Under the pieces are notes generated by a model, which worked only from the letters and a program-made list of their open reading frames with translations, was not told where the DNA came from and made no database searches. A stretch of 64,000 bases of DNA. It comes from an uncultured Oscillospiraceae bacterium (GTDB lineage Bacteria > Bacillota > Clostridia > Oscillospirales > Oscillospiraceae). The position numbers and the translations under genes are program-made. The stretch is from positions 1,828 through 65,827 of the forward strand of contig CAKTVW010000007.1 of NCBI GenBank assembly GCA_934630495.1, written 5' to 3'. How positions within the stretch are numbered: position 1 is the first letter of the stretch; every line of letters begins with the position of its first letter. Below, piece after piece: positions 1-64,000 of this stretch.

Positions 1-1112
1 TCCTCGAGAAACTCATCCAAAGATCTGTCGCTGTCGAAATACACGAAGCCGCCATTCACAAGCTGACCGTCGTGTTCCTCGGCGAAATACTCTCCAAAGC
101 CGGAGAAGTCGAAGTATTCCTCCATCTCGATGTTCATTCCGTACTCATCCACGTTATCCACAAGGAAGTGCCCGATGTCGGACTCATCCTTTGCATCGGG
201 GAGAAATCCAAACTCTTCGAGATGTTCTGCGACGGCGGCAATGTTGGCGGCACTCTTTACATCGGCAAGCTCAACAGCGGCAGTCAACTTGTTCCAATCC
301 ATATCGCCGGTATCCAGCGAGTGGAGCATCTTGTTTGCCGCATATAGTCCTTCACTGCGAATGATTCCTTCGATACGTTCTTTCCAAGCGTCATAATCTC
401 CGTTATTGAGGCAGAATTTGATTTCACAATCTTGGTCAGACGGAGCACCGAGTCTTGCAAGAGCCTTTTTGATTGCAAGTTCTTCGCCGGGGAGCAGGAG
501 CAGCTCGGTGCGGTCGTTGTAGCTGACCTCCGCACTGGCAAGGGTGCTTTGGTAGTAATACTCGGGGAAGGTCTGTCCATCGTACACCTCGGTCAACTTC
601 TCAAGGGGATTGTAGATGAGCAGCCCTTTTGCAGTGATCTGCGCCAGACCTCGATTGATAAGCTCTTTGCCGATTGCGGCGTATTTCGGATCATCTTCAT
701 CATAGGCGGGGACGGAGCCTTCCGTGTTTAACACATACGCTCTGCCGATCTTTCCGTAGCTGCTGACATCTTGGCACAGCGTGAAGTGGTTCAGATTAAA
801 GGTCAGATTGATGAGATCCTTCACTTCCTTGCTGTCCAGCTTGGAGATGCCAATGAGGAATTGGTCATATTCGAGGGTGTCAAAGCTCTCCATTCTTCTG
901 GCGAGATAGTTCAGCTCATCCAAATTGACGTACCAGTTTTTCAGAGTCGAGAATTCCTCCGGCCAGTAAACCTCCGACACATAGGCTGACTGCGCGGTGT
1001 CCCTGCCTTCGACAGCGTGGATTTCACCGAGCTTTGCGAACAGTTCGCTCTCGCTGATCGGGAAACGAACATCGATCTCGTGACCCGCGTTTCTGATTCT
1101 GATTTTGATCAT
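1..1112 (-). CDS. ArdA-like antirestriction protein (N-terminus complete; C-terminus runs off the left window edge)
   Basis: Absent from the ORF track because no stop lies in the window. Manual reverse translation from ATG (1110-1112) stays open to position 1: MIKIRIRNAGHEIDVRFPISESELFAKLGEIH...YFDFSGFGEYFAEEHDGQLVNGGFVYFD. The FPIsesELfaKlG and YfDfxxfG...G.fV segments resemble the conserved ends of Tn916-type ArdA. Confidence 0.5.
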   Translation of the reverse strand, partial: MIKIRIRNAGHEIDVRFPISESELFAKLGEIHAVEGRDTAQSAYVSEVYWPEEFSTLKNWYVNLDELNYLARRMESFDTLEYDQFLIGISKLDSKEVKDLINLTFNLNHFTLCQDVSSYGKIGRAYVLNTEGSVPAYDEDDPKYAAIGKELINRGLAQITAKGLLIYNPLEKLTEVYDGQTFPEYYYQSTLASAEVSYNDRTELLLLPGEELAIKKALARLGAPSDQDCEIKFCLNNGDYDAWKERIEGIIRSEGLYAANKMLHSLDTGDMDWNKLTAAVELADVKSAANIAAVAEHLEEFGFLPDAKDESDIGHFLVDNVDEYGMNIEMEEYFDFSGFGEYFAEEHDGQLVNGGFVYFDSDRSLDEFLE

Positions 1113-1301
1113 AGATACCATTCCTTTCTGCGCAAATAATGAAAGGACTGCCCTCAAGGATGTGTTCCAAGAGATCAGCCCAATTCATTCTTTATTCTGT
1201 TAGAGAGGATTGCCCCAAAATGTAGGGCAAACCTCTTTTCGTGGGCAGTAGAGTCGTCCTTTCCTTAGGAAGACATACTCGAAAATATTTTTCTTAGAAA
1301 A

Positions 1302-1344
1302 CGAAAAAAGCGGCTTTTGGAAGAAAAAATCCTCCAAAAGCCGC
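1302..1344 (-). terminator. Rho-independent terminator downstream of CDS 1589..2308
   Basis: 12-bp stem GCGGCTTTTGGA/TCCAAAAGCCGC (1310-1344), followed on the minus strand by TTTTTTCG. Confidence 0.6.
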
Positions 1345-1588
1345 CTCGAAACGTTGGGGTCGGTAGTTCAAGTCCTCTCAACAAAGAAAAATTTCTTTTT
1401 GGTTGCACAACATGGCGCGTTGCACCAAAAAAGATAACCCAACATTTTTGATTGCCATAGGCAATTAGTCATCCGTAAATTTGAAGTCAAAAAGATACGT
1501 TTTGGCTTATTTTTATCACCGGGTTTACTGATAGAATAATATTATCAAGATATGATCTGTGATCTGTTCGCTGAGAGAAGTACTAATC

Positions 1589-2308
1589 TCACTTCGTGTT
1601 TATACACAATTTGATTATTCCATCTGCAAACTGCTTCGGGACTAGATGCCGACCATTATTAAACATGCCTCCTTTTTGTTTTAATCCATATAACTGTATG
1701 ATTCGTTTAGCGCGTCTTTCAACTCTACGGATATTCTTTTTCTTTGTTTTTGGCGACTTATTCCGAGAGCGGATAGGAGGAAGATAATATTTCAAATCAG
1801 GCGTGCGCTTGAAAGAATACTTCTGAACATCTGTATTAAAAACTTGAAGCGTCTCCAAGTGCGCATTCTTTTGACATAAGTTTATGCCGTTAGGGATGAT
1901 ATTGAGATAGTCTTGATTGGGAATTTGCATTTTTGCGTATCCAACTCCCAAGCATTTCTTTACTGATATACCATACATTTTCCAAAACAATGCGCGGTTA
2001 AGTCGAATCAGTAAGTCTTCGTTTTTATCGGGGGCGATAGTTCTCTTCAATATGTCGTAAAGACGCACAAGAAAGTAACAACAGTTGTCCCCGCTCTCAG
2101 AAAGAGCAGAAATAACTTCACCTGCATTTCGCACTTCGGAAGGAAAGGAGCACTTTGAAAGATACGCAACTATCGCGTCCTCTACACTACCTGTCGAGGG
2201 GTAAATAGCATCTAGCAATTCGTCAATATATTTATCATCTGTTATAAAATCCAATACGGCTTCAACATCCGAAACAAAATTAAAATTACTGGTTGTTTTA
2301 TCTGCCAT
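1589..2308 (-). CDS. Hypothetical protein (orphan, AT-rich cassette cargo)
   Basis: 239-aa ORF, the only long ORF in a visibly AT-rich 1.5-kb stretch. It has its own downstream terminator and a Lys/Arg-rich C-terminal third (KSPKTKKKNIRRVERRAKR). No family recognised. Confidence 0.55.
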   Translation of the reverse strand: MADKTTSNFNFVSDVEAVLDFITDDKYIDELLDAIYPSTGSVEDAIVAYLSKCSFPSEVRNAGEVISALSESGDNCCYFLVRLYDILKRTIAPDKNEDLLIRLNRALFWKMYGISVKKCLGVGYAKMQIPNQDYLNIIPNGINLCQKNAHLETLQVFNTDVQKYSFKRTPDLKYYLPPIRSRNKSPKTKKKNIRRVERRAKRIIQLYGLKQKGGMFNNGRHLVPKQFADGIIKLCINTK

Positions 2309-2612
2309 ACGACGAGCTCCTTTTACTGTAATAATATGCGACTCAGCAGTCTTTCCAAGTCAATTATTATTATACCATTTTTCGACATAATGGCAATACC
2401 ATTTTGCTATGTGATAGTTGAAAAAAAGGAATTTTAAGTAAGATAGTTAGCGAAATTTCCAAAAAAACAAATCTGTATCTGATTATCAAGCCAGATGCAG
2501 ATTATAAATCAAGTATATTCTGTTGCCCACGTTTTCGCAATATAAGAGATTATGGTATTACGTTGCCATGTCAAAGTCCGAAACTGAGAATCTCAAGCAA
2601 CTAACCACTGAT

Positions 2613-2783
2613 CTACTTGGAGAATTCCTCCGGCCAGTAGACCTCCGTTACATAGGCTGACTGTGCGGCGTCCCTGCCTTCGACAGCGTGGATTTCGCCG
2701 AGCTTTGCGAATAGCTCACTCTCGCTGATCGGGAAGCAAATATCGATCTCGTGATCTGCGTTTCTGATTCTTATTTTGATCAT
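2613..2783 (-). pseudogene. Truncated 56-codon N-terminal copy of the ArdA-like gene
   Basis: 2620-2783 is ~91% identical (15 mismatches in 164 nt by eye) to 949-1112. It translates MIKIRIRNADHEIDICFPISESELFAKLGEIHAVEGRD...EVYWPEEFSK, then hits TAG at 2613-2615 exactly where similarity ends. Its ATG overlaps the stop of the upstream gene (ATGA). Confidence 0.6.
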
Positions 2784-3475
2784 TTCTGAGCGTTCCTTTC
2801 CTTATATTGAATGGCGTCCAAACCGAATCTGCAGATCGCCATAGCGTTGCAGATCAGAGCGAACATCTTGGGCGCTACGAGTTCGGTGTCTGCAAGGTCG
2901 CTGATCGTGATGTGCTTTGTCCCGAGATAGAGATCCTTGGCGCAGCAGAGGAGGGTATATCCGTTCTCGGTGCTGCCCTTCGGCTTGAAGCTCTCGAACT
3001 TGATCTCGTTGCGCTCCACGAACTTTCTGATCTGCATCCAGAGCTTGTGCTCGGCAGTCAGCAGGTAGATCGCCGCCAGCAAAGCGAAGTTTTTCTTGTT
3101 GAGTTTCCGGACGGCCTCGTCAAAAGCCAAGCGGTGTTTTTCATCTCTGAAGTTCATAGGTAGTTCCTCACTTTCTCTGATGAATTGATTGAGCCGTCTG
3201 CGAAAGGCGGCGTTGCGGATGTCCTTCATGGTTTCGGACATGACCTCGGATCTACTTGCTGATCCGGCAAGGATTCGTTCCTCGATGCAGGGACAGCTAT
3301 CGGCTGTGCATTTTCTTTTTCCGCGGTAATATGGGCAGTACCTGCAGTCGCACATTTCTGCCGTGTACTCAAAACGGTGAAGCACCATTATGCCGCCTCC
3401 TTGGGGAAGGAATCTTGGGACGGCTGTCATCATCCGTTCTAATGCTCTTTGCTGGGGTGAATCTGAAAAGATCAT
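2780..3475 (-). CDS. Cys-rich hypothetical protein of the kind found in Firmicutes conjugative/integrative elements
   Basis: ORF 2780..3550, trimmed to the ATG at 3475 preceded by AAAGGAG. MIFSDSPQQRALERMM..., with a CDCRYCPYYRGKRKCTADSCPC cluster. It is translationally coupled to the ArdA-like fragment. Confidence 0.5.
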   Translation of the reverse strand: MIFSDSPQQRALERMMTAVPRFLPQGGGIMVLHRFEYTAEMCDCRYCPYYRGKRKCTADSCPCIEERILAGSASRSEVMSETMKDIRNAAFRRRLNQFIRESEELPMNFRDEKHRLAFDEAVRKLNKKNFALLAAIYLLTAEHKLWMQIRKFVERNEIKFESFKPKGSTENGYTLLCCAKDLYLGTKHITISDLADTELVAPKMFALICNAMAICRFGLDAIQYKERNAQK

Positions 3476-3692
3476 TGTCTTACTCCTTTTCTGTGAAATA
3501 AAAAAGAGCCAACCGTTTCTTTTCAAAACGATTGGCTCCGAGGGCAACAAAAATCGGCAGATAGTGCTTGTGACTATCTGCCGTTCTTGTCCTGTATTCT
3601 GTTGTTACTTGGGTTCGTATCTATCTTCAAAGGGAAAAAGCCGATTTTACATCTACGATTTTGACGCTCTGAAAAACGGCATTTAGGCAGCA

Positions 3693-3719
3693 AAAAAGCC
3701 CGATAAAATCGGGCTTTTT
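3693..3719. terminator. Hairpin terminator after tRNA-Gln(CUG), possibly bidirectional
   Basis: AAAAAGCCCGAT-AAA-ATCGGGCTTTTT, with A and T tracts on both sides. Confidence 0.6.
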
Positions 3720-3749
3720 GCGGGGTACATCTTTTTCGTACCCTCTTGA

Positions 3750-3823
3750 TGGCAGGGGATGAGGGATTCGAACCCCCGCAAACGGAGTCAGAGTCCGGTG
3801 TGCTACCGTTACACAAATCCCCT
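3750..3823 (-). tRNA. tRNA-Gln (anticodon CUG), CCA encoded
   Basis: Reverse complement AGGGGAT...ACCGGACTCTGACTCCGT...GGTTCGAATCC...ATCCCCTGCCA. It has a 7-bp acceptor stem and a TPsiC loop, and resembles canonical bacterial tRNA-Gln. The top anticodon-stem pair is a single C:U mismatch. Confidence 0.88.
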
Positions 3824-3852
3824 AAACCGTTTTGTGCCGAAGCGCATAACTT

Positions 3853-3880
3853 ATTATATGCAGATTTTTGGAAAAGTCAA
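3853..3880 (-). promoter_or_regulatory. Sigma-70-type promoter for tRNA-Gln(CUG)
   Basis: Minus strand TTGACT, 16 nt, TATAAT, about 25 nt upstream of the tRNA 5' end. Confidence 0.5.
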
Positions 3881-4023
3881 GCAGTTTTTTGCTTTTTTCC
3901 GTGATTTCATAAAAAATCATGGACGCGCCGGGTGTCCGGCGGGTCCGACGGCGAAAATACGGCTGATCTCGCCGTTTTCCGACCGTTCCCGTCCCGTAGA
4001 TGGCCCGCCGCTCTGCCCGTTTC

Positions 4024-4872
4024 CTAACCGCCGCGCTCCGGCAGCTCACCGACAAAGGTCCGCAGTGCCGGTCCCGTCAGGTACAGGCCCTCCGGTGTGA
4101 CGTCGACCGTCATGATGCCGCCGTCGTTGACGACACGCGTCGCCCGGCCGCTGACCAAGCCCGCGCGGGAGAGCGCGCAGACCGCCGCGCCGTTGCCCGT
4201 GCCGCAGGCCAGCGTAAAATCCTCCACGCCGCGCTCATAGGTCAGCAGACGGACGGTATTTTCGGCCGTCACGGCGCACAGGTTTACGTTCATTCCCTTT
4301 GGAAAGGCCGGATGCCGCCGCAGTTCTCGGGCAAAGTCGCGCAAAATTGCTCGATCTTCGCTCATATCGACAAGAACCACCCCGTGCGGAATGCCGTTTT
4401 CACCCAGCTCCATGTATTCCAGCGGTCGGAATACGGAGGCTGCCGCTTTCTCTCCCGCCGTGCTCCCCGCCGAAGGTGTCAGTCCGCGCGGAAGCGGACG
4501 GAAGGCTGACGGGTCGTTCAGGCGGATGCGGTAATTCTCCTCGGAGACACGCCGCCCCGTCACAAGCCCCGCTGCAGTCTCGATGCGCTGCTCCGCGCCG
4601 GAGAGGCCGCGATCAAAGCAATGGCGGCAGACACAGCGCGCGCCGTTGCCGCACATCTCGGCGGACGAGCCGTCGTTATTGAAAAAAGCCAGCTTGCAGT
4701 CTCCGCCGTCGGTCGGCGGCTCCAAGATCATCAGGCCGTCGGCTCCGACGGAAAAATGCCGGTCGCACAGGCGGCGGGCCAGCTCCGAATAGTGCGCAGA
4801 CGCAAGCGCGCCGTCAAAATTCTCCACCAGCACGAAGTCGTTTCCCGCGCCGCAATACTTATAAAACCGCAT
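4024..4872 (-). CDS. dapF: Diaminopimelate epimerase
   Basis: 282 aa. MRFYKYCGAGNDFVLV N-terminus, with both catalytic Cys motifs (MCGNGARC and ACGTGNGA). Confidence 0.9.
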   Translation of the reverse strand: MRFYKYCGAGNDFVLVENFDGALASAHYSELARRLCDRHFSVGADGLMILEPPTDGGDCKLAFFNNDGSSAEMCGNGARCVCRHCFDRGLSGAEQRIETAAGLVTGRRVSEENYRIRLNDPSAFRPLPRGLTPSAGSTAGEKAAASVFRPLEYMELGENGIPHGVVLVDMSEDRAILRDFARELRRHPAFPKGMNVNLCAVTAENTVRLLTYERGVEDFTLACGTGNGAAVCALSRAGLVSGRATRVVNDGGIMTVDVTPEGLYLTGPALRTFVGELPERGG

Positions 4873-5761
4873 CGTTCCCTCCGATCAGCTTCGCGCCCTC
4901 GGTATCGACCGTCAGCGCGAGGACCTCCCAGTCCGGACAGGCCTCGGGCAGCGCCGCGCGCAGACGATCGCCCACAGCATCGTTATCCGCGATGCAGAGG
5001 CAGGTCGGTCCCGCACCGGAAATGCAGAAGGCCGTCGCTCCGCACGACCGCGCCGTCTGCTCGGCAAGATCGTAGCCCTCGATCAGGCCCTTTCGGTAGG
5101 GCTGATGAAGGCGGTCGTCCAGAGCAAGCGCAATCATTTCGGTATCGGCCGTTTCCAGCGCGCGGAGCAGCAGCGCCGCATGCGAAACGTTGAACACCGC
5201 GTCGGCAAACGGGACCCGCTGCGGCAAGACGGAACGGGCAAGCTCGGTGCTCAGATGGAAGGGCGGCACCAGTGCGAAGAAGCGCAGACGCTCCGAAAGC
5301 GGGAAACGCGCGGTCACGGGCCGTCCCTCGCGCATCAGGCTTGCCGTCATGCCGCCGTAGAGCGCGGGCGCAAGGTTATCCGGGTGCCCCTCGACGACCG
5401 TGCACAGGCGCAGCATTTCCTCGCGGGAAAACGGATTTCCGTGCAGCGCATTCGCCGCCATCACGCCGCCGATGATCATGGCGGAGCTGGAGCCGAGGCC
5501 CCGGCAGACGGGGATCTGCGCGTCGATATGCAGCGCAAGCGGCTCCATGGGCAGGCCGAGCGCGTCCATTGCATAGCGATAGGCGACAACGGAGAGATTG
5601 TCGCGATTGCGGAACTCCTCGGGACAGCCGTCGATCTCCAAACCGCCGGAGATGATTTCAAATGTATAAGTATTGTAAAGCGAAAACGCACAACCGAACG
5701 AATCAAAGCCCGGGCCGAGGTTCGCCGAAGTCGCCGGTACGCGCAGAGTTACTTTTTCCAT
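4859..5761 (-). CDS. thrB: Homoserine kinase
   Basis: 300 aa with GHMP kinase motifs ATSANLGPGFD and GLGSSSA. Overlaps both neighbouring genes, consistent with an operon. Confidence 0.9.
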   Translation of the reverse strand: MEKVTLRVPATSANLGPGFDSFGCAFSLYNTYTFEIISGGLEIDGCPEEFRNRDNLSVVAYRYAMDALGLPMEPLALHIDAQIPVCRGLGSSSAMIIGGVMAANALHGNPFSREEMLRLCTVVEGHPDNLAPALYGGMTASLMREGRPVTARFPLSERLRFFALVPPFHLSTELARSVLPQRVPFADAVFNVSHAALLLRALETADTEMIALALDDRLHQPYRKGLIEGYDLAEQTARSCGATAFCISGAGPTCLCIADNDAVGDRLRAALPEACPDWEVLALTVDTEGAKLIGGNDAVL

Positions 5762-7200
5762 GATGCGATCCTTTCTTCAACAAAGCGCTGCATCTCCTCC
5801 CGCGCAATGCAGTCGAAATGACGGCGCGGCTTCTGCGGCAGAGCGGCCAGCGCGGGAGGGATCGGTACGCCCGTCAGCGCCGACAGCCGTGCCATCACGG
5901 CAAATTCGTCGCCCGAGGCATCCTCCCCCAGTGCCGACAGCACAGCCGCCGGGAATTTATAGGGCGAAGCCGTCGAGAGCACCACGACGGGCGCGTCGGT
6001 CTGATACTGCTCCGCGACGCTCCAAGCCACAGCGGTATGCGTGTCCATCAGGTAACCGTGCTCGCGCCAGACGCGGCCGATGGTCCGCTTGGTCTGCGCG
6101 TCGTCGCAGCAGCCCCATGCAAATTCGGCATGGAGCCGCTCAAGCAGCGCGGGAGAGACGGTATAAACGCCGTCGGTGCTCAGGCGGCGCATGTATCCGG
6201 CCACCTCTTCGGGATCGCCGCAGAGCAGATACAGCAGCCGCTCCAGATTGCTGGAAACAAGAATGTCCATCGACGGCGAAAGCGTCTTGTAAAACGGGCG
6301 GCGGCGGTCGTAGGTGCCCGTGCGCAGGAAATCGGTAAGCACGTCGTTGGCATTGGACGCGCAGACGAGCTTTCCGACGGGCAGTCCCATGCCCTTAGCC
6401 AGATACCCCGCAAGAATATCTCCGAAATTTCCCGTCGGCACGACGTAATCCACGCGGTCGCCGTCCTTGATGCGCCCGCGCCGAAGCAGATCGGCGTAGG
6501 CCTTAAAATAGTAGACCACCTGCGGCGCAAGGCGGCCGATATTGATGGAATTGGCCGACGACAGGCGCACACCGCAGTTTTTCGGCGCACCGGCCGCAAA
6601 GATCGCCTTTACGCCCGTCTGGGTGTCGTCGAAATTTCCCTTGACCGCGCAGACACAGACATTCTCGCCCTCCTGCGTCACCATCTGCGCCTCCTGCACC
6701 CGCGAAACGCCGTCGGCGGGATAGAAGACGATGATGCGCGTACCGGGCACGTCGCGGAAGCCCGCCAGCGCCGCCTTGCCGGTGTCGCCGGAGGTCGCCG
6801 TCAGGATCAGGATCTCGTCGTCGATCCCCTCCTGCCGCCGCGCGGCGGTGATAAGCTGCGGAAGCATCGAAAGCGCCACGTCCTTAAACGCCGAGGTCGG
6901 CCCGCGAAACAGCTCCAGCACATAGCGATCACCGACCGGCACCAGCGGCGTCAGTTCGTCCGTCTCGAATTTTCCGGCGTAGGCGCGCCGCACAAGCTCG
7001 TGCATATCCTTGAAATCCGGCAGGAGCGCGGACAGGATCGCCTCGGCCATCCCCTGCGCGTCCATTTTCAGTATCGTCTCCCGGTCGATCCGAACGGGCT
7101 GCGACGCAACATACAGTCCGCCGTCGGGGGCAAGGCCCTGCAAAACTGCCTGCGTCGAGTCGGCGGTGACCGCCGCATTTCGGGTACTCTGATAGTTCAT
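5749..7200 (-). CDS. thrC: Threonine synthase (long form)
   Basis: ORF 5749..7356, trimmed to the ATG at 7200 (AAGGAG, 6 nt, ATG). MNYQSTRN..., with PLP-lysine context GPTSAFKDVAL. Confidence 0.88.
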   Translation of the reverse strand: MNYQSTRNAAVTADSTQAVLQGLAPDGGLYVASQPVRIDRETILKMDAQGMAEAILSALLPDFKDMHELVRRAYAGKFETDELTPLVPVGDRYVLELFRGPTSAFKDVALSMLPQLITAARRQEGIDDEILILTATSGDTGKAALAGFRDVPGTRIIVFYPADGVSRVQEAQMVTQEGENVCVCAVKGNFDDTQTGVKAIFAAGAPKNCGVRLSSANSINIGRLAPQVVYYFKAYADLLRRGRIKDGDRVDYVVPTGNFGDILAGYLAKGMGLPVGKLVCASNANDVLTDFLRTGTYDRRRPFYKTLSPSMDILVSSNLERLLYLLCGDPEEVAGYMRRLSTDGVYTVSPALLERLHAEFAWGCCDDAQTKRTIGRVWREHGYLMDTHTAVAWSVAEQYQTDAPVVVLSTASPYKFPAAVLSALGEDASGDEFAVMARLSALTGVPIPPALAALPQKPRRHFDCIAREEMQRFVEERIASWKK

Positions 7201-7487
7201 GTGCATCTCCTTAATTATAACGCATTGCGTCCGGTCCTGCGCCAACGGTTTCATGTGCGGCACGAGTTCGCTCTTTTTCCGCACCCGGAAGCCGCGCGGA
7301 GCCGGGATTTCCGTCTCTTTTTCTCCTCCGAGGCGGCAAAAAATGCGCCGCGGCAAGGCTTTCGGATGTTTTTCGGCACATTCAAAACTAATTCTTGCGT
7401 TTTTTCACACACTATGATATACTGTTTTTCAGAAAAATGCAAGTGTTTTTCTGGCGCGGACACTTGCTTGCAGAGGAAGGTAATATT

Positions 7488-8648
7488 ATGGAACAGAAAT
7501 GTCGGCCGATGCGGATCGCGCTGCTGGGACTGGGGACAGTCGGGCGCGGTGTTTATGACTACGTTACCGAGCGCAGCGACATGGAGCTTGCGTATGTAAT
7601 GAGTCTGACGCTGTTTGACGGCATCACCTGCCCCGTGGCAGACAATATCGAGCAGATCTTAGCCGACGACAGCGTTGACACCGTGATCGAGGTCATCGGC
7701 GGACTGCACCCGGCCTATGAATGGGTCACCGCCGCGCTGAAGGCGGGCAAAAACGTCATTACCGCCAACAAGCTCCTCATTGCGGCGCACTACCGCGAGC
7801 TGGTAGAGCTGGCGCAGGCAAACGGCGCCGCGCTGCGGTGCACGGCGGCGGCAGGCGGCGGCATCCCGTGGCTGACGGCGCTGGAGCGCACGCTGCATTC
7901 CGAGCCGATCGTCCGCATCAGCGGCATCATGAACGGCACGACGAATTTTATTCTCGACACCATGCACAGCTCCGGCGGCAGCTTTTCCGACGCCTTGGCC
8001 GAGGCACAGCGTCTGGGCTACGCCGAGCGCGACCCGTCGGCGGACATCAGCGGCGCAGACATCCGCCGCAAGCTGGTGATCTCGTCGAACATCGCCTACG
8101 GCCGCGTCATTGATGAAAATGAAGTCGACGTGTTCGGTATCGAGAGCATTACCGACCGCGACATCGCCGCTTTCCGCAGAATGCAGCGCGTATGTAAGCT
8201 GTTCGCGGCCTCCCGCCGACTGGAAAACGGCGTAGTCGCCTACATTGAGCCGACGCTGATGACCGCCGCCATGCCAGAATCCGCCATTCCGTCCAACAAC
8301 AATATCATTTCTCTGACGGGACGGCGCATCGGCAAGCAGAGCTTTTACGGCCAGGGAGCAGGTCGGTACCCCACGGCATATAATGTATTGCAGGACTGTG
8401 TGGACGTCAGCCGCGGCCTGCGCGGTTTTTACACCGATCGGCTGGAGCCGAGCTTTGTCGACAACAGCTCCGTCGAGCGGCAGTACTATGTCCGCACCAA
8501 CGGGATGGACAAATGGCTGCAATCGCGCGTTGACAAATTGCTGGATTGCGGTATAATAACTAAGGCTGTGTCTGTCAGCGAGATACATGCATGGGCACGG
8601 GAGCGCAAGGCCGCAGACTCCGGCTGCTTTATCGCCTCGCTGCGCTGA
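7488..8648 (+). CDS. hom: Homoserine dehydrogenase
   Basis: ORF 7395..8648, trimmed to the ATG at 7488 after GAGGAAGG. It has the LLGLGTVGRGVY nucleotide-binding N-terminus and sits next to aspartate kinase and asd. Confidence 0.85.
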   Translation: MEQKCRPMRIALLGLGTVGRGVYDYVTERSDMELAYVMSLTLFDGITCPVADNIEQILADDSVDTVIEVIGGLHPAYEWVTAALKAGKNVITANKLLIAAHYRELVELAQANGAALRCTAAAGGGIPWLTALERTLHSEPIVRISGIMNGTTNFILDTMHSSGGSFSDALAEAQRLGYAERDPSADISGADIRRKLVISSNIAYGRVIDENEVDVFGIESITDRDIAAFRRMQRVCKLFAASRRLENGVVAYIEPTLMTAAMPESAIPSNNNIISLTGRRIGKQSFYGQGAGRYPTAYNVLQDCVDVSRGLRGFYTDRLEPSFVDNSSVERQYYVRTNGMDKWLQSRVDKLLDCGIITKAVSVSEIHAWARERKAADSGCFIASLR

Positions 8649-8702
8649 TCGGTCGAATCGGACCGTGCGCAGCGGAAAACCGCGATATTTTAAGGAGAAA
8701 AT

Positions 8703-10016
8703 ATGTTAAAAGTTTTGAAATTCGGCGGGACGTCGATGGCAGACGCCGGCCAATACCGCAAGATTCGGGATATCGTCCGCAGCGACCCGTCCCGGAGGGT
8801 GGTGGTCGTGTCCGCCGCCGGCAAACGCTTCGACGGCGACAACAAGATCACCGACCTGCTGTATCTGTGCTACGCGCATCTGCAATACGGCGTGTCCTAC
8901 GACAGCATTTTTGAGATGGTCCGGCAGCGTTATTTTGCCATCCGCGACGAGCTGGGACTGAAAACCGATCTGGAAAAGGAATTTGCCGCGCTTACCGAGC
9001 AAATGAAGAACGGCATTTCCCGCGAAGAGCTGGTTTCGCGCGGCGAATATTTTTCCGCGCTGCTGATGGCGGAATTTTTGGGCTTTCCCTTTATCGACGC
9101 GACGCGCTGGCTGTTCTTCCGCTACGACGGAACGGTCGATCAGGAAAAGTCCTATGCCGCGCTGTCTGCGCTGGTGGGCGATTCCTGCGCGGTCATCCCC
9201 GGCTTCTACGGTCTGATGCCCGACGGCAAAATTCGCACGCTGACCCGCGGCGGCTCGGATATCACGGGCGCATTGGCGGCAGCCGCGCTGGACGCCGACG
9301 TATATGAAAACTGGACGGACGTTTCCGGCATTCTGATGGCCGATCCGCGCATCGTCGATCATCCCAAGACCATCGACCGCGCCACCTACAGCGAGCTGCG
9401 CCAGCTCTCCTACAGCGGCGCGCAGGTCCTACATGAAATGACCGTTTTTCCCGTGCGGGAAAAGAACATACCTCTGAACATCCGCAACACCAACGAGCCG
9501 GACCATCCCGGCACGCTGGTTTCCGAGGAATTTCGCGACGCGCCGAACAATCAGCGCTTCATCACCGGCATCGCCGGCAAGAAGGACTTTTCCATCGTTA
9601 CCATCTCCAAAAAGGGCATGGCCGGGGCAGTCGGAACGCTGCGCGCGATCGTCGAGGTCTTTGAAAAAAACACCGTCCCGATCTGCTATACCCCGACGGG
9701 CATTGACTGCATCTCGCTGGTCGTCCCGACGGAGAAGCTGACGCCGCATCTCTATTCCGTCACCGACGATCTGCGCAAGAGCGTCAGTCCGGACAGCATC
9801 AAGATCACCGACAACATCTCCATTGTCGCCGCCGTCGGCCGCAAAATGGCCTTCCGCGCGGGCACGTCGGGCAAGATCTTCGCGGCGCTGGGGCAGCAGG
9901 GCATCAATATCCGCATGATCTCGCAGGGGCCGGATGAGCTGAACATTCTCGTCGGCGTGGACAACAAGGACTACGCCGCGACCATCCGCGTGCTCTACGA
10001 CGCGTTTGTAAAATGA
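8703..10016 (+). CDS. Aspartate kinase
   Basis: 437 aa. MLKVLKFGGTSMADAG kinase signature and a C-terminal ACT-like region. Confidence 0.88.
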   Translation: MLKVLKFGGTSMADAGQYRKIRDIVRSDPSRRVVVVSAAGKRFDGDNKITDLLYLCYAHLQYGVSYDSIFEMVRQRYFAIRDELGLKTDLEKEFAALTEQMKNGISREELVSRGEYFSALLMAEFLGFPFIDATRWLFFRYDGTVDQEKSYAALSALVGDSCAVIPGFYGLMPDGKIRTLTRGGSDITGALAAAALDADVYENWTDVSGILMADPRIVDHPKTIDRATYSELRQLSYSGAQVLHEMTVFPVREKNIPLNIRNTNEPDHPGTLVSEEFRDAPNNQRFITGIAGKKDFSIVTISKKGMAGAVGTLRAIVEVFEKNTVPICYTPTGIDCISLVVPTEKLTPHLYSVTDDLRKSVSPDSIKITDNISIVAAVGRKMAFRAGTSGKIFAALGQQGINIRMISQGPDELNILVGVDNKDYAATIRVLYDAFVK

Positions 10017-10073
10017 TCCCGAACGGCGGGCAGGACCGCGCCGTTTCGGAAACGCTGTAATGAGGTGAAAATT

Positions 10074-11078
<1,005 letters not shown>

Positions 11079-11133
11079 GCGTACGCAACAAAACACAACG
11101 TAAAAGCATAACGTAAATGCATAACGCCAAAAG

Positions 11134-11164
11134 AAAGGCCGGGAAATATTCCCCGGCCTTTTCG
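11134..11164. terminator. Bidirectional terminator between the convergent asd and plsX-like genes
   Basis: AAAGGCCGGG-loop-CCCGGCCTTTT hairpin flanked by A and T runs. Confidence 0.6.
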
Positions 11165-11186
11165 CTATATTTCGTTCGGCGCAGAG

Positions 11187-12167
11187 TCAGCGCTTTTCCT
11201 GTCGGAAGCAAGCCTCAAAGCGTTCGGTAAGTCGGTTTTCTCCCAGCTCACAGGCGCGGAGGATCAGATTCTCGATCGTCTCCCCGGTCGCAGCGCCGTG
11301 TCCCTTCATGACCAGCGGCTTGACACCCAGCAGCAGTGCGCCGCCCTGCGTGTTATAGTCGTATTTCTTCCGAATTTCGGTGAGCAGGCATTCTGTCTCG
11401 CCGTTTTTTTGCGGCAGACGCTGCGTCAGCTCATCCAAGACGGCCTTTGCCGTTCCCTCGATGGCCTTCAGCAGAATATTCCCCTGAAAGCCGTCGCAGA
11501 CGATCACATCCGTATCGCCCGAAAGCGCACGGTTTGCCTCGACGCTGCCGATAAAATTGAGCTTGGTCTGCCGAAGCAGCTCCGTCGCCGCTTTGACCGT
11601 TTCGCTGCCCTTCGTCTCCTCGACGCCGTTCGAGAGCAGCGCGGTGCGCGGCGCTTCACAGCCGAGCGCCCGCATATACGCACTGCCGACGCGGGCAAAG
11701 CTGACAAAATGCTCCGGGCGGCATTCGGTATACGCGCCGCAGTCGAGCAGGCAGAGCGGCTCGCCGTGCGCAGTCTTCAACTGACTGAGCAATACGGGGC
11801 GCATTCCGCGAATCTTGTCCAAAAGCATGATCGCACACACAAGGATCGCGCCGGTCGCGCCGCAGGTAACGACGCCCGCGACCTCCGGCCGCTCTCTGCA
11901 AAGGCGAAACGCCTTGACGAGTGACGCGTCGCGCCGCAGATAGGACTGCATCGGGTCGTCCAGATTGGTGATCGCGTCGGGCGCGTCCACAGCCTCATAG
12001 CGGCCCGCGCATGCGGGTATTTCTCCGAGGATGCCGTTGATCGTTTCGCTGTGGCCGAAAAGATACAGAAACAGATCTCCGCGTCTGCGCAGAGCCGCCG
12101 CAGCGCCGCGGCAAAGCTCCGCCTCGGGGCGGTCCGCGCCGAGCAGATCGACTGCCAAACAGATCAT
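11187..12167 (-). CDS. PlsX-like phosphate:acyl-ACP acyltransferase (divergent paralogue)
   Basis: ORF trimmed to MICLAVDLLGADRPE (ATGA overlap with the upstream gene). PlsX-type motifs LLDCGAYTECRPEH and DGFQGNILLK are present. The N-terminal GGD motif is degenerate (GAD). Confidence 0.7.
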   Translation of the reverse strand: MICLAVDLLGADRPEAELCRGAAAALRRRGDLFLYLFGHSETINGILGEIPACAGRYEAVDAPDAITNLDDPMQSYLRRDASLVKAFRLCRERPEVAGVVTCGATGAILVCAIMLLDKIRGMRPVLLSQLKTAHGEPLCLLDCGAYTECRPEHFVSFARVGSAYMRALGCEAPRTALLSNGVEETKGSETVKAATELLRQTKLNFIGSVEANRALSGDTDVIVCDGFQGNILLKAIEGTAKAVLDELTQRLPQKNGETECLLTEIRKKYDYNTQGGALLLGVKPLVMKGHGAATGETIENLILRACELGENRLTERFEACFRQEKR

Positions 12168-12910
12168 AAAAATTCCTCCCAGTGCTCCGTGCGCCGCTGC
12201 CAGACCCGTTCCAAGATCGTTCGGTAGACCTCCGGCGAAAACGGCGGCTTCGTCAGGCCGCACAGCGTTTCCTCCGTCAGACGGCCCTGCGCCGCAAATT
12301 CTTTTCCTGCCTCGGTAAAGCGGGCAAGCCGCCGTGCCAGTCTGCCGCCGCCCATTTCCACAAGGGTCATAAGCTGCGGACAGGTCACGGCGGTATAGCG
12401 CCCCCTGCCGAAGATCAGATCAAGCTGCGCAAGCAGCGCATCGAATACTCGGTCCGACTCGGTATAGGCACAGCCGGAGATCAAAACGAACCTCTGTTCC
12501 GGTCGGTCATAGCGCGGGGCGTGCGCCGGACGGCAGGCAGGCGGGACCTCGTGTCCCCGGTAGGTTTGCAGCATCGACAGCATACGGTCGACAAATACCT
12601 TGACCTGCCCGGGCATCCCGAAAAAGTAGAGCGGGAAGCTTGCGATCACCACATCGGCATCGAGCAGCTTCCGCTTCATTTCCGCGGCGTCGTCGTTCTG
12701 AATGATGCAGGAGCCTTCCGTTCGGCTCCAGCAGGAAAAGCAGCCCCGGCACGGCGTAATGTGCAGGGAGGCGATCGCGACCGTTTCCGTTGCCGCTCCG
12801 GTCGCCTCGCAGAGTCCCGCCGTGAAGGCCTCGGCGACGGTCAGGGTGCTGCTGTGCTCCTTTCTGGGGCTGCCGTTGAGGAGCAGAACACGCGTCGGTT
12901 TTTTCATCAT
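12164..12910 (-). CDS. Flavodoxin-like fold NAD(P)H-dependent FMN reductase family protein
   Basis: MMKKPTRVLLLNGSPRKEHSST..., CRGCFSCW, and VIASFPLYFFGMPGQ. This is the Isf/NADPH-dependent FMN reductase pattern. Confidence 0.65.
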   Translation of the reverse strand: MMKKPTRVLLLNGSPRKEHSSTLTVAEAFTAGLCEATGAATETVAIASLHITPCRGCFSCWSRTEGSCIIQNDDAAEMKRKLLDADVVIASFPLYFFGMPGQVKVFVDRMLSMLQTYRGHEVPPACRPAHAPRYDRPEQRFVLISGCAYTESDRVFDALLAQLDLIFGRGRYTAVTCPQLMTLVEMGGGRLARRLARFTEAGKEFAAQGRLTEETLCGLTKPPFSPEVYRTILERVWQRRTEHWEEFL

Positions 12911-12926
12911 AGCCGGCTCACCCATC

Positions 12927-13859
12927 TTACACCGCACAGACCGTCAATTCCCGCACCGTCTGCCGCAGAGAAGCGGCGTCATTGACCGTAAAGGCGCGCG
13001 CATCGGGAAGCGTGCGGCGGACGAAGCCCGTCAGGGCCGAGCCTGCGCCGACCTCGACAAAGGTATCGACACCGTCGTTTTCGAGATTTCGGAGCGTTCT
13101 TTCCCATAAAACGGGAGACGCGGCCTGCATACAGAGCGTTTCGGCGCGGGCAGCCGCGTCGTCGGGATAGGGCAGAGCGGTTCGGTTGGCATAGACGGGG
13201 ATTCGGGGCGTTTGCAGCGGGTGCTCCGCCAAAAAGCCGCGCAGGATCCCCGCCGCCTCCAGCATATAGGGCGTGTGGAACGCGCTGCCGACGGGAAGCC
13301 TGACCGCGCGGCCGCCCGCCTCCTTGACCGCCGCACAGAACGGTCCGAGCAGGTCGGTATCGCCCGCACAGACGATCTGCCCGGGGCAGTTATAATTCAC
13401 GGGCCAGACGGCGGAAAATTCGGCGCAGAGCCGTTCGACCGTTTCCGCGTCCAGCTTGAGCGCCGCGACCATGCCGCCGGGGTGCCGCTCGGACAGCTTG
13501 GCCATCGTCTCGCCGCGCAGCAGCGTCAGGCGAAACGCGTCCTCCGCCGAGAGCATCCCCGCAAATGCGGCGGCAGGCAGCTCTCCGAGGGAGAATCCCG
13601 CGGCCGCGTCCGGTACGATCCCCTCCTGCCGCAGTGCTTCGGCAATGGCCAGATCGGTCAGGAACAGGCAGGGCTGCGTATTTTCGGTCTTCATCAGCTC
13701 GCCCGGATCGCCGGAAAAGCACATCGCCTTCACGCCGGGACGGATCGCCTCGCCCATGGCATAGACGGCCTTGGCAGCGGCATTCTCCGCCTCTAAGTCC
13801 ATGCCCATGCCGACGCGCTGACTTCCCTGCCCCGCAAACAAAAATGCAAGCTTTCCCAT
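12927..13859 (-). CDS. fabD: Malonyl-CoA:ACP transacylase
   Basis: 310 aa with FLFAGQGSQRVGMG and the active-site GFSLGE. Confidence 0.88.
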   Translation of the reverse strand: MGKLAFLFAGQGSQRVGMGMDLEAENAAAKAVYAMGEAIRPGVKAMCFSGDPGELMKTENTQPCLFLTDLAIAEALRQEGIVPDAAAGFSLGELPAAAFAGMLSAEDAFRLTLLRGETMAKLSERHPGGMVAALKLDAETVERLCAEFSAVWPVNYNCPGQIVCAGDTDLLGPFCAAVKEAGGRAVRLPVGSAFHTPYMLEAAGILRGFLAEHPLQTPRIPVYANRTALPYPDDAAARAETLCMQAASPVLWERTLRNLENDGVDTFVEVGAGSALTGFVRRTLPDARAFTVNDAASLRQTVRELTVCAV

Positions 13860-13860
13860 A

Positions 13861-14316
13861 CTACGCCTCCGCGCCGCCGTCGAGCGTTTTTCTTTCCAGC
13901 GCGGTAAAGGACAGCGTGCCCTTCGCGCGGCACTCGCCCGCGACGGTCACGACCGCGTCAAAGCTGATGAGCGGCCCGCCGCGGCTTTTTTTTGTCACGG
14001 TAATATCCATCGTGTCTCCGGGGAGCACGGGCTTCAGGAATTTAAAGCCGTCCAGCTTCAAAAGCACATACAGCTTGTCCTCCTCCGTTTCCGAAGCATC
14101 CACGGTCAGAGAGCAGAGCTGTGCACAGCTCTCCGCGATCAGTACACCGGGAAGGATGGGCGTTCCCGGAAAATGTCCGGCAAACCACGGATCGTTGATC
14201 GAAACGGTCTTGTGCCCTACGGCACGTTCGCCCGCCTCATACTCCGATATGCGCTCGATCATCTGAAACGGCGGCCGCTGCTTCAGGCGGCGGTCGACCT
14301 CGTAAATATTCATCAT
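13861..14316 (-). CDS. fabZ: 3-hydroxyacyl-ACP dehydratase (FabZ-type hot-dog)
   Basis: Only the C-terminal 151 aa of track ORF 13861..15150 are genuine. MMNIYEV...PPFQMIERI...GHFPGTPILPGVLIAES. ATGA overlap with fabG. Confidence 0.85.
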   Translation of the reverse strand: MMNIYEVDRRLKQRPPFQMIERISEYEAGERAVGHKTVSINDPWFAGHFPGTPILPGVLIAESCAQLCSLTVDASETEEDKLYVLLKLDGFKFLKPVLPGDTMDITVTKKSRGGPLISFDAVVTVAGECRAKGTLSFTALERKTLDGGAEA

Positions 14317-15044
14317 AGGGACAGTCCTCCGTCCAGCGTCAGAATTTGTCCGGTCATATAGGAGCAGGCGTCCGACGCCAGCAGCGAGACCAGTCCTGCG
14401 ACCTCCTCGGCCGTGCCCAGACGGTGCATGGGGATCGCGTTCAGATATTCTTCCTTCTTTTCCTGCGGAAGCGACTGAAGCATATCCGTCTCGATAAAGC
14501 CGGGTGCAACGGCGTTGACGCGGATGCCGTAGGGCGCAAGCTCCTTCGCCATCGTCCGCGTCAGGGCGTTGACCGCGCCCTTCGTCGCGCTGTAGACGCT
14601 CTGCCCGGGCAGGGCAAAGGTCCCGCTGACGGACGAAATATTGACGACGGCGCCGCACTTGCGGCGGAACATCTTCAAGACCGCCTGCTGTGCGCAGTAG
14701 ATATAGCCCTTGACATTCAGGTCCATGCAGTCGTCGAGCGTTTTTTCCTGCACCATCAGCAGATATTCGTCGCGGACGATCCCGGCGTTGTTCACCAGCA
14801 GATCGAGCTGTCCGAAGCTCTTGACGACCTCGCGCATCATAGTCTTTACGGCGTTCGGGTCGGACACGTCGGCCTGACACAGCATTCCTCGGCCGCCCTC
14901 GGCCTCGATCAGCCGCAGGACCTCCTCCGCCTCGGACGCATTGTGCGCATAGTTTACCGCGACGGCGTAGCCGTCTCTTGCCAGCCGCAGCGCACAGGCG
15001 CGGCCGATCCCCCGGGAAGCCCCGGTCACTAATGCAGCTTTCAT
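14313..15044 (-). CDS. fabG: 3-oxoacyl-ACP reductase (SDR)
   Basis: 243 aa with TGASRGIGRA and the catalytic S...YSATK. Confidence 0.85.
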   Translation of the reverse strand: MKAALVTGASRGIGRACALRLARDGYAVAVNYAHNASEAEEVLRLIEAEGGRGMLCQADVSDPNAVKTMMREVVKSFGQLDLLVNNAGIVRDEYLLMVQEKTLDDCMDLNVKGYIYCAQQAVLKMFRRKCGAVVNISSVSGTFALPGQSVYSATKGAVNALTRTMAKELAPYGIRVNAVAPGFIETDMLQSLPQEKKEEYLNAIPMHRLGTAEEVAGLVSLLASDACSYMTGQILTLDGGLSL

Positions 15045-15053
15045 ATTGCCTCC

Positions 15054-17417
15054 TCAGCGTGCAAGGATCACGGCGGTATACGAGCCGCCGGAGCCGTAGG
15101 AGATCACAAGGATGCGGCCCAGCCCGTCCGCCTCGACGGCGCACTTGCACAGCTTGCCGTCAACGCGGCGGTAGGCGTCGGCCTCCGCGCTCAGATCGCC
15201 GTGCAGCAACAGCGCGGCATGGGCAAGCCCCAACGCAGCGGCCGCGGCGCGGCCCTCGCCCACGCGCTCCTTGACAGAAAGCACGGGGATGCTGCCGAAC
15301 ATCGCCGAGATCGTCTCCGTCTCGATCGTGTCCACGGCCTTGCAGCCGTTGGCAAAGCCGATCACGGCGTCGATCTCTTCCGGCTTCAGACCGCCGTCAC
15401 GCAGCGCCTCGTCTATCGCCGCGCGAAGCGCCTCGGCAGAGCCGGTCAGCGTACCGAAGGGAACGCTGTCGTGCGCCGTGCCGCAGCCGCAGACGCGGCA
15501 GTAGACCTCCGCGTTTCTCGCGGCGGCGTTTTCCCGCGATTCCAGCACGAGCGTGACGCTGCCGTCGGAGAGCGGGAAGCCGGAGCCTTCGGAATAGGGC
15601 TTCACAGCCTCGTCTGCAACGAGGCCGAGCGTACCGTAAAGCTCCGAGAGGATTTCGTTGTTTTCGTCGCTGCCGGAGACCAGCATTGCGTCCGCGCGGC
15701 CGCTTTGCAGCACGTTTACGGCATATACCGCGCTTTGCAGTCCCGACTGTGCGCCGTTGGTCACGGTAACGCTGTAGCCGCGGATACCCGCGCAGATGGA
15801 AAGATAGCCGCCTGCGGCGTTGTAGACCGTGTTGGGGAATTTAAAGGCGCTGCCCGCCGCGTTGCCCTTTTCGGCGATCATTTTCTGAAAATCACAGCTC
15901 GGGCCGAGCGCTCCCTCCGAGGTACCGACGGCGATGCCGATACGCTCGGCGTTGCCTTCGTCGACCGTCAGGCCGCTGTCGTGCAGCGCAGCCAGACCGG
16001 AAACGGCCTGAAGCTGGCTGAAATGATCCAGCTTGCGGTAAAACGCCATTTTCAGCCCTACGCTGCCCAACTCCTCCGCACCGACATGAGAAGCGGCGCT
16101 TCCCGTGCAGATGCGCTCCTCGGCCTTACAGGCTTCTATGTAGCGCGTTTTCCCGCTGCCCAGCGGCGTCACAAGGCCCATGCCGGTGAGCACGATCTCC
16201 TTTTTCCCGGAGACGGACGGAGCATTCTCCCGCTGCTTGCCGAACACGATGCTTGCGTTGTTCCCGCCGAAGGCAAAGGAATTGCTCATGACATTCGTAA
16301 GCTCTTTGGAAACGGGCACATTCGGGCAGAAATCCATCTCCCCGGCTCTTTGTACCAAAAGCTCCATGTCCTCCTGCCGATAGCCGAGCGTCGGCGGCAT
16401 GCAATTCTCCGTCAGCGCCTTGACGGTAAACACCGCCTCGATCGCGCCCGCCGCACCGAGGCAGTGTCCGGTCATCGCCTTGGTAGAGCTGACACCCGGT
16501 GTGCCGTGTACGGGATCAAAGATCGTATGCAAAGAGAGAAACTCCGCCTCGTCGTTTTTGGCCGTTCCGGTGCCGTGCGCGTTGATATAGTCGATATCGG
16601 CGGCGTTCAGGCCGGAATCTGCGATGGCGGCGCGGATCGCAGCGATCTGCCCTGCACCGTCCGGCCGCGGCGCGGTGATATGAAAAGCGTCGCTGCTGAC
16701 GCCCGCGCCGAGCACCTCGCAATAAATTTTCGCGCCGCGTGCCTTCGCATGCTCATAGGATTCTACAATCAGCGCGCCCGCGCCCTCGCCCAGCGTAATG
16801 CCGTGCGAACGGTTAAAGGGCGAGCAGGGGCCGTCCTCAAGCGCATGGAGCGACAGGAAGCCCGCATACGGCACCGGCGAAAACGCATCCGCGCCGCCCG
16901 CGACGACGATATCCGCCCTGCCCGCGCGGATCAGATCGCAGGCATAGGCAATGCTGATCGTACCGGCGGCGCAGGCGTTGGCGATATTTGTGACCGTTCC
17001 GCCCGCATGGCAGAGCGCGGCGGCATGATTGGCAAGCGCGGAGATCGGCATATTAAGGACGTTCTCGCGGCTTTTCTCTTCGGTATAATACTTTTCAATG
17101 CTCTTGCCGCCGCCCACGCAGCTCCCCATGATTACGCTCGCCCGCCGATCGCCGTTAAAATCCTCTACGGTGGCGTCGGAAAGCGCTTCTCTGACCGCGC
17201 TCAGACACAGCGCGACGGTGCGGTCCTCCCCGTTCTCGGGGAAGTCCGCAATCTCGGCGGAATAATCCGTATAGCAATTCTCCGTGTTCACGGTGGCCGT
17301 GCGGCCGATCCCGCTCTTAGACGCCAGAATGCTCTGCCAGCACTCCGGGAGAGAACGGCCGATGGCGCTGACGACACCCAGCCCCGTGATTACGCATCTG
17401 TTTTTATCCTGCGTCAT
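15054..17417 (-). CDS. Fused ketosynthase / chain-length-factor-like protein (KS-CLF didomain)
   Basis: About 787 aa. The N-terminal half is a complete KAS I/II-type KS (ANACAAGT Cys, HITAP His, NAHGTGT His). The C-terminal half is KS-like but has Gln in place of the active Cys (VTNGAQSGL) and lacks the catalytic His (GFANGCK). Start set at the ATG at 17417. Confidence 0.8.
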   Translation of the reverse strand: MTQDKNRCVITGLGVVSAIGRSLPECWQSILASKSGIGRTATVNTENCYTDYSAEIADFPENGEDRTVALCLSAVREALSDATVEDFNGDRRASVIMGSCVGGGKSIEKYYTEEKSRENVLNMPISALANHAAALCHAGGTVTNIANACAAGTISIAYACDLIRAGRADIVVAGGADAFSPVPYAGFLSLHALEDGPCSPFNRSHGITLGEGAGALIVESYEHAKARGAKIYCEVLGAGVSSDAFHITAPRPDGAGQIAAIRAAIADSGLNAADIDYINAHGTGTAKNDEAEFLSLHTIFDPVHGTPGVSSTKAMTGHCLGAAGAIEAVFTVKALTENCMPPTLGYRQEDMELLVQRAGEMDFCPNVPVSKELTNVMSNSFAFGGNNASIVFGKQRENAPSVSGKKEIVLTGMGLVTPLGSGKTRYIEACKAEERICTGSAASHVGAEELGSVGLKMAFYRKLDHFSQLQAVSGLAALHDSGLTVDEGNAERIGIAVGTSEGALGPSCDFQKMIAEKGNAAGSAFKFPNTVYNAAGGYLSICAGIRGYSVTVTNGAQSGLQSAVYAVNVLQSGRADAMLVSGSDENNEILSELYGTLGLVADEAVKPYSEGSGFPLSDGSVTLVLESRENAAARNAEVYCRVCGCGTAHDSVPFGTLTGSAEALRAAIDEALRDGGLKPEEIDAVIGFANGCKAVDTIETETISAMFGSIPVLSVKERVGEGRAAAAALGLAHAALLLHGDLSAEADAYRRVDGKLCKCAVEADGLGRILVISYGSGGSYTAVILAR

Positions 17418-17425
17418 AGGAAGAA

Positions 17426-17668
17426 TCAGACGTGGCTGCAAACATACGCGGCAAGCGCGTCGATATTGCGGAAGTTTTCCTTGTCCGCGCCGGTCATGGA
17501 AACGCCGTATTCCTCGTCGATCGCAGAGATGATCTCCAAAGAATCGATGGAATCCAGTCCGATGCCCTCACCGAACAGGACGGTGTCATATTCCAGTCCC
17601 TCCGGCTCAATGCCGAGGCGCTCGCAGAGCATATCCTTGATCTTTGCCTTTACTTCCGTTGCGTTCAT
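17426..17668 (-). CDS. Acyl carrier protein
   Basis: 80 aa from the ATG at 17668 (AAAGGAGAAACACT ATG). Phosphopantetheine-attachment context GLDSIDSLE. Confidence 0.85.
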   Translation of the reverse strand: MNATEVKAKIKDMLCERLGIEPEGLEYDTVLFGEGIGLDSIDSLEIISAIDEEYGVSMTGADKENFRNIDALAAYVCSHV

Positions 17669-17922
17669 AGTGTTTCTCCTTTTGTCTTTATTCGGGCACG
17701 TTCCGCGCGGTGCGCGGAGGCCCCCCCCGACCGATCGACTCGGCTCTCCGTCCGACACGCAGACGAATGCGGACGTCCGGTCGTCCTGAGCCGTTGATCC
17801 GAAACGGCGGTCAGTCTATTTTATTATATTCAAAACCACAGAAATTGCAAGAGGATAGCGCCCTCTTCGGTCAAAAAACGTCGAACTGCGGCAATTTTCG
17901 GAACTGCGGCACGCTCCTTCTC

Positions 17923-19140
17923 CTACAGCGTCAGGCCCAGCGTCAGGATCCCCAGATTTTTGGCATATATTTCGTCGAACTGCTCCGGCGGCAGCGGGTT
18001 TTCGCCGTGTCCCACCTCGATCGTATAGCCCGGTCGGTCAAAGTCCTGAATAAACCAATCCTTATAGCCCGCAAAGCCCGAGGCGAACGGCGTATCCTCC
18101 AGCGTATAGCCGCTCACGCGGGCAAATTCCTCGCCGATCTCCCGCGCGTTTTCCGGCTCGAGATCCATGAATTTCCAGTAGATCACCTCGCCCTGCGAAT
18201 GGTAGGACAGTGTCAGCCGCGGGGCGACCCGCCGCGTCAGCCGCGCCATCGCCGCGCTCTCCGGCTGGTCCAGCGGCGCATCGCCCACATAGTCGCGCGG
18301 TGCAGGCCCGACAAAACCGAGCGCGAATTTGTTTTCCCGCGCCTGTTCCCAGCCGGCCGGATAATTCAGATTCAGGTCGACGCCCTCCAAATTCGCCTTC
18401 CAGCCGCTCGGGAACGGGATAAAGGGATAATACGCGCCGATGAGCTGGGCGACCTCATACTGTGTGCTCCCCGGCTCGATCGCGCCGGTCACAAGATCGA
18501 CGCCGTCCGGATTGACCATCGGCACAAGGTAGAGCTGTGTGCGCCGAAACAGCCGCCGCGCGTTTTCTCCGAAGATCTCGCCGTTTTCGGAGATCGCCCG
18601 CGCGTAGTCCTCCAAGAATTTCATCAGCACGGGCGTCGTGATCCATTCGTTTGCATGGTGGCTTGCATTGTACAGCACGGAGTGCATCCCCGTGCCGAGC
18701 TTCAGCAAGCGGACGCTCCGCCCGTAGGCCGTCGTCGCGATCCCCTGCTCCGTCAGGAACGGATATCGCGCCAGCAGGCCCTGTATGCAGATCTGCAGCA
18801 GCTCTGAGGTAAACGGAAGATCCGTCGGCACGACCGGAAAACCGAACGGCACGATCAGGTACTGTCCCGCTCGGAGGCGCGTCGGGTCGGCGTTCGGATT
18901 TGCCGTTTCGATCGCGTTCACCGTCGTGTCGTACTGCCGCGCGATCCGGTAAAAGGTATCGCCGGGTTTGATCATGTAGCGCTCATACCCGAGAAGGTAC
19001 GGACTGAGGCGCTGCATCGTCAGAATGTCCTCCCGGCCGGACGGATACAGCCCCACGCGCCGCTGAAAGTCTTCCAGATCGGTCGCCCCGGCGCGCCGCA
19101 GGGCAAGCTCGGTATAATTCAAAACGATCCCCTCCGGCAC
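17923..19140 (-). CDS. LysM-domain M14 metallopeptidase (gamma-D-glutamyl-meso-DAP peptidase-like)
   Basis: 405 aa. LysM segment YMIKPGDTFYRIARQYDTTVNAIETANP and Zn-carboxypeptidase motif SHHANEW. Confidence 0.75.
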   Translation of the reverse strand: MPEGIVLNYTELALRRAGATDLEDFQRRVGLYPSGREDILTMQRLSPYLLGYERYMIKPGDTFYRIARQYDTTVNAIETANPNADPTRLRAGQYLIVPFGFPVVPTDLPFTSELLQICIQGLLARYPFLTEQGIATTAYGRSVRLLKLGTGMHSVLYNASHHANEWITTPVLMKFLEDYARAISENGEIFGENARRLFRRTQLYLVPMVNPDGVDLVTGAIEPGSTQYEVAQLIGAYYPFIPFPSGWKANLEGVDLNLNYPAGWEQARENKFALGFVGPAPRDYVGDAPLDQPESAAMARLTRRVAPRLTLSYHSQGEVIYWKFMDLEPENAREIGEEFARVSGYTLEDTPFASGFAGYKDWFIQDFDRPGYTIEVGHGENPLPPEQFDEIYAKNLGILTLGLTL

Positions 19141-19347
19141 ACACTATGCCGAAGGGGACCGCATTTATCACCGATTTTCTTATGGCAACACCGCATAATT
19201 GCACCTTCCGCCTTCGCCGGATATTTTTCGCCGATCCAGCGGTTTGAAAAGTTTGAAATACACAGAGTATTCCTGCGCTTTTCAAACCTTGGCCCGACAA
19301 AAAATCTCTCGCCGAATGCTCTCGCTGAATTATGCGGTGCTGCCTTA

Positions 19348-20250
19348 TCATTCCATCAGCTCACCCAGATAGCTGTACGCGGCAAGCAGCTTTTCCAGAT
19401 GATAATTCATCACGATCGTGTCGTGGCGGCTGCATTTTCTACCGATCACGCCCGCCTCCGGGAGCGACAGTCCCAGCTCCTGCATTTTCGCGGCGTTTTC
19501 CGTAGCAAGGTCGCCCAGCGAATCCATGCCGCAGATCACCTCAAGCTCCTGCACCATGCGCTGTGCAAGCTGACCGCAGCCGCACAGCCGCGCCTCATCG
19601 TCGTGCCTGCGGTGGAAAAAGCGCTGGGAATGATACAGCACAAGCTCTCGGTCGATATGGCGCAGAAGCTCCTGAAACGGCTGGATCTCCGGGAACCGCT
19701 CGTAAACCACGACGCTCTCCAGCGCGGCCGGGACCAGCCCGCGAAGCTGCGCCAGCAGCGATAAGATATGGCGCTTGTTGTTATACGGCCGAATGGTGAT
19801 ATTGACCGCAAGCGCGACCGCGATCCCCACGGCGGTATCGCGCAGACGGAACAGCGAGTCGCGCAGGATGTTGTCCGTCGGCGTCAGGCAGGCGGAAAGA
19901 AAAATGATGCAGGCAAGCGACGCCGTAAAGGACAGCCGAAAGGAATTGAGCAGCAGGATCAGCAGCAGCACGCCAAGCCCGACCAGCCACGCCGGTGTCG
20001 TCTCCGGAAACAGCAGCACCGCGATATAGCCGATCACCGTGCCGCAGATCACGCCGATCAGCTGCGTCAGGCCCTGCATCAGCGATTTGGAAAACGTTGT
20101 TTCCAGCGCGATCAGCGCGCCGAACGCCGCATAGAATACGGAAAGCGGTTCCGTGGCAAAGCAGCGGATCAGCAGAACGGAAAGCATGACCGCCAGCGCG
20201 GTCTTGACCGTGCGAAGCCCGAGATGGAGCTGCTTCGGTATTTTTTTCAT
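19348..20250 (-). CDS. FUSC/aromatic-acid-exporter-like membrane protein
   Basis: ORF trimmed to MKKIPKQLHLGLRTVKTALAV after AAAGGAGG. Multi-TM N-terminal half and a helical C-terminal half. Confidence 0.5.
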   Translation of the reverse strand: MKKIPKQLHLGLRTVKTALAVMLSVLLIRCFATEPLSVFYAAFGALIALETTFSKSLMQGLTQLIGVICGTVIGYIAVLLFPETTPAWLVGLGVLLLILLLNSFRLSFTASLACIIFLSACLTPTDNILRDSLFRLRDTAVGIAVALAVNITIRPYNNKRHILSLLAQLRGLVPAALESVVVYERFPEIQPFQELLRHIDRELVLYHSQRFFHRRHDDEARLCGCGQLAQRMVQELEVICGMDSLGDLATENAAKMQELGLSLPEAGVIGRKCSRHDTIVMNYHLEKLLAAYSYLGELME

Positions 20251-20387
20251 GGTGCGCCTCCTTTCGCATGTCCGATGTCTGTCTGTCATAGCCAGTATAC
20301 CAGAACCGACGGGATTTGAAAAGGGCAAAAGGCGGTCGTGCGCTGTTTTTCGTGCCGCAGACGATACCGATTTGTCGGATTCTGTCG

Positions 20388-20416
20388 TTGACAAACCGTT
20401 TTTATCTGCCTATAAT
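20388..20416 (+). promoter_or_regulatory. Sigma-70-type promoter of the patatin-like gene
   Basis: TTGACA, 17 nt, TATAAT. Confidence 0.55.
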
Positions 20417-20461
20417 ACTTGTGCGGCGGGCGAGCGATCCCCTGCGGGAAGGAGCTTTGAT

Positions 20462-21322
20462 ATGGCAAAAATCGGACTTGTCCTGTCCGGCGGCATGGCC
20501 AAGGGGGCCTATCAGATCGGCGTGCTGAAGGCGCTGTCGGAATATCTGTCGCCCGCCGAGATTGATCTGACCAGCGCTTCCTCGATCGGCGTTCTGAACG
20601 CATACGCTTTCCACACGGGAAAGCTGGACTTTGCCACCGAGCTTTGGAAGCTTTCCGCCATGGACGGCAGCCGCCGCGTTATCACCTCCATGCTTCGCAG
20701 CACCTTCCTGCAATCGTCCATCGCCAATCTTTACAGTCCCTCCGATGCGCTGCAATCGGAGCTGTATCTCTCGCTTTACAATTTTTCCAAAAATCATCTG
20801 TCCTATGTGGAGCTGTCCAAGCAGCCGCAGACGCAGTATGTCGACTATCTCCGTGCCAGCGTCTGTATGCCGCTGTATAACCGCGCGGTCGTATTGGGGC
20901 AGGATAAATTCTTCGACGGCGCAATGATCGACAATATTCCCATGCTTCCTCTGGTCCAGCACAAGCCGGACTATGTGATCTGCGTCTACTTCGACAGTGA
21001 AAACTACATATTTGAGAATCGGGAATTTGACCGCCGCGTGGTAAAGATCACCTTCCCCGACGACAAGATTATCGCCACCTCGGTGTTCTTCAAGCCCGAC
21101 AGCGTGGAATATATGATCGCGCAGGGCTATGACTACGCCAAGGAGCTTTTTGCCAAGCTGTTTGCCAACGGAAAGGATGATCTTCCGCATATCTATCAGG
21201 AGATCGCACGGCTGAATGTTCTCTCCGCACAGCGTCCCTTCCGCATTACCGGCGATATCATGGTCCGAAATCTGAACAAGGTCACGCAGAAGCTGACGCG
21301 GAGACGGCGGATCATCGGCTGA
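20462..21322 (+). CDS. Patatin-like phospholipase
   Basis: The ATG at 20462 follows GGAAGGAG. Has the GLVLSGGMAKGAYQIG oxyanion motif, GxSxG (ASSIG) and DGA (FDGAMIDN). Confidence 0.8.
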   Translation: MAKIGLVLSGGMAKGAYQIGVLKALSEYLSPAEIDLTSASSIGVLNAYAFHTGKLDFATELWKLSAMDGSRRVITSMLRSTFLQSSIANLYSPSDALQSELYLSLYNFSKNHLSYVELSKQPQTQYVDYLRASVCMPLYNRAVVLGQDKFFDGAMIDNIPMLPLVQHKPDYVICVYFDSENYIFENREFDRRVVKITFPDDKIIATSVFFKPDSVEYMIAQGYDYAKELFAKLFANGKDDLPHIYQEIARLNVLSAQRPFRITGDIMVRNLNKVTQKLTRRRRIIG

Positions 21323-21357
21323 TTTTCGTCCTTTTGCCGAAATGGAAAAAATAGGAC

Positions 21358-21386
21358 TTGACAACCGTTGGAGATTATGGTAATAT
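21358..21386 (+). promoter_or_regulatory. Promoter of the tRNA Gly-Arg-His-Gln cluster
   Basis: TTGACA, 17 nt, TGG-TAATAT (extended -10), about 25 nt upstream of tRNA-Gly. Confidence 0.55.
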
Positions 21387-21413
21387 CCTATAGCTGATGC
21401 TGAACGCAAAGTT

Positions 21414-21488
21414 GCGGGTGTAGTATAACGGCTAGTACAACAGCCTTCCAAGCTGTGGGCGTGGGTTCGATTCCCATCACTCGCTCCA
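21414..21488 (+). tRNA. tRNA-Gly (UCC)
   Basis: 75 nt. Cloverleaf with anticodon loop CTTCCAA, GGTTCGATTCC T-arm, and CCA encoded. Confidence 0.9.
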
Positions 21489-21491
21489 TAC

Positions 21492-21568
21492 GCGCCAGTA
21501 GCTCATCCGGATAGAGCAACTGCCTTCTAAGCAGTAGGTGGGGGGTTCGAGTCCCTTCTGGCGTACCA
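21492..21568 (+). tRNA. tRNA-Arg (UCU)
   Basis: 77 nt. Acceptor GCGCCAG/CTGGCGT, anticodon loop CTTCTAA, and CCA encoded. Confidence 0.88.
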
Positions 21569-21611
21569 CCTGCGTCAGCGTCGGTGATTGGCTGATGCTT
21601 TGCGGTACGCC
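21555..21611 (+). repeat. 57-bp direct repeat, copy 1 (last 14 nt of tRNA-Arg plus 43 nt downstream)
   Basis: CTTCTGGCGTACCACCTGCGTCAGCGTCGGTGATTGGCTGATGCTTTGCGGTACGCC, identical to 21699-21755. Confidence 0.9.
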
Positions 21612-21698
21612 CTGATCGAAGTTCGCCTTATGGCTCCTTCTCTCAGGAAGGGACTTTGCGGCGGGAAAAAATGTCACCGGCATCTTTTCCCTTGCAAA

Positions 21699-21755
21699 CT
21701 TCTGGCGTACCACCTGCGTCAGCGTCGGTGATTGGCTGATGCTTTGCGGTACGCC
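21699..21755 (+). repeat. 57-bp direct repeat, copy 2 (orphan tRNA-Arg 3' end)
   Basis: Perfect copy of 21555-21611, lying 87 bp downstream of copy 1. Confidence 0.9.
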
Positions 21756-21850
21756 TTGAAATACCTGATGACGGCAAAGCATCGGCATTGTGCGGTCCGC
21801 CGCACGGCAAAGACGCGCCACAAAAGCGTTTTTGCATGGGAACGAAATAT

Positions 21851-21928
21851 GGTGGGTGTAGCGTAGTTGGTTAACGCGTCAGATTGTGGCTCTGAAGACC
21901 GAGGGTTCGAGTCCCTTCACTCACCCCA
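21851..21928 (+). tRNA. tRNA-His (GUG) with encoded G-1
   Basis: 78 nt. Extra 5' G pairs with C73. Anticodon loop TTGTGGC. Confidence 0.9.
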
Positions 21929-21963
21929 TTTCCCCCCAATCCCTTTATTCGGGGCTGCCACAT

Positions 21964-22038
21964 TGGGATGTCGCCAAGTGGTAAGGCACCAGACTTTGAC
22001 TCTGGCATCCGTAGGTTCGAGTCCTGCCATCCCAGCCA
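21964..22038 (+). tRNA. tRNA-Gln (UUG)
   Basis: 75 nt. TGGGATG...CCAGACTTTGACTCTGG...CATCCCAGCCA. Confidence 0.9.
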
Positions 22039-22041
22039 AGT

Positions 22042-22078
22042 CGGAGCAAAGTCCGCTTTGCTCCGATTTTTATTTTTT
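22042..22078 (+). terminator. Rho-independent terminator of the tRNA cluster
   Basis: CGGAGCAAAG-TCCG-CTTTGCTCCG followed by TTTTTATTTTTT. Confidence 0.7.
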
Positions 22079-22221
22079 GCTATGCAAAAGCATAGCAAAA
22101 TAAGAAATGTGCCGTTTCCTCGTCCCTGCGGGGCATCCGGAAATGATGCACAAAAGCTTCATGCACCGGCATTTGCACTTTTTCGTGGCGCAGCACACAT
22201 GCATGAGGTTTTATGACGTAC

Positions 22222-22297
22222 GACCCGCTAGCTCAGCAGGCAGAGCAATTGCCTTTTAAGCAATGGGTCTGGAGTTCGAATCTCCAGCGGGTCACCA
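22222..22297 (+). tRNA. tRNA-Lys (UUU)
   Basis: 76 nt. Anticodon loop CTTTTAA and acceptor GACCCGC/GCGGGTC. Confidence 0.9.
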
Positions 22298-22299
22298 AT

Positions 22300-22336
22300 C
22301 CTCCGAAAACGCAGCGTTTTCGGAGGATTCTCTTTT
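22300..22336 (+). terminator. Terminator after tRNA-Lys
   Basis: CCTCCGAAAACG-CAG-CGTTTTCGGAGG followed by a T-rich tract. Confidence 0.65.
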
Positions 22337-22440
22337 GTGTATGCACATGCGGCTTCCCCGCGCATCGACTCGGGCACTGCAAAAAACGCCGGTGCCGAGA
22401 ATAACCCCGACCCCGGCGTTTCTTGCGGCGGTCCGCTTTT

Positions 22441-22487
22441 AACCGAAAAGAAATGAGGCTTCGCAGCGTCTGCTGTGAAGCCTCATT
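22441..22487 (-). terminator. Terminator after tRNA-Trp
   Basis: 11-bp stem AATGAGGCTTC/GAAGCCTCATT, followed on the minus strand by TTCTTTTCGGTT. Confidence 0.6.
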
Positions 22488-22489
22488 CT

Positions 22490-22565
<76 letters not shown>

Positions 22566-22580
22566 ATATTAAAAATAAAA

Positions 22581-22657
22581 TGGTGGGCCTTCGGGGACTC
22601 GAACCCGGGACCGTCCGGTTATGAGCCGGATGCTCTAACCAACTGAGCTAAAGGCCC
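22581..22657 (-). tRNA. tRNA with CAU anticodon, most like lysidine-type tRNA-Ile2 (elongator Met not excluded)
   Basis: 77 nt. GGGCCTTTAGCTCAGTTGGTTAGAGC...GGCTCATAACC... resembles Firmicutes tRNA-Ile(CAU). It lacks initiator features: the 1:72 pair is intact and there is no triple G-C in the anticodon stem. Confidence 0.75.
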
Positions 22658-22918
22658 ATATCCAAAACCGAGATTTCTCTCAAGCGCCAGATAATTATAC
22701 CAAGCACCAAGCAAAAAAGCAAGCCCTATTTTCATATTTTTCAAAAAAGTCCTCCCGCAGCAATATTGCTCTCATATGAAGCAGCATTGGAGGCATCGGC
22801 CGCGCTGCCGCCTCCTAGGATATTCCGGCGAAAACGCCCCCAAGCGCCCCGGTATGCTCACGAACTGCCGTGAGCATACCGGGGCGGAGCAAGCGCAAAA
22901 TGCAAAAGTCGATGGCGC

Positions 22919-23428
22919 TTACCGTTTTTTCCTTGTCAGCACGATCCCGACGACCGAACCGGCAACAATCAGAGGGGCCAGCCGCACAAACAGGTATTCA
23001 AAGGCATGAAAAGCCGCGCCGAAAACGGCAGTCTCCGGGTCGGCATAGTTCCAAGCAAGGTAGGGACTCTTACAAACCAGCAGCGCGGCAAAAACTGCGG
23101 CCGTGCCCGCGCACAGCGCGATAAACAGCCAATGCAGCGCGTTTCTTCTCGCGGCTTTCCTCCTTGCAAGCTGTAGGTTGATAACCTCCAGCTTTTCGGA
23201 GAGCTTTTTCAGATCATCCGGTCTCGATTCGGCTACAGTCTCTCCGAGCAGCGTGCTCACAGGCGTTTCAAGCGCCTCCGAGATGGAGATGAGCATATCC
23301 GAATCGGGAACGGACAGGCCCTGCTCCCATTTGGAGACGGTCTGCCGCACAACATTCAGCCTGACGGCAAGCTCCTCCTGCGAAAGCCCTTTCGACTTTC
23401 TGAAGGCTTTTATGTTTTCATTCAGCAT
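22919..23428 (-). CDS. XRE-family HTH regulator with C-terminal transmembrane segments
   Basis: Trimmed to MLNENIKAFRKSKGLSQEELAVRLNVVRQTVSKWEQG (HTH_3). Hydrophobic C-terminal half. Confidence 0.75.
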   Translation of the reverse strand: MLNENIKAFRKSKGLSQEELAVRLNVVRQTVSKWEQGLSVPDSDMLISISEALETPVSTLLGETVAESRPDDLKKLSEKLEVINLQLARRKAARRNALHWLFIALCAGTAAVFAALLVCKSPYLAWNYADPETAVFGAAFHAFEYLFVRLAPLIVAGSVVGIVLTRKKR

Positions 23429-23543
23429 CGGGACAACTTCCTTTCTTTCGGTCGCTGTCCATATTATATACGAACCGAAGCCGTTGCCGCAAGCAACGCA
23501 GATTAACATGCCGCGTTACGAACAGTTTCAATCCTCTCTCACG

Positions 23544-23888
23544 CTATTTTTCCGTCTCGCTGGCGTCCGATCCTGCCCGTTCCGTAGAAATTTTGACCAC
23601 AACGGCGGTCTTATCGCCGTTGTTCCAGATGGAGTGCGGCATCATGCCGTCGACAAACACGGCTTGGTCCTTTCTCGCCACAATCTCTCTGCTGCCGGAA
23701 ACGATTCTGACCTCGCCGTCGACAACGATAAAAATATGGTCGTCGCTGTGCGTATGGTTGTTTTTCGGGCCGCCGCCGTTCTTCTCAATATAGGCGATGG
23801 CTCCCCAACGAATTTTCCCCATCTCGTCAAACAGCTTTTTCGCCTTGAAGCCTTGATGCCCGTCGGGCGTAATAAACGAATGCTCCAT
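23544..23888 (-). CDS. Cupin-domain protein
   Basis: 114 aa. HTHSDDHIFIVVDGEVRI...MPHSIWN matches the two cupin motifs. Confidence 0.65.
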   Translation of the reverse strand: MEHSFITPDGHQGFKAKKLFDEMGKIRWGAIAYIEKNGGGPKNNHTHSDDHIFIVVDGEVRIVSGSREIVARKDQAVFVDGMMPHSIWNNGDKTAVVVKISTERAGSDASETEK

Positions 23889-23896
23889 GATTGTGC

Positions 23897-24442
23897 TCAG
23901 GCCTCCTTCTCTGAAGCAAGCTCCGCGCCGTAACGGCAGAGCAGAGCGCCGAGGATAAACATAACGCCCAGCGCGATGCTCGCCGCGTTGTCGAAATACA
24001 GGTCCATGGCCGCAGGCGTGGAAATGTCCATAAAACCGGCGACGATCTCCTCGGCAATGCTGCCGACGAGCGCACAGGCGCCGGGAACGGCAATCGTCAG
24101 GATGCCGAGCCGCAGCAGCTCCTTCGCTCCGGCGAGGGTGAACGGCGTTCCCGCGTTCCGCTCATGCTTGAAGTAAAGCTCCGCGAATTTTGCCACGACC
24201 GCTTCTCCGGCGCAGACGATCAGCCAGCCGGGAAGCACTGCAGCAAGGCTTTCCATGTCGTACCTGTCGCCGATCAGTCCATGCAGCGTCACGCTCCCGA
24301 GCTTAATGACGTGTCCGCTGCCGAAGCCGAAGCTGAGCAAGCAGACGATGCCGCCGCAGCCGACAAGGGCAAGGACGAACGCGATCTTACTGAGTACGCT
24401 TCCGAGCTTAGAAAGCTTTTGAATAGTGTTAAGTGATTTCAT
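23897..24442 (-). CDS. DUF2975-like membrane protein
   Basis: Trimmed to MKSLNTIQKLSKLGSVL. Four predicted TM segments plus the GTPFTLAGAKELLRLG motif typical of DUF2975. Confidence 0.45.
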   Translation of the reverse strand: MKSLNTIQKLSKLGSVLSKIAFVLALVGCGGIVCLLSFGFGSGHVIKLGSVTLHGLIGDRYDMESLAAVLPGWLIVCAGEAVVAKFAELYFKHERNAGTPFTLAGAKELLRLGILTIAVPGACALVGSIAEEIVAGFMDISTPAAMDLYFDNAASIALGVMFILGALLCRYGAELASEKEA

Positions 24443-24604
24443 TCTGATCCTCCTCTTTGATCTCAAAATTATATTTTCTGTTCGGCGCGGGCAATCCCGC
24501 TCCGAACGGACTTGCTTTGACAAATGCCGTCTGCACTTTCCGCCGACCTCGAGGCCGTATGCGGGCAGCTTTTCCGCGCGGTTATCTCCGAAGTGCGCCG
24601 TGCC

Positions 24605-24772
24605 TCACGCATCCTTTCGGTTTTTCATGCCGATCGCCCCGCTCAGGCAGCCAAGCGCTCCGACGCCCAGCAGCACCGCGCAGAGCCACCATTTCATGAG
24701 GGCAAAAATGCACCCTGCAAGCAGCATCAGGCCGCAGGCAGTGAAAAGCAGTCTTACAAAGGTTTCTTTCAT
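24605..24772 (-). CDS. Small two-TM membrane protein (hypothetical)
   Basis: 55 aa, MKETFVRLLFTACGLMLLAGCIFALMKWWLCAVLLGVGALGCL. Weak call based on hydrophobicity only. Confidence 0.3.
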   Translation of the reverse strand: MKETFVRLLFTACGLMLLAGCIFALMKWWLCAVLLGVGALGCLSGAIGMKNRKDA

Positions 24773-25012
24773 TTCTGTCTCCTTTTCGGCCGCGCCGTGT
24801 CGATCGGCATTCATAAAAATAACGCAGAGCAAACCTGTTTTTCATCAGGTTCAGCTCTGCGTCTCGGCGTCCGGCTTATCATATTCGATCCCGTGATCTC
24901 GCAGTGAGATAAGGCGCTTTGTCAATAGCCTCTGCGAAATACTTTTACACGCGGCGCTCCGCGCTCATCCCCCGCGACCCCGCCGATTTCCGACCGCGCC
25001 CGTGAAGCCGAT

Positions 25013-25804
25013 TCAAATACGGCTCTCGATAAACGCATCGAGCGGCGGGAGCGTTTCCGCTCTCCAATAACGGCGGCAGTCCGCCGTCCGATCCAAAAGC
25101 TGCTTATTGTACAGCTCCCGTCGAAGCGTCGCGGGATCGTGAAAAAGCGTCCATTCGTCCAGCAGGTCGTTGATCTCCTGCTCCGTGTATTGGCGGTCGG
25201 CTTCGAGCTTCCCCGCCAAGTACCACAGCGCAGCCAGCTTCTTTTTGTGCTTTGCCGGGAAAGCCGTCAGGCATCCGTCCTCCACGCCTCGGGCGGTCCA
25301 TTCTGCGCGGCTGATCCCGTATACGGCCGTCTGTTCGCCCTCGCTGTCGGTGAAGACGTCAAGCAGCCGCATCTCGTTTGCGACGGCGACTGCTGCGGAC
25401 GGGATGTTTTCTTTTTTCATATAAGAATACGCCATGCCGAACGGCGTATGCGAAAATGTCCAGTCGCGGACGGCCTGCGCCGCCTCCGACGCATAGCCCT
25501 GCCGCTGATGCGCCTTGGCAATGTGGTAGCCGATCTCGGGCAGGATCGTGCCGTTTATGTTCTGCATGGTCAGCCCGCAGTCGCCGATCATTTCAGCCGT
25601 AGATCGCAGGCAGACCGCCCACAGGCCGAAGCCGAACACGCGGTATCGCTCCGTATTTTTGTTGATCCAGTTTTTAACGCGGGCCTCGTCGAAGGTATAC
25701 GGGTAGTGCCGCATGATGTCGGAATCGGCAAGCACGGCATACAGCGCGTCATAATCCTCCGGTGTCATTTCCCGCAGAAAAAGGCGCTTTGTTTCAAGCT
25801 TCAT
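25013..25804 (-). CDS. GNAT N-acetyltransferase fused to a DUF2087-like C-terminal domain
   Basis: RimJ/RimL-like N-terminus (ETKRLFLREMTPEDYDAL..., QRQGYASEA). The C-terminus (YTEQEINDLLDEWTLFHDPATLRRELY) matches the DUF2087 pattern. Confidence 0.6.
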   Translation of the reverse strand: MKLETKRLFLREMTPEDYDALYAVLADSDIMRHYPYTFDEARVKNWINKNTERYRVFGFGLWAVCLRSTAEMIGDCGLTMQNINGTILPEIGYHIAKAHQRQGYASEAAQAVRDWTFSHTPFGMAYSYMKKENIPSAAVAVANEMRLLDVFTDSEGEQTAVYGISRAEWTARGVEDGCLTAFPAKHKKKLAALWYLAGKLEADRQYTEQEINDLLDEWTLFHDPATLRRELYNKQLLDRTADCRRYWRAETLPPLDAFIESRI

Positions 25805-26402
25805 CGTTTATTTTTCTCACCCAATCGTCCAAAAAACGCATCTGCTCCTCCGTATGGAACCAATGCTCGCCGCCCGGCATGACGGTCAACTCCGCGCCGA
25901 TTCTCTTTGCAAAGGCGGATATCGTCTCCGAATCGGTCAGTTCGTCCCGCTCCCCGTACAAAATACGGCTGGGAATGCGCCAGGAGATCGGATGCTCCCG
26001 CACATAGCACAGATAGCGCCAAGAGAGTGTTTCGCCGAACGTCGTGGGAATCTCCGATCGCTCCGCAAGCTCCCGCTCGGTCACATTCGCCCACGTCATC
26101 ATATTGCCGATCAGTTTTTCCATATCCACAACGGGCGAAATAAAGCAGGCTCTGTCAACCATGGCTTCATTCAGCGCGGACAGCGAGAAAAACGCGCCGA
26201 TGCTGTTCGCGATCAGCGTGAGGCTGTCGCAGCGTCTTCGCAGTGCGGCGAAAAATTCCGGAAACTCCTCCTTGGCCTCCCACGGGGTCCCTGCGCGGTA
26301 ATCAAAACCGATCACCTCATCTTCCGGGAACAGTGTCCTGTAATGCTCGGCTTCCTCTGCCGACCCGCCCTTTCCGTGGACATATACTACGATATTTTTC
26401 AT
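25794..26402 (-). CDS. Alpha/beta hydrolase family protein
   Basis: Trimmed to MKNIVVYVHGKGGSAEEA. Nucleophile elbow ANSIGA. Confidence 0.6.
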   Translation of the reverse strand: MKNIVVYVHGKGGSAEEAEHYRTLFPEDEVIGFDYRAGTPWEAKEEFPEFFAALRRRCDSLTLIANSIGAFFSLSALNEAMVDRACFISPVVDMEKLIGNMMTWANVTERELAERSEIPTTFGETLSWRYLCYVREHPISWRIPSRILYGERDELTDSETISAFAKRIGAELTVMPGGEHWFHTEEQMRFLDDWVRKINDEA

Positions 26403-26424
26403 GCTGTACAGATACTCCTTAATT

Positions 26425-27024
26425 TTACACATTGCCGTTGACGATCTTGGCATAGGTCTCCTCCGGGATCATGGGAGAGCCGATCTCTGCCGTCAGCGAT
26501 CTGTCGAGCCGCTTTCCCATTTCGACCCTGATCTCATGCCGTTCCGGGTCGGCATTGGAGTAAGCATACAGGTCGAATCCGATCATCTCGAAGCCGTGCC
26601 TTCTGTAAAACGCGATCGCGTTCTCATTGCACGACTGCGTTTCCAGCACGACCATCCGCGCCCCGGTAGAAGCTGCCGCTTTTTCTATCGCCTTCATCAG
26701 CGCGGTCCCGACCCCGCTGCCGCGCGCCGCCTCGTCGAACACGCAGATATTGCTGATCCGAAAACGATTGTTCCATGCTTCCAAGGCACCCTCGACATAT
26801 CCGACCAAGCGCTCATCTTCGAACGCACCGAACGCAATCGGTGCCTCCAGCCACTCGCCGAAGAACACGTCGTCAAACGACCGCTCGACGGAGGTCCGGA
26901 AAGGTATGTATTTTATCTGAAAGCCCTGCTGAGATGCGCAAATATCATAATAACCGTTCGTTTTGTAGCGGGCGGTAAATTTTTTCCCCGCGTAAGCCTC
27001 TTGCTCTAAACGCCTGATCTCCAT
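26425..27024 (-). CDS. GNAT acetyltransferase, streptothricin-acetyltransferase-like
   Basis: 199 aa. RGSGVGTALM acetyl-CoA motif and NENAIAFYRRHGFE. The overall layout resembles the SatA/Sat4 family. Confidence 0.6.
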   Translation of the reverse strand: MEIRRLEQEAYAGKKFTARYKTNGYYDICASQQGFQIKYIPFRTSVERSFDDVFFGEWLEAPIAFGAFEDERLVGYVEGALEAWNNRFRISNICVFDEAARGSGVGTALMKAIEKAAASTGARMVVLETQSCNENAIAFYRRHGFEMIGFDLYAYSNADPERHEIRVEMGKRLDRSLTAEIGSPMIPEETYAKIVNGNV

Positions 27025-27073
27025 AACTCATTCTCCCTGAATCAAGCCGCAGCTTGTTTGTTCTCCCGGCCGC

Positions 27074-27697
27074 TCACGCGTCGACCAGCGCCCGAAAGAC
27101 CGCATCGCGGTCAAAGGCGCCTGCCGCAAATCCGGGGATCTCCCTGAGCGATTTGTAAATACTGACGCTGAAGCCGGTCAAAATCTGTCCGATCTCCCGC
27201 TCGGAGTATGGGCAGTCGCCGGTCACGATCAGCGTAGACAGACTATGCACCACAAGCCACAGATCGCGGAAATAGAAGTCCGCCTCTTCGGCAGAAATAC
27301 CGTAAATGCTCATCAGCGTCGGCCGAACAAGCTCCTGCAGATGCCGCATCGACCGCATTGTGCTGTGATTTTTCTCCTGTGCCTGCGTCAAAAACAAAAG
27401 TCGGTAAAGCTCCGGCTCCTCCCGCGCAAATCGAATATACTGCCTCCCCACGCCGAAAAAGGGGATTTTCTCTTGCAGGCCCGCGTTTGCGTAGCCGTCG
27501 TACACACGCAGTGCGGCGGCACAGACCTCCCGCCTGACCCCCTCCATCGATCCAAAGCCCGTAAAGATCGGCTGTGTAGAGACGCCGAGCGCGTCGGCCA
27601 TCGTTTTCGCGGTCAGGCCCTCGGCACCCTTCGCCCGCACGACCCGCAAAGCAGCCTCGACCATTTCTTCTTTTGTAAACTTATTCTTCGGAGCCAT
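27074..27697 (-). CDS. TetR/AcrR-family transcriptional regulator
   Basis: N-terminal HTH KEEMVEAALRVVRAKGAEGLTAKTMADALGVSTQPIF. Confidence 0.8.
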   Translation of the reverse strand: MAPKNKFTKEEMVEAALRVVRAKGAEGLTAKTMADALGVSTQPIFTGFGSMEGVRREVCAAALRVYDGYANAGLQEKIPFFGVGRQYIRFAREEPELYRLLFLTQAQEKNHSTMRSMRHLQELVRPTLMSIYGISAEEADFYFRDLWLVVHSLSTLIVTGDCPYSEREIGQILTGFSVSIYKSLREIPGFAAGAFDRDAVFRALVDA

Positions 27698-27964
27698 CGC
27701 CGCGCATCCTTTCGTCCCCGCCCGTTCTCAAAGCGGTATTAATATATCGTGCATTATATATCATTCATTATACAACCGCCGTACATATTTGTCAACAGCG
27801 CGGGCCTTCTTCCCATGCGGTCTATCGGCCGGCAAGTTCTCGCGGTTTTCCTTTCCTCCAAATTCGTAATGCGTCAATGACGCGCCCATGTGCCCACCGG
27901 GCGTAAAATCACGTCAAAAAAGTTGCACAAAGTAAAGAATAATATGATTTTGTTGATTTTGCCT

Positions 27965-27994
27965 ATGACAATTCTTGGAAAAATGTGGTATAAT
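27965..27994 (+). promoter_or_regulatory. Promoter of the carD-like gene
   Basis: ATGACA, 18 nt, TGG-TATAAT (extended -10). Confidence 0.5.
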
Positions 27995-28065
27995 ATCAAT
28001 ACTGATGCCGAATGCTTTTCGCTTCACGGCATCATGAGAAAAAAATAACGGAGGGACGGAGCAAA

Positions 28066-28572
28066 ATGTATCAGATCGACGAATTGGTCTCCTACGGCAC
28101 GGAAGGCGTATGCCGGGTCGCGGAGCTGTGTGAAATGAAGATCAGCGGCCGACGCGGACAGTACTATGTTCTCAAGCCGATATTCCGCGAGAGCGCGACC
28201 GTTTATGTTCCGCTTGACAATCCGTGCCTGCTGGCGCGGATGCGGAGACTTCATTCGATCGCCGAGATCGACACGATCCTGCAGGATGCCGCCGAGCTGC
28301 CCCTCCGATGGATCGACGATGCCAACGAGCGCCGTCAGGAATACGGCAGGCTGCTGACCGCAAACGACAGCGCTCAGATCGTGCGTCTGATCCGTCTGCT
28401 GTATCTGCGCAGGCAGGAGCTGGAAGCAGCCGGAAAGCATCTGCGCTCAAACGACGAGCAGCTCCTGCACGAAGCGGAAAAGCTCATCCATGACGAGCTG
28501 TCCGTCGTTCTGCAAATTCCCCGTCAGGACGTACCGGCGTACATCCGCAGCCGCGTTGAGGCAACGGCTTGA
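28066..28572 (+). CDS. CarD/CdnL-family RNA-polymerase-binding regulator
   Basis: Trimmed to MYQIDELVSYGTEGVCRVAEL...YYVLKPIFRESATVYVPLDN (CarD_CdnL_TRCF N-domain). Confidence 0.75.
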   Translation: MYQIDELVSYGTEGVCRVAELCEMKISGRRGQYYVLKPIFRESATVYVPLDNPCLLARMRRLHSIAEIDTILQDAAELPLRWIDDANERRQEYGRLLTANDSAQIVRLIRLLYLRRQELEAAGKHLRSNDEQLLHEAEKLIHDELSVVLQIPRQDVPAYIRSRVEATA

Positions 28573-28689
28573 CCGAACGCCTTTCTTCATAGGCCCGCGT
28601 TGCATAAACGGAAGCTCCCCGATCTTTGGTGGATCGAGGAGCTTTTTGGTTCGGCAGAACGCCGTGATTCTCTGTATTATACTGATCTT

Positions 28690-28840
28690 ATACTAGAATC
28701 TGTTAAAAAGCTTGAAAAGCTTTTTATAGCGCCAAGGGCGCGTCAGATTCTGCATGAGACGGCGCAGCGTGCTTTCGCACGATGCGAGTGTGCGTAGCAC
28801 ACGGGATTCTTGATTAAATCTTTTAATCAAGAATCAGTAT
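28690..28840 (-). repeat. 151-bp structured dispersed repeat, copy A (inverted relative to B and C)
   Basis: The reverse complement is 151/151 identical to 40233-40383 and 46349-46499. Intergenic, between the convergent carD-like and argF genes. Confidence 0.95.
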
Positions 28841-28850
28841 TAATTTCGTA

Positions 28851-29834
28851 TCACAATGTGGCGGCAAGGACGGCCTTGATGGTGTGCATCCGATTTTCCG
28901 CTTCGTCAAAGACAATGGACTGCTTGCTTTCAAAGACCTCGTCCGTGACCTCCAGCGCGTCAAGCTTGAACTTTTCGCCGATCTGACGGCCGATGCCGGT
29001 ATTGAGATCATGGAAAGCGGGCAGGCAGTGCATAAATACGGCATGTTCTCCCGCGTTGCGCATCAGCTTTGCGGTGACCTGATAGGGCAGCATCTTGTTG
29101 ATGCGCTCCTCCCACGCCTCCATCGGTTCGCCCATGGAGACCCACACGTCGGTGTAGATCACGTCGGCGCCCTCGGTGGCCTTCATCGGATCTGTCTCAA
29201 AGGCCAGCGTCGCGCCTGTCTGCGCGGCGATTTCCTCGCAGCGGGCGATCAGCTCGGCGTTGGGGAAATAGCCCTCGGGGCCGCAGGCGACAAAGTGCAG
29301 GCCGAGCTTTGCGCAGCCGATCATCAGGGAATTTGCCATGTTATAGCGGCAGTCGCCCATGAACACGAGCTTTCTGCCCCTGAGAGAGCCGAAATGCTCG
29401 CGGATCGTCAGCATATCCGCAAGGATCTGCGTGGGATGATATTCGTTGGTCAGGCCGTTCCAGACGGGAACACCCGCATATTTGGCCAGCTCCTCGACGA
29501 TGCTCTGACCGAAGCCGCGATACTCGATGCCGTCATAGAGACGCCCGAGGACCCGCGCGGTATCGGCGATGGATTCCTTCTTGCCGATCTGAGAGCCGGT
29601 CGGGTCGAGATAAGTGACGTGCATTCCGAGGTCATAGGCCGCCACCTCGAACGAGCAGCGGGTGCGGGTGGAGGTCTTTTCAAAAATCAGTGCGATGCTC
29701 TTGCCCTTGTAGTCGTCATGCGCGATACCGGCCTTTTTCTTCGCCTTCAGTTCGGCGGCGAGATCCAGCAGACCGGTGATCTCCTCGGGCGTGAAGTCCA
29801 GCAGCGTTAAAAAGTTTTTGCCTTTCAGATTCAT
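28851..29834 (-). CDS. argF: Ornithine carbamoyltransferase
   Basis: Trimmed to [18 protein letters not shown]. Carbamoyl-phosphate motif STRTR and HCLPAFH. Adjacent to argD. Confidence 0.88.
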
Positions 29835-29847
29835 ATTGCTTTCTCCT

Positions 29848-31011
29848 TTATTCTGCCGCACAGTCCTTCAGAAGCTGCACAGCGGTTTTTAATTGCTCAA
29901 TGGGGATATTCAGCGCGGGCAGCAGACGCACCCGATCCTTTGCGGTCGTGACCAGAACGCCCTTTGCAAGCGCGGCCTCCGCAAATGCGCGGGCGGGTCT
30001 TTCCGTCAGCAGGCCGATCATCAGGCCCATTCCCGTAACGGCCCGAATGCCCGGCGCGCCGCTCAGCTCACGAAAAACGTATTCCGACCGCTCCCGAACG
30101 CCGCGCAGCAGCGCTTCGTCAAGCCTGCGCAGAATGCTGACGCCGCCTGCACAGGCGACGGGATTTCCGCCGAAGGTCGAGCCGTGGTCGCCGGGATGAA
30201 AAACGTCCGCGACCTTCTCGGAAAACAGCGTCGCGCCCAGCGGAAGGCCGCCGCCGATGCCCTTTGCCGTGGTGACGAGATCAGGGTGCAGGCCGTATGC
30301 CTCGTAGCCGTAGAGATACCCGCTGCGCCCGTTGCCGAGCTGTACCTCGTCGCAGATCAGGAGGAGGTCGTTCTTCTGCGCGACCTCGCGCAGCGTATCG
30401 GCAAACTCCTGTCCGATGGGCATAACGCCGCCCTCGCCCCGTACGCATTCAAACATCAGCGCGGCACAGGGGTACTCCCGCACCAGCCGCTCCAAGCCGG
30501 CGCGGTCGCCGACCTCGACATGGAGAAAGCCCGGAAGGAGCGGGCGGTAATCCTTATGGAAGCAATCCTGCCCCGTCGCGGAAAGGGTTGCGATCGTCCG
30601 TCCGTGAAAGCTGTTTTTCAGCGTAATGATATGGTAGAATTGCTCACCCTTGTTCTCTGCCGCCCATTTCCGCGCCGCCTTGACGGCGCACTCGTTGGCC
30701 TCCGCGCCGGAATTGGAGAAGAAGACCTTCGCCATGCCCGTGCGCTCGCACAAAAGACGCGCCAGCTCCGCGACCGGCGCCGCATAATACAGGTTTGAGC
30801 AGTGGGCAAAGCGGTCAAGCTGCGCGGTCACGGCCTCTATCCACGGCTCATCGTGCAGGCCGAAAAGATTCACGGCGATACCGCCGCCGAGATCGATATA
30901 TTCCCGTCCGTCCGCACCGAGTACGATCGAGCCGCTGCCGCCGACGACCTCAAGCGGGAAGCGGTTATAGGTATGCGCAACATATTGCGCATCTGTATGC
31001 ATTACATCCAT
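29848..31011 (-). CDS. argD: Acetylornithine aminotransferase (class III PLP)
   Basis: Trimmed to [34 protein letters not shown], and the TTAKGIGGG Lys context. Confidence 0.85.
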
Positions 31012-31217
31012 GTACGACGCCTCCGGATCAAAAAGCGGTTTTAATGGTTTCGCGCGATTCGGCGATCGCATTCAACGCAGGATCGCGTGTTGTTTATTAT
31101 ATCGCATCCGTCCCGTCGCGGTCAAGTCCCCTGCACAGGCAAAATTTTTTTGCGATGCCCCTGTAATTTGCGGCACGGCTGTGTTATAATGGTAGATAAT
31201 GAACGGAGGTCGTTCGC

Positions 31218-32108
31218 ATGAAAAAGCTATTTCACCCGCAGTGGTTTGCCGTCATCGTTACCTTGGCTCTTTCCGTCGCGGGGTTTTTTATACGCAGAAG
31301 TCAGCTTCTCTATGAAATTCAGCCGGACGGGAGCCTCGCGGCAGGCAGTCGGCTGCATATCGTGCTTCTGATCCTGTCGGTGATGCTGGTCGCCGTGCTG
31401 ATCGCGCTGCTGCTTCCGCTTCGGAAGTATACCTCCTGCTCGCGCTTCTTTACCGCCGCGTTCCTGCCGAATGCTTTGCAGCTTCTCAGCGCCATTGCGC
31501 TGGTCGCGGGCAATCTGCTTCTCTGGCTTCGCGGGGCGGACCCCCAGCCTGCCTATGCCGCGCAGACTCTCGCCGTCACGCAGGTACTCACAACGCTGCT
31601 GCCCCCGCTGGGTATGCTGTCGGCCGTATGCATCGGACTGTTTGCCGTCCTGCGCATTCTGGACCGCAAGCCCTCCGCGCTGCTGTATATGGCGGCGAGC
31701 ATTTATCTGGTCGTGCGGCTGATCGTGTGCTTTCAGGCATGGAACACCGACCCCTCCATCCACGACTACTGTCTCCAGCTCCTTGCGGCGATCTGCACAA
31801 TGCTGGCGATGTTCCAGCTTGCCGGCTTCTGCTTCGATCGCGGGAAGCGCCGTATCACGCTGTTCTGGTCGCTGCTGGCCGTTGTTTTTTGTAGCATGAC
31901 CGCCGCCGACATGCTGGTGCAGGGACGGGCGGACCAGAGCCTGATTAACGCCGCGCTGCTGCTGTCCATGGCCGTCAGCGCCTTCCAGCTTCTTTTTCCG
32001 CGCGGGAAGGAATCCGTTCCCGACGATGCGCAGGACACCGCCGTTTCCGACGACGCGCAGGATACCGCCGTGCCGGACGAGAACGCATCCGGCATTAACG
32101 CCGAATAA
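31218..32108 (+). CDS. Polytopic membrane protein (hypothetical) with a repeated acidic C-terminal tail
   Basis: 296 aa following GGAGG. About seven hydrophobic segments. The C-terminus contains a tandem DDAQDTAV repeat. Confidence 0.6.
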   Translation: MKKLFHPQWFAVIVTLALSVAGFFIRRSQLLYEIQPDGSLAAGSRLHIVLLILSVMLVAVLIALLLPLRKYTSCSRFFTAAFLPNALQLLSAIALVAGNLLLWLRGADPQPAYAAQTLAVTQVLTTLLPPLGMLSAVCIGLFAVLRILDRKPSALLYMAASIYLVVRLIVCFQAWNTDPSIHDYCLQLLAAICTMLAMFQLAGFCFDRGKRRITLFWSLLAVVFCSMTAADMLVQGRADQSLINAALLLSMAVSAFQLLFPRGKESVPDDAQDTAVSDDAQDTAVPDENASGINAE

Positions 32109-32156
32109 ACCAAGTAAAAGCTGCCTGTTCAACCGTCGAACAGGCAGCTCTTTTGT

Positions 32157-33335
32157 TTATCCCACGTCCGTGATCTGCAGCGACTTGGCGTACTCGGAGG
32201 GCGACATCCCGAAGTTATCCTTAAACTGCCGGGAGAAATGATGGATGGTAGAATATTGCAGCGCGGCGGCAATCTGAGAAAAGTTCATTTTGCCCTCGCG
32301 GATCAAATTCTTGCTCTCCTCCAGCTTGACACGGCGGATATATTCGCCGGGCGATATCTTCATCTGTCGGCGGAACAGCGCCGTAAGATGCGATGCGCTC
32401 ACACCCGCCTCATGCGATACGATCTCCACGGAAAGCTTGTCATAGACATGATCCGCAATATATTGCAGCGTTCGGCTGACGATCAGGTTTTCGTTGTGGA
32501 TTGCCAACGGCGTTTTCAGCCGTTTTTTGCGTCCGCCCGCGTCGCGCAGAATGGAGAGAAGCAGCAATTTAAGGTTGCTTCGGATAAAATCCCCGCTGAG
32601 CAGATCGTTCGTATCCGTCTCGCGGATGATCTGCTTGAGATAGATTGCCTCCTCCGAGGACATCTCAAATACGCGGTCGGCAAGCCGCAGCTCCATCTCT
32701 GCGGTCAGGTCGAAAGCAACGGTAAGGAAGCGGACGGAATTGTCCATGTCCGTGTGCTGCATGTGCCACTGGTCAGGCCCGAAGATCATCAGCTGTCCCT
32801 GCCGAAGCGAAAAGCTGTTGCCGTCGACCACACAGTAGAGCTGCCCACGGTCGACATAGGTCAGCTCATACATCGGATGCCGCTCCCCCTTGAAGAGAAA
32901 CCCGCTTTCCTCCTCGCGGTAAAAGAGCGTGTAGATCTCCCCGAGATGCAGACGGTCGCCGATCTTCAGGTTCTCCAACGCGTTGAGCGCCTCGCAGTGC
33001 GTCTCCTCGGCATCCTTCGGCACACTGATGCGGAAGGAGCACTCGTTCTGATAGGGGATCACGGCAAAATCCGTCCCGGCGGACAGGCAGACCGGCTTGT
33101 CCAGATAAAAGCAGTCGGAGCGTCCGTCGCGCCGAACGGCGAGCACCGTCATGCCGAGGTCGAAGTCCAAATAGATATCCTTATCATAACGGCGATAATA
33201 GGCCTGATCGTCCGAGGAGCGATAGGACACCGCTTCGATCCAATCGTCGTTCTGCGGGAAGCCACGGTTTGGCAGACTGTCGCGCAGTATCTTCCCAAAC
33301 GGTGCAAAGCCCTGACGATTCAGGTTTTCGATCAT
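32157..33335 (-). CDS. AraC-family transcriptional regulator
   Basis: 392 aa. C-terminal HTH_18 region (SHLTALFRRQMKISPGEYIRRVKLEESKNLI...HHFSRQFKDNFGMSPSEY). Confidence 0.8.
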   Translation of the reverse strand: MIENLNRQGFAPFGKILRDSLPNRGFPQNDDWIEAVSYRSSDDQAYYRRYDKDIYLDFDLGMTVLAVRRDGRSDCFYLDKPVCLSAGTDFAVIPYQNECSFRISVPKDAEETHCEALNALENLKIGDRLHLGEIYTLFYREEESGFLFKGERHPMYELTYVDRGQLYCVVDGNSFSLRQGQLMIFGPDQWHMQHTDMDNSVRFLTVAFDLTAEMELRLADRVFEMSSEEAIYLKQIIRETDTNDLLSGDFIRSNLKLLLLSILRDAGGRKKRLKTPLAIHNENLIVSRTLQYIADHVYDKLSVEIVSHEAGVSASHLTALFRRQMKISPGEYIRRVKLEESKNLIREGKMNFSQIAAALQYSTIHHFSRQFKDNFGMSPSEYAKSLQITDVG

Positions 33336-33400
33336 AATGTACTCCTTTCCGAAAGCCCCGGAAAAGGCCGTTCATGGCTCGGCCGTCTTTTCTGAGGCGG

Positions 33401-34306
33401 TCATTCAAACAGGACGTCCGGATAGCGGCCCGCCTCGTGCAGTCCCGCGACCGCAGCCTGTACCGTTGGCAGGTCCTCGCGGTAGGTCACACCGTACCAC
33501 GTCTCGTCGGTATGCAGCATACGGACCGTCCCGAGGCCCTCGTGAATCTGCGCATTTGCGACGGAGGGCAGGAAAAACTCGCATTTCAGCGGGTTGGTCT
33601 TCAGATTTTCTTCCAAAAAGCGCGGGAAGCGCGTTTCCAGCTCCCTTAGAATTTCCGCGCCGAAGCCCCAGAAATTCATAGAGACCACGGTGTTGTCCGC
33701 AAGCGGCGTCCATGTCTGTCCGTCCTCGGTATAGGCAATGCCGTCCGCGCGCTTTTCGATGTGCGTGCGCTCCGTCACGCCGGTGAGATAGCCGTTTTCC
33801 GTCTCGCAGACGCCGCGGGCAACATAGCCCTTATCGGTCATGGCGTTGCACAGGCGGAAGCCGACCATTGCAGACTCGTTCTCCCCATGCGGCATGTTCA
33901 GAAAATCCGCCAGAACGCGGAACGAATCCGCGCCGTAGAAATCATCGCCGTTGATAACGGCAAACGGGCCGTCGATCTCGTCCTTTGCGCACAGGACGGC
34001 GTGACCGGTCCCCCACGGCTTTGTACGCCCCTCCGGCACGGAAAATCCGGAAGGCAGCTTGTCAAGCTCCTGATAGACGTAGGCGACCTCGGCATGGCGC
34101 GCGACGCCCGCCATAAAGCTGCGGAAATCGGCATCGATGGAATGCTTGATGATAAACACGATCTTGCCGAAGCCTGCGCGGAGCGCGTCATAGATCGAAT
34201 AGTGGATAATGCTGTTTCCCTGCGTGTCGACCGGGGTCATCTGCTTCAGGCCGCCGAAGCGGCTGCCCATCCCGGCCGCAAGCACGACCAGCGTCGGTTT
34301 TTTCAT
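33401..34306 (-). CDS. Sugar-phosphate nucleotidyltransferase family protein
   Basis: Trimmed to MKKPTLVVLAAGMGSRFGGLKQ, the NTP_transferase G-rich loop. Confidence 0.7.
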   Translation of the reverse strand: MKKPTLVVLAAGMGSRFGGLKQMTPVDTQGNSIIHYSIYDALRAGFGKIVFIIKHSIDADFRSFMAGVARHAEVAYVYQELDKLPSGFSVPEGRTKPWGTGHAVLCAKDEIDGPFAVINGDDFYGADSFRVLADFLNMPHGENESAMVGFRLCNAMTDKGYVARGVCETENGYLTGVTERTHIEKRADGIAYTEDGQTWTPLADNTVVSMNFWGFGAEILRELETRFPRFLEENLKTNPLKCEFFLPSVANAQIHEGLGTVRMLHTDETWYGVTYREDLPTVQAAVAGLHEAGRYPDVLFE

Positions 34307-34602
34307 TCGGACACTTCCTTTTTCCTTACACGAGCGCCGCACGGCAGTAGATTTCTGTTTGGGCCGTGTGCTCTCAAAATTTCCAGTATATTATATCAGA
34401 TTGCAGCAAATTAGGCAAGTTTTTTCTGTCCGTGCGGCCTTTTGGGCAGAAAAACATTGACACCGTCTTAAAAAATGGGTACGATAATAAGGAAAGCTGC
34501 CGCATTTGCACGCCGCACTGCCCGCGTACTTCGAGCGCAGGCGGCTGTCTGCGGTCTTTCGTGCCGATTGCTCGGTATCAAAATGTAATTTGGGAGGCTG
34601 CT

Positions 34603-36219
34603 ATGGAACAGATCTTTGTCATGGGGCATCGCAATCCGGATACGGATTCCATCGTTTCCGCCATGGCCTATGCCGCGCTTCGCAATGCGCTCGGAGATCG
34701 CGAATATCAGGCCGCGCGCCTCGGGCATGTCAGCGACGAAACACAGCTCGTGCTCGATCGCTTCGGCTTCCGTGCGCCGCCTTGGATCAAGACCGTGCGC
34801 ACGCAGGTGCGCGATCTCGACTATGATACGCCGCCCGCGCTTTCCTCGGCCGTAACGGTCAGCCGCGCATGGGCGACCCTGACGGCCGACCGCTCCGTTG
34901 CGGCACTTCCCATCACGAATGAGGACGGAACGCTTTACGGTATGCTCTCCTCCGGTGACATCGCGGCAAGCGACATGCGCTCGATCGAGCATCCGCATGT
35001 CGACGAGGTCCCGGTCTTCAACCTCCTGAGCGTGCTTGAGGGCAGAATTTTGAACGAAGCGGGCAATCTGGTCGATTCCATCTCCGGCGACGTCTCCATT
35101 GCGCTGCCGCAGAGCTGTGAGAATCTGCTGTTTTCCGACAAAAACAGCATTGTCGTCTGCGGGCAGCAGCCGGATATGATCCGCCGCGCGCTGGAGCTTG
35201 GCGTCCGCTGCGTGATCGTCTGTCAGGCGGAGCTTTCCGACGAGCTTCGCAATTACCCCACGGACACCTGCATTATTTCTACGCCCTTCGACGCCTATCG
35301 CACAGTGCGTCTGATCTACCAGTCCATTCCCGTCGCCCGCATCTGCCGCACGGAAGACCTCATCTGCTTCCATCTGGACGACTTTGTCGATGACGTGCGC
35401 GAAGCAATGCTGAAAAGCCGCTATCGCTGCTACCCGATCTTGGACGAAAACGAGCGCGTCGTCGGTACGCTTTCGCGTTATCATTTGATCCGCCCGCGCA
35501 GAAAGCGCGTCGTTTTAGTCGACCACAACGAGACGGCACAGTCCGTTCCCGGTCTGGAACAGGCGGAAATTCTGGAGATCATCGACCATCATCGACTTGC
35601 GGATATCCAGACCGGCAATCCGATCTATTTCCGCAACGAGCCTGTCGGCAGCACGACCACCATCATTGCCGGCATGTATCAGGAAAAGGGGCTGATGCCG
35701 TCGGAAAAGCTCGCCGGTATGATGGCGGCAGCGATCGTCTCCGACACCGTTATGTTCAAATCGCCCACCTGTACGCAGCGCGACCGCAACATGGCCGAGC
35801 GCATGGCCCGTATCGCCAATGTGTCGCTCGAGGAGCTTGGGCAGAAGATCTTCTCCGCCTCGTGGTCCGACGACAAGTCCGCGCACGAGCTGCTGTTTAC
35901 CGATTTCAAGGACTTCCACATCGCCGGTCACGATCTTGGCGTCGGTCAGATCACCTGTGTCAATTCCGCGCATATCCTTGAACGCAAGGACGAATTTCTC
36001 CGGGAAATGGAGCACACGATGGAGGAAAAGCATTACAGCCTGATGCTGCTGATGCTGACGGACGTCCTGCTGGAAGGCACACAGCTCATCTATCTCGGCG
36101 ACGAGGAAACCATCCGTCAGGCATTTTCGCCCGATGCAAAAAACAACACCGTTTTCCTGCCGCGCGTCATGTCTCGTAAAAAGCAGATCATCCCCGCACT
36201 CTCCGCAATGTGGGGCTAA
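34603..36219 (+). CDS. CBS-domain family II (DHH) inorganic pyrophosphatase
   Basis: The ATG at 34603 follows GGGAGG. GHRNPDTDS, DHN and DHHRLAD DHH motifs, with an internal CBS/DRTGG-like insert. 538 aa. Confidence 0.8.
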   Translation: MEQIFVMGHRNPDTDSIVSAMAYAALRNALGDREYQAARLGHVSDETQLVLDRFGFRAPPWIKTVRTQVRDLDYDTPPALSSAVTVSRAWATLTADRSVAALPITNEDGTLYGMLSSGDIAASDMRSIEHPHVDEVPVFNLLSVLEGRILNEAGNLVDSISGDVSIALPQSCENLLFSDKNSIVVCGQQPDMIRRALELGVRCVIVCQAELSDELRNYPTDTCIISTPFDAYRTVRLIYQSIPVARICRTEDLICFHLDDFVDDVREAMLKSRYRCYPILDENERVVGTLSRYHLIRPRRKRVVLVDHNETAQSVPGLEQAEILEIIDHHRLADIQTGNPIYFRNEPVGSTTTIIAGMYQEKGLMPSEKLAGMMAAAIVSDTVMFKSPTCTQRDRNMAERMARIANVSLEELGQKIFSASWSDDKSAHELLFTDFKDFHIAGHDLGVGQITCVNSAHILERKDEFLREMEHTMEEKHYSLMLLMLTDVLLEGTQLIYLGDEETIRQAFSPDAKNNTVFLPRVMSRKKQIIPALSAMWG

Positions 36220-36225
36220 AACGCA

Positions 36226-36255
36226 AAGCGCCGTCCTCAAGCGAGGACGGCGCTT
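36226..36255. repeat. 30-bp terminator hairpin, left copy of a flanking direct duplication
   Basis: AAGCGCCGTCCTCAAGCGAGGACGGCGCTT, identical to 36507-36536. Confidence 0.9.
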
Positions 36256-36506
36256 CAGCGTGTCGAAAAACCCTTTTCGACACGCTGGCAGGCTGCAAAA
36301 AAGTTCGGAAGACAAGCAACTCACGCCTGTCGGCGTACTAAAGTACGGCAGGGCGTGAGTTGCGCAGTAAGTCAAAATCCTTGCGAAACAAGCAGATTTC
36401 GCATTATATAGTTCGGAATATTCCATTTTTGTAAATCAAAACGCTTAAGCAAAATTCATTAAATAGTTAACTGATTTTGACGATTCCGGACTTTTTTGAC
36501 AGTCTG
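36256..36506. mobile_element. MITE-like non-coding element, copy 1 (TIR-delimited core 36289-36506)
   Basis: Imperfect terminal inverted repeats CAGGCTGCAAAAAAGTTCGGAA / (rc) CAGACTGTCAAAAAAGTCCGGAA. Long internal hairpin GCAACTCACGCC...GGCGTGAGTTGC. Homologous to 57515-57758. Confidence 0.7.
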
Positions 36507-36536
36507 AAGCGCCGTCCTCAAGCGAGGACGGCGCTT
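36507..36536. repeat. 30-bp terminator hairpin, right copy (followed by a T-run)
   Basis: Identical to 36226-36255 and followed by ATTTTTCTC. Confidence 0.9.
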
Positions 36537-36544
36537 ATTTTTCT

Positions 36545-37069
36545 CTATTGAACGGGGGTCTGCAAAATCTGCCAGACCTTCTGCACGTCCGCGATATTGC
36601 GCAGGCCGACCGCGTCGGCGGCCCTCACGACACGCCCGTTGGAGGCATACTGCTCCCGCTGACCGAACCAGATCGTTCCCCTGCCGTTCTTGCGCAGCTC
36701 CAGACGCGGCGCGGGCAGCGTAGCGCGGCTCAGTGCTTCAACGCCTCGATTGGTACAGATCAAGATTTGCCGGCTCGTGATCGCATATTCCGTATTGTGC
36801 AGGCGGATCGCCGAGATGAGGAAGCGCCCGATCGTTATGTAAAACGCCGCCAACAGAAATGCGCCGCAAAACAGTATGTCCATCGGACGAGGGTTGCCCG
36901 CAATTGTCCCCGCGAACGAAAAAACTGCGAAGCCCGCCCATACAATACTGAACGGGATCACAAAAAAATCACTGCGGTTCAGTAATCCGCCCTTGACCGC
37001 CGGTTTCCCGTGCCAGAGAATGTACTCGCCCGGGGCAAGCATCGCCCGTGCCCATCCCAATTCTTCCAT
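36545..37069 (-). CDS. bPH_2/YdbS-like PH-domain membrane protein
   Basis: Trimmed to MEELGWARAMLAPGEYILWHGKP. Two TM segments followed by a YAITSRQILI PH-like domain. Confidence 0.5.
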   Translation of the reverse strand: MEELGWARAMLAPGEYILWHGKPAVKGGLLNRSDFFVIPFSIVWAGFAVFSFAGTIAGNPRPMDILFCGAFLLAAFYITIGRFLISAIRLHNTEYAITSRQILICTNRGVEALSRATLPAPRLELRKNGRGTIWFGQREQYASNGRVVRAADAVGLRNIADVQKVWQILQTPVQ

Positions 37070-37073
37070 TGCG

Positions 37074-37868
37074 TTAGCTCCTCTCAAATTCAAATCTTTG
37101 ATCTGCGTATAAAAGTCTCTCCGCCAATGCGTTCCACTGCGGGTCGTTCAGGCTGTTTTCCAAAACGACCGCACCGGCGGCGGTCTGCGCCGTCCGAAGC
37201 CCGGCAAGCTCCAAGCGGCGGCGCGTCTCCTTGGCCGTGCCCTCCGCGCCGTCAAAAAAGTGCATTTCCTTTCCGAACACCGCGTTGATCGCGCACTTGA
37301 GAAACGGAAAATGCGTGCAGCCCAGCACGACGGCATCGGGCGCGGGCGACAGGACGCCTGCAAGCTCGCGCCGAAGCACATTTTCCAGCGCCGTTCCGGT
37401 CAGCTCGCCGCGCTCGACAAATTCTACAAGCTCCGGACACGGACATTTGAAGATCGTACAGCTCCCGGCGCAGTCGGCCATCAGCGCGGCAAATTTTTTC
37501 TCGCGCAGTGTCGCCTCCGTCGCCATGACCGCGATCCTGCCGCGCGGATAGCAGGCCAGCGCGGGCTTGAGCGCAGGCTCGATACCGATGACGATCCTCT
37601 GCGGATAGATCGCGCGCAGCTCATTGATCGCCGCCGAGGTCGCAGTGTTGCAGGCAACAACGAGCGCTTTCGCGCCGTCTGCAAACAATCGCTCCGCATG
37701 GCGCAGCGTCAGGGCGCGGATGTCCTCGGTGGTGCGGCTGCCGTAGGGCGCGTTGGCGGAGTCCCCGAAATAATGAAAGCGCTCCTCCGGCATCAGGCGG
37801 CGCAGCGCCCGAAGCACACTGATACCGCCAAGGCCGGAATCGAACACGGCGATCGGCCGTTCGTCCAT
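37074..37868 (-). CDS. murI: Glutamate racemase
   Basis: IAVFDSGLGGISV, the CNTA Cys motif and the GCTHFP second Cys motif. Confidence 0.88.
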   Translation of the reverse strand: MDERPIAVFDSGLGGISVLRALRRLMPEERFHYFGDSANAPYGSRTTEDIRALTLRHAERLFADGAKALVVACNTATSAAINELRAIYPQRIVIGIEPALKPALACYPRGRIAVMATEATLREKKFAALMADCAGSCTIFKCPCPELVEFVERGELTGTALENVLRRELAGVLSPAPDAVVLGCTHFPFLKCAINAVFGKEMHFFDGAEGTAKETRRRLELAGLRTAQTAAGAVVLENSLNDPQWNALAERLLYADQRFEFERS

Positions 37869-37894
37869 AGCCGCGCCTCCCTCCAAAATTGATT

Positions 37895-38674
37895 TTACTG
37901 CGGATGATATGCGTAGACTTCGATGGAGTCGACCTGTTCCGCGCGGATATCCTCCGGGAGCATGAAGTCGCTCAGCTCAAACTCCTTCGTCTCGCCCGCC
38001 TTCAGCGTTTCGGTCAGATAGGTGTAGAGCACGGCGACGAGCTTTCCGTCCTTGTCGCGCAGCACTGCCGCGACACAGGCAAGCGGCTCGTCCGCGCCGC
38101 TGTCGTTGCGGACCTTACCCGTCAGCGTCAGGCCGCCGTAGCGCGAATCGGCCAGTTTGCTCTCCGACACGGCATAGCGCAGCGGCTCGTCAAGCTCCGC
38201 CTGCGCGATCTCGGCATCGAGCGACACCTCCGGCGCTCCGTCGAAGGCCGTGTCAAGGCGCGTCTCCTCGTAGTAGCAGCCCTGCTCTCCCGGTGCGATC
38301 ACCGGAGGGAATGCGGCCACATCCTGCAAAACGCCCAGCTCCTCGCCGTCTCCGCTGAGCGTCAGCGACGCGTAGGGCAGGGCCAGCGGCGTTTCGCTGA
38401 GATTTTTGACCGTAACCCACGCCTGCACCCACGTTACGCCCAGCTCGTCGCGATAGAGGCGGCAGGACTGCTCGGTAAGCTCAAACGGCTTCTGCTCCTG
38501 CGTCGGCTCCGGCGCATCGGTCGGTTCGGCGCTCGGCTCGGTATAAGCCGTAGGCGGCTCAACGCTCGGTTCAGAGACCGTCGTCTCGACCGGTTCGGGC
38601 TTATTGACGTTATTGCAGGCAGTCAGGGCTGTCAGCAGTCCTACCGCCAGGATCAGGCAGATCAGTCGTTTCAT
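37895..38674 (-). CDS. Lipoprotein (hypothetical)
   Basis: Trimmed to MKRLICLILAVGLLTALTAC (lipobox), followed by a Pro/Glu/Thr-rich linker. Confidence 0.55.
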   Translation of the reverse strand: MKRLICLILAVGLLTALTACNNVNKPEPVETTVSEPSVEPPTAYTEPSAEPTDAPEPTQEQKPFELTEQSCRLYRDELGVTWVQAWVTVKNLSETPLALPYASLTLSGDGEELGVLQDVAAFPPVIAPGEQGCYYEETRLDTAFDGAPEVSLDAEIAQAELDEPLRYAVSESKLADSRYGGLTLTGKVRNDSGADEPLACVAAVLRDKDGKLVAVLYTYLTETLKAGETKEFELSDFMLPEDIRAEQVDSIEVYAYHPQ

Positions 38675-38824
38675 GATAGCATACTCCTTTCGGTCCTTTC
38701 CAGTGGGAAACGGACGGTATGAATATCGGACGTTCAAACGGGAAAAAGGTTCCCGCCTCCACATCATACCACATTTCGGCCTGTTTGAAAAGAATTTTCG
38801 CAGAAAAAGTCCGAAAAAAGCGCT

Positions 38825-38853
38825 TGACAACCGGGAAGCAGGGTGCTATAATA
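38825..38853 (+). promoter_or_regulatory. Promoter of the infC-rpmI-rplT operon
   Basis: TTGACA, 17 nt, TATAAT. Confidence 0.6.
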
Positions 38854-39006
38854 ATTCAGCAAAATGAAGAAGGTCGGCGGCCCGTCCTCACCTCCAGCGA
38901 TGCAAAGAGGTTGAATATCGATCATGACGCGCGGAAGTGCGCGGCGTTCGATGCGGGTGCTGTCGGCATCCGCAATTTTTTGTCGTGTAAATGGAGGTGC
39001 TTTACC
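38854..39006 (+). promoter_or_regulatory. 5' leader of infC, possibly an L20-responsive leader
   Basis: About 150-nt untranslated leader between the promoter and infC. In Firmicutes this position holds the L20 leader, but the fold was not verified here. Confidence 0.3.
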
Positions 39007-39525
<519 letters not shown>

Positions 39526-39544
39526 TTACAAAGGAGAAGTACCC

Positions 39545-39742
39545 ATGCCGAAACTGAAGACCCACAGCGGTGCAAAGAAGAGATTCAATCTCACCAAGAC
39601 CGGCAAGGTCAAGAGAGCACACGCATTTAAGAGCCATATCCTCACCAAGAAGGACACCAAGCGCGGCCGCCGCCTGAGAAGCACGACCTACGCGGATGTC
39701 ACCAATACGGAAGCCATCAAAAAGATGATCCCGTACAAATAA
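39545..39742 (+). CDS. rpmI: 50S ribosomal protein L35
   Basis: 65 aa, [14 protein letters not shown]. Confidence 0.92.
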
Positions 39743-39762
39743 TCGGATAGGAGGATTTACAA

Positions 39763-40116
39763 ATGGCAAGAATTAAAGGCGCGATGATGACGCGCAAGAG
39801 AAGAAATAAGACTCTGAAGCTCGCAAAGTCCTACTGGGGTTCCAAGTCCACCCACTTCAAGATGGCGAAGCAGGCCGTCAAGAAGTCCGGCGTTTACGCA
39901 TACATCGGCCGCAAGCAGAAGAAGCGCGACTTCCGCCGTCTGTGGATCGCCCGTATCTCCGCAGCCGTGAAGCCCTACGACATGAACTACTCCCGTTTCA
40001 TGAACGGTCTGAAGAAGGCCGGTATCGAAATGAACCGCAAGAGCCTGTCGGAAATGGCGATCAACGATGCCGCCGCATTCGGCGCACTGGTCGAAACCGC
40101 CAAGAAGGCACTGTAA
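39763..40116 (+). CDS. rplT: 50S ribosomal protein L20
   Basis: 117 aa, [16 protein letters not shown]... Confidence 0.92.
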
Positions 40117-40132
40117 TTATACGCATATCCGA

Positions 40133-40169
40133 AAGGAGAGAAGCCGATGCTTCTCTCCTTCCGTTTTTC
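40133..40169 (+). terminator. Terminator after rplT
   Basis: AAGGAGAGAAGC-CGAT-GCTTCTCTCCTT followed by CCGTTTTTC. Confidence 0.7.
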
Positions 40170-40232
40170 TGCGCTGTTTTCGCTTCTGCAATAATAAAAG
40201 AGCCTGCCGACGGTGAAGTGCGGCAGACTCTT

Positions 40233-40383
40233 ATACTGATTCTTGATTAAAAGATTTAATCAAGAATCCCGTGTGCTACGCACACTCGCATCGTGCGAAA
40301 GCACGCTGCGCCGTCTCATGCAGAATCTGACGCGCCCTTGGCGCTATAAAAAGCTTTTCAAGCTTTTTAACAGATTCTAGTAT
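40233..40383 (+). repeat. 151-bp structured dispersed repeat, copy B
   Basis: Identical to 46349-46499 and to the reverse complement of 28690-28840. Confidence 0.95.
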
Positions 40384-40404
40384 TATTATTCAGATAAGAG
40401 AGGC

Positions 40405-41661
40405 TTATTCTCTTCGCAGGGCGTCGATCGGATTCAGCTTCGAGGCCTTGACTGCCGGGAAGAAGCCGAACACAAGGCCGATCAGCACCGAGAACAGCGT
40501 TGCGGCAAAAATCGCGGGAACGCTGATTGCCGTCGGCGTATCGGCAAACTTGGAGATCAGCTCCGAAAGTCCGATGCCGCCCAGAACGCCCAGCACGCCG
40601 CCGATGCCCGTCAGGACGGCCGCCTCGGTCAGAAACTGCGCAAGAATGCGGCGGCGCTTCGCGCCGATCGCCTTTTTCAGGCCGATCTCACCGGTACGCT
40701 CCGTGACGGTCACCAGCATGATGTTCATAACGCCGACGCCGCCGACCGCCAGAGAGATCATGGCGATCCAGATAAGCTGACGGTTGGTCGCGCTGCTCAT
40801 CTCCTGAAGCTGTTCGGCCTGCTTGAGAAGGTCGTTGTTGCGATAGCTGAAGCCGTCCTTGGAGGACTTTTCCGCGATCTGATGCTCGGTCAGGTAATCG
40901 GCGACCGCCTTGCCTGCCGTCGTCATCTCGTCCGTCGAAGCGGTCCGCACGCAAACGCTCTGCGGCTCGTCAAAGCGGAACGGAATTGCCCACGCCGAAT
41001 CGGGAAGGAAGATCTTTCCGCTGTTGTTGACCGCGTAGGAGGCATAATCCTGAATGGAATTGATGACCGGCTTGAAATTTCTCGACAGCGCCGCCACGCC
41101 GATCACGCAATAGGCGTCCTGCTGCAGCTCGATCGTCTTGCCGATGGGGTTTTCCGTGCCGAAGGCCGCCTTTGCCGCCGTTTCGTCAAGAATGACATTC
41201 TTGCGGCAGTTGGCATAGTCCTGCGCGTTGAAATCGCGGCCAAGCTTGATCTGGTAGCCGTTCACGGAAAAGAAGCTGTCGTCAATACCGTAGACCGCGC
41301 CGCTGATGGACGCGTCCTGATAATAGGCGTTCGCGGAATCGCGCATCCGATAGAGGCTGACGTCCTCGACGCCGTCGAGCTTGCGCATCTCGTCGCGCTG
41401 CTTGGGATCGATCACCTTGACGCCGACCGGGATGGAATTGTAGGACATTTCATAGGTGCTGTCATTCTGATAGAGCTGCACCGTCACCACGTTGTTGCCC
41501 GCGCCGATCAGGTTTTCCTTGATCTGCTCATTGGTGCCCTTGATGGTGGAAATGATCGTGATAATGGAGGCAATGCCGATAATAATGCCCAGCATCGTCA
41601 GGAAGGAACGCAGCTTGTGCGTAAAAATGCCCTGAAAGGCCTGCGATATACTTTCAAACAC
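40405..41661 (-). CDS. ABC transporter permease, MacB/FtsX type
   Basis: Probable GTG start at 41661, 6 nt after AGGAGG. FtsX-like C-terminal TM bundle and a large extracytoplasmic loop. Confidence 0.8.
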   Translation of the reverse strand: MFESISQAFQGIFTHKLRSFLTMLGIIIGIASIITIISTIKGTNEQIKENLIGAGNNVVTVQLYQNDSTYEMSYNSIPVGVKVIDPKQRDEMRKLDGVEDVSLYRMRDSANAYYQDASISGAVYGIDDSFFSVNGYQIKLGRDFNAQDYANCRKNVILDETAAKAAFGTENPIGKTIELQQDAYCVIGVAALSRNFKPVINSIQDYASYAVNNSGKIFLPDSAWAIPFRFDEPQSVCVRTASTDEMTTAGKAVADYLTEHQIAEKSSKDGFSYRNNDLLKQAEQLQEMSSATNRQLIWIAMISLAVGGVGVMNIMLVTVTERTGEIGLKKAIGAKRRRILAQFLTEAAVLTGIGGVLGVLGGIGLSELISKFADTPTAISVPAIFAATLFSVLIGLVFGFFPAVKASKLNPIDALRRE

Positions 41662-41675
41662 CGTGCTTCCTCCTC

Positions 41676-43292
41676 TCAATAAGACGCCTTATTGGTAAAC
41701 TCTTCCGCGTCGGTCTCAACGGTCTTTGCGCCGTCCTTGACCTCCTTGCCGTAGGGGAACGCGACCCAGTCGTCCTCGGTCAGTCCGCTGTAGATCGCCG
41801 TATACTCTCCCCAGAGGATCGCGCCCGTCTTGACATAGGTCTTGACCAGCGTTCCGTCCTCACCGCGCTTATAGACATAGGCACGGCCGTTTTCGCTGCG
41901 GATGAACATATTGTTCAGATACATTGCCGACTCCGTCGCGCCGCTTTGCATGACCACGCTGACATAGCTGTCCTCGACAAGCTGCGCATCGGCCGGGACC
42001 GCAACGACCGCATTATAGAGCGTTACATTCGGGTTGCCGTTTCCGTTATAGTAGCCGTTGACCGGTGTATCGGAAATCGATTCGATCGTGCCCTCGACCG
42101 TAGTCGAGCCGCTCATCCACGACTCGACGGTGACCGGCGTGCCGAGCGGCAGCGTCTCGCGTTCAAATTCGCCGATGGCGATGTTGACATAGTAGCAGCC
42201 GCCGCCGGAAACGGTCAGGAAGGCGCTCCCCTCACTGCGGGCGGTATCGGCATCGACCAGACGCGTCACCGTGCCGTCCACCTTGGAATAAAGCGTGCCG
42301 TTGGAGGCCTCTGCCTCCATGCGCTCCGCCTCGACCTGCTCCATGCGGTAGGTAAGCTCCAGATCACGGATCTCCTTCTGCTTTTCGTTGCGCATCTGCG
42401 CGATCTCCGCGGCGGTATAGCCGGAGCTGTCGTCGACCCACGGATCGGGATCGACACCGGGCTTGTCATTGTTATTATCGTCGTCGGGCATATCCTCCGG
42501 CGTGAAGAACGAATAGACCAGCGTCCTGACGGTCGTCGGCTCCTGCGTCGGCTCCGTCGGTTCGGCGGGATCGGCAGGCTCCTGCGTCGGCTCGGTCGGG
42601 TCGATCACCGTCGTCCGGACCGTCACACGCAGGCCCCACCGGCTGATAAGCTCCGCGTTCAGCGCGTTCTGCTCGCGGATTTCGAAGGCAAAATATGCCT
42701 CATCGGCATCCTTGAGGTACTGCATGAGAAACGCTTCGTCATACGTCAGCTCTTCCGACCACAGGAAGCGGTACGGACTCTCCTGCGTACCCTTGCCACC
42801 CATAAAATAGGGAAGCTCCTCGATCGGCTCCGGCTTTTCCGTAGGCGGCTCCGTCGGCGGGACCGTCACGGGGGGCGGCGTGTAGGGCTTCATGGCGTTG
42901 ATTTTCGCCAATTCCTTTTTTGCCTGCTCCACGCTGAGCTTCGCCTGCTGGACCTTGATCTTCTGCCGTTCGAGCTGGATGTCGGAAAGCGTCGTGTCGT
43001 AGCGAAGCAGCGCGTCGCCCTTTTTGACCGTCTGGCCCTCGGTGACCAGCACCTCCGTCACCGTCTGCGTATTGCTGAGGTAAACGGATTGCAGATTATC
43101 GGCCGTGACGCGGCCGTCGTAATACCGGCCGCCGTCATAATAGCCCGTCGTAAAGTTCGATACCCGCGTCACCTTGACCGGGTCGGTGTTGCGTCCGACG
43201 GCCCAGACGATGCCGACCACGATCGCCGCGACCAGCACCAGGCTGACGGCGCTGATGATAACGGCCTTGATTCCCTTACGCATCCTCGCCAC
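41676..43292 (-). CDS. HlyD/MacA-type membrane-fusion (adaptor) protein 2
   Basis: 538 aa. N-terminal TM anchor, lipoyl-like VTEGQTVKKGDALLRYD and a coiled coil. The start is ambiguous (GTG at 43292 or ATG at 43283). Confidence 0.75.
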   Translation of the reverse strand: MARMRKGIKAVIISAVSLVLVAAIVVGIVWAVGRNTDPVKVTRVSNFTTGYYDGGRYYDGRVTADNLQSVYLSNTQTVTEVLVTEGQTVKKGDALLRYDTTLSDIQLERQKIKVQQAKLSVEQAKKELAKINAMKPYTPPPVTVPPTEPPTEKPEPIEELPYFMGGKGTQESPYRFLWSEELTYDEAFLMQYLKDADEAYFAFEIREQNALNAELISRWGLRVTVRTTVIDPTEPTQEPADPAEPTEPTQEPTTVRTLVYSFFTPEDMPDDDNNNDKPGVDPDPWVDDSSGYTAAEIAQMRNEKQKEIRDLELTYRMEQVEAERMEAEASNGTLYSKVDGTVTRLVDADTARSEGSAFLTVSGGGCYYVNIAIGEFERETLPLGTPVTVESWMSGSTTVEGTIESISDTPVNGYYNGNGNPNVTLYNAVVAVPADAQLVEDSYVSVVMQSGATESAMYLNNMFIRSENGRAYVYKRGEDGTLVKTYVKTGAILWGEYTAIYSGLTEDDWVAFPYGKEVKDGAKTVETDAEEFTNKASY

Positions 43293-43968
43293 CCGCCTTT
43301 CGTTCGTGATACAGAATGCCGTCGCGGATGAAATTGATCTTTCTGGCCCGCTGCGCGATCTCCAGCTCGTGGGTAATCATGATAATGGATGTTCCCTCAT
43401 CGTTGAGCTGATCGAAAATATCCATGATCTGATGTCCGGCGGCGGTATCCAGCGCGCCGGTCGGTTCGTCGGCAAGCAGCAGCTTCGGCTTGCCCACGAT
43501 CGCGCGGGCAATGGCCACGCGCTGGCACTGACCGCCGGAAAGCTGATTCGAGCGGAAGTTCAGGCGTTCGCCGAGCCCCATGCGCGTCAGCGCCTCGGCT
43601 GCGCGCTCGCGGCGCTCCTTTTTCGGCACACCGGCATAGAGCAGCGGCAGCGCCACATTATCCACGGCGCTCAGCTTCGGCAGCAGATAAAAGCTCTGAA
43701 ACACGAATCCGAGCACCCGGTTACGCACTTCGGCAAGGTGGTTGACCGTTGCGTTTTGCAGATTTTCTCCGTTGAGGAGGTATTCGCCGCTGGTCGGAAC
43801 GTCAAGGCAGCCGATGAGGTTCATCAGCGTCGTCTTGCCGCTTCCCGAGGGGCCCATAATGGCGAGATAGTCGCCCTCCTGCACCTGCAGACAGACGTCC
43901 TTCAGAACGCGGACCGTTTCGCGTCCCTGCGGGTAGTCCTTGCAGATGTTGTTCATCTCTACGAGCAT
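43276..43968 (-). CDS. ABC transporter ATP-binding protein (MacB-type ATPase)
   Basis: Walker A GPSGSGKTT, signature LSGGQCQR and Walker B LLLADEPT. Confidence 0.88.
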   Translation of the reverse strand: MLVEMNNICKDYPQGRETVRVLKDVCLQVQEGDYLAIMGPSGSGKTTLMNLIGCLDVPTSGEYLLNGENLQNATVNHLAEVRNRVLGFVFQSFYLLPKLSAVDNVALPLLYAGVPKKERRERAAEALTRMGLGERLNFRSNQLSGGQCQRVAIARAIVGKPKLLLADEPTGALDTAAGHQIMDIFDQLNDEGTSIIMITHELEIAQRARKINFIRDGILYHERKAGGEDA

Positions 43969-45302
43969 CAGCCGACTCCTCCCTCCACGACGGGAGCTTC
44001 GCCGCCGTCAACAACGCCGCCTTCCTCTTTGCCACTCATGCCGCCTTCAATAACACCACCATCAACAACGCCGCCGTCGAAATTGCCGTCGAAATCGGCC
44101 GCGTCGTCGATCACGCCATTGTTGTCGCCGTCGGTGCTGTCGTCCGGCTCCGGCAGGGTATCGGTCACGGGTGCGCCCTCCTGCAGGCTGTCGGACGGAA
44201 CGGCAATGCGGTCGTCCTCGGTCAGGCCGCTCAGGATCTCATACTGATAGAGCGCTTCGTCCAGCTCTCCGACGGTGATCGCGCGCTTTTCCAGCTTGTC
44301 GCGCTTGTCGGCAGCCCAGACATAGCAGCTTCCGTCGTCCTCGACAACAACAAAGGAAGCGTCGAGACGAAGTCCCTGCGTCTGGTCGTTCTGGCCGTTA
44401 TCCGGTTCAATGTACAAATGCTGCCCGAGGATCAGGCCGTCCGTACCGTCCAGCTCTACATAGAAGGGATAGCTGCTGGAGGAGGTCATCTCGTCGCTGC
44501 TGCCGTCGTAATAATAGCCGTAGCCGCTGTTGCTGTTGTCCGCCGGATTTTCGTCGATCTCGCTGACAGTACCGGTCCACGTCTGCGTGCTGTCCGTGCG
44601 GGAGCGCAGGATCACGCGCTGCCCGACATAAAACTCGCTACGGTTAAGCTCGTTTGTCTTGCCCTTGACGCGGTACGCGCCGCTCTGAATGAGGGTGATA
44701 TACGGCAGCGGCTGACCGGTATAGTCGTCGTAGCCGCCGTTTTCGTTGATGGCCTTTACCGTGCCGTCGATGGTCGCCTTGACCTCGCCGCTGACATCCT
44801 CGTTTTGCAGCGCTTCAAGGTCCTTTTCCTTGACCGTGATGTTATACTGCGCTTCCTTGCGGTCGGCCTCCAGCGCCTGAATTTGAACGGTATAGCCGAG
44901 CTTCTCGGATTCCGGCGCAGAATTTCGGCTCTTTTCCAGCTCGGCGATCTGCTTGCCGTAATCGGTCACGTTGTTCTTGAGCTGCTCGATCTCAAGCTTT
45001 GCCTTGTCGATATTGAGCCGCATCTGATCGGTGTCGTAGACAAACAGGACATCGCCCGTCTTGACCGCTTGGCCGACCTCGACCTTCAGCTCGCTGACCT
45101 TGCGATCGCTGTCCTTTTCGATCTTGACCTCGTTCTGCGCGGTAACGACACCGGCGCTGATATTGAACTCACCCATGTCGCCGTAGCCCATGATCGAAGA
45201 GACCGACTGGACATAGACAGGGGTCAGGTCGGAACCGCAGCCCGCCAGCAGACAGACCGTCAGCACCAGCGTCATGAGCAGAGCAAATCCTCGTGTTTTC
45301 AT
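43968..45302 (-). CDS. HlyD-type adaptor lipoprotein 1 with a Gly/Asp/Val-rich C-terminal tail
   Basis: Track ORF trimmed to MKTRGFALLMTLVLTVCLLAGC (lipobox) after GGAGG. Lipoyl-like VEVGQAVKTGDVLFVYD and a coiled coil. Tail: DFDGNFDGGVVDGGVIEGG... Confidence 0.75.
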   Translation of the reverse strand: MKTRGFALLMTLVLTVCLLAGCGSDLTPVYVQSVSSIMGYGDMGEFNISAGVVTAQNEVKIEKDSDRKVSELKVEVGQAVKTGDVLFVYDTDQMRLNIDKAKLEIEQLKNNVTDYGKQIAELEKSRNSAPESEKLGYTVQIQALEADRKEAQYNITVKEKDLEALQNEDVSGEVKATIDGTVKAINENGGYDDYTGQPLPYITLIQSGAYRVKGKTNELNRSEFYVGQRVILRSRTDSTQTWTGTVSEIDENPADNSNSGYGYYYDGSSDEMTSSSSYPFYVELDGTDGLILGQHLYIEPDNGQNDQTQGLRLDASFVVVEDDGSCYVWAADKRDKLEKRAITVGELDEALYQYEILSGLTEDDRIAVPSDSLQEGAPVTDTLPEPDDSTDGDNNGVIDDAADFDGNFDGGVVDGGVIEGGMSGKEEGGVVDGGEAPVVEGGVG

Positions 45303-45400
45303 AGAATTACCTCCATTGCGTTTATGAACGTGTATATGACGAAGTTTTTTTGAAAATGTTCCGACCCGACGAAAAAAATTTCTATCCGCAGACGGTTGCT

Positions 45401-46228
45401 TCAGGGATTCCCCAAAATTTCGGCGACCGTCGGCTCCAGCTCGGACGTGTCCAGCTCCTCGGCGCGGCCGCTGTCGCAGGCCTCCGCAACGGTGGGGTCG
45501 ATCGGCAGGCGGGCCAGCACGGGAAGATGGTACTCCTCCGCGATCCTTGCAAGGTGGCTCTCGCCGAAGACCGCGTGGCGCTTCCCGCAGTCCGGGCAGC
45601 GGAAATAGCTGTAGTTCTCCACCACGCCCAGAACGGGCACCTGCATCATATTCGCCATTTTCACGGCCTTGGAGACGATCACGGAGACCAGCTCCTGCGG
45701 GGTCGTAACGATAATGATACCGTCGACGGGGAGGGACTGAAACACCGTCAGCGGCACGTCGCCCGTTCCGGGAGGCATATCCACAAACAGGCAGTCCACA
45801 TCCTGCCACACCACGTCCGTCCAGAACTGCTTGACCGCGCCCGCAATAACGGGGCCGCGCCAGAGAACGGGGTCGTCCTCATGATCCAGCAGCAGATTGA
45901 TCGACATGATCTGAATGCCGCTCTTACTGAGAGCCGGGTAAATTCCTTCCTCGTCCGCACCGGCACACTCGCAGACGCCGAAGGCTCTGGGAATCGACGG
46001 GCCTGTGATATCCGCGTCGAGGATCGCTGTGCGCTTCCCGCTCTTCTGCACGGCTGCGGCCAGCATAGAGGTGACCGTGCTCTTGCCGACGCCGCCCTTG
46101 CCCGATACGACGGCAATGACCTTTTTGACCTTGGAACGCTCGTTCAGCTCCGCAAGCAGGCTTTCCGGCTTGCGCTCGGCGCAGCTTTCGCCGCAGGATG
46201 AGCAATTCCCGCTGCATTGTTCGCTCAT
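45401..46228 (-). CDS. Mrp/NBP35-family Fe-S cluster carrier ATPase
   Basis: Trimmed to MSEQCSGNCSSCGESC. Deviant Walker A SGKGGVGKST and a C-terminal CPDC motif. Confidence 0.8.
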   Translation of the reverse strand: MSEQCSGNCSSCGESCAERKPESLLAELNERSKVKKVIAVVSGKGGVGKSTVTSMLAAAVQKSGKRTAILDADITGPSIPRAFGVCECAGADEEGIYPALSKSGIQIMSINLLLDHEDDPVLWRGPVIAGAVKQFWTDVVWQDVDCLFVDMPPGTGDVPLTVFQSLPVDGIIIVTTPQELVSVIVSKAVKMANMMQVPVLGVVENYSYFRCPDCGKRHAVFGESHLARIAEEYHLPVLARLPIDPTVAEACDSGRAEELDTSELEPTVAEILGNP

Positions 46229-46348
46229 GTTGTTACTTCCTTTCCAGCACAATGTTGCATCCGGATCGCATCATGGCGGACAGTCCTTACGATCATCCTA
46301 CCATTCAAATTTTTAAGAATCAATCCGGTAAAGCTTAAGATTTGTTTA

Positions 46349-46499
46349 ATACTGATTCTTGATTAAAAGATTTAATCAAGAATCCCGTGTGCTACGCACA
46401 CTCGCATCGTGCGAAAGCACGCTGCGCCGTCTCATGCAGAATCTGACGCGCCCTTGGCGCTATAAAAAGCTTTTCAAGCTTTTTAACAGATTCTAGTAT
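46349..46499 (+). repeat. 151-bp structured dispersed repeat, copy C
   Basis: Identical to 40233-40383. Lies between the mrp start and the ABC-F gene end. Confidence 0.95.
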
Positions 46500-46604
46500 A
46501 ATACCAAAAACAATTCATGTTTTCATCAGGGTTCGGTATGGGGCTTCGTGATAAGCGGAGTATAGCAAGGTTATTATCGTTTGTCAATAAATATTTTCCG
46601 TTTT

Positions 46605-48488
46605 TCATTGTAACTGTGCGGCTTCCAGCGCCTCCGACGCCGCTTCCCACTGCGTCATCAGGCCGTCCAGCGCGGTCTGTTCGGACTCGCGCTGCTCCGT
46701 CAGGCGCAGCAGCTCCTGATAATCGCTCGCCGCCTCGCCCAGTGCTTTGTCAATGGCCGCGATCTCCTCCTCCTTCGCCGCGATGTCGCGCTCCAGACGG
46801 CGAACGGTCTTTTCCGCATCCTTGCTGCCGGTCGAACGGGGCGCTTTTTCTTTTTTCGCGGCGGGCGCTTTCTGCCGCTGCATCGCCTCATGCTCCAGAA
46901 TGGAGCGGTACTTGGCGTAGCCGCAGGGGAAATCGCGGATCGTGCCGTCCTGCAGCTCCCAGATGCGCGTAGCGAACTTATCCACAAAATAGCGGTCGTG
47001 GGAGACAAAGATCAGCGTCCCCTCAAATTCGTCGATCGCGCATTCCACCCACTCGCGCGAAGCCACGTCGAGATGGTTCGTCGGCTCGTCGAGGATCAGC
47101 AGATTGATCTTTTCGTCCATGAGCATACACAGCCGCAGGCGCGACTGCTCTCCGCCCGAGAGCGTACCGACCGTCTTAAACACGTCCTCGCCCGAAAACA
47201 GGAACGCGCCCAGACGGTCGCGCGCGGTCTGCGGGGTGCAGTTCTTCTCATAGAGCATCGTGTCGTAAAGCGTGCGCTCCGGGTGCTCAAAATGGATCAC
47301 CTGCGGCAGATACGCCCATTTGACGGACGGGCCGAACTTCACCGTTCCCTCGCCCGCCAGCTCGCCCAGCAGCAGCCTGATAAACGTCGTCTTTCCCGTT
47401 CCGTTGTCTCCCAGCAGGGCGATCCGCTCGCCGCCGCGCACCTTCAGCTCGATCCCGGAGAACAGCGTGCGGTCGCCGAAGCGCTTGCCGAGATTCTTTA
47501 CCGACAGCACCTCGTCTCCGTGGAACTCCTTCTCGCCGAAGCGGGCGCGGAGCGTCTTTTCCTTTGTCGGCCGCTCGGTCTTTTCGATGCGCTCCATGCG
47601 GTGCTGAATGGACATCGCGCGGCGGTAGAGCACGCGGTTATTGATGCCCCAGCCCTTCATGCGCTCAACGGTGAAGCCGAGCTGCCTGAGCTTCGCCTGC
47701 TCCTGCTCATATTGTTTAAGCTGGCGGTTAAAGCGCTCCTGCTTCTCCTGCAGATAGAATGTGTAGTTTCCGCTGTAAAAATCCGCTTTTCCGCCCGTGA
47801 TCTCAATGATCCGTCCGACAACGCGGTCAAGAAAATAGCGGTCGTGGGAAATGGTCAGGACCGTTCCCTTGAATTTTTTGATATATTCCTCCAGCCACTC
47901 CACGCTCCGCAGATCGAGATGGTTCGTCGGCTCGTCGAGGAGCAGGATATCCGTCCGCTCAAGCAGCAGACGCGCCAGATTCACGCGCGTTTTTTCGCCG
48001 CCCGAAAGGCGGTCAAACTCCTGCGTGCGCATAGCCTGCGGGATTCCGAGGCCGTTGCACACCTTGTCGATATTGGTGTCCTGCTCGTAGCCGCCGCCGA
48101 CAAGATAGGCGTTCGTCAGGCGGTCGTACTCCTCCAAAAGGCTCTTCGGTGCGCTGCCCGTCAGCCGTTCGGCAAGCGCCTCCGCCTTTTGACGGATCGC
48201 CTCCAGCTTGGCGAAGGCCGTGCGCAGGACATTCTCGACCGTATAACCGGCCGGGTAGTGCGGGATCTGCGAGATCAGCCCCAGGCGCTTGCCCGGGGCG
48301 ATATAAACCTCTCCCTCATCCGGCGCAAGCTCTCCCGTGAGGATGCGGAACAGCGTCGTCTTCCCGCAGCCGTTTCGCCCCATGATGCCCACGCATTCTC
48401 CCGCGTGGATCTCAAAGCTCAGGCCGTCGAGCAGCGTCGTGCCCACCTCAAAGGACTTGACCAGATCCTTTACTGCAATTTCAACCAT
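46605..48488 (-). CDS. ABC-F family ATPase (two NBDs, no TM domain, C-terminal coiled coil)
   Basis: 627 aa. Two Walker A sites (GRNGCGKTT, GDNGTGKTT) and two LSGGE signatures. Confidence 0.85.
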   Translation of the reverse strand: MVEIAVKDLVKSFEVGTTLLDGLSFEIHAGECVGIMGRNGCGKTTLFRILTGELAPDEGEVYIAPGKRLGLISQIPHYPAGYTVENVLRTAFAKLEAIRQKAEALAERLTGSAPKSLLEEYDRLTNAYLVGGGYEQDTNIDKVCNGLGIPQAMRTQEFDRLSGGEKTRVNLARLLLERTDILLLDEPTNHLDLRSVEWLEEYIKKFKGTVLTISHDRYFLDRVVGRIIEITGGKADFYSGNYTFYLQEKQERFNRQLKQYEQEQAKLRQLGFTVERMKGWGINNRVLYRRAMSIQHRMERIEKTERPTKEKTLRARFGEKEFHGDEVLSVKNLGKRFGDRTLFSGIELKVRGGERIALLGDNGTGKTTFIRLLLGELAGEGTVKFGPSVKWAYLPQVIHFEHPERTLYDTMLYEKNCTPQTARDRLGAFLFSGEDVFKTVGTLSGGEQSRLRLCMLMDEKINLLILDEPTNHLDVASREWVECAIDEFEGTLIFVSHDRYFVDKFATRIWELQDGTIRDFPCGYAKYRSILEHEAMQRQKAPAAKKEKAPRSTGSKDAEKTVRRLERDIAAKEEEIAAIDKALGEAASDYQELLRLTEQRESEQTALDGLMTQWEAASEALEAAQLQ

Positions 48489-49068
48489 TTGATTCTCCGT
48501 ATTGCTCTAAAAATTCTTCCCGTGACATCAGCAGATTCAGCGCCTCGAGGAACGCGTTGCTCCCGAGGTGCTCCGGCAGTCCGAGCCGCCGTATCAGCTC
48601 CCGCCGCTTTTCGGCGCTGTCCGTACTGCCGGACAGTCCCGCCTCAAACAGGTCGGTCTTCGTGATCGGCGCGGACGGTGTGCGGGATTCCTCTGCCTCT
48701 GCGCCCGCGCGCTGCAGCGCTTTCAGAAGGACCTCCGGCGTCATGCCCTCCACGCCGAGCTTCCCCTCCTTGCCGGGAGCGGCCTTGCGGCGTTCCTTCC
48801 CGTAAACGTCGGGGATATAGGCGTGCAGCACCCGATCTCTCGGAAGCGCACCCTTCAGATAATTTCGTATGACAAAGCCCGCTCCGTCGCTGTCCGTCAG
48901 GATGATAAGTCCGCGTTTTTCCGCCACCCGGCGGAGAAATGCCAGCAGCGCCTTGTCCTTCATCACGCCGAAGCCCCGCGTTTCAAAGATCGGCGCGTCG
49001 ATCAGCTGAGATAACGTATTCTTGTCGTATTTTCCCTCCACGACGATCGCCTGACGCAGTTTAATCAT
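48481..49068 (-). CDS. rnmV: Ribonuclease M5 (Toprim)
   Basis: Trimmed to MIKLRQAIVVEGKYDKNTLSQL...LTDSDGAG. Confidence 0.8.
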   Translation of the reverse strand: MIKLRQAIVVEGKYDKNTLSQLIDAPIFETRGFGVMKDKALLAFLRRVAEKRGLIILTDSDGAGFVIRNYLKGALPRDRVLHAYIPDVYGKERRKAAPGKEGKLGVEGMTPEVLLKALQRAGAEAEESRTPSAPITKTDLFEAGLSGSTDSAEKRRELIRRLGLPEHLGSNAFLEALNLLMSREEFLEQYGESNG

Positions 49069-50104
49069 GCCGCATTTCCTCCGCAAGCTGTAAGATCAGC
49101 AGCTCCGCCAGCCGTTCGGGGTCGTCGTAGGAGGTTTTCAGCCGATAGTCCGTCTCGCAGCACAGCACGACCGCCCGCTCGCAGAACCGCTCGGAAAGCC
49201 GCCGCGCCTGCGTCGCCGTTTTATTGATCGTAAAAGGCGGCACGCCGCAGAGCGCCGCGATCTCCTGCACGCTCTTGCCCTCGTTCTGCAGGACCTTTAC
49301 CGCCCGCAGCCGCCGCATCTGGCTCCCGATCGCCGCGATAATGGGGATCGGGTCGGTCTGAAGCTTGAACATCGTGTGCAGCCGCTCCAGCGCACGGTCA
49401 AATTCCCGCTGGGCCAGCGCATCGGAGATCTGGAACACCACCGCGTCAAGCGTCGGCTCCACCACGGCGTCGATATCCTGCCGCACGATGCGCTCCGCTC
49501 CGGCATAGGCGCAGATCTTGTCGATCTCGCCGTCCAAGCGCGTCATGGAAAGTCCGCACTGGCCGAGCAGATAGCTGCAAAGCTCCCCGGAAATGTCCTT
49601 TCCCTCTCTTCGGAAATGGCGCACGATCCATGCGCGGAGATCGGATTCCTGCTGATAGAGGAACTCCGCCATGACCGCGTTTTTTTCCAGTGCGTCCCAC
49701 AGCTTCTTTTTTCGCTTGTCCGGCCTGAAATCGTCATAATGCAGCACCAGACAGACATGCTCCGGCAGATCGGACAGCAGCTCGCACAGGCGTTCGCGCT
49801 CACTCTCGCTCCGCTCGAACAGATCCACGTCCTCGACCAGCACGAGCGAACGCTCCGCCATCATCGGCAGCGCCTCCACGGCATCCGTCAGCAGCTCCGT
49901 CGTAAAATTCTCGGCCGTCAGCCGATGGAAGTTGAACGCCTCCGTCAGCTCGTCGATAAGCTGCCTGCGCAGCTCGCCGAGATAGTAGCGGCGCAGATAG
50001 TCTTCCTCGCCCCAAAGCACATAAAGGCGCCCGATCGTATGAAGCTTGAGGTCCTTTTTCAGTTGTTCGCTCCCGGGCGTTTTGCCCGTCGGTTTGTTTG
50101 CCAT
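49061..50104 (-). CDS. holA: DNA polymerase III delta subunit
   Basis: Trimmed to MANKPTGK...YVLWGEEDYL. Length and position downstream of comEC are typical for Firmicutes. Confidence 0.75.
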   Translation of the reverse strand: MANKPTGKTPGSEQLKKDLKLHTIGRLYVLWGEEDYLRRYYLGELRRQLIDELTEAFNFHRLTAENFTTELLTDAVEALPMMAERSLVLVEDVDLFERSESERERLCELLSDLPEHVCLVLHYDDFRPDKRKKKLWDALEKNAVMAEFLYQQESDLRAWIVRHFRREGKDISGELCSYLLGQCGLSMTRLDGEIDKICAYAGAERIVRQDIDAVVEPTLDAVVFQISDALAQREFDRALERLHTMFKLQTDPIPIIAAIGSQMRRLRAVKVLQNEGKSVQEIAALCGVPPFTINKTATQARRLSERFCERAVVLCCETDYRLKTSYDDPERLAELLILQLAEEMRHD

Positions 50105-50108
50105 CGCG

Positions 50109-52352
50109 CTACCTCGAAATCGTAATGTCGCCGTCCAGATCCGTCCGAAACACCAGCGCACCGCTTGCAGCGATGCGGTCCAGCGTTTCCTGCGTCGGAT
50201 GCCCGTAGGCATTCTCGCCCACAGAGATCAGCACGACCTCGGGCGACACCGCCGTCAGAAGGCGTTCGCCCGCGGCATATTTAGAGCCGTGGTGTCCTGC
50301 CACGAGCACGTCCACATCCGGAAGCTCCTGCCGCGAAAGCAGCCTGTTTTCCGCTTCCAGATCCATGTCTCCGGTGACCAGTATATCATATCCGTCCGGC
50401 GACATCAAGGCCGCCAGTCCGTCGTTGTCGCTAAAAGCCGTGCCCGGTGCATAGAGCGTCACCGTGCCGCCCGAAAATTCCAGCACCGTATTCTCGCGAA
50501 CAAAGGTCACGGGCACGCCGTGCTCCTCCGCAAGCTTCAAAATCTCCTCGCGGTTTCCGCTGTCGTCGGGAATATCGGGCACGAGCAGGCTGCATACCTC
50601 CACCCTGTTCATAAGCTGCCGCACGCCGCCGACATGGTCCGTGTCGAAATGCGTCAGGATCAAGGCGTCGAGCCGCGCATCTCCCCTCATCAGCAGCTTC
50701 CGCGCGGCAAGCTCTCCGCTCACATCGCCGTCGTCCCCGCCGCAATCGACGATCACGTTTACGCCGCCGCTTTGCATCAGAATACACTGCCCCTGCCCCA
50801 CGTCGAGCAGCGTTACGGAATTGTCCGGCCCGTCCAGCCTGCAAAAAAGCACCGTCGCCGCCAGTGTCGCCGTCAGCCCGAGCAGCAGAAAGCGCGGGCG
50901 GCAGCGCTTGCGCAGCAGCAAATACAGCGCGATCAGCACATAGGCCGCCACGAGCCAAAAGATCACATAGGGCTGCTCGGTGTAAAGTGCGGCATACGGG
51001 ATATCCGCCATACGGCCGACGATCCACAGCACAAGGCGGACGCCCCGGCTCAGGAGCCACGCGGCACATCGGCCGATCGGTGCAAAGAGAAAGCCGAGCA
51101 GCAGCGCCGCAAAGCAGCCCGTAAAGACCCAGCCGATCAGATTGAGCACCAGCAGATTGGTCAGCGGCGCGACTACCGAGAAGACGCCGAAGGAGGCCGC
51201 AGCAAGCGGCGCGGTCATGACCGTCGCGCCGAGGCTCGTCGAGAGACTTACCGCGCCGGTGCGGAGAAGTCGGTATAAAAGCGGCAGCTTTTCCCGCAAG
51301 GCGTGGATATGCAGTCCTGTCATAAGCCATTTATAGATCGGCGGCGCAAACAGGAAAACGCCCGCCATGGCGGCGAAGGAAAGCTGCAGGCTCAGGCTTG
51401 CGATCGCCCACGGGTTGCCCGCAAGAATGACCATCAGCGAAAAGCTCAGCGTCGTCGGCGCGTCGTTTTCCCGTTTCAGGATCGGCGCAAGCAGCAAAAC
51501 AGTATTCATCAGCGCCGCGCGGGTAACGGACGGCGTAAAGCCCAGCATCGCCGCAAAGAAAAACATCACGGCGATACTGACGACGGCGGCAAGCCTTCTG
51601 CGCCGCAGACAGAGCAGCATCACGAAGCCCGCCAGCATGGAAACGTGCAGTCCCGATACCGCAACGACATGCGACACGCCACTGACGGACAGATCGTTTT
51701 TCAGCTCGTAGGAAAGTCCGCTTCGGTCGCCGGTCAAAAGCGCCTTGACAAACGGCGCGGTGTCTTCCGGGAACAGCTCGTCGAGCTTTGTCCGAACGGC
51801 ATGGAGCACGGTCCTCGGCAGCTCGCGCAGCGGAACGGTCTCCGCCTTTTGTACGGAAAGCTTCCCGCGCTGAAAGGCCAAAAGAGAGATATCCCGCGCC
51901 TGATAGACAAAGCTTTCCTCCGTCGAAGCACCGGAAACGTCGGTCAGCTCCGCCCGAACGGTGACCGTATCTCCCGGCGTCAGCTCAGGCTGCTCCGTCC
52001 GCAGATAGAGCAGTGCGCGGCCACCGTCAAGCCTGATCTCGACGCTCGAACCGTAGCGCGTCTCGGATGGATAGTCGCAGACCGTCGCCGTGATCGTCCG
52101 CTCCGTCCCCGCCAACGCACGCAGCGGCTCCAGCTTCCACTGCTCATAGCCCCAACACCACAGCAGTCCCACTACCACGCCGAACGCACCGATCCGGAGC
52201 CGCTCGGCACGATCGGAACGGAAAAACAGCAGAGCGATCCCGGCGACCGCCAATACGCCCGCCGAGATCAACGCGGGAATGCCGCGAAGCAGCCAGACAT
52301 AAACCGCCGTGGCGGCCGCATAGGCACCCGCGAAAATCGCCAGCCGCCGCAT
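50109..52352 (-). CDS. comEC: DNA internalisation competence protein ComEC/Rec2
   Basis: Trimmed to MRRLAIFAG. Polytopic competence domain plus a C-terminal metallo-beta-lactamase fold (LILTHFDTDHVGG). Confidence 0.82.
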   Translation of the reverse strand: MRRLAIFAGAYAAATAVYVWLLRGIPALISAGVLAVAGIALLFFRSDRAERLRIGAFGVVVGLLWCWGYEQWKLEPLRALAGTERTITATVCDYPSETRYGSSVEIRLDGGRALLYLRTEQPELTPGDTVTVRAELTDVSGASTEESFVYQARDISLLAFQRGKLSVQKAETVPLRELPRTVLHAVRTKLDELFPEDTAPFVKALLTGDRSGLSYELKNDLSVSGVSHVVAVSGLHVSMLAGFVMLLCLRRRRLAAVVSIAVMFFFAAMLGFTPSVTRAALMNTVLLLAPILKRENDAPTTLSFSLMVILAGNPWAIASLSLQLSFAAMAGVFLFAPPIYKWLMTGLHIHALREKLPLLYRLLRTGAVSLSTSLGATVMTAPLAAASFGVFSVVAPLTNLLVLNLIGWVFTGCFAALLLGFLFAPIGRCAAWLLSRGVRLVLWIVGRMADIPYAALYTEQPYVIFWLVAAYVLIALYLLLRKRCRPRFLLLGLTATLAATVLFCRLDGPDNSVTLLDVGQGQCILMQSGGVNVIVDCGGDDGDVSGELAARKLLMRGDARLDALILTHFDTDHVGGVRQLMNRVEVCSLLVPDIPDDSGNREEILKLAEEHGVPVTFVRENTVLEFSGGTVTLYAPGTAFSDNDGLAALMSPDGYDILVTGDMDLEAENRLLSRQELPDVDVLVAGHHGSKYAAGERLLTAVSPEVVLISVGENAYGHPTQETLDRIAASGALVFRTDLDGDITISR

Positions 52353-52386
52353 CGCCGTTTTCCCCCTTCCGAAATAAAATATAGTT

Positions 52387-52412
52387 AAGGCGGGCAAAAC
52401 GCCCGCCTTTTT
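52387..52412. terminator. Hairpin between the HIT gene and comEC
   Basis: AAGGCGGGC-AAAAC-GCCCGCCTT flanked by T-rich tracts. Confidence 0.45.
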
Positions 52413-52413
52413 A

Positions 52414-52752
52414 TCAGTTAAAGCTGCCCAGCGTCTTACCGCCGAGAACGTGGAAGTGCAGATGCGCAACGGTCTGCCCGGCATCCTGCCCGCAATTGGT
52501 CACGACGCGGTAGCCGTCGGAGAAGCCCAGCACACTGACCAGCCGCGCGATCACGGTAAAAATGTGCCCAACCAGCGCCTCGTTCGTCTCGTTGATGCGA
52601 TTCGCACCGGTGATATGCTCCTTCGGCACGACCAGAAAATGCTGCGGCGCCAAAGGCTGAATGTCGTAAAACGCCACGCACAGCTCGTCCTCGTAGAGCT
52701 TCTTGGAGGGGATCTCCTCCGCAATGATCTTGCAAAATACACAGTCGTTCAT
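52414..52752 (-). CDS. HIT-family (histidine triad) protein
   Basis: ATG at 52752, 6 nt after GAGGTG. MNDCVFCKII...HLHFHVLGG. Confidence 0.85.
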   Translation of the reverse strand: MNDCVFCKIIAEEIPSKKLYEDELCVAFYDIQPLAPQHFLVVPKEHITGANRINETNEALVGHIFTVIARLVSVLGFSDGYRVVTNCGQDAGQTVAHLHFHVLGGKTLGSFN

Positions 52753-52762
52753 CGTCGGCACC

Positions 52763-55402
52763 TCATTTTACATGATTTTCGACAAAATCGTCGGCCAGTG
52801 CAAGGGCGTTGTCCAGCTTCAGCGCGTCCTTGCCGCCGCCCATCGCGGAATCGGGCTTGCCGCCGCCGCTGCCGCCGCAGGCCGTACAGACCTCCTTGAC
52901 CAGCGCGCCGGCCTTGATGCCTCTTTCAACGGCATTTTTGCCGCAGACGGCAAGAATGCTGATCTTGTCGCCGCAGCAGCTCGACAGCACCGCAACGATA
53001 TCCGGGTCGCGGTCGCGGAGCTGGTCGCCCAGCTTGCGCAGATCGCCTGCGGAAATGTCGCTCTCCGTCGCCGTCAGCACCTTGAGGCCGCGCACATCCT
53101 TCGCCGAGAACAGGACGCGGTCGATCTCGCCGCTGAACAGCTTGTCCTTCATCCGCTCGACATCCTGCTTCAGCGATTTGATCTCGCCCATAACGCTGTG
53201 CGCCCGCTGCAAAAGCTCCTTCGGCGTGGTTTTCAGCTCCTCGGCGGCAGTGAGCAGCGTGCGGTTCAGCTGATCCATCAGCTCGATCACGCGCTTACCG
53301 GTATATGCCTCGATGCGGCGTACGCCGGAGGCGACGGACGCTTCGGAGACGATGCGGAACGGGCCGACCTTCGCCGTATTGTCCAAATGCGTGCCGCCGC
53401 AAAATTCCAGGGAATCGTCGCCCATCTTGACCACGCGGACGGTATCGCCGTACTTTTCTCCGAACAAAGCCGTCGCGCCGAGCTTTTTCGCCTCCTCGAC
53501 GGGCAGGACCATCGTCTCGACCTGTGCGCCGCGCAGGATCATTTCCATGACCTCCGTCGACACCCGCGTCAGCTCGTCGGGCGTTACGGCGGAAAAGTGC
53601 GTAAAGTCAAAGCGCAGATGATCCGGCTCGACCAGAGAGCCTGCCTGATGGCAGTGCTCGCCCAGCACGCGTTCCAGCGCGCTCTGCAGCAGATGCGTCG
53701 CGGTGTGCGCACGGCAGATCGCCTGTCTGCGTTCGGCATCTACGGACGCCGTAACGGTATCGCCCAAGCTGACCGTGCCCGAGAGCACCCTGCCGTAGTG
53801 CATATACTTGCCGCCCTTGTTTTTCTGTACGTCGGTCACGTTGAAAACCATTCCGTCCGCGCAGATCGTGCCGTGATCTCCGACCTGTCCGCCCATCTCG
53901 GCGTACATCGGCGTCCGATCCAGCACAAGGATCGCATCCATGCCCTCCGTGACGCTTCCGCACAGCTCCTCGCCGGAAATGATCGCCACGACCTTACCCT
54001 CCGCCGTGGTCTGCTCATAGCCGACGAAGGTGCTTTCGGGGACCTCCTTGCCAAATTCGATACCTGCCCAGCCGAGGTCGCCGAGCGCCTTCCGCGCTTC
54101 CCGCGCGCGCTGTTTCTGCTCCTTCATCTGGCGGGCAAATTCTTCCTCGTCGACGGTCATGCCCTGCTCCTGCACCATTTCCACGGTCAGGTCGATGGGG
54201 AATCCGTAGGTGTCATAGAGCTTGAACGCGTCTGCGCCGGAGAACCGCGTCTCCTGCTTGGCCTGATGCGCCTCGAGCATCTCCGCGAAGATCTTCATGC
54301 CGCCGTCGATCGTCTTGCAGAAGTTTTCCTCCTCGGTCCGAATCACCTTGGTGATATAGGACTGCTTCTCGCGCAGCTCGGGATACTGGCATTCGTTCTC
54401 ATGCACGACCGTATCCACGACCTCATACAGGAAGGGCTTGTTGACGCCCAAGAGCTTTCCGTGACGCGCCGCGCGGCGCAGCAGACGGCGCAGAACATAG
54501 CCGCGCCCCTCGTTGGAGGGCAGGACACCGTCGCAGATCAGGAAGGTCGACGCGCGGATATGGTCCGTAATGACGCGCAGAGACACGTCCATTTTGTCGG
54601 ACTTCCCGTAGGATGCGCCGGTCAGCTCGGTGACCTTGTTGGTGATATTCATCACGGTGTCGACGTCGAACAGGCTCTTGACATCCTGACAGACGACCGC
54701 CAAGCGCTCCAAGCCCATGCCGGTATCGATGTTTTTCTGCTTCAGCTCGGTATAATTGCCCTTGCCGTCGTTGTCAAACTGCGAAAAAACATTGTTCCAG
54801 ATCTCGATATAGCGGTCGCAGTCGCAGCCGACCTTGCAGTCGGGCTTGCCGCAGCCGTATTTTTCGCCGCGGTCATAGTAGACCTCGGAGCAGGGGCCGC
54901 ACGGACCGGAGCCGTGCTCCCAGAAGTTGTCCTCCTTGCCGAAGCGGGAAATCCGCTCCGCCGGGACGCCGATCTCCTTGGTCCAGACCTCGAAGGCCTC
55001 CTCGTCATTTTCATAGATGGAGGGATAGAGGCGGTTCTCGTCCAGTCCGACGACCTTTGTCAGAAATTCCCAGCACCATGCAAGCGCCTCGTGCTTGAAA
55101 TAGTCGCCGAAGGAGAAGTTGCCCAGCATCTCAAAATAAGTGCCGTGGCGATCGGTATGGCCGATGTTGTCGATGTCGCCGGTGCGGATGCACTTCTGGC
55201 AGGTGCAGACGCGGTGACGCGGCGGCTCCTCCTCGCCCGTGAAATAGGGCTTCATCGGCGTCATGCCCGCATTGATCAGCAGGATCGATTTGTCATGCTG
55301 CGGCACCAGCGGAAAGCTGGGCAGGCGCAGATGCCCCTTGCTCTCAAAGAAGGACAGGAACATCTCCCGCAGCTCGTTCAGGCCGTATTTTTTGGTTTCC
55401 AT
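52763..55402 (-). CDS. alaS: Alanine--tRNA ligase
   Basis: 879 aa. Class II core, editing-domain HTATHLL...CGGTH, and a C-terminal DHHA1 domain. Confidence 0.95.
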   Translation of the reverse strand: METKKYGLNELREMFLSFFESKGHLRLPSFPLVPQHDKSILLINAGMTPMKPYFTGEEEPPRHRVCTCQKCIRTGDIDNIGHTDRHGTYFEMLGNFSFGDYFKHEALAWCWEFLTKVVGLDENRLYPSIYENDEEAFEVWTKEIGVPAERISRFGKEDNFWEHGSGPCGPCSEVYYDRGEKYGCGKPDCKVGCDCDRYIEIWNNVFSQFDNDGKGNYTELKQKNIDTGMGLERLAVVCQDVKSLFDVDTVMNITNKVTELTGASYGKSDKMDVSLRVITDHIRASTFLICDGVLPSNEGRGYVLRRLLRRAARHGKLLGVNKPFLYEVVDTVVHENECQYPELREKQSYITKVIRTEEENFCKTIDGGMKIFAEMLEAHQAKQETRFSGADAFKLYDTYGFPIDLTVEMVQEQGMTVDEEEFARQMKEQKQRAREARKALGDLGWAGIEFGKEVPESTFVGYEQTTAEGKVVAIISGEELCGSVTEGMDAILVLDRTPMYAEMGGQVGDHGTICADGMVFNVTDVQKNKGGKYMHYGRVLSGTVSLGDTVTASVDAERRQAICRAHTATHLLQSALERVLGEHCHQAGSLVEPDHLRFDFTHFSAVTPDELTRVSTEVMEMILRGAQVETMVLPVEEAKKLGATALFGEKYGDTVRVVKMGDDSLEFCGGTHLDNTAKVGPFRIVSEASVASGVRRIEAYTGKRVIELMDQLNRTLLTAAEELKTTPKELLQRAHSVMGEIKSLKQDVERMKDKLFSGEIDRVLFSAKDVRGLKVLTATESDISAGDLRKLGDQLRDRDPDIVAVLSSCCGDKISILAVCGKNAVERGIKAGALVKEVCTACGGSGGGKPDSAMGGGKDALKLDNALALADDFVENHVK

Positions 55403-55650
55403 GGATCTTCCTCCAAATAAAAAATATACCCCACCCCCGGCATAGGGGCGAGGCGTTCTCGCGGTACCACCCTAATTATCGCGCAATGCGATCTCTTAGT
55501 CATTCTGTAACGGGAATGGGCCGTCCCGCTCCTCACGGGCAGCTCGGAAGTGGCTGTTCCGGCGTCCTGACTGCGGGGCTTACACCGTTCTCCCCGCTCG
55601 CTGCCGCCATCGGCTCGGAATTAGCTTCCTCAACGCATATTTCGCATGAT
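55403..55650 (-). promoter_or_regulatory. T-box leader (Ala specifier GCC) controlling alaS
   Basis: The minus strand carries the canonical T-box AATTAGGGTGGTACCGCG (55460-55477), then a GC hairpin and a T-run before the RBS. The specifier-loop candidate is GGAACA-GCC-ACTTCC (GCC at 55552-55554). Confidence 0.85.
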
Positions 55651-55658
55651 ATGTTTTG

Positions 55659-55687
55659 ATTTTAGCAAAGTACGCGCATTTTGTCAA
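55659..55687 (-). promoter_or_regulatory. Promoter of the alaS T-box leader
   Basis: Minus strand TTGACA, 17 nt, TAAAAT. Confidence 0.55.
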
Positions 55688-55705
55688 CAGCAATTCTTGC
55701 CGAAA

Positions 55706-55748
55706 GGCGCAAAAACGGGAGCATCCATCCAAGATGCTCCCGTTTTGC
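55706..55748 (-). terminator. Terminator after rplL
   Basis: AAAACGGGAGCATC-loop-GATGCTCCCGTTTT followed on the minus strand by TTTTTGCG. Confidence 0.7.
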
Positions 55749-55764
55749 TTTTCAAAAAAGAAAA

Positions 55765-56133
55765 TTACTTGATCTCTGCGGTAGCGCCGGCAGCCTTCAG
55801 CTCTTCGGCGAGCTTCTCTGCGTCTTCCTTGGAGATAGCTTCCTTCAGGGTCTTCGGGCAGTTATCGGCGATCTCCTTCGCTTCCTTCAGGCCGAGGCCG
55901 GTGGCAGCGCGGATGACCTTGATAACGTTCAGCTTGGAAGCGCCGCAGTCCTTCAGGACGACGTCGAACTCGGTCTTCTCTTCGACGGCTTCAGCAGCGG
56001 CAGTGGGAGCAGCAACAGCAGCAGCAGCGGCGGAAACACCGAAGGTATCTTCCAGAGCATGGACAAGCTCAGCCAGTTCCAGAACGGACAGGCCCTTAAC
56101 TTCTTCGATCAGAGCAGCGATTTTTTCAGACAT
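55765..56133 (-). CDS. rplL: 50S ribosomal protein L7/L12
   Basis: 122 aa. [24 protein letters not shown]...KEAKEIAD. Confidence 0.93.
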
Positions 56134-56165
56134 TGTAAAATCCTCCTAAAGTAATTTTAAGTGAG

Positions 56166-56693
56166 TTAGGCTTCCGCAGCTTCTGCGGGAGCGGGGCCTT
56201 CCTTCTGCAGACGGATCTGGTCAAGAACAAACGCCAGAGAAGAGATGGGGGCCAGGAACGTGCCGAGGACCTGAGCGATGAGCGCTTCCTTGCCGGGAAG
56301 TTCGCCGAAGCCCTTGAGCTGGTCGACGGTCATGACGGTACCTTCAACGAAACCGCCCTTAATGTTGAGAACATTCTTGTTCTTCTTGGCAAATTCGCAA
56401 ACGATGCGAGCCGGAGCGATGGGGTCGCCGGTGGTGGTAGCGAGAGAAGTCGTGCCGTTGAGCAGCTCATCGAACTGAGTATAGCCGACCTTATTGGCGG
56501 CAAAACGGGTGAGCGTATTCTTGACGACGGTGTATTCTACGCCAGCTTCACGGAACTTATTGCGCAGCTCGGTATCCTGTGCGACAGTGATGCCCTTATA
56601 GTCGACGAAGACAGCGGCAGTGGAAGCCTGAAGCTTGTCGGCAAGTGCATCAACGATTGCCTTCTTGCTTTCGAGTACCTTGGAATTGGGCAA
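56166..56693 (-). CDS. rplJ: 50S ribosomal protein L10 (TTG start)
   Basis: 175 aa. TTG lies 7 nt after GGAGGTG. The gene is immediately upstream of rplL. Confidence 0.9.
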   Translation of the reverse strand: MPNSKVLESKKAIVDALADKLQASTAAVFVDYKGITVAQDTELRNKFREAGVEYTVVKNTLTRFAANKVGYTQFDELLNGTTSLATTTGDPIAPARIVCEFAKKNKNVLNIKGGFVEGTVMTVDQLKGFGELPGKEALIAQVLGTFLAPISSLAFVLDQIRLQKEGPAPAEAAEA

Positions 56694-56830
56694 TGTGTGT
56701 CACCTCCGAAAAAAATCCTCATGCCAAAAGACATGAGGACACAAAAAACATATCGTTCAGTGCAACCTCGGCAGGACTTACGGCTCTAAACCCCCTGCTG
56801 TCTTTGGCAACGCACCTATTATAGCAAAAT
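56694..56830 (-). promoter_or_regulatory. rplJ 5' leader, possibly an L10-responsive leader
   Basis: Long untranslated region with the hairpin CCTCATGCC...GACATGAGG upstream of rplJ. The position matches the Firmicutes L10 leader, but the fold was not verified. Confidence 0.3.
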
Positions 56831-56937
56831 TGAAGCACTTGTCAAGCACTTTTTTTGCTTTTTTGAACGATTTTTGTAATTTTTTTAAGGCCGACCGGTC
56901 GGAGTGGGGCATCCTTTGCAGTGCGCCCCGGTTTCGG

Positions 56938-57363
56938 TCACACCACCCAGCGGTATTTCGGGATCGGTTCCTTGAACAAAGCGTGACGGATCCAATTCTC
57001 AAACAGCATCCCGATGCCGCACAGCGGGAACCACAGCAGCGTGAAGGGCAGGCATATTTGTCCCATAAAATTCATTGGGACCTCCGAATAGCTCCAGACG
57101 TTCATGTGCAGCACATTGTTGACCAAGATCCCCGTCCAGAACTCGAAGAAGGTGACGATCAGCGCACCGACCGCCATTTGCAGCAGCACCGGCGCATGCC
57201 AGTATCGGTCCATGCCGCCCACGACGTAGACGCAGACGGCGCCCAGCAGGAACATGCTTCCGTGCGTCCAGCCGCGCCACAGCAGCTCCACCGCGCAGTA
57301 GAACATTCCGCCGATGTAAAACACCACCGCTTCCTTCCAGATTCGATACGCCCGTGATTTCAT
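56938..57363 (-). CDS. Small polytopic membrane protein (DUF1113 / putative ABC-transporter type IV-like)
   Basis: 141 aa with four hydrophobic segments. YIGGMFYCAVELLWRG N-terminal pattern. Confidence 0.5.
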   Translation of the reverse strand: MKSRAYRIWKEAVVFYIGGMFYCAVELLWRGWTHGSMFLLGAVCVYVVGGMDRYWHAPVLLQMAVGALIVTFFEFWTGILVNNVLHMNVWSYSEVPMNFMGQICLPFTLLWFPLCGIGMLFENWIRHALFKEPIPKYRWVV

Positions 57364-57514
57364 TGGCGTTCTCCTTTCCCGAGAGGCCCCGATCGGGTCG
57401 CCTGCAAAAACGCCTCGGCAAATGCCGCAGACGCACCGGAGCCTCTGTTTTGATGCAAACGGTCGTTTGCTCTACAGGAAAGTATTGCCGTTATCCCGCC
57501 GATTTATGATGAAA

Positions 57515-57758
57515 GTGACAAAAAATCCTTTTGACACGCCGGCAGACTGCCAAAAAGTTCGGAAGACAAGCAACTCACGCCCGTCGGCGTACGTGGGTAC
57601 GGTAGGGCGTGAGTTGCGCAGTAAGTCAAAATCCTTGCGAAGCAAGCAAATTCTTGCATTATAAGTTTTGAAATGTTCTGATTTTGCACATCATGCTGAT
57701 AGCGAAAATCTATAAAGTGTTAACCGATTTTGACGATTACGGACTTTTTGGCAGTCTG
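57515..57758. mobile_element. MITE-like non-coding element, copy 2 (TIR-delimited core 57543-57758)
   Basis: 22-nt TIRs, CAGACTGCCAAAAAGTTCGGAA and (rc) CAGACTGCCAAAAAGTCCGTAA, match 20/22. Homologous to 36256-36506. Ends 7 bp from the DUF2079 stop codon. Confidence 0.7.
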
Positions 57759-57764
57759 AAAATC

Positions 57765-59645
57765 CTACGCTTTTTTGTATACCGTCAGATATCCCGGCAG
57801 CTCGTCGCAGACCGTGTAGCCGTTTTCCTCCAAAAGCATACAGATCTCGCTTCGGCTCGCATCCCTCCAAGGCTTCTCGGTGTACATTCTGTAGGTCTTA
57901 CTATCGTCGAGCACGACATACTCAGACGACAGCAGATGCTCCCGCGAAGCATATTCCAGATCGTACAGCGTTTCACGGCCGGACAGCGGCACCGTAAAAA
58001 AGGTCGTCGCCGTCACGGACGCATCCTCCGGGATGCGCTCGAGATGCTCGGCAAGCTGCGCGTAGGTCTGTCTGCCGCTGCGGTATCTCTCCCAGAAATA
58101 CGACGCGCTCGGCACGACGCTGTTGACCAGCATCACCGCGCTCAGGATCAGCGCCGCGCCGGAAAGAGACGGCAGCGCAAGGCGCACGATCGGCTTCAGC
58201 CGAACGGCAAGCCAGAGATCGGCAAGATTCACCGCCGTCAGGTAAAACAGGCAGGCCGTCGCGCCGTAGGTATACTGAAAGAAGATGCTGTGCTGATATT
58301 GATAATCCGACATCAGATTGACCAGCACATACGGAATGAGCAGCAGAAAACGCTCATAGTGCCGCGTGAACAGCGGCAGGAACAGCAGCGGTCCCATCGT
58401 CAGCAGGATAAACTCCGTTTTTTCCGCGTCCATGCACTCGTAAACGGCCTTCATCGGCAGCACGAGCACCGCCTTGACCACGGTCAGGAGCGACCCTGAG
58501 CCGTCATAAATGAAGTTGTCATAGCGGTAGCTCATCACGCCGTCGCCGTAAACCGAAAGGTAGGTCGTAACGCCGACGAAATACGCCAGTGCACCGGTCA
58601 GTAAAAGCGCGCCGCTCAGGATGCCTCTGCGATCGCGGTGCAGCAGTCCCCGGACCAGTGCCCAAAGCGCCGTCACCGCCACATAGACCGCCGCGTCCTC
58701 CTTGACCAGCAGCGTCAGCAGTGCAAACAGCGCGACCGAGACGGTCTTCCTCCGGTCGAGCGCGTCAAAGAGCCAGAGCAGCAGCGGTGTCAGGAACACG
58801 TTCTCATGCAGGTCATAGCTCGTACCGCCGGAATACGCGGGGTAGACCAGCAGCAAGCCGCACAGGAGCGCCGCCGCAATCTGCGGCAGACCGTTTCTCC
58901 GCGCGATGCGCCACAGGGGAATGACCGCTGAGGCAAGCACCAGCACCTGAAGCAGCTCGAGCGTTTCCGCCTTCGGCCGGAGCATATAGAACGGCAGCAG
59001 CAAATAATAGATCGGCGAAACATGCACCTTAAAGTGAGACAGCAGGCCGTCACGCTCCAGCGTGGTATTCGGCACGCCGCTCATGCGCATATTGTGGAAC
59101 ATCTGCGTAAAGATGCCGAAATCATAGGTCGGCGCGGAATAGGAGCGGACGCGGCAGAGCAGCCAGCTTCCCGCGAACGCGACGAAGCCTGCGGCAAGCA
59201 GCACGACAAGCAGCTTCCCCGGCAGCGTTTTTTCTCCGCTCGGAAGCTCGGGCGTCTCGGACGAAGCGTTCCAGCCCCGGACCGCGTAAACGCCGAGGAT
59301 CGCAAGCACGGCAAGACAGGCCAGCAAAAACGGCACGGAAAAGGACACGCTCAGCGCCACCGCCGCGTACCAGCCGAAGCACAGCGGCATCGCCCAGCGT
59401 TCCCACACGCCGCTGTCGAAAAAACGGCCCAGCACGCACAGCCCGGCAAAGACCGCCGCCGTCAGGCCGACGGTCAGCGGGAAGGACAGTGCCGCAAGGC
59501 CGTCCGTCCCGCCCAGAAGCTGCTGCGGCTGCGGCAGCACGGTATACTGCACCGTTCCGACAAGCAGCCACGCCAGCAGCAGACGGCGGATCACCGCACC
59601 GGTCGAGAAAACGCGTCTTTTATTCGCTTTCGCTCTCGATCTCAT
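57765..59645 (-). CDS. DUF2079-family polytopic membrane protein (GT-C-like)
   Basis: 626 aa and highly hydrophobic. YDFGIFTQMFHNM...HVSPIYYLLLPFY motif typical of DUF2079. Confidence 0.65.
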   Translation of the reverse strand: MRSRAKANKRRVFSTGAVIRRLLLAWLLVGTVQYTVLPQPQQLLGGTDGLAALSFPLTVGLTAAVFAGLCVLGRFFDSGVWERWAMPLCFGWYAAVALSVSFSVPFLLACLAVLAILGVYAVRGWNASSETPELPSGEKTLPGKLLVVLLAAGFVAFAGSWLLCRVRSYSAPTYDFGIFTQMFHNMRMSGVPNTTLERDGLLSHFKVHVSPIYYLLLPFYMLRPKAETLELLQVLVLASAVIPLWRIARRNGLPQIAAALLCGLLLVYPAYSGGTSYDLHENVFLTPLLLWLFDALDRRKTVSVALFALLTLLVKEDAAVYVAVTALWALVRGLLHRDRRGILSGALLLTGALAYFVGVTTYLSVYGDGVMSYRYDNFIYDGSGSLLTVVKAVLVLPMKAVYECMDAEKTEFILLTMGPLLFLPLFTRHYERFLLLIPYVLVNLMSDYQYQHSIFFQYTYGATACLFYLTAVNLADLWLAVRLKPIVRLALPSLSGAALILSAVMLVNSVVPSASYFWERYRSGRQTYAQLAEHLERIPEDASVTATTFFTVPLSGRETLYDLEYASREHLLSSEYVVLDDSKTYRMYTEKPWRDASRSEICMLLEENGYTVCDELPGYLTVYKKA

Positions 59646-60465
59646 TCACTGTCACCTCATTCGTTTCTTCGCTGATCCAGAGGTCAAGGTCCACATTCCC
59701 GACGATCCCGGCAACTGTCCCGCTGTCCGAAAACTGCAGGCAGCGGAATTTGGCGGGGAAGGTCGGCGCGTCGCTGTACTCCGCCAGCCAGAGAGAATAC
59801 TGCGCCGTTTTTTCCAGATCCAGATGGAGATACCCGATCGTCTGGTTAAAATAAACGCCCGCCCGATAGCCGTTGGCCTCCACGTTTTCGCAGAATGCCA
59901 GCGTACACGCCGTCAGATCGACGTCCGACGGGCTGGTCACGCGGCTGCTCTCGTCGACGACCTCCCAGTCGTAGTAGACGGGCAGCTCCAGCTTCTCGCC
60001 GTCGAGCAGCTTGCAGACGTATTCCGCTTCCTCGCGTGCCTCGGCCTCGTCCTTCGCCTGCGAAAAGAAATACACGCCCACCTTCAGGCCCGCCGCCTTT
60101 GCTTCCCGCAGATTATAGCGGAACTGTTCGTCCTCATAGAGCGCGCCGAGCGTCGCGCCGCGCAGGCCCGCGCGGATCACCGCGAACTCCACGCCGGAAT
60201 CGGCGACCGCCTGCCAATCGATCAGGCCCTGATGCACCGAAACGTCAATGCCGACCATGTGCTCCCCCGCTCCGTAGCGCAGGAAGCCGTCCTGCATGTA
60301 AAAATCCGACGAAGTGTAGCCGTCGGCGGCGGTCCGCGTCTCCCGCCTCGTCTCGTTTTCGGCCGTCCGCCCGAGGATGAGCCACAGCGGCAGGCCGATC
60401 GCGACCGTTACCGCCAGCGCCAGCGCGGCGGCAAACAGCAGCGTATTCTTTTTCTTTCGGGACAT
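59620..60465 (-). CDS. GH25-family lysozyme (muramidase) with an N-terminal membrane anchor
   Basis: GIDVSVHQGLIDWQAV...FAVIRAG...VGVYFFS pattern. Confidence 0.8.
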   Translation of the reverse strand: MSRKKKNTLLFAAALALAVTVAIGLPLWLILGRTAENETRRETRTAADGYTSSDFYMQDGFLRYGAGEHMVGIDVSVHQGLIDWQAVADSGVEFAVIRAGLRGATLGALYEDEQFRYNLREAKAAGLKVGVYFFSQAKDEAEAREEAEYVCKLLDGEKLELPVYYDWEVVDESSRVTSPSDVDLTACTLAFCENVEANGYRAGVYFNQTIGYLHLDLEKTAQYSLWLAEYSDAPTFPAKFRCLQFSDSGTVAGIVGNVDLDLWISEETNEVTVNEIESESE

Positions 60466-60684
60466 TGCGCACCAGCCTTCCGAATGCTTTCTCTGTCGGC
60501 TGCCGTGCGTCTTTCCGTGCGGCAGCCTCTTTTTCCCGTTATTATATCATAGCCGTCAATCCCGTCGAATTTTGAAATTTAGGCTTGTGCAAGCATTGAT
60601 TTTATTGTAAAATGGTCTTTGACGATCGTCTGCTTTAACGGATCCGTGCGCCTCGGGCGCATTGAAATATACAGGAGGCCTGCC

Positions 60685-61854
60685 ATGAACCATCCCATAC
60701 GCAGAATGCTTTGCGGTATTCTGCCGTTTGTGCTTGCGCTGAGCTTATTCGGCTGCGCGCGCGACGTCCGCCCCTCCGAAGGGGTCGGCAAGGTCAAGCT
60801 CTGCGCAGTCGGCGATATCTATTTGACCGACGACATGCTTTCCGCCGCCAAGACCGCCGACGGCTACAATTTCCTTCCGCAGTTTTCCGACATCCTTATG
60901 CCGCTCACCTCAGCCGACCTGACCGTCGGGAATTTCGAGGGAACCTTCGCGGGGATGCCCTACGGCGCGGCGGAGGGCAGCTATCCGGACGCACTGGCCG
61001 CAATGCTGGCGACCGCCGGCTTCGACCTGCTGCAGACCGCAAACAGCTATACGCTCTTCAACGGTGTCAGCGGCATGGAGCGCACCCGTTCCGTTATCGA
61101 AGAAAACGGAATGACGGCGCTGGGCAGCTACCTGAGCGAGAGCGACCGCGCGGAAAATCAAGTGGTGATCCGCGAGGTCGACGGCGTCCGCGTCGCGTTC
61201 GTCGCGTTTACCAAGGGGCTGGGCGGCATCAGTCTTCCGAACGGCTCGGACGCCTGCGTCAACCTGCTCTATACGGATTACACGTCAAATTACGAGGATG
61301 TCGACACCGACGCGATCGTGTCCGTTCTGAAGGCGGCGAAGAAGGAAAAGCCCGATGTTATCGTCGCCATGCTCCATTGGGGCAGCGAGGGCGTTACCGA
61401 GGTCAGCCGGACGCAGAAGCAGATTGCAAATCTGATGGTCGACAACGGCGTCGACGTGATCATCGGCAGCCACTCTCACGAGGTCTGCGAGGTGGAGCGC
61501 CGCACCGTAGCGGTCAATAAGGACCGCAATAAGGAGGTCGTGATCGCCTACGGTCTGGGCGATTTCTCGGCGGTGAGCGCGGGCGGGACGACCGTTTCGC
61601 TGATGCTGGAGCTGGAGTTCACCCGCGACCACGCAACGGGCATCACCACACTGTCCGGGCTGAATTATCGGACCGTCGCGGCCGTGGACAACGGCGAAGG
61701 CTTCGCCAGCCGCTATTCCGTGCTCGACGGCGACAGCGCGGTCACGCTGTATGAGAACAATTACTACGCGCGCGTCAATGAGAGCACCTATGACCGCATC
61801 TTGGCTAAGCGCGAAAAGATCCGCAAGCTCCTCGGCCTGCTGCCGGAGGAATAA
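60685..61854 (+). CDS. CapA-family metallophosphatase-like lipoprotein
   Basis: Trimmed to MNHPIRRMLCGILPFVLALSLFGC (lipobox). VGDIYLTD...GNFEG...HWGSE...GSHSH motifs. Confidence 0.75.
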   Translation: MNHPIRRMLCGILPFVLALSLFGCARDVRPSEGVGKVKLCAVGDIYLTDDMLSAAKTADGYNFLPQFSDILMPLTSADLTVGNFEGTFAGMPYGAAEGSYPDALAAMLATAGFDLLQTANSYTLFNGVSGMERTRSVIEENGMTALGSYLSESDRAENQVVIREVDGVRVAFVAFTKGLGGISLPNGSDACVNLLYTDYTSNYEDVDTDAIVSVLKAAKKEKPDVIVAMLHWGSEGVTEVSRTQKQIANLMVDNGVDVIIGSHSHEVCEVERRTVAVNKDRNKEVVIAYGLGDFSAVSAGGTTVSLMLELEFTRDHATGITTLSGLNYRTVAAVDNGEGFASRYSVLDGDSAVTLYENNYYARVNESTYDRILAKREKIRKLLGLLPEE

Positions 61855-62039
61855 CGGCTTTGCTTTTTATTAGACGACAGCTTTTTCGCAAAGTTCCGCA
61901 ATTTTATTTTTTCGCACCCCGATCGGCATATTTCGACGCCGGTCGGGATTTCTTTCTCCCACAGTGGCCGTCCTCTTGCTTTTCCCCGCGCGTTGTAGTA
62001 GAATCAGGATAACGAAACAGAAAAGGGTGTGCAGACACA

Positions 62040-63020
62040 ATGAAGGAATTAACGGAACGTATGATCTCCGAGCTGGAAAACGGCCGCAGCGCCGTATTAT
62101 GCACCGTGCTTGCCAGCTCCGGCTCCTCCCCGCGCGGCGCGGGCGCCAGAATGCTGGTGCTTTCCGACGGCTCAACGATCGGGACGGTCGGCGGCGGGCG
62201 CGTCGAGCTTCTTGCCGCGCAGGACGGTGCGGAGATCCTGAAGACCGGGCAGAACCGTCTCCGCGCGTTCGATCTCGTACCGAATCAGGTCAATTCGATC
62301 GGCATGGTGTGCGGCGGCCGCGTCTCGATCTACTATCAGCTTATGACGCAGGCGGAGCTTCCCATTCTGTATCAAATGCGCAAGGCGCTCACCGAGGATA
62401 AAAACAGTTGGCTCTACCTCAAGCTGGAGGACGGCCGCGTCGAGGACTTCCGCATTGTGGACGAGGCGGGCGCCAAGGCTGAGCCGGAGCTGTTCACGGC
62501 CCGCGCGGTGCTGCAAAAGGGCACGACGATGCGCTATGCCGAGCCGATACGCCGTGCCGGACGCGTTCTTCTCTTCGGCGGCGGTCATGTCGGTCAGGCG
62601 CTCGTTCCCGTTCTGGCAAGCGTGGACTTCCGCGTCGTCGTGTTCGACAATCGGAAGGAGCTGGCAAATAAGGAGCACTTTCCCGACGCCGAGGAGGTCA
62701 TTTTCGGAGACTATCGGGACGTCTTCTCCAAAATTACGATCCACGAATCGGACTATGTCGTTATCATGACACCCGGACACCAGTCGGACTTCGTTCTTCT
62801 GGAGCAGGTGCTTCGCCATCCGACGCGCTACGTCGGATGCATCGGCTCGCGTCATAAGGTCGCGCGCGCACAGCAAATGCTCCGTGAGGCCGGGATCCCC
62901 GAGGAACGGATCCAGAGCACTCACTCCCCCATCGGCCTGCCTATTCTTGCCCAGACCCCTGCCGAGATCGCGATCAGCATCGCGGCGGAAATGATCCAAT
63001 GCCGCGCAACGCAGCAGTAA
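62040..63020 (+). CDS. XdhC/CoxI-family accessory protein
   Basis: 326 aa. N-terminal XdhC_CoxI (SAVLCTVLASSGSSPRGAGARM) and a C-terminal Rossmann domain (LLFGGGHVGQAL). Confidence 0.75.
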   Translation: MKELTERMISELENGRSAVLCTVLASSGSSPRGAGARMLVLSDGSTIGTVGGGRVELLAAQDGAEILKTGQNRLRAFDLVPNQVNSIGMVCGGRVSIYYQLMTQAELPILYQMRKALTEDKNSWLYLKLEDGRVEDFRIVDEAGAKAEPELFTARAVLQKGTTMRYAEPIRRAGRVLLFGGGHVGQALVPVLASVDFRVVVFDNRKELANKEHFPDAEEVIFGDYRDVFSKITIHESDYVVIMTPGHQSDFVLLEQVLRHPTRYVGCIGSRHKVARAQQMLREAGIPEERIQSTHSPIGLPILAQTPAEIAISIAAEMIQCRATQQ

Positions 63021-63718
63021 TGCAGCGGTGGAGCGCGGAGAGCATTGCCTTTCTGCGCGATGCCTCCGCCTACTGCAACTACCACGAGCGCTTGGCAGAC
63101 GCCGTGCTGCCCTTTCTCCCCCGCAGCGGCAGCATCTGCGACGCAGGCTGCGGCCTCGGCGGTCTTTCCCGTGCGCTGGCGCCCGTCTGCGGCCGTATTA
63201 CGGCGATCGACCGTTCCGAGGCCGCGATCCGCGCCATGAAGCAGCAGCCGCTCCCGCCGAACGTTACGGCGCTCTGCGCGGATATTTTTACCGTTCGGGA
63301 ACGCTTTGACGCCATGGTATTCTGCTATTTCGGCCTTCCGTCGGAAATTCTCCGTCTTGCCGCCGCGCACTGCGACGGTACGGTCGTCGTACTGCGGCGC
63401 AACTGTGCCGAGCACCGTTTTTCTCTCGGCAGCGTGCCGCTGGAGCACCGCGAGGGCGGCCTCCCCGCGCTGCTTACCGAACGCGGGATACGCTTTCACA
63501 GCGAAGCGCTTTCTCTGGAATTTGGACAGCCGCTGCGTTCGATGCAGGCGGCGCTGGACTTTTTCCGCCTCTATAACCGAAGTGCGCAGGACGTCACGGA
63601 AGAGAGCGTCGCTCCCCGTCTTATTCGGACGGGCGATCCGGTCTTTCCGTTCTACTCTCCGATGCGGCGCGACATGGAGCTGACCGTATTTCAAGCAAAG
63701 GAGCTGACCGGCTCATGA
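63020..63718 (+). CDS. Class I SAM-dependent methyltransferase
   Basis: ATG overlaps the XdhC stop (TAATG). Motif I ICDAGCGLGGLS. Confidence 0.6.
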   Translation: MQRWSAESIAFLRDASAYCNYHERLADAVLPFLPRSGSICDAGCGLGGLSRALAPVCGRITAIDRSEAAIRAMKQQPLPPNVTALCADIFTVRERFDAMVFCYFGLPSEILRLAAAHCDGTVVVLRRNCAEHRFSLGSVPLEHREGGLPALLTERGIRFHSEALSLEFGQPLRSMQAALDFFRLYNRSAQDVTEESVAPRLIRTGDPVFPFYSPMRRDMELTVFQAKELTGS

Positions 63719-64000
63719 ACATCATCGTCTGCGGCAGCACGGGGACCGGAAAGAGCACCGCGATCCGCCGACTGCTGCAATGCTGCGCCGAGCCGATCTA
63801 CGGCTTCTGGACGGAAAAGCTCGCTCCGGACTTTGACGGCCGCGCCCCGGTGTATATCCACGGCTGCCGTGAACCGCTCAGCTACGCGCCCGAGCGTCGG
63901 ATCGGCCTGTGCGCAAACCGTCATGCCGTCGGCTATGCGGAGGTCTTCGACGCGTGCGGCGTTTCCTTCCTGCAAAATATCCCGTCTGGCGCTCTGGTGC
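63715..64000 (+). CDS. P-loop NTPase (partial, runs off the right window edge)
   Basis: ATGA overlap with the upstream gene. MNIIVCGSTGTGKSTAIRRLL Walker A. Not in the ORF track because no stop lies in the window. Confidence 0.5.
   Translation, partial: MNIIVCGSTGTGKSTAIRRLLQCCAEPIYGFWTEKLAPDFDGRAPVYIHGCREPLSYAPERRIGLCANRHAVGYAEVFDACGVSFLQNIPSGALV

Follow-up and report, generated by a model that had tools for sequence, protein, structure and literature searches.

Canonical clostridial type II fatty acid synthesis (FASII) is encoded by gene sets of the form plsX-fabH-(acpP)-fabK-fabD-fabG-fabF-fabZ, with or without accBCDA; the canonical clostridial loci in our comparison read plsX-fabH-fabK-fabD-fabG-fabF(-fabZ). 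The steps catalyzed by enoyl-ACP reductase (ER) and FabH are those most pursued as antibiotic targets within FASII, for example, by FabI and FabK inhibitors and as narrow-spectrum agents against C. difficile. To our knowledge, none of the known ER families (FabI, FabL, FabV, and FabK) includes a flavodoxin-fold enzyme, and the word "flavodoxin" is absent from a 2022 review. As for chain initiation, KS-beta/CLF proteins, FabB, and FabF can decarboxylate malonyl-ACP to acetyl-ACP, and FabY of P. aeruginosa initiates independently of FabH. Further precedents for FabH-independent initiation are E. coli MadA/YiiD (PMC8666670) and FabB of P. putida (PMC10869286). All three dispense with FabH, relying on a KAS I/II-type enzyme or on decarboxylation of malonyl-ACP, and are separate proteins of Proteobacteria.

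Other described relatives of individual parts of the locus are the KS-CLF pairs of type II polyketide synthases (PKSs), including Iga11/Iga12 and ApeO/ApeC, and the PfaC/HglC KS-CLF didomains. A flavone ene-reductase (FLR; PDB 7d38) from gut clostridia is a flavodoxin/WrbA-like FMN enzyme with a C-terminal extension that reduces the C=C bond of alpha,beta-unsaturated carbonyl compounds (PMC7862272).

The operon described here lies in a 64-kb stretch of DNA (the window). With canonical clostridial FAS it shares the inventory of ACP, MAT, KR, DH, elongating KS, and PlsX (in sister loci also Acc), and its KR, DH, and N-terminal KS half are akin to FabG, FabZ, and FabF. In contrast to these systems, it contains neither FabH nor FabK/I/L/V, its KS carries a catalytically dead copy (KS') as a fusion partner, and a predicted Fe-S protein of flavodoxin fold (Fld) is added. 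Type II PKSs are similar in combining an active KS and a partner without catalytic Cys/His with a dedicated ACP, KR, and DH, and the fusion order of PfaC, KS followed by CLF, is also that of the window. However, the C-terminal half in the window is closest to FabF rather than to solved CLFs, with Ala at the Cys position and Gln one residue later, and related loci add a conserved flavin reductase as well as acc genes. Unlike MadA, P. putida FabB, and FabY, the candidate primer would here be a KS fused to a degenerate KS, and in Firmicutes. Fld itself has the FMN_red/Flavodoxin_2 fold in common with Isf and with AzoR/NQO-type FMN reductases, and with Isf also the type of Cys motif, but differs in a C-terminal helical domain, a fifth invariant Cys, and a strict FAS-like operon setting. 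FLR resembles it in a Cys-rich loop region and, as far as the proposed role of Fld is concerned, in ER-type chemistry; being 310 aa long, with another tail, activity on flavones, and no link to ACP genes, it is a remote relation. Literature searches on KS-CLF in Clostridia or polyenes, on flavodoxin-type ERs, and on CLF together with flavodoxin found no paper describing this system, in agreement with the original prediction, which knew of no characterized match in Clostridia.

Gene content and signals of the operon

As predicted, seven genes follow one another on the minus strand in the order ACP, KS-KS', KR, DH, FabD, Fld, PlsX, each with a strong family match. The features of the region are:

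17823..17850, minus strand: promoter-like site TTGCAA-16 nt-TATAAT, ~150 nt upstream of the ACP start (a consensus match only)
17426..17668, minus strand: ACP (80 aa); PF00550 PP-binding, E=5e-13
15054..17417, minus strand: KS-KS' fusion (787 aa); two ketoacyl-synt N+C domain pairs
14313..15044, minus strand: FabG-like KR (3-ketoacyl-ACP reductase); adh_short_C2, E=3e-68
13861..14316, minus strand: FabZ-type DH (3-hydroxyacyl-ACP dehydratase); PF07977, E=4.5e-24; NF000582
12927..13859, minus strand: divergent FabD (malonyl-CoA:ACP transacylase); PF00698 Acyl_transf_1, E=6e-43
12164..12910, minus strand: Fld, flavodoxin-fold FMN protein; PF03358 (FMN_red) and PF02525 (Flavodoxin_2)
11187..12167, minus strand: divergent PlsX (acyl-ACP:phosphate acyltransferase); PF02504 FA_synthesis, E=7e-61
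11133..11162, bidirectional: intrinsic terminator separating the operon from the convergent asd gene
20465..21322, plus strand: patatin-like phospholipase; PF01734, E=4e-16; 2.8 kb upstream of the operon

That these genes form a single, tightly coupled unit, as had been proposed, can be read directly from the junctions: the DH start overlaps the KR stop codon (ATGA, 14313-14316), the PlsX start overlaps that of Fld (ATGA, 12164-12167), and there are gaps of 8 nt and 16 nt. The ATG of the ACP gene at 17668 is preceded by the RBS AAAGGAG, and the promoter-like site at 17850-17823, which is the sole sigma-70-like match on the minus strand between 10900 and 18100, may serve as the promoter of the operon. 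At its other end, the anticipated terminator was found as a hairpin of 11 pairs (7 of them G-C) with T-runs on both strands, which works in both directions. The KS-KS' open reading frame spans 15054-17441; since its homologues begin with MTxxxNRCV, the true start is likely the ATG at 17417, from which the protein has 787 aa, the same as its homologue P0001.

The smaller enzymes of the operon carry the motifs of their FAS-type families. The ACP contains a DSIDS motif with the phosphopantetheine-attachment serine, the KR a GASRGIG NADPH-binding motif together with the Ser/Tyr/Lys triad, and the DH the motif HFPGxPxxPGVLxxES, while the FabD translation keeps GQGSQ, the GFSLGE serine, the Arg for the malonyl carboxylate, and the AFHT histidine. 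When scored against the NCBIfam equivalog models, FabZ alone passes its cut-off (NF000582, 118 bits versus 113) among fabF, fabG, fabD, FabZ, and ACP of the window: KS-KS' reaches 466 bits (TIGR03150, cut-off 494), the KR 268 (TIGR01830, cut-off 298), FabD 225 (TIGR00128, cut-off 261), and the ACP stays under all AcpP cut-offs (38 versus 70). The canonical counterparts in three of the loci compared (L017, L062, and L078) do pass; in L017, for example, canonical FabD scores 300, and the fabG model gives 252 for the module KR versus 335 for the adjoining canonical FabG. Scores of this kind would fit paralogues as well as displaced orthologues.

For the last gene, the original prediction of a divergent PlsX with characteristic motifs holds: LLDCGAYTECRPEH is present, GAD replaces GGD, and the TIGR00182 score of 211 bits lies under the cut-off of 243, whereas canonical clostridial PlsX proteins reach 360-365. 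Judged by its sequence, it is nevertheless a member of the family, with a Pfam score of 207 bits versus a cut-off of 29 and full-length alignments to B. subtilis PlsX (1vi1, E=1.6e-45) and to 6a1k. The related loci L001, L006, and L089 have PlsX in the same position. The gene plausibly links the product of the operon to membrane lipid synthesis.

FabH, FabK, AccA-D, and a second ACP, used as tblastn queries from related loci, gave no match in the 64-kb window. Consistent with the original prediction for the operon, tblastn with L017 FabH and Pfam searches detected no FabH in the operon or the window, and no ER of a known family (FabI/L/V of the SDR type or the FabK TIM barrel) was found in the 64 kb, the sole SDR being the FabG-like KR.

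The fused ketosynthase and the flavoprotein

The N-terminal half of KS-KS' (~16230-17417) is FabF-like and keeps Cys157, His289, and His326, whereas in the C-terminal half (15054 to ~16229) the corresponding residues of E. coli FabF are replaced in the alignment (Cys163 by Ala, His303 by Phe, and His340 by Glu). As KS' is devoid of the catalytic triad, the earlier description as an active KS fused to an inactive partner is correct; by these residues, the N-half is an active FabF-like KS and the C-half a catalytically dead KS copy. Ala564 occupies the Cys position of KS', and Q565, one residue later, is conserved in at least 90 % of the sequences (alignment A1).

Compared with solved structures, the N-half is nearer to FabF (1e-70) than to Iga11 (1.5e-56) or ApeO (1.2e-44). 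The best PDB match of the C-half is likewise FabF (8e-31; TIGR03150, 142 bits), as against 3.5e-12 for the actinorhodin CLF and 6.7e-13 for AntE, and Iga12 and ApeC are absent from the 60 PDB matches listed for it. In a neighbour-joining tree built without reference CLFs, N-halves and C-halves form separate clades of congruent topology. The question of whether the C-half groups with ordinary FabF, as raised at the outset, thus receives a divided answer: its best matches are FabF and not CLFs, yet in the tree it forms its own clade outside FabF. The top match of the N-half, a heterodimeric KS pair (PDB 9s5h_B/C), was set aside, its score being barely above that of ordinary FabF; a literature search found no source paper for 9S5H.

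KS-KS' homologues of ~790 aa make up more than 2,400 protein clusters at 90 % identity, one of which has 6,345 member sequences, and the nearest matches to the fusion in genome collections share only 63 % identity. Cultured-species names are absent from ten protein clusters. The nearest homologue from a cultured organism, a fused KS of Clostridium hydrogenum (L021, 36 % identity), was rejected as a representative of the same system because its cluster, which consists of an ACP, an unknown protein, and a radical SAM enzyme, has no KR, DH, or Fld.

Fld matches PF03358 with E=1.5e-16 and carries the FMN motifs NGSP and FPLYFFGMP as well as a C-terminal helical extension of ~70 residues. The four cysteines of the motif C53-x2-C56-x2-C59-x7-C67 (CRGCFSCWSRTEGSC) and a fifth, Cys146, are invariant in 37 sequences. 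The AF2 model (pLDDT 92.5) finds its top Foldseek matches among AzoR/NQO-type FMN reductases, with TM-scores of ~0.55-0.6. From sequence and model, Fld is Isf-like, since it pairs an FMN_red fold with a compact CX2CX2CX4-7C motif, which is typical of Isf iron-sulfur flavoproteins and is predicted to hold a 4Fe-4S cluster. The "ACP phosphodiesterase" titles of PDB entries 1tik and 1t5b, an old misnomer for AzoR, were given no weight here. The best PDB sequence match of Fld is FLR (7d38, E=2.9e-6); as this covers only residues 34-109 (~76 residues) and not the full length, it points to likeness in chemistry and fold, not to family membership.

Profile searches also retrieved numerous homologues of Fld that carry a fused SCP2 domain, in part together with a membrane domain, or a fused GDSL lipase. 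The Fld-SCP2 paralogues were stand-alone in all three loci examined, with a PadR regulator adjoining in two of them. These fusions appear to be a paralogous subfamily and give a weak hint of hydrophobic substrates; because the Fld-SCP2-membrane paralogues stand alone, the wider Fld family is not restricted to ACP substrates. P0237, a candidate AccA-Fld Rosetta-stone fusion, was rejected: the first ~75 Fld residues, including the FMN loop and the Cys motif, are missing, and it is therefore a deletion or an assembly artefact.

Related loci in gut and rumen bacteria

Operons of this type are common among the uncultured Firmicutes of gut and rumen. Of the distinct related loci free of contig-end truncation, which come from Clostridia, Lachnospiraceae, Erysipelotrichaceae, Acholeplasmatales, and Treponema MAGs, all 22 combine ACP-KS-KS'-KR(-DH) with Fld, and two Fld proteins looked up independently both lay within ACP-KS-KS'-KR(-DH) clusters. 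Far from the bystander that the flavodoxin-like gene had been taken for, Fld is hence the most faithful companion of the core. Every related KS-KS' gene has an ACP upstream, with 53-80 % identity to that of the window.

The surroundings of this core vary. Window-type loci read ACP-KS-KS'-KR-DH-FabD-(AccD-AccA)-Fld-PlsX, and PlsX is restricted to this one of four cluster architectures. Some related operons include accBCDA, fabD, and birA, with bioY also seen, and some have two ACPs. In L010, L012, and L090, for example, the order is ACP-KS-KS'-KR-DH-Fld-ACP2-AccB-AccC-AccD-AccA-FabD-BirA, so that each de novo FAS function occurs once, except for FabH and a known ER; no known ER was found within 10 kb of the acc-containing operons. 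The clusters end in an acyl-ACP thioesterase, PlsC-like acyltransferases, or PlsX, all of them outlets for fatty acyl-ACP, and many loci have a dedicated Sfp-type PPTase, a PlsC-like acyltransferase, and a patatin. A different arrangement is seen in three rumen MAG loci (L017-L019), where the module, without a DH of its own, lies directly upstream of fabH-fabK-fabD-fabG-fabF-fabZ. In these loci, which contain a canonical FabK set, Fld need not act as sole ER, and the module is accessory.

Candidate functions

The leading reading, to which we give an even chance, is a self-contained, FabH-independent type II fatty-acyl synthase that uses Fld as a new kind of ER and feeds PlsX. FabD would load malonate onto the dedicated ACP, and KS-KS' would both prime, by decarboxylation of malonyl-ACP to acetyl-ACP, and elongate; the FabG-like KR and FabZ would carry out ketoreduction and dehydration. 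Fld would then reduce trans-2-enoyl-ACP with electrons from NAD(P)H or reduced ferredoxin, passed via the [4Fe-4S] cluster to FMN, and, once the chain is complete, PlsX would turn acyl-ACP into the acyl-phosphate used for phospholipid synthesis via PlsY. What we infer in this scheme is that Fld acts as the ER and that KS-KS' does the priming, along with the source of the electrons and the length and saturation of the acyl product. Inventory parity suggests that KS' and Fld fill the positions that FabH and FabK have in canonical clusters, two missing functions (FabH and ER) being matched by two extra parts, and the closeness of the KS N-half, KR, and DH to FabF, FabG, and FabZ argues for FAS as well. 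Further support comes from the constant company of Fld and the core, from the acc-containing operons with FAS functions complete but for FabH and a known ER, from the FMN motifs, fold, and cysteines of Fld, whose nearest solved relative by sequence is an ene-reductase, from the acyl-ACP outlets at the cluster ends, and from the precedents for initiation without FabH. Against it speak the weak similarity of Fld to FLR, the generic nature of its fold among quinone and azo reductases, the conserved Gln of KS', which is located one residue past the Cys position and not at it, the full canonical set beside the module in L017-L019, the stand-alone Fld-SCP2 paralogues, the equivalog scores under cut-off, and the PPTase, PlsC-like, and patatin genes, a pattern expected of a specialised lipid pathway more than of a housekeeping FAS.

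Somewhat short of an even chance, and thus tentative, is the farther-reaching proposal that Fld represents a fifth, structurally unrelated class of enoyl-ACP reductases and, together with KS-KS', completes a FASII without FabH and FabI/K/L/V, which would serve as the main FAS in Firmicutes that are abundant in gut and rumen but still uncultured, and likewise in some lineages of Acholeplasmatales, Erysipelotrichaceae, and Treponema. Should Fld prove to be an ER, intrinsic insensitivity to FabI and FabK inhibitors would be expected in a large block of the Firmicutes of gut and rumen, FASII annotation pipelines would call such genomes "ER-less", and an Fe-S-coupled ER could give strict anaerobes a link between ferredoxin and lipid synthesis. 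Even with a specialised product, the operon would stand for a very widespread, uncharacterised lipid pathway of the gut microbiome.

Such a product was envisaged in the original prediction, which took the lack of an ER as a sign of a highly reducing, polyene-forming type II PKS: KS-CLF, KR, and DH would work iteratively and leave the enoyl group unreduced, the resulting polyene or unsaturated chain on the ACP would pass into lipids via PlsX or acyltransferases, and Fld would have an accessory part in tailoring or redox chemistry. Active KS, inactive KS, KR, DH, and dedicated ACP are indeed the set of aryl-polyene (APE) and ishigamide pathways, the Sfp-type PPTase and PlsC-like acyltransferase of many related loci recall APE clusters, the DH has weak ApeI/ApeP-like Pfam matches, and the window components other than FabZ score under housekeeping cut-offs. 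We nevertheless consider this reading unlikely and no longer the leading one, given that Fld, with its FMN-reductase fold and four-Cys motif, is as conserved as KR and DH over all loci, unlike an optional tailoring gene, and that accBCDA, birA, and bioY inside operons that also hold fabD point to primary metabolism. Moreover, both KS halves are nearer to FabF than to their PKS counterparts (the C-half nearer than to any solved CLF), starter-unit genes (aryl-CoA ligase and ammonia lyase) are absent, and the module of L017-L019, having lost its DH, would have to borrow the housekeeping FabZ.

Alternatively, FabK or FabI encoded elsewhere in the genome could supply the ER in trans, leaving Fld with another role in lipid redox chemistry, either as an acyl-ACP dehydrogenase/isomerase of the FabX kind, producing cis-unsaturated chains under anaerobic conditions while KS-KS' plays the part of FabB, or as an electron-transfer partner. 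Helicobacter FabX is likewise an FMN and [4Fe-4S] enzyme, L017-L019 have the module and FabK in one operon, and the SCP2-fused Fld paralogues act outside FAS clusters; according to a 2009 paper, no enzyme dedicated to unsaturated fatty acids had by then been identified in Clostridia (PMC2700279). We judge this unlikely too, if slightly less so, as Fld is without homology to FabX or FabK and has a flavodoxin fold instead of a TIM barrel, a branch for unsaturated fatty acids could do without an ACP, KR, DH, FabD, Acc, and PlsX of its own, and the acc-containing operons have no known ER nearby. A quite improbable alternative is an elongation or salvage module for exogenous fatty acids, in which PlsX, running in reverse, would load onto the ACP the acyl-phosphate that a fatty acid kinase provides, for extension by KS-KS', KR, DH, and Fld, which would explain why FabH is not needed. 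PlsX catalysis can run both ways, and in Enterococcus the enzyme works together with a second ACP on exogenous fatty acids; two ACPs occur in some of the operons here, and the PlsX of window-type loci is a diverged version confined to these clusters. However, three of the four architectures are without PlsX, no fakA/fakB (DegV) gene is present in the 64-kb window, and acc and fabD fit de novo synthesis equally well. Salvage would in any case be compatible with, and not exclusive of, the FabH-independent synthase.

The patatin-like gene at 20465..21322 may be associated with the operon; the association is weak in this window, because two unrelated genes separate them. Elsewhere, patatin genes flank the module in L002-L004, L008, L011, L013, L015, and L016.

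Operon layout and chromosomal setting

The seven co-directional minus-strand genes of the original prediction were recovered in the ORF table and by Pfam and NCBIfam scans, and its ATGA overlaps (14313-14316 and 12164-12167) and gaps of 8 and 16 nt match what was found. With these junctions, a single promoter-like site and a terminator, the proposal of one operon is borne out.

Features of the operon and its flank (window positions)
17850-17823, minus: promoter-like site, the sole sigma-70-like match on the operon strand
17426-17668, minus: ACP (Pfam PP-binding)
15054-17441, minus: double ketosynthase ORF (KS-KS'; two ketoacyl-synt N+C domain pairs)
14313-15044, minus: FabG-like KR (adh_short_C2)
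13861-14316, minus: FabZ, the DH (NF000582, score above cut-off)
12927-13859, minus: FabD (Acyl_transf_1)
12164-12910, minus: Fld, a Flavodoxin_2/FMN_red protein (PF03358, PF02525)
11187-12167, minus: PlsX-like protein (FA_synthesis)
11133-11162, both strands: strong bidirectional hairpin terminator
20465-21322, plus: patatin-like gene

GC here is uniform (0.59-0.64), and the neighbours are housekeeping genes: dapF, thrB, thrC, hom, aspartate kinase, and asd on one flank, and genes for the patatin-like protein, a LysM/M14 peptidase, and an ArAE/FUSC protein on the other. The setting is chromosomal core and not an island. The aspartate-family genes, including a thrB-like GHMP kinase and the homoserine dehydrogenase, form a compact set at 4024-11078 that converges on the operon terminator. 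A G+C-rich leader ~150 nt long (17669-17822, minus) separates the ACP start codon from the promoter-like site; it matched no Rfam family at the gathering threshold and could contain a regulatory element, for example, a FabT/FapR-type operator. By tblastn with queries from related loci, neither FabH, FabK, AccA-D nor a second ACP was found in the 64-kb window.

Elsewhere, the first 4 kb (1-4000; GC 0.45 vs ~0.60) end at a tRNA gene (3753-3823) and include a 256-aa ORF without a Pfam match (2780-3550); this stretch may be foreign DNA that has integrated. Seven clustered tRNA genes, lying on both strands (21414-22657), are followed by an HTH_3/phage CI-like repressor gene (22919-23509), and a ribosomal protein L10 leader (Rfam RF00557, 67 bits; 56701-56825, minus) precedes apparent rplJ and rplL.

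The fused ketosynthase and the flavodoxin-fold protein

Since KS-KS' homologues begin with MTxxxNRCV, the ATG at 17417 is taken as the real start, giving 787 aa, equal to the 97 %-identical relative P0001. The predicted fusion of a ketosynthase to a dead copy was confirmed: the N-half retains Cys157, His289, His326, and the FGG gate, and an alignment of the C-half with E. coli FabF shows Ala, Phe, and Glu in place of Cys163, His303, and His340, with a nearly invariant Gln directly after the Ala. Given these replacements, the C-half is an inactive partner, as CLF is. While it shares this inactivity with CLF, its nearest sequence relative is FabF (PDB, 8e-31; TIGR03150, 142 bits), and matches to solved CLFs are weaker (actinorhodin CLF, 3.5e-12; AntE, 6.7e-13). 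Likewise, among solved structures the N-half is nearer to FabF (~1e-70) than to the polyene ketosynthases Iga11 (1.5e-56) and ApeO (1.2e-44) or to actinorhodin KS-alpha (5e-41). In a neighbour-joining tree of the KS-KS' halves and canonical FabF, the N-halves cluster together as the sister group of FabF and the C-halves make up a separate clade of the same internal topology, which indicates one ancient fusion followed by co-divergence of the halves.

In an alignment of 37 family members, Fld displays an FMN phosphate loop (NGSP), an FPLYFFGMP segment, four invariant cysteines (C-x2-C-x2-C-x7-C), and a fifth invariant one, Cys146. Iron-sulfur flavoproteins of the Isf type have this compact motif as their [4Fe-4S] signature. 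With a pLDDT of 92.5, the AlphaFold model is confident; it superposes on AzoR/NQO-type FMN-dependent two-electron reductases (TM ~0.55-0.6), from which it differs by an additional C-terminal helical domain. The best solved sequence relative, 7d38 (E=2.9e-6), is one of the structures of flavone reductase (FLR; PMC7862272). This gut-clostridial FMN ene-reductase has a C-terminal tail and a fold like that of WrbA; it acts on the C2=C3 double bond of an enone, which it reduces without direct use of NAD(P)H. FLR is a precedent for the chemistry of the proposed Fld reaction; family membership is not claimed. The word "flavodoxin" is absent from a review of enoyl reductases in bacteria published in 2022.

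A Fld profile search returned 416 proteins at E<1e-30, with many Fld-SCP2(-membrane) and Fld-GDSL homologues; these are a stand-alone, paralogous subfamily (two of three examined adjoin a PadR regulator), and the wider family is suggested to handle hydrophobic substrates. Paralogues of ~535 aa, which combine the same four-Cys flavodoxin domain with an SCP2 lipid-binding and a multi-span membrane domain, are widespread in cultured anaerobes, where they are annotated as azoreductase or WrbA; with a PadR regulator they form a two-gene unit in Caproiciproducens sp. NJN-50 (L092:6453-8623) and Oceanirhabdus seepicola (L094:6450-8614). An apparent AccA-Fld fusion (P0237) was rejected as a truncation artefact.

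Spread and cluster architectures

The KS-KS' fusion is very common, with >2,400 90 %-identity clusters, all ~790 aa and one comprising 6,345 member sequences. The sources are almost all uncultured (Clostridiales/Eubacteriales, Ruminococcus, Lachnospiraceae, Erysipelotrichaceae, Acholeplasmatales/Anaeroplasma, and Treponema MAGs). Across 22 distinct loci, the core ACP-KS-KS'-KR(-DH)-Fld is invariant unless the contig ends first.

Architectures of related loci
Type A (window, L001, L005, L006, L089; L008 similar): core-FabD-(AccD-AccA)-Fld-PlsX
Type B (L010, L012, L090): core-Fld-ACP2-AccB-AccC-AccD-AccA-FabD-BirA, BioY adjacent
Type C (L002-4, L009, L011, L013-16, L022, L023, L085-88): (patatin)-PlsC-like acyltransferase-core-(Sfp-type PPTase)-Fld-(acyl-ACP thioesterase)
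Type D (L017-19): ACP-KS-KS'-KR-Fld, then directly fabH-fabK-fabD-fabG-fabF-fabZ

Solely the lack of AccD-AccA sets the window apart from the remaining type A loci. Canonical clusters of related Clostridia instead read plsX-fabH-fabK-fabD-fabG-fabF or acp-accBCDA-fabH-fabK-fabD-fabG-fabF-fabZ. In type B, the second ACP gene lies directly between Fld and accB (L010:4866-5096, L012:8106-8351, L090:11714-11944). The type D module (e. g., L017:9748-19460), which comes from Oscillospiraceae/Ruminococcaceae MAGs of rumen and buffalo origin, lacks its own DH; as there is no acpP between fabH and fabK, its ACP may be shared by both systems. Patatin-like phospholipases, often with DUF6363, and PlsC-like acyltransferases recur beside the module in unrelated lineages (window 20465-21322, plus; L002:9113-10803; L008:795-2296; L011, L013, L015, L016), suggesting phospholipid remodelling by deacylation and reacylation with the module product.

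A proposed FabH-independent fatty-acyl synthase and its alternatives

At about even confidence, we read the operon as a FabH-independent type II fatty-acyl synthase: Fld, the candidate enoyl-ACP reductase (ER), would take FabK's place and KS' that of FabH, the fused ketosynthase would both prime and elongate, and the finished product would be passed to PlsX. This reading draws on type B operons, which carry each de novo FAS function once, all four acc subunits, biotin ligase, and Fld, but neither FabH nor a known ER; that they should lack just the ER and yet have an unrelated reductase mid-operon appears unlikely. It also draws on inventory parity, FabH and FabK of canonical clusters being matched here by KS' and Fld, and on the FAS-like affinities of KR, DH, and the KS N-half; the malonyl-specific Arg, the catalytic Ser, and the catalytic His are all retained in the window FabD. 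FabH-independent priming is documented, by KS-family enzymes or malonyl-ACP decarboxylation (PMC8666670, PMC10869286).

The original prediction had concluded from a missing ER that a polyene or highly reducing PKS product is made. While the operon, the fusion, and the divergent PlsX stood, this step does not give the best reading, for it overlooked a flavin reductase bound to the core as tightly as KR and DH; the polyene reading is now rather improbable, keeping some weight because the ER activity of Fld is putative. Unlikely as well is a trans-acting ER encoded elsewhere, which would leave Fld free for a different redox function such as FabX-like anaerobic desaturation: this fits type D loci but leaves the self-sufficient type B operons unexplained, and Fld is unrelated to FabX. 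Very doubtful as an account of its own is the elongation of exogenous fatty acids loaded by PlsX in reverse, which is compatible with the fatty-acyl synthase model, not opposed to it.

A simple "housekeeping FAS" label is counted against by the complete canonical set, including FabK, beside the module in type D; by the dedicated PPTase, acyltransferase, and patatin of type C, a pattern that suggests a second, specialised acyl chain put into phospholipids by remodelling; and by the scores of all window proteins except FabZ, which lie below equivalog cut-offs that are comfortably exceeded by canonical clostridial proteins (window vs canonical: PlsX 211 vs 360-365, FabD 225 vs 300, KR 268 vs 335, KS 466 vs 583). 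Type D loci are a natural setting in which to test the two systems for redundancy or specialisation.

We would class the operon as a novel version of type II fatty acid synthesis that has a candidate enoyl-ACP reductase of a new class and a putative priming/elongating fused ketosynthase and is widespread in uncultured gut and rumen anaerobes. In line with the original prediction, no characterised counterpart is known: a literature search found no paper describing this system. A fused KS of Clostridium hydrogenum (36 % identity) was rejected as the same system, since it belongs to a different cluster with a radical SAM enzyme. At this locus (CUEA01, L021:9717-17067), a distant KS-KS' of 783 aa follows an ACP gene, and downstream lie an unannotated 370-aa protein and the radical SAM enzyme; KR, DH, and Fld are absent. 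In this cultured strain, the cluster appears to encode another ACP-dependent pathway, as yet uncharacterised.

What the first reader, a model, noticed from the sequence alone, without database searches (positions are those of the whole stretch)
28690..28840. 151-bp, almost fully hairpin-forming element in three 100% identical intergenic copies
28690-28840 (inverted), 40233-40383 and 46349-46499 are identical at all 151 positions by manual comparison.

Structure, in the B/C orientation:
- A 13-bp stem ATTCTTGATTAAA-AGA-TTTAATCAAGAAT.
- GTGTGC-TAC-GCACAC.
- CGTGC-GAAA-GCACG, a GNRA tetraloop, extendable to about 9 bp.
- GCGCC-CTT-GGCGC.
- AAAAGCTT-TTC-AAGCTTTT.
- A long-range pairing, CAGAATCTG with CAGATTCT, enclosing the last two hairpins.

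The termini are a perfect 5-bp inverted repeat (ATACT...AGTAT), imperfectly extendable to about 12 bp. Every copy can be read as flanked by TA on both sides. The element carries no ORF.

Perfect identity of three copies within 18 kb argues for very recent mobilisation or gene conversion. The multi-hairpin architecture with a GNRA loop also fits a structured RNA, or a recognition site for a trans-acting transposase or recombinase. I do not recognise it as any named RNA family or MITE.
Basis: seen in the sequence. Interest (0 to 1): 0.7.

Follow-up and report, generated by a model that had tools for sequence, protein, structure and literature searches.

The report
Hairpin-rich miniature transposon in gut Clostridia
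The three identical 151-base repeats are copies of a small non-coding jumping element (a MITE) found in many gut Oscillospiraceae genomes; it inserts at T-N-A sites and duplicates those three bases, so it is a new family of an ordinary kind of mobile DNA, not a new RNA gene.

Summary
The three 151-mers are identical, fold almost entirely into hairpins and match no Rfam family.

[quoted passage not shown] The element proper is 149 bp (TACTGATTC...TCTAGTA). The outer A and T of the "151-mer" belong to a 3-bp target-site duplication, T-N-A, not TA.
- **Duplication.** Across 65 distinct insertion sites, 61 carry the same TNA on both sides, with N being any base. About 20 would match by chance.
- **Mobility.** Strains with an identical L20 protein have a clean empty site downstream of rplT. 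It is exactly 152 bp (149+3) shorter than the filled site.
- **Spread.** At least 98 stretches in 34 species-level Oscillospiraceae assemblies, plus gut metagenomes. Copies often sit at contig ends.
- **Structure.** The hairpins covary strongly between subfamilies. Copy-private mutations, however, hit stems as often as loops and are never compensated. There is no orientation bias, and the "GNRA" loop is not conserved. The constraint therefore acts on the propagating lineage, not on resident copies as RNAs.
- **Transposase.** None was found. An IS5/PIF-Harbinger-type DDE enzyme is inferred from the TNA duplication alone.

This is a new member of a known kind, of modest interest.

The parts
28691..28839 (-). 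MITE copy A, element proper (149 bp). It lies between the 3' ends of the ornithine carbamoyltransferase gene (28851-29834, -) and a CarD-like gene (28066-28572, +), 11 nt after the OTCase stop codon.
28840..28842 (-). Target-site duplication of copy A, left copy (reads TAA on the - strand).
28688..28690 (-). Target-site duplication of copy A, right copy (TAA on the - strand).
40234..40382 (+). MITE copy B, element proper. It lies between rplT (39763-40116, +) with its terminators and the 3' end of a MacB/FtsX permease gene (40405-41679, -). This copy is polymorphic among strains.
40231..40233 (+). Target-site duplication of copy B, left copy (TTA).
   Evidence: the empty site in L103 reads ...GGCTC TTA TTATTCAG...
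40383..40385 (+). Target-site duplication of copy B, right copy (TTA).
   Evidence: the filled site is 152 bp (149+3) longer than the empty one.
46350..46498 (+). MITE copy C, element proper. It lies between the 3' end of an ABC-F ATPase gene (46605-48488, -) and the 5' end of an Mrp/ParA-type ATPase gene (45401-46228, -).
46347..46349 (+). Target-site duplication of copy C, left copy (TAA).
46499..46501 (+). Target-site duplication of copy C, right copy (TAA).
40234..40251 (+). Left terminal repeat TACTGATTCTTGATTAAA. With its inverted internal copy (40254-40268) it forms hairpin 1. 39-bp mini elements elsewhere consist of just this repeat, a loop and its perfect inverse.
40271..40310 (+). 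Hairpins 2 (GTGTGC-TAC-GCACAC) and 3 (GCATCGTGC-GAAA-GCACGCTGC). The stems covary between subfamilies; the loop is not conserved.
40322..40382 (+). Right module. The internal arm CAGAATCTG pairs with the subterminal CAGATTCT and encloses hairpins 4 and 5. It ends in the degenerate right terminal repeat ...CAGATTCTAGTA. The long-range helix shows 6 of 8 pairs with compensatory changes.

Best explanation
The repeat is a non-autonomous DNA transposon (MITE) of a family spread through gut Oscillospiraceae. The unit is 149 bp and non-coding, ending in TACT...AGTA. It has an ~18-bp left terminal repeat (TACTGATTCTTGATTAAA) and a degenerate inverted counterpart at the right end.

A transposase encoded elsewhere binds the ends and excises the element. 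It pastes the element into a T-N-A trinucleotide (preferred context TC-TNA-AA) by a 3-nt staggered cut, and repair of that cut duplicates TNA.

**Shown here**
- The duplication.
- Its independence from N.
- A clean empty site.
- Nested insertions.
- The multicopy, multi-species distribution.
- Within-genome homogeneity.

**Inferred**
- The enzyme is a DDE transposase, most likely of the IS5 (IS1031-like) / PIF-Harbinger superfamily, because 3-bp TNA duplications are its signature.
- The hairpin architecture is maintained because only well-folding or palindromic copies go on to found new copies. Resident copies decay neutrally.

The three identical window copies reflect a recent burst in this species. 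They sit in 3' intergenic regions, between stop codons and terminators, where insertion is tolerated.

The confidence of 0.85 is for 'MITE with a 3-bp TNA duplication, mobilised in trans'. The IS5/PIF family assignment alone would be about 0.5.
For: **Identity and rarity**
- Three identical copies.

**Distribution**
- At least 98 stretches in 34 assemblies, all Oscillospiraceae/Clostridiales. The scan was truncated, and many hits lie about 100-140 bp from contig ends.
- 38 more stretches in gut metagenomes.

**Target-site duplication**
- 44 of 46 copies, and 61 of 65 distinct sites, have the same TNA on both sides: TAA 24, TGA 21, TCA 10, TTA 6.
- About 20 matches are expected if N were independent on the two sides.

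**Empty site**
- Contigs encoding the identical L20 protein read ...GGCTC-TTA-TTATTCAG.
- The window and L100 read ...CTC-TTA-[149 bp]-TTA-TTATTCAG. The length difference is 152 = 149+3.

**Nested insertion**
- In L001 one copy, with a TCA duplication, sits inside the GTC-TCA-TAC of another.

**Bursts**
- Mean identity is 96% within a genome against 84% between genomes.

**Placement**
- Convergent intergenic 18, tandem 20, divergent 4. About a quarter of copies use the neighbouring gene's stop codon as the TNA.

**Structure evolves at lineage level**
- 17 pairs and 105 cells have double changes; 0 of 500 shuffles reach this.
- RNAalifold finds the same helices.
- The 33 copy-private stem mutations are never compensated, and they occur at the same per-column rate as in unpaired columns.

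**Literature**
- 3-bp, TNA-type duplications typify the PIF/Harbinger/IS5 superfamily (PMC4482050).
- The IS1031 group recognises three nucleotides (PMC2516522).
Against: - **No autonomous partner.** No transposase gene bounded by these ends was found in the window, in about 1 Mb of fetched loci, or in plasmid, phage or viral collections.
- **Weak right-end repeat.** The right end is only loosely similar to the left repeat and differs between subfamilies. It always pairs with an internal segment, which a simple 'two identical TIRs' model does not predict.
- **Termini.** They start TAC, unlike the GG/GA ends I recall for IS5-family elements (own knowledge).
- **Other families.** IS3 and IS30 families also make 3-bp duplications (own knowledge), so the family assignment is weak.
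- **Ascertainment.** The left-end invariance is an artefact of the scan pattern, which required it.
- **Mini forms.** Five 39-bp palindromic mini forms mostly do not show matching TNA flanks.
Confidence: 0.85

Rival explanations
1. The element is, or has become, a functional structured RNA. It would be a small RNA gene or a 3'-UTR module that stabilises or terminates the neighbouring transcripts, and its hairpins would be conserved for that RNA function.
For: - Very stable fold on either strand.
- Strong covariation in six helices.
- All three window copies lie between a stop codon and the terminator, or next to a 3' end, so they are probably co-transcribed.
- The family is enriched in convergent and 3' intergenic regions.
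Against: - No Rfam match.
- No promoter-like or terminator-like site inside the element.
- Orientation relative to transcription is random, 9 co-oriented against 11 anti-oriented.
- The tetraloop is not conserved as GNRA.
- No excess of G-U-compatible pairs on the proposed strand.
- Private mutations in resident copies break stems at the neutral rate and are never compensated.
- The target-site duplication, the empty site and the nested copies show that it spreads as DNA.
Confidence: 0.07
2. The element moves by a structure-dependent, single-strand mechanism, as IS200/IS605-derived palindrome-associated elements or REP/RAYT systems do. A HUH enzyme would recognise the subterminal hairpins rather than linear inverted repeats.
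For: - Both ends are embedded in hairpins, four bases from the tip.
- The right end varies in sequence but keeps its pairing partner.
- Structural constraint acts on the propagating lineage.
Against: - HUH 'peel and paste' elements insert next to a fixed tetra- or pentanucleotide and make no duplication (own knowledge of IS608/ISDra2).
- Here a 3-bp duplication with variable N is seen at 61 of 65 sites, and the empty site is exactly 149+3 bp shorter.
- The flanking target preference (TC-TNA-AA) is partly symmetric.
- Perfect 18-bp inverted terminal repeats exist in the mini forms.
Confidence: 0.05
3. The three copies result from a local triplication, or from gene conversion of a fixed repeat, with no transposition.
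For: Perfect identity of three copies within 18 kb.
Against: - The flanks are unrelated.
- Each copy has its own TNA duplication.
- Hundreds of dispersed copies exist in many species.
- Copy B is absent, with a clean site, in strains with the same L20 protein.
Confidence: 0.01

Closest known systems
Tourist-like MITEs and IS5-family (IS1031-group) / PIF-Harbinger derivatives
   Same: - Small non-coding element with terminal inverted repeats.
- 3-bp duplication of a T-N-A/TWA target (PMC4482050, PMC2516522).
- Bursts of near-identical copies.
   Different: - No parent element or transposase found.
- Termini TACT...AGTA rather than the GG/GA ends I recall for IS5-family elements.
- The right repeat is degenerate.
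- The interior is a chain of covarying hairpins.
- The host is a Gram-positive gut anaerobe.
Correia elements (Neisseria), RUP (pneumococcus), ERIC (enterobacteria)
   Same: - 100-150-bp intergenic repeats.
- Fold into long hairpins.
- Co-transcribed with neighbours.
- Insert at A/T-rich short targets.
(Own knowledge.)
   Different: - Correia and RUP duplicate TA, 2 bp. That was tested here and not met.
- No sequence similarity.
- A different bacterial group.
bcr1 repeats of the Bacillus cereus group
   Same: About 150-bp mobile intergenic repeat of a Firmicute, with a predicted conserved secondary structure supported by compensatory changes (own knowledge).
   Different: - bcr1 duplicates TTTAT, 5 bp (own knowledge); here the duplication is TNA.
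- The sequences are unrelated.
REP/BIME elements with RAYT transposases
   Same: GC-rich hairpin modules in 3' intergenic regions, with a mosaic, modular organisation.
   Different: REP elements make no target duplication and use a HUH enzyme. Here there is a 3-bp duplication and terminal inverted repeats.

Membership tests
MITE (generic) | Short (<~300 bp) and non-coding | tested here: met
   The element is 149 bp, and family members range from 39 to 169 bp. The unit is too short to encode a transposase.
MITE (generic) | Terminal inverted repeats | tested here: met
   TACT...AGTA is invariant. There is a perfect 18-bp pair in the mini forms, and an imperfect pair of roughly 15 of 21 by eye in the 149-bp form, better in the ...TCAAGAACTAGTA subfamily.
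MITE (generic) | Target-site duplication of fixed length | tested here: met
   61 of 65 distinct sites have the same TNA on both sides, against about 20 expected by chance. The empty site is 149+3 bp shorter.
MITE (generic) | Multicopy, dispersed, with insertion polymorphism | tested here: met
   At least 98 stretches in 34 assemblies. Filled and empty alleles exist at rplT. A nested copy is seen in L001.
MITE (generic) | Autonomous partner element with matching ends | tested here: inconclusive
   None found in the window, in about 1 Mb of loci, or in the plasmid, phage and viral collections. Whole host genomes could not be searched.
IS5 / PIF-Harbinger-derived (Tourist-like) MITE | 3-bp duplication of TNA/TWA | tested here: met
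   literature.
IS5 / PIF-Harbinger-derived (Tourist-like) MITE | Ends homologous to those of a transposon that encodes a DDE transposase of that superfamily | not testable with these tools
   No parent was identified and no IS-end database is available.
IS630 / Tc1-mariner-derived MITE (Stowaway-like, RUP, Correia-like) | TA dinucleotide duplication | tested here: not met
   A TA reading would require the target itself to contain TNA-TA-TNA with equal N. The empty site shows a single TTA added, with a length difference of 152 rather than 151.
IS200/IS605-derived palindrome-associated element or REP | No target duplication; insertion 3' of a fixed short motif | tested here: not met
   A variable-N duplication is present on both sides.
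Described RNA family (Rfam 15) | Score at or above a family's gathering threshold | tested here: not met
   No hit at the element. The best sub-threshold hit is 28.3 bits against 58.8.
Structured functional RNA (undescribed) | Structure conserved in resident copies, strand-specific, with orientation tied to transcription | tested here: not met
   Private stem mutations are uncompensated and occur at the neutral rate. Orientation is 9 against 11. There are 10 G-T against 30 A-C cells. The loop is not conserved.

The most novel reading that the evidence does not exclude
The hairpin architecture may itself be the recognition signal for mobility. Folded as a single strand or cruciform, TACT pairs with AGTA, while hairpin 1 and the long-range helix stack on either side. 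That brings both ends and both TNA copies together.

A transposase that reads this folded junction rather than a linear repeat would explain three things:
- why the right end can change sequence as long as its internal partner changes with it;
- why only lineage-founding copies keep the fold;
- why an element with such unequal ends still transposes with a precise 3-bp duplication.

This would be a structure-guided DDE-type system in bacteria.
Probability: 0.12. Interest if true: 0.6.

Novelty: new member of a known kind. Interest (0 to 1): 0.3.

Why it matters
- **Annotation and assembly.** It names and delimits an abundant repeat that breaks assemblies of gut Oscillospiraceae, a poorly cultured and medically studied group. 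Many contigs end inside it. The exact boundaries (149 bp plus TNA) can be used for masking and annotation, and for strain typing by insertion polymorphism, for example at the rplT site.
- **Mobile-element biology.** It is a bacterial, Tourist-like TNA-duplicating MITE whose internal hairpins covary at the lineage level while resident copies decay. This is a clean case for asking what a MITE needs, beyond its tips, in order to be mobilised.
- **What it is not.** It does not open a new class of element or RNA.

Tried and rejected
**Database matches**
- Rfam at gathering and permissive thresholds: nothing.
- BLAST of the element against plasmid and phage collections: nothing.
- BLAST of a 45-nt mini element at E<=10 against plasmids: chance hits only.
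- Literature search for the terminal sequence, and for MITEs in these taxa: nothing.

**Search for the autonomous parent**
- Paired ends with a matching TNA 250-6000 bp apart in the loci and the window gave only a 265-bp variant.
- A generic TNA-plus-inverted-repeat search gave two weak chance pairs.
- A relaxed TAC/GTA search gave one candidate in L117, which lies inside a 1376-aa ORF, so it is chance.
- A metagenome scan for the left repeat not followed by hairpin 1 returned only MITE variants with longer loops or other insertions.
- A viral scan for the bare 18-mer gave chance hits in low-GC phages.
- Clustering of about 2200 ORFs from all loci found only orthologues, no multicopy transposase.
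- The low-GC island at window 1-3750 has two ORFs with no Pfam match.

**Other dead ends**
- An orthologous 'empty' site for an L040 copy in the window (9764-10281) was too diverged in the spacer to read the junction.
- The look-up of encoding contigs failed until start codons were corrected (then 72, 73).
- All strains found carry copies A and C, so only copy B yielded an empty site.

**Interpretations rejected**
- TA duplication.
- GNRA-based RNA motif.
- IS200/IS605-type mechanism.
- Local triplication.

Full report
**1. Observation**

Reading the three places directly shows 151 identical bases at 28690-28840 (reverse strand), 40233-40383 and 46349-46499, with unrelated flanks (BLAST E=3.7e-76 each). 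A sensitive self-BLAST, a profile search and a mismatch-tolerant search for the ends find no fourth copy in the window. The element is AT-rich for its setting, 43.7% GC against 58.1%.

| Folded as | MFE (kcal/mol) | z-score |
|---|---|---|
| RNA, given strand | -62.9 | -8.0 |
| RNA, opposite strand | -62.3 | -6.7 |
| DNA | -45.4 | -9.0 |

No shuffle does as well. No Rfam family matches at its gathering score, and the best permissive hit (ar14, 28 bits against 58.8) is noise.

**2. It is a widespread family**

One viral-collection contig (L001) held a copy 85% identical in which hairpin stems had changed on both sides.

- They come from 34 assemblies.
- All are titled Oscillospiraceae, Clostridiales or Bacillota gut bacteria. 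They include the isolates Faecousia intestinalis, Brotocaccenecus cirricatena, a Pseudoflavonifractor and Oscillibacter sp. CAG:241.
- One MAG alone contributes 21 loci.
- Many matches lie about 100-140 bp from a contig end, the mark of a repeat that breaks short-read assemblies.
- 43 full-length copies are 73-97% identical to the window copy.
- A metagenome scan added 38 stretches, several from contigs titled human gut metagenome.

Copies are much more alike within a genome (mean 96%, median 98%) than between genomes (84%). The window's 100% identity is the extreme of a general pattern of species-specific bursts.

**3. Boundaries and target duplication**

Aligning the flanks of all copies shows that the base before the '151-mer' always equals the base after it. 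The next base out is always T on the left and A on the right. Counting the first A and the last T as flank, each copy is bracketed by the same trinucleotide T-N-A.

This holds for 44 of 46 copies and, after adding the metagenome loci and collapsing orthologous sites, for 61 of 65 distinct insertion sites:

| Trinucleotide | Sites |
|---|---|
| TAA | 24 |
| TGA | 21 |
| TCA | 10 |
| TTA | 6 |

About 20 matches would be expected if the two N's were independent. The preferred context is TC-TNA-AA.

The element proper is therefore 149 bp, TACTGATTC...GATTCTAGTA. The window copies have TAA, TTA and TAA. It would require the uninterrupted target to be TNA-TA-TNA with equal N.

**4. Proof of mobility**

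The L20 protein next to copy B is encoded, residue for residue, on many metagenome contigs.
- L100 has the same filled site as the window.
- L103 and L102 lack the element. L103 reads ...GGCTC-TTA-TTATTCAG... where the window reads ...CTC-TTA-[149 bp]-TTA-TTATTCAG...
- The rplT-to-permease spacer is 137 bp against 289 bp, a difference of 152 = 149+3. This is a clean empty site with one copy of the trinucleotide.

In L001 one copy, with a TCA duplication, sits inside the GTC-TCA-TAC of another family member. Copies A and C are present in every strain retrieved.

**5. Anatomy and subfamilies**

- **Left end.** TACTGATTCYTGATTAAA, followed after a 3-7-nt loop by its inverse lacking the TACT. Hairpin 1 is therefore a terminal repeat plus an internal inverted copy.
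- **Mini elements.** 39-bp elements made only of this repeat, a loop and its perfect inverse occur in several genomes.
- **Right module.** It has the same logic. An internal arm (CAGAATCTG) pairs with the subterminal CAGATTCT and encloses hairpins 4 and 5. The tip is AGTA.
- **Subfamilies.** They differ at the right end, and the internal arm changes in step each time:
  - ...CAGATTCTAGTA
  - ...TCAAGAACTAGTA
  - ...CAGGTTTTGGTA
  - ...TAAGTTTTAGTA
- **Inverted repeat quality.** The ...TCAAGAACTAGTA form is the closest to an inverted copy of the left end.
- **Caveat.** The invariance of the left end in my set is an ascertainment artefact of the scan pattern. One secondary copy (L094) shows a diverged left end with compensated hairpin 1.

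**6. What the covariation means**

On 44 distinct copies the six helices are 96.7% paired. 17 of 52 pairs and 105 cells show changes on both sides. No shuffle of 500 reaches this, and slid controls collapse to 29-44% paired. RNAalifold independently finds the same helices plus the TACT:AGTA closing pair. The structure is real and conserved.

Four tests argue that it is not conserved as a resident functional RNA:
- **Loop.** The 'GNRA' loop is GAAA only in some lineages. Elsewhere it is GAAT, GAAC, TAAC, TCAC or TGGC.
- **Wobble pairs.** G-T pairs, tolerated in RNA of the given strand, are rarer than A-C pairs: 10 against 30 cells.
- **Orientation.** In tandem gene contexts the element is co-oriented 9 times and anti-oriented 11 times.
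- **Private mutations.** Variants private to one copy occur at the same rate in paired and unpaired columns (0.32 against 0.25 per column). All 33 in stems are uncompensated: 28 broken, 5 wobble, 0 Watson-Crick. Variants shared by lineages are half as frequent in stems as in loops, and where both sides of a pair have changed the pair is kept.

Resident copies therefore decay neutrally, and the constraint acts on whichever copies seed new ones. The simplest reading is that the palindromic architecture matters for being mobilised, or is inherited from terminal-repeat modules. It does not appear to matter for a host function at each locus.

**7. Genomic setting**

In the window:
- Copy A lies 11 nt after the OTCase stop codon, before the shared terminator with a CarD-like gene.
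- Copy B lies between the MacB-type permease stop codon and its terminator, just beyond the rplT terminators.
- Copy C lies between the ABC-F gene's 3' end and the Mrp/ParA gene's start.

With heuristic gene calls across the family, 18 copies are in convergent spacers, 20 in tandem spacers and only 4 in divergent spacers. In 11 of 42 cases the TNA is the neighbouring gene's own stop codon, which the duplication regenerates. This is the usual pattern of tolerated insertion downstream of genes. The copies are probably co-transcribed, in either orientation, and may incidentally stabilise 3' ends. That was not tested.

**8. Mechanism and family**

A fixed 3-bp duplication with a variable middle base, a clean empty site and terminal inverted repeats indicate cut-and-paste by a transposase that makes 3-nt staggered cuts.

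Three-base TNA/TWA duplications are the signature of the PIF/Harbinger-IS5 superfamily (PMC4482050). The IS1031 group of IS5 recognises three nucleotides (PMC2516522). I therefore infer an IS5/PIF-like DDE enzyme supplied in trans.

This step is inference only.
- No element with these ends and a transposase gene was found.
- IS3 and IS30 families can also give 3-bp duplications (own knowledge).
- HUH-type hairpin-dependent transposition (IS200/IS605, REP/RAYT) is disfavoured, because those systems make no duplication.

**9. Novelty and verdict**

I found no description of this family. There was no Rfam, plasmid or phage match, no paper containing the terminal sequence, and none on MITEs in these genera.

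It is a new family of a well-known kind of element. It resembles Tourist-like MITEs in its duplication and Correia, ERIC or bcr1 repeats in its size, placement and folding, but it shares sequence with none of them. Interest is modest.

The least ordinary features are two:
- the lineage-level conservation of a fold that juxtaposes the two ends;
- a right end that co-evolves with an internal partner rather than with the left end.

These leave open, at low probability, a structure-guided recognition mode.

Noticed in passing
window 36226-36536 (element 36256-36506, - strand; duplicated hairpin at 36226-36255 and 36507-36536); second copy at window 57520-57757: A different 251-bp non-coding repeat (CAGACTGTCAAAAAAGTCCGGAATCG...TTTTTCGACACGCTG) is flanked by a perfect 30-bp direct duplication of an intrinsic-terminator hairpin (AAGCGCCGTCCTCGCTTGAGGACGGCGCTT).

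The same family is inserted elsewhere:
- Right after hairpin 1 of the MITE at the copy-A site in other strains (L145, L147, L149), duplicating the 33-bp hairpin.
- At the rplT terminator in L104/L105, duplicating about 30 bp of that hairpin.

It also truncates MITE copies after hairpins 1, 3 and 5 (L040, L072, L054, L019). This looks like a hairpin-seeking mobile element with a ~30-bp duplication. That length recalls the IS1202 group (own knowledge, untested). It may be more unusual than the finding itself.
   Followed up: partly
L012:75-214 region, L057, L062, L126, L134, L140 (none in the window): A second MITE family of about 135 bp, with ends GGGAAGCTCTGATT...AATCAGAGGTTCCC, is inserted into the CTAG at the right tip of the studied element or into TTAA in its first loop. 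The studied element in turn inserts into the TGA of that family's end (flanks ...GGGAACCTC-TGA). The two families nest in each other.
   Followed up: partly
L079:60-115, L084:945-1000, L032:1400-1416: A related mini-palindrome family has ends TACCAATCACCAATT...AATTGGTGATTGGTA, the same TAC...GTA tips. It lies next to or is fused with copies of the studied element, which suggests a wider group of elements served by related enzymes.
   Followed up: no
L032:1360-1398, L056:587-625, L071:4165-4203, L074:3350-3388, L084:904-942, L110, L128, L129: 39-45-bp perfectly palindromic mini forms consist of the left repeat, a loop and its inverse. Most do not show matching TNA on both sides. In L071 and L129 the palindrome extends into the flanks (TGA...TCA plus the ends of the second MITE), as if made by fold-back copying rather than by transposition.
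   Followed up: partly
family-wide; e.g. L090:4901, L015:1117, L043:5996, L002:1588: In 11 of 42 copies with callable neighbours, the duplicated TNA is the stop codon (TAA/TGA) of the adjacent gene. The insertion lands exactly on the stop and regenerates it.
   Followed up: partly
window 1-3750: A low-GC island (40-50% against 58%) abuts a tRNA gene (3753-3823, -). It carries two ORFs (1589-2308 -, 2780-3550 -) with no Pfam match, and is possibly the remnant of an integrated element.
   Followed up: partly
window 21414-22657 and 56701-56825: A cluster of seven tRNA genes on both strands, and a ribosomal protein L10 leader (RF00557). These are ordinary features and are unrelated to the finding.
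   Followed up: no
L001 (IMGVR_UViG_3300030444_000187): This 4-kb contig is filed as viral. It carries nested copies of the element directly upstream of an ABC-transporter ATPase gene and looks like ordinary bacterial chromosome.
   Followed up: no
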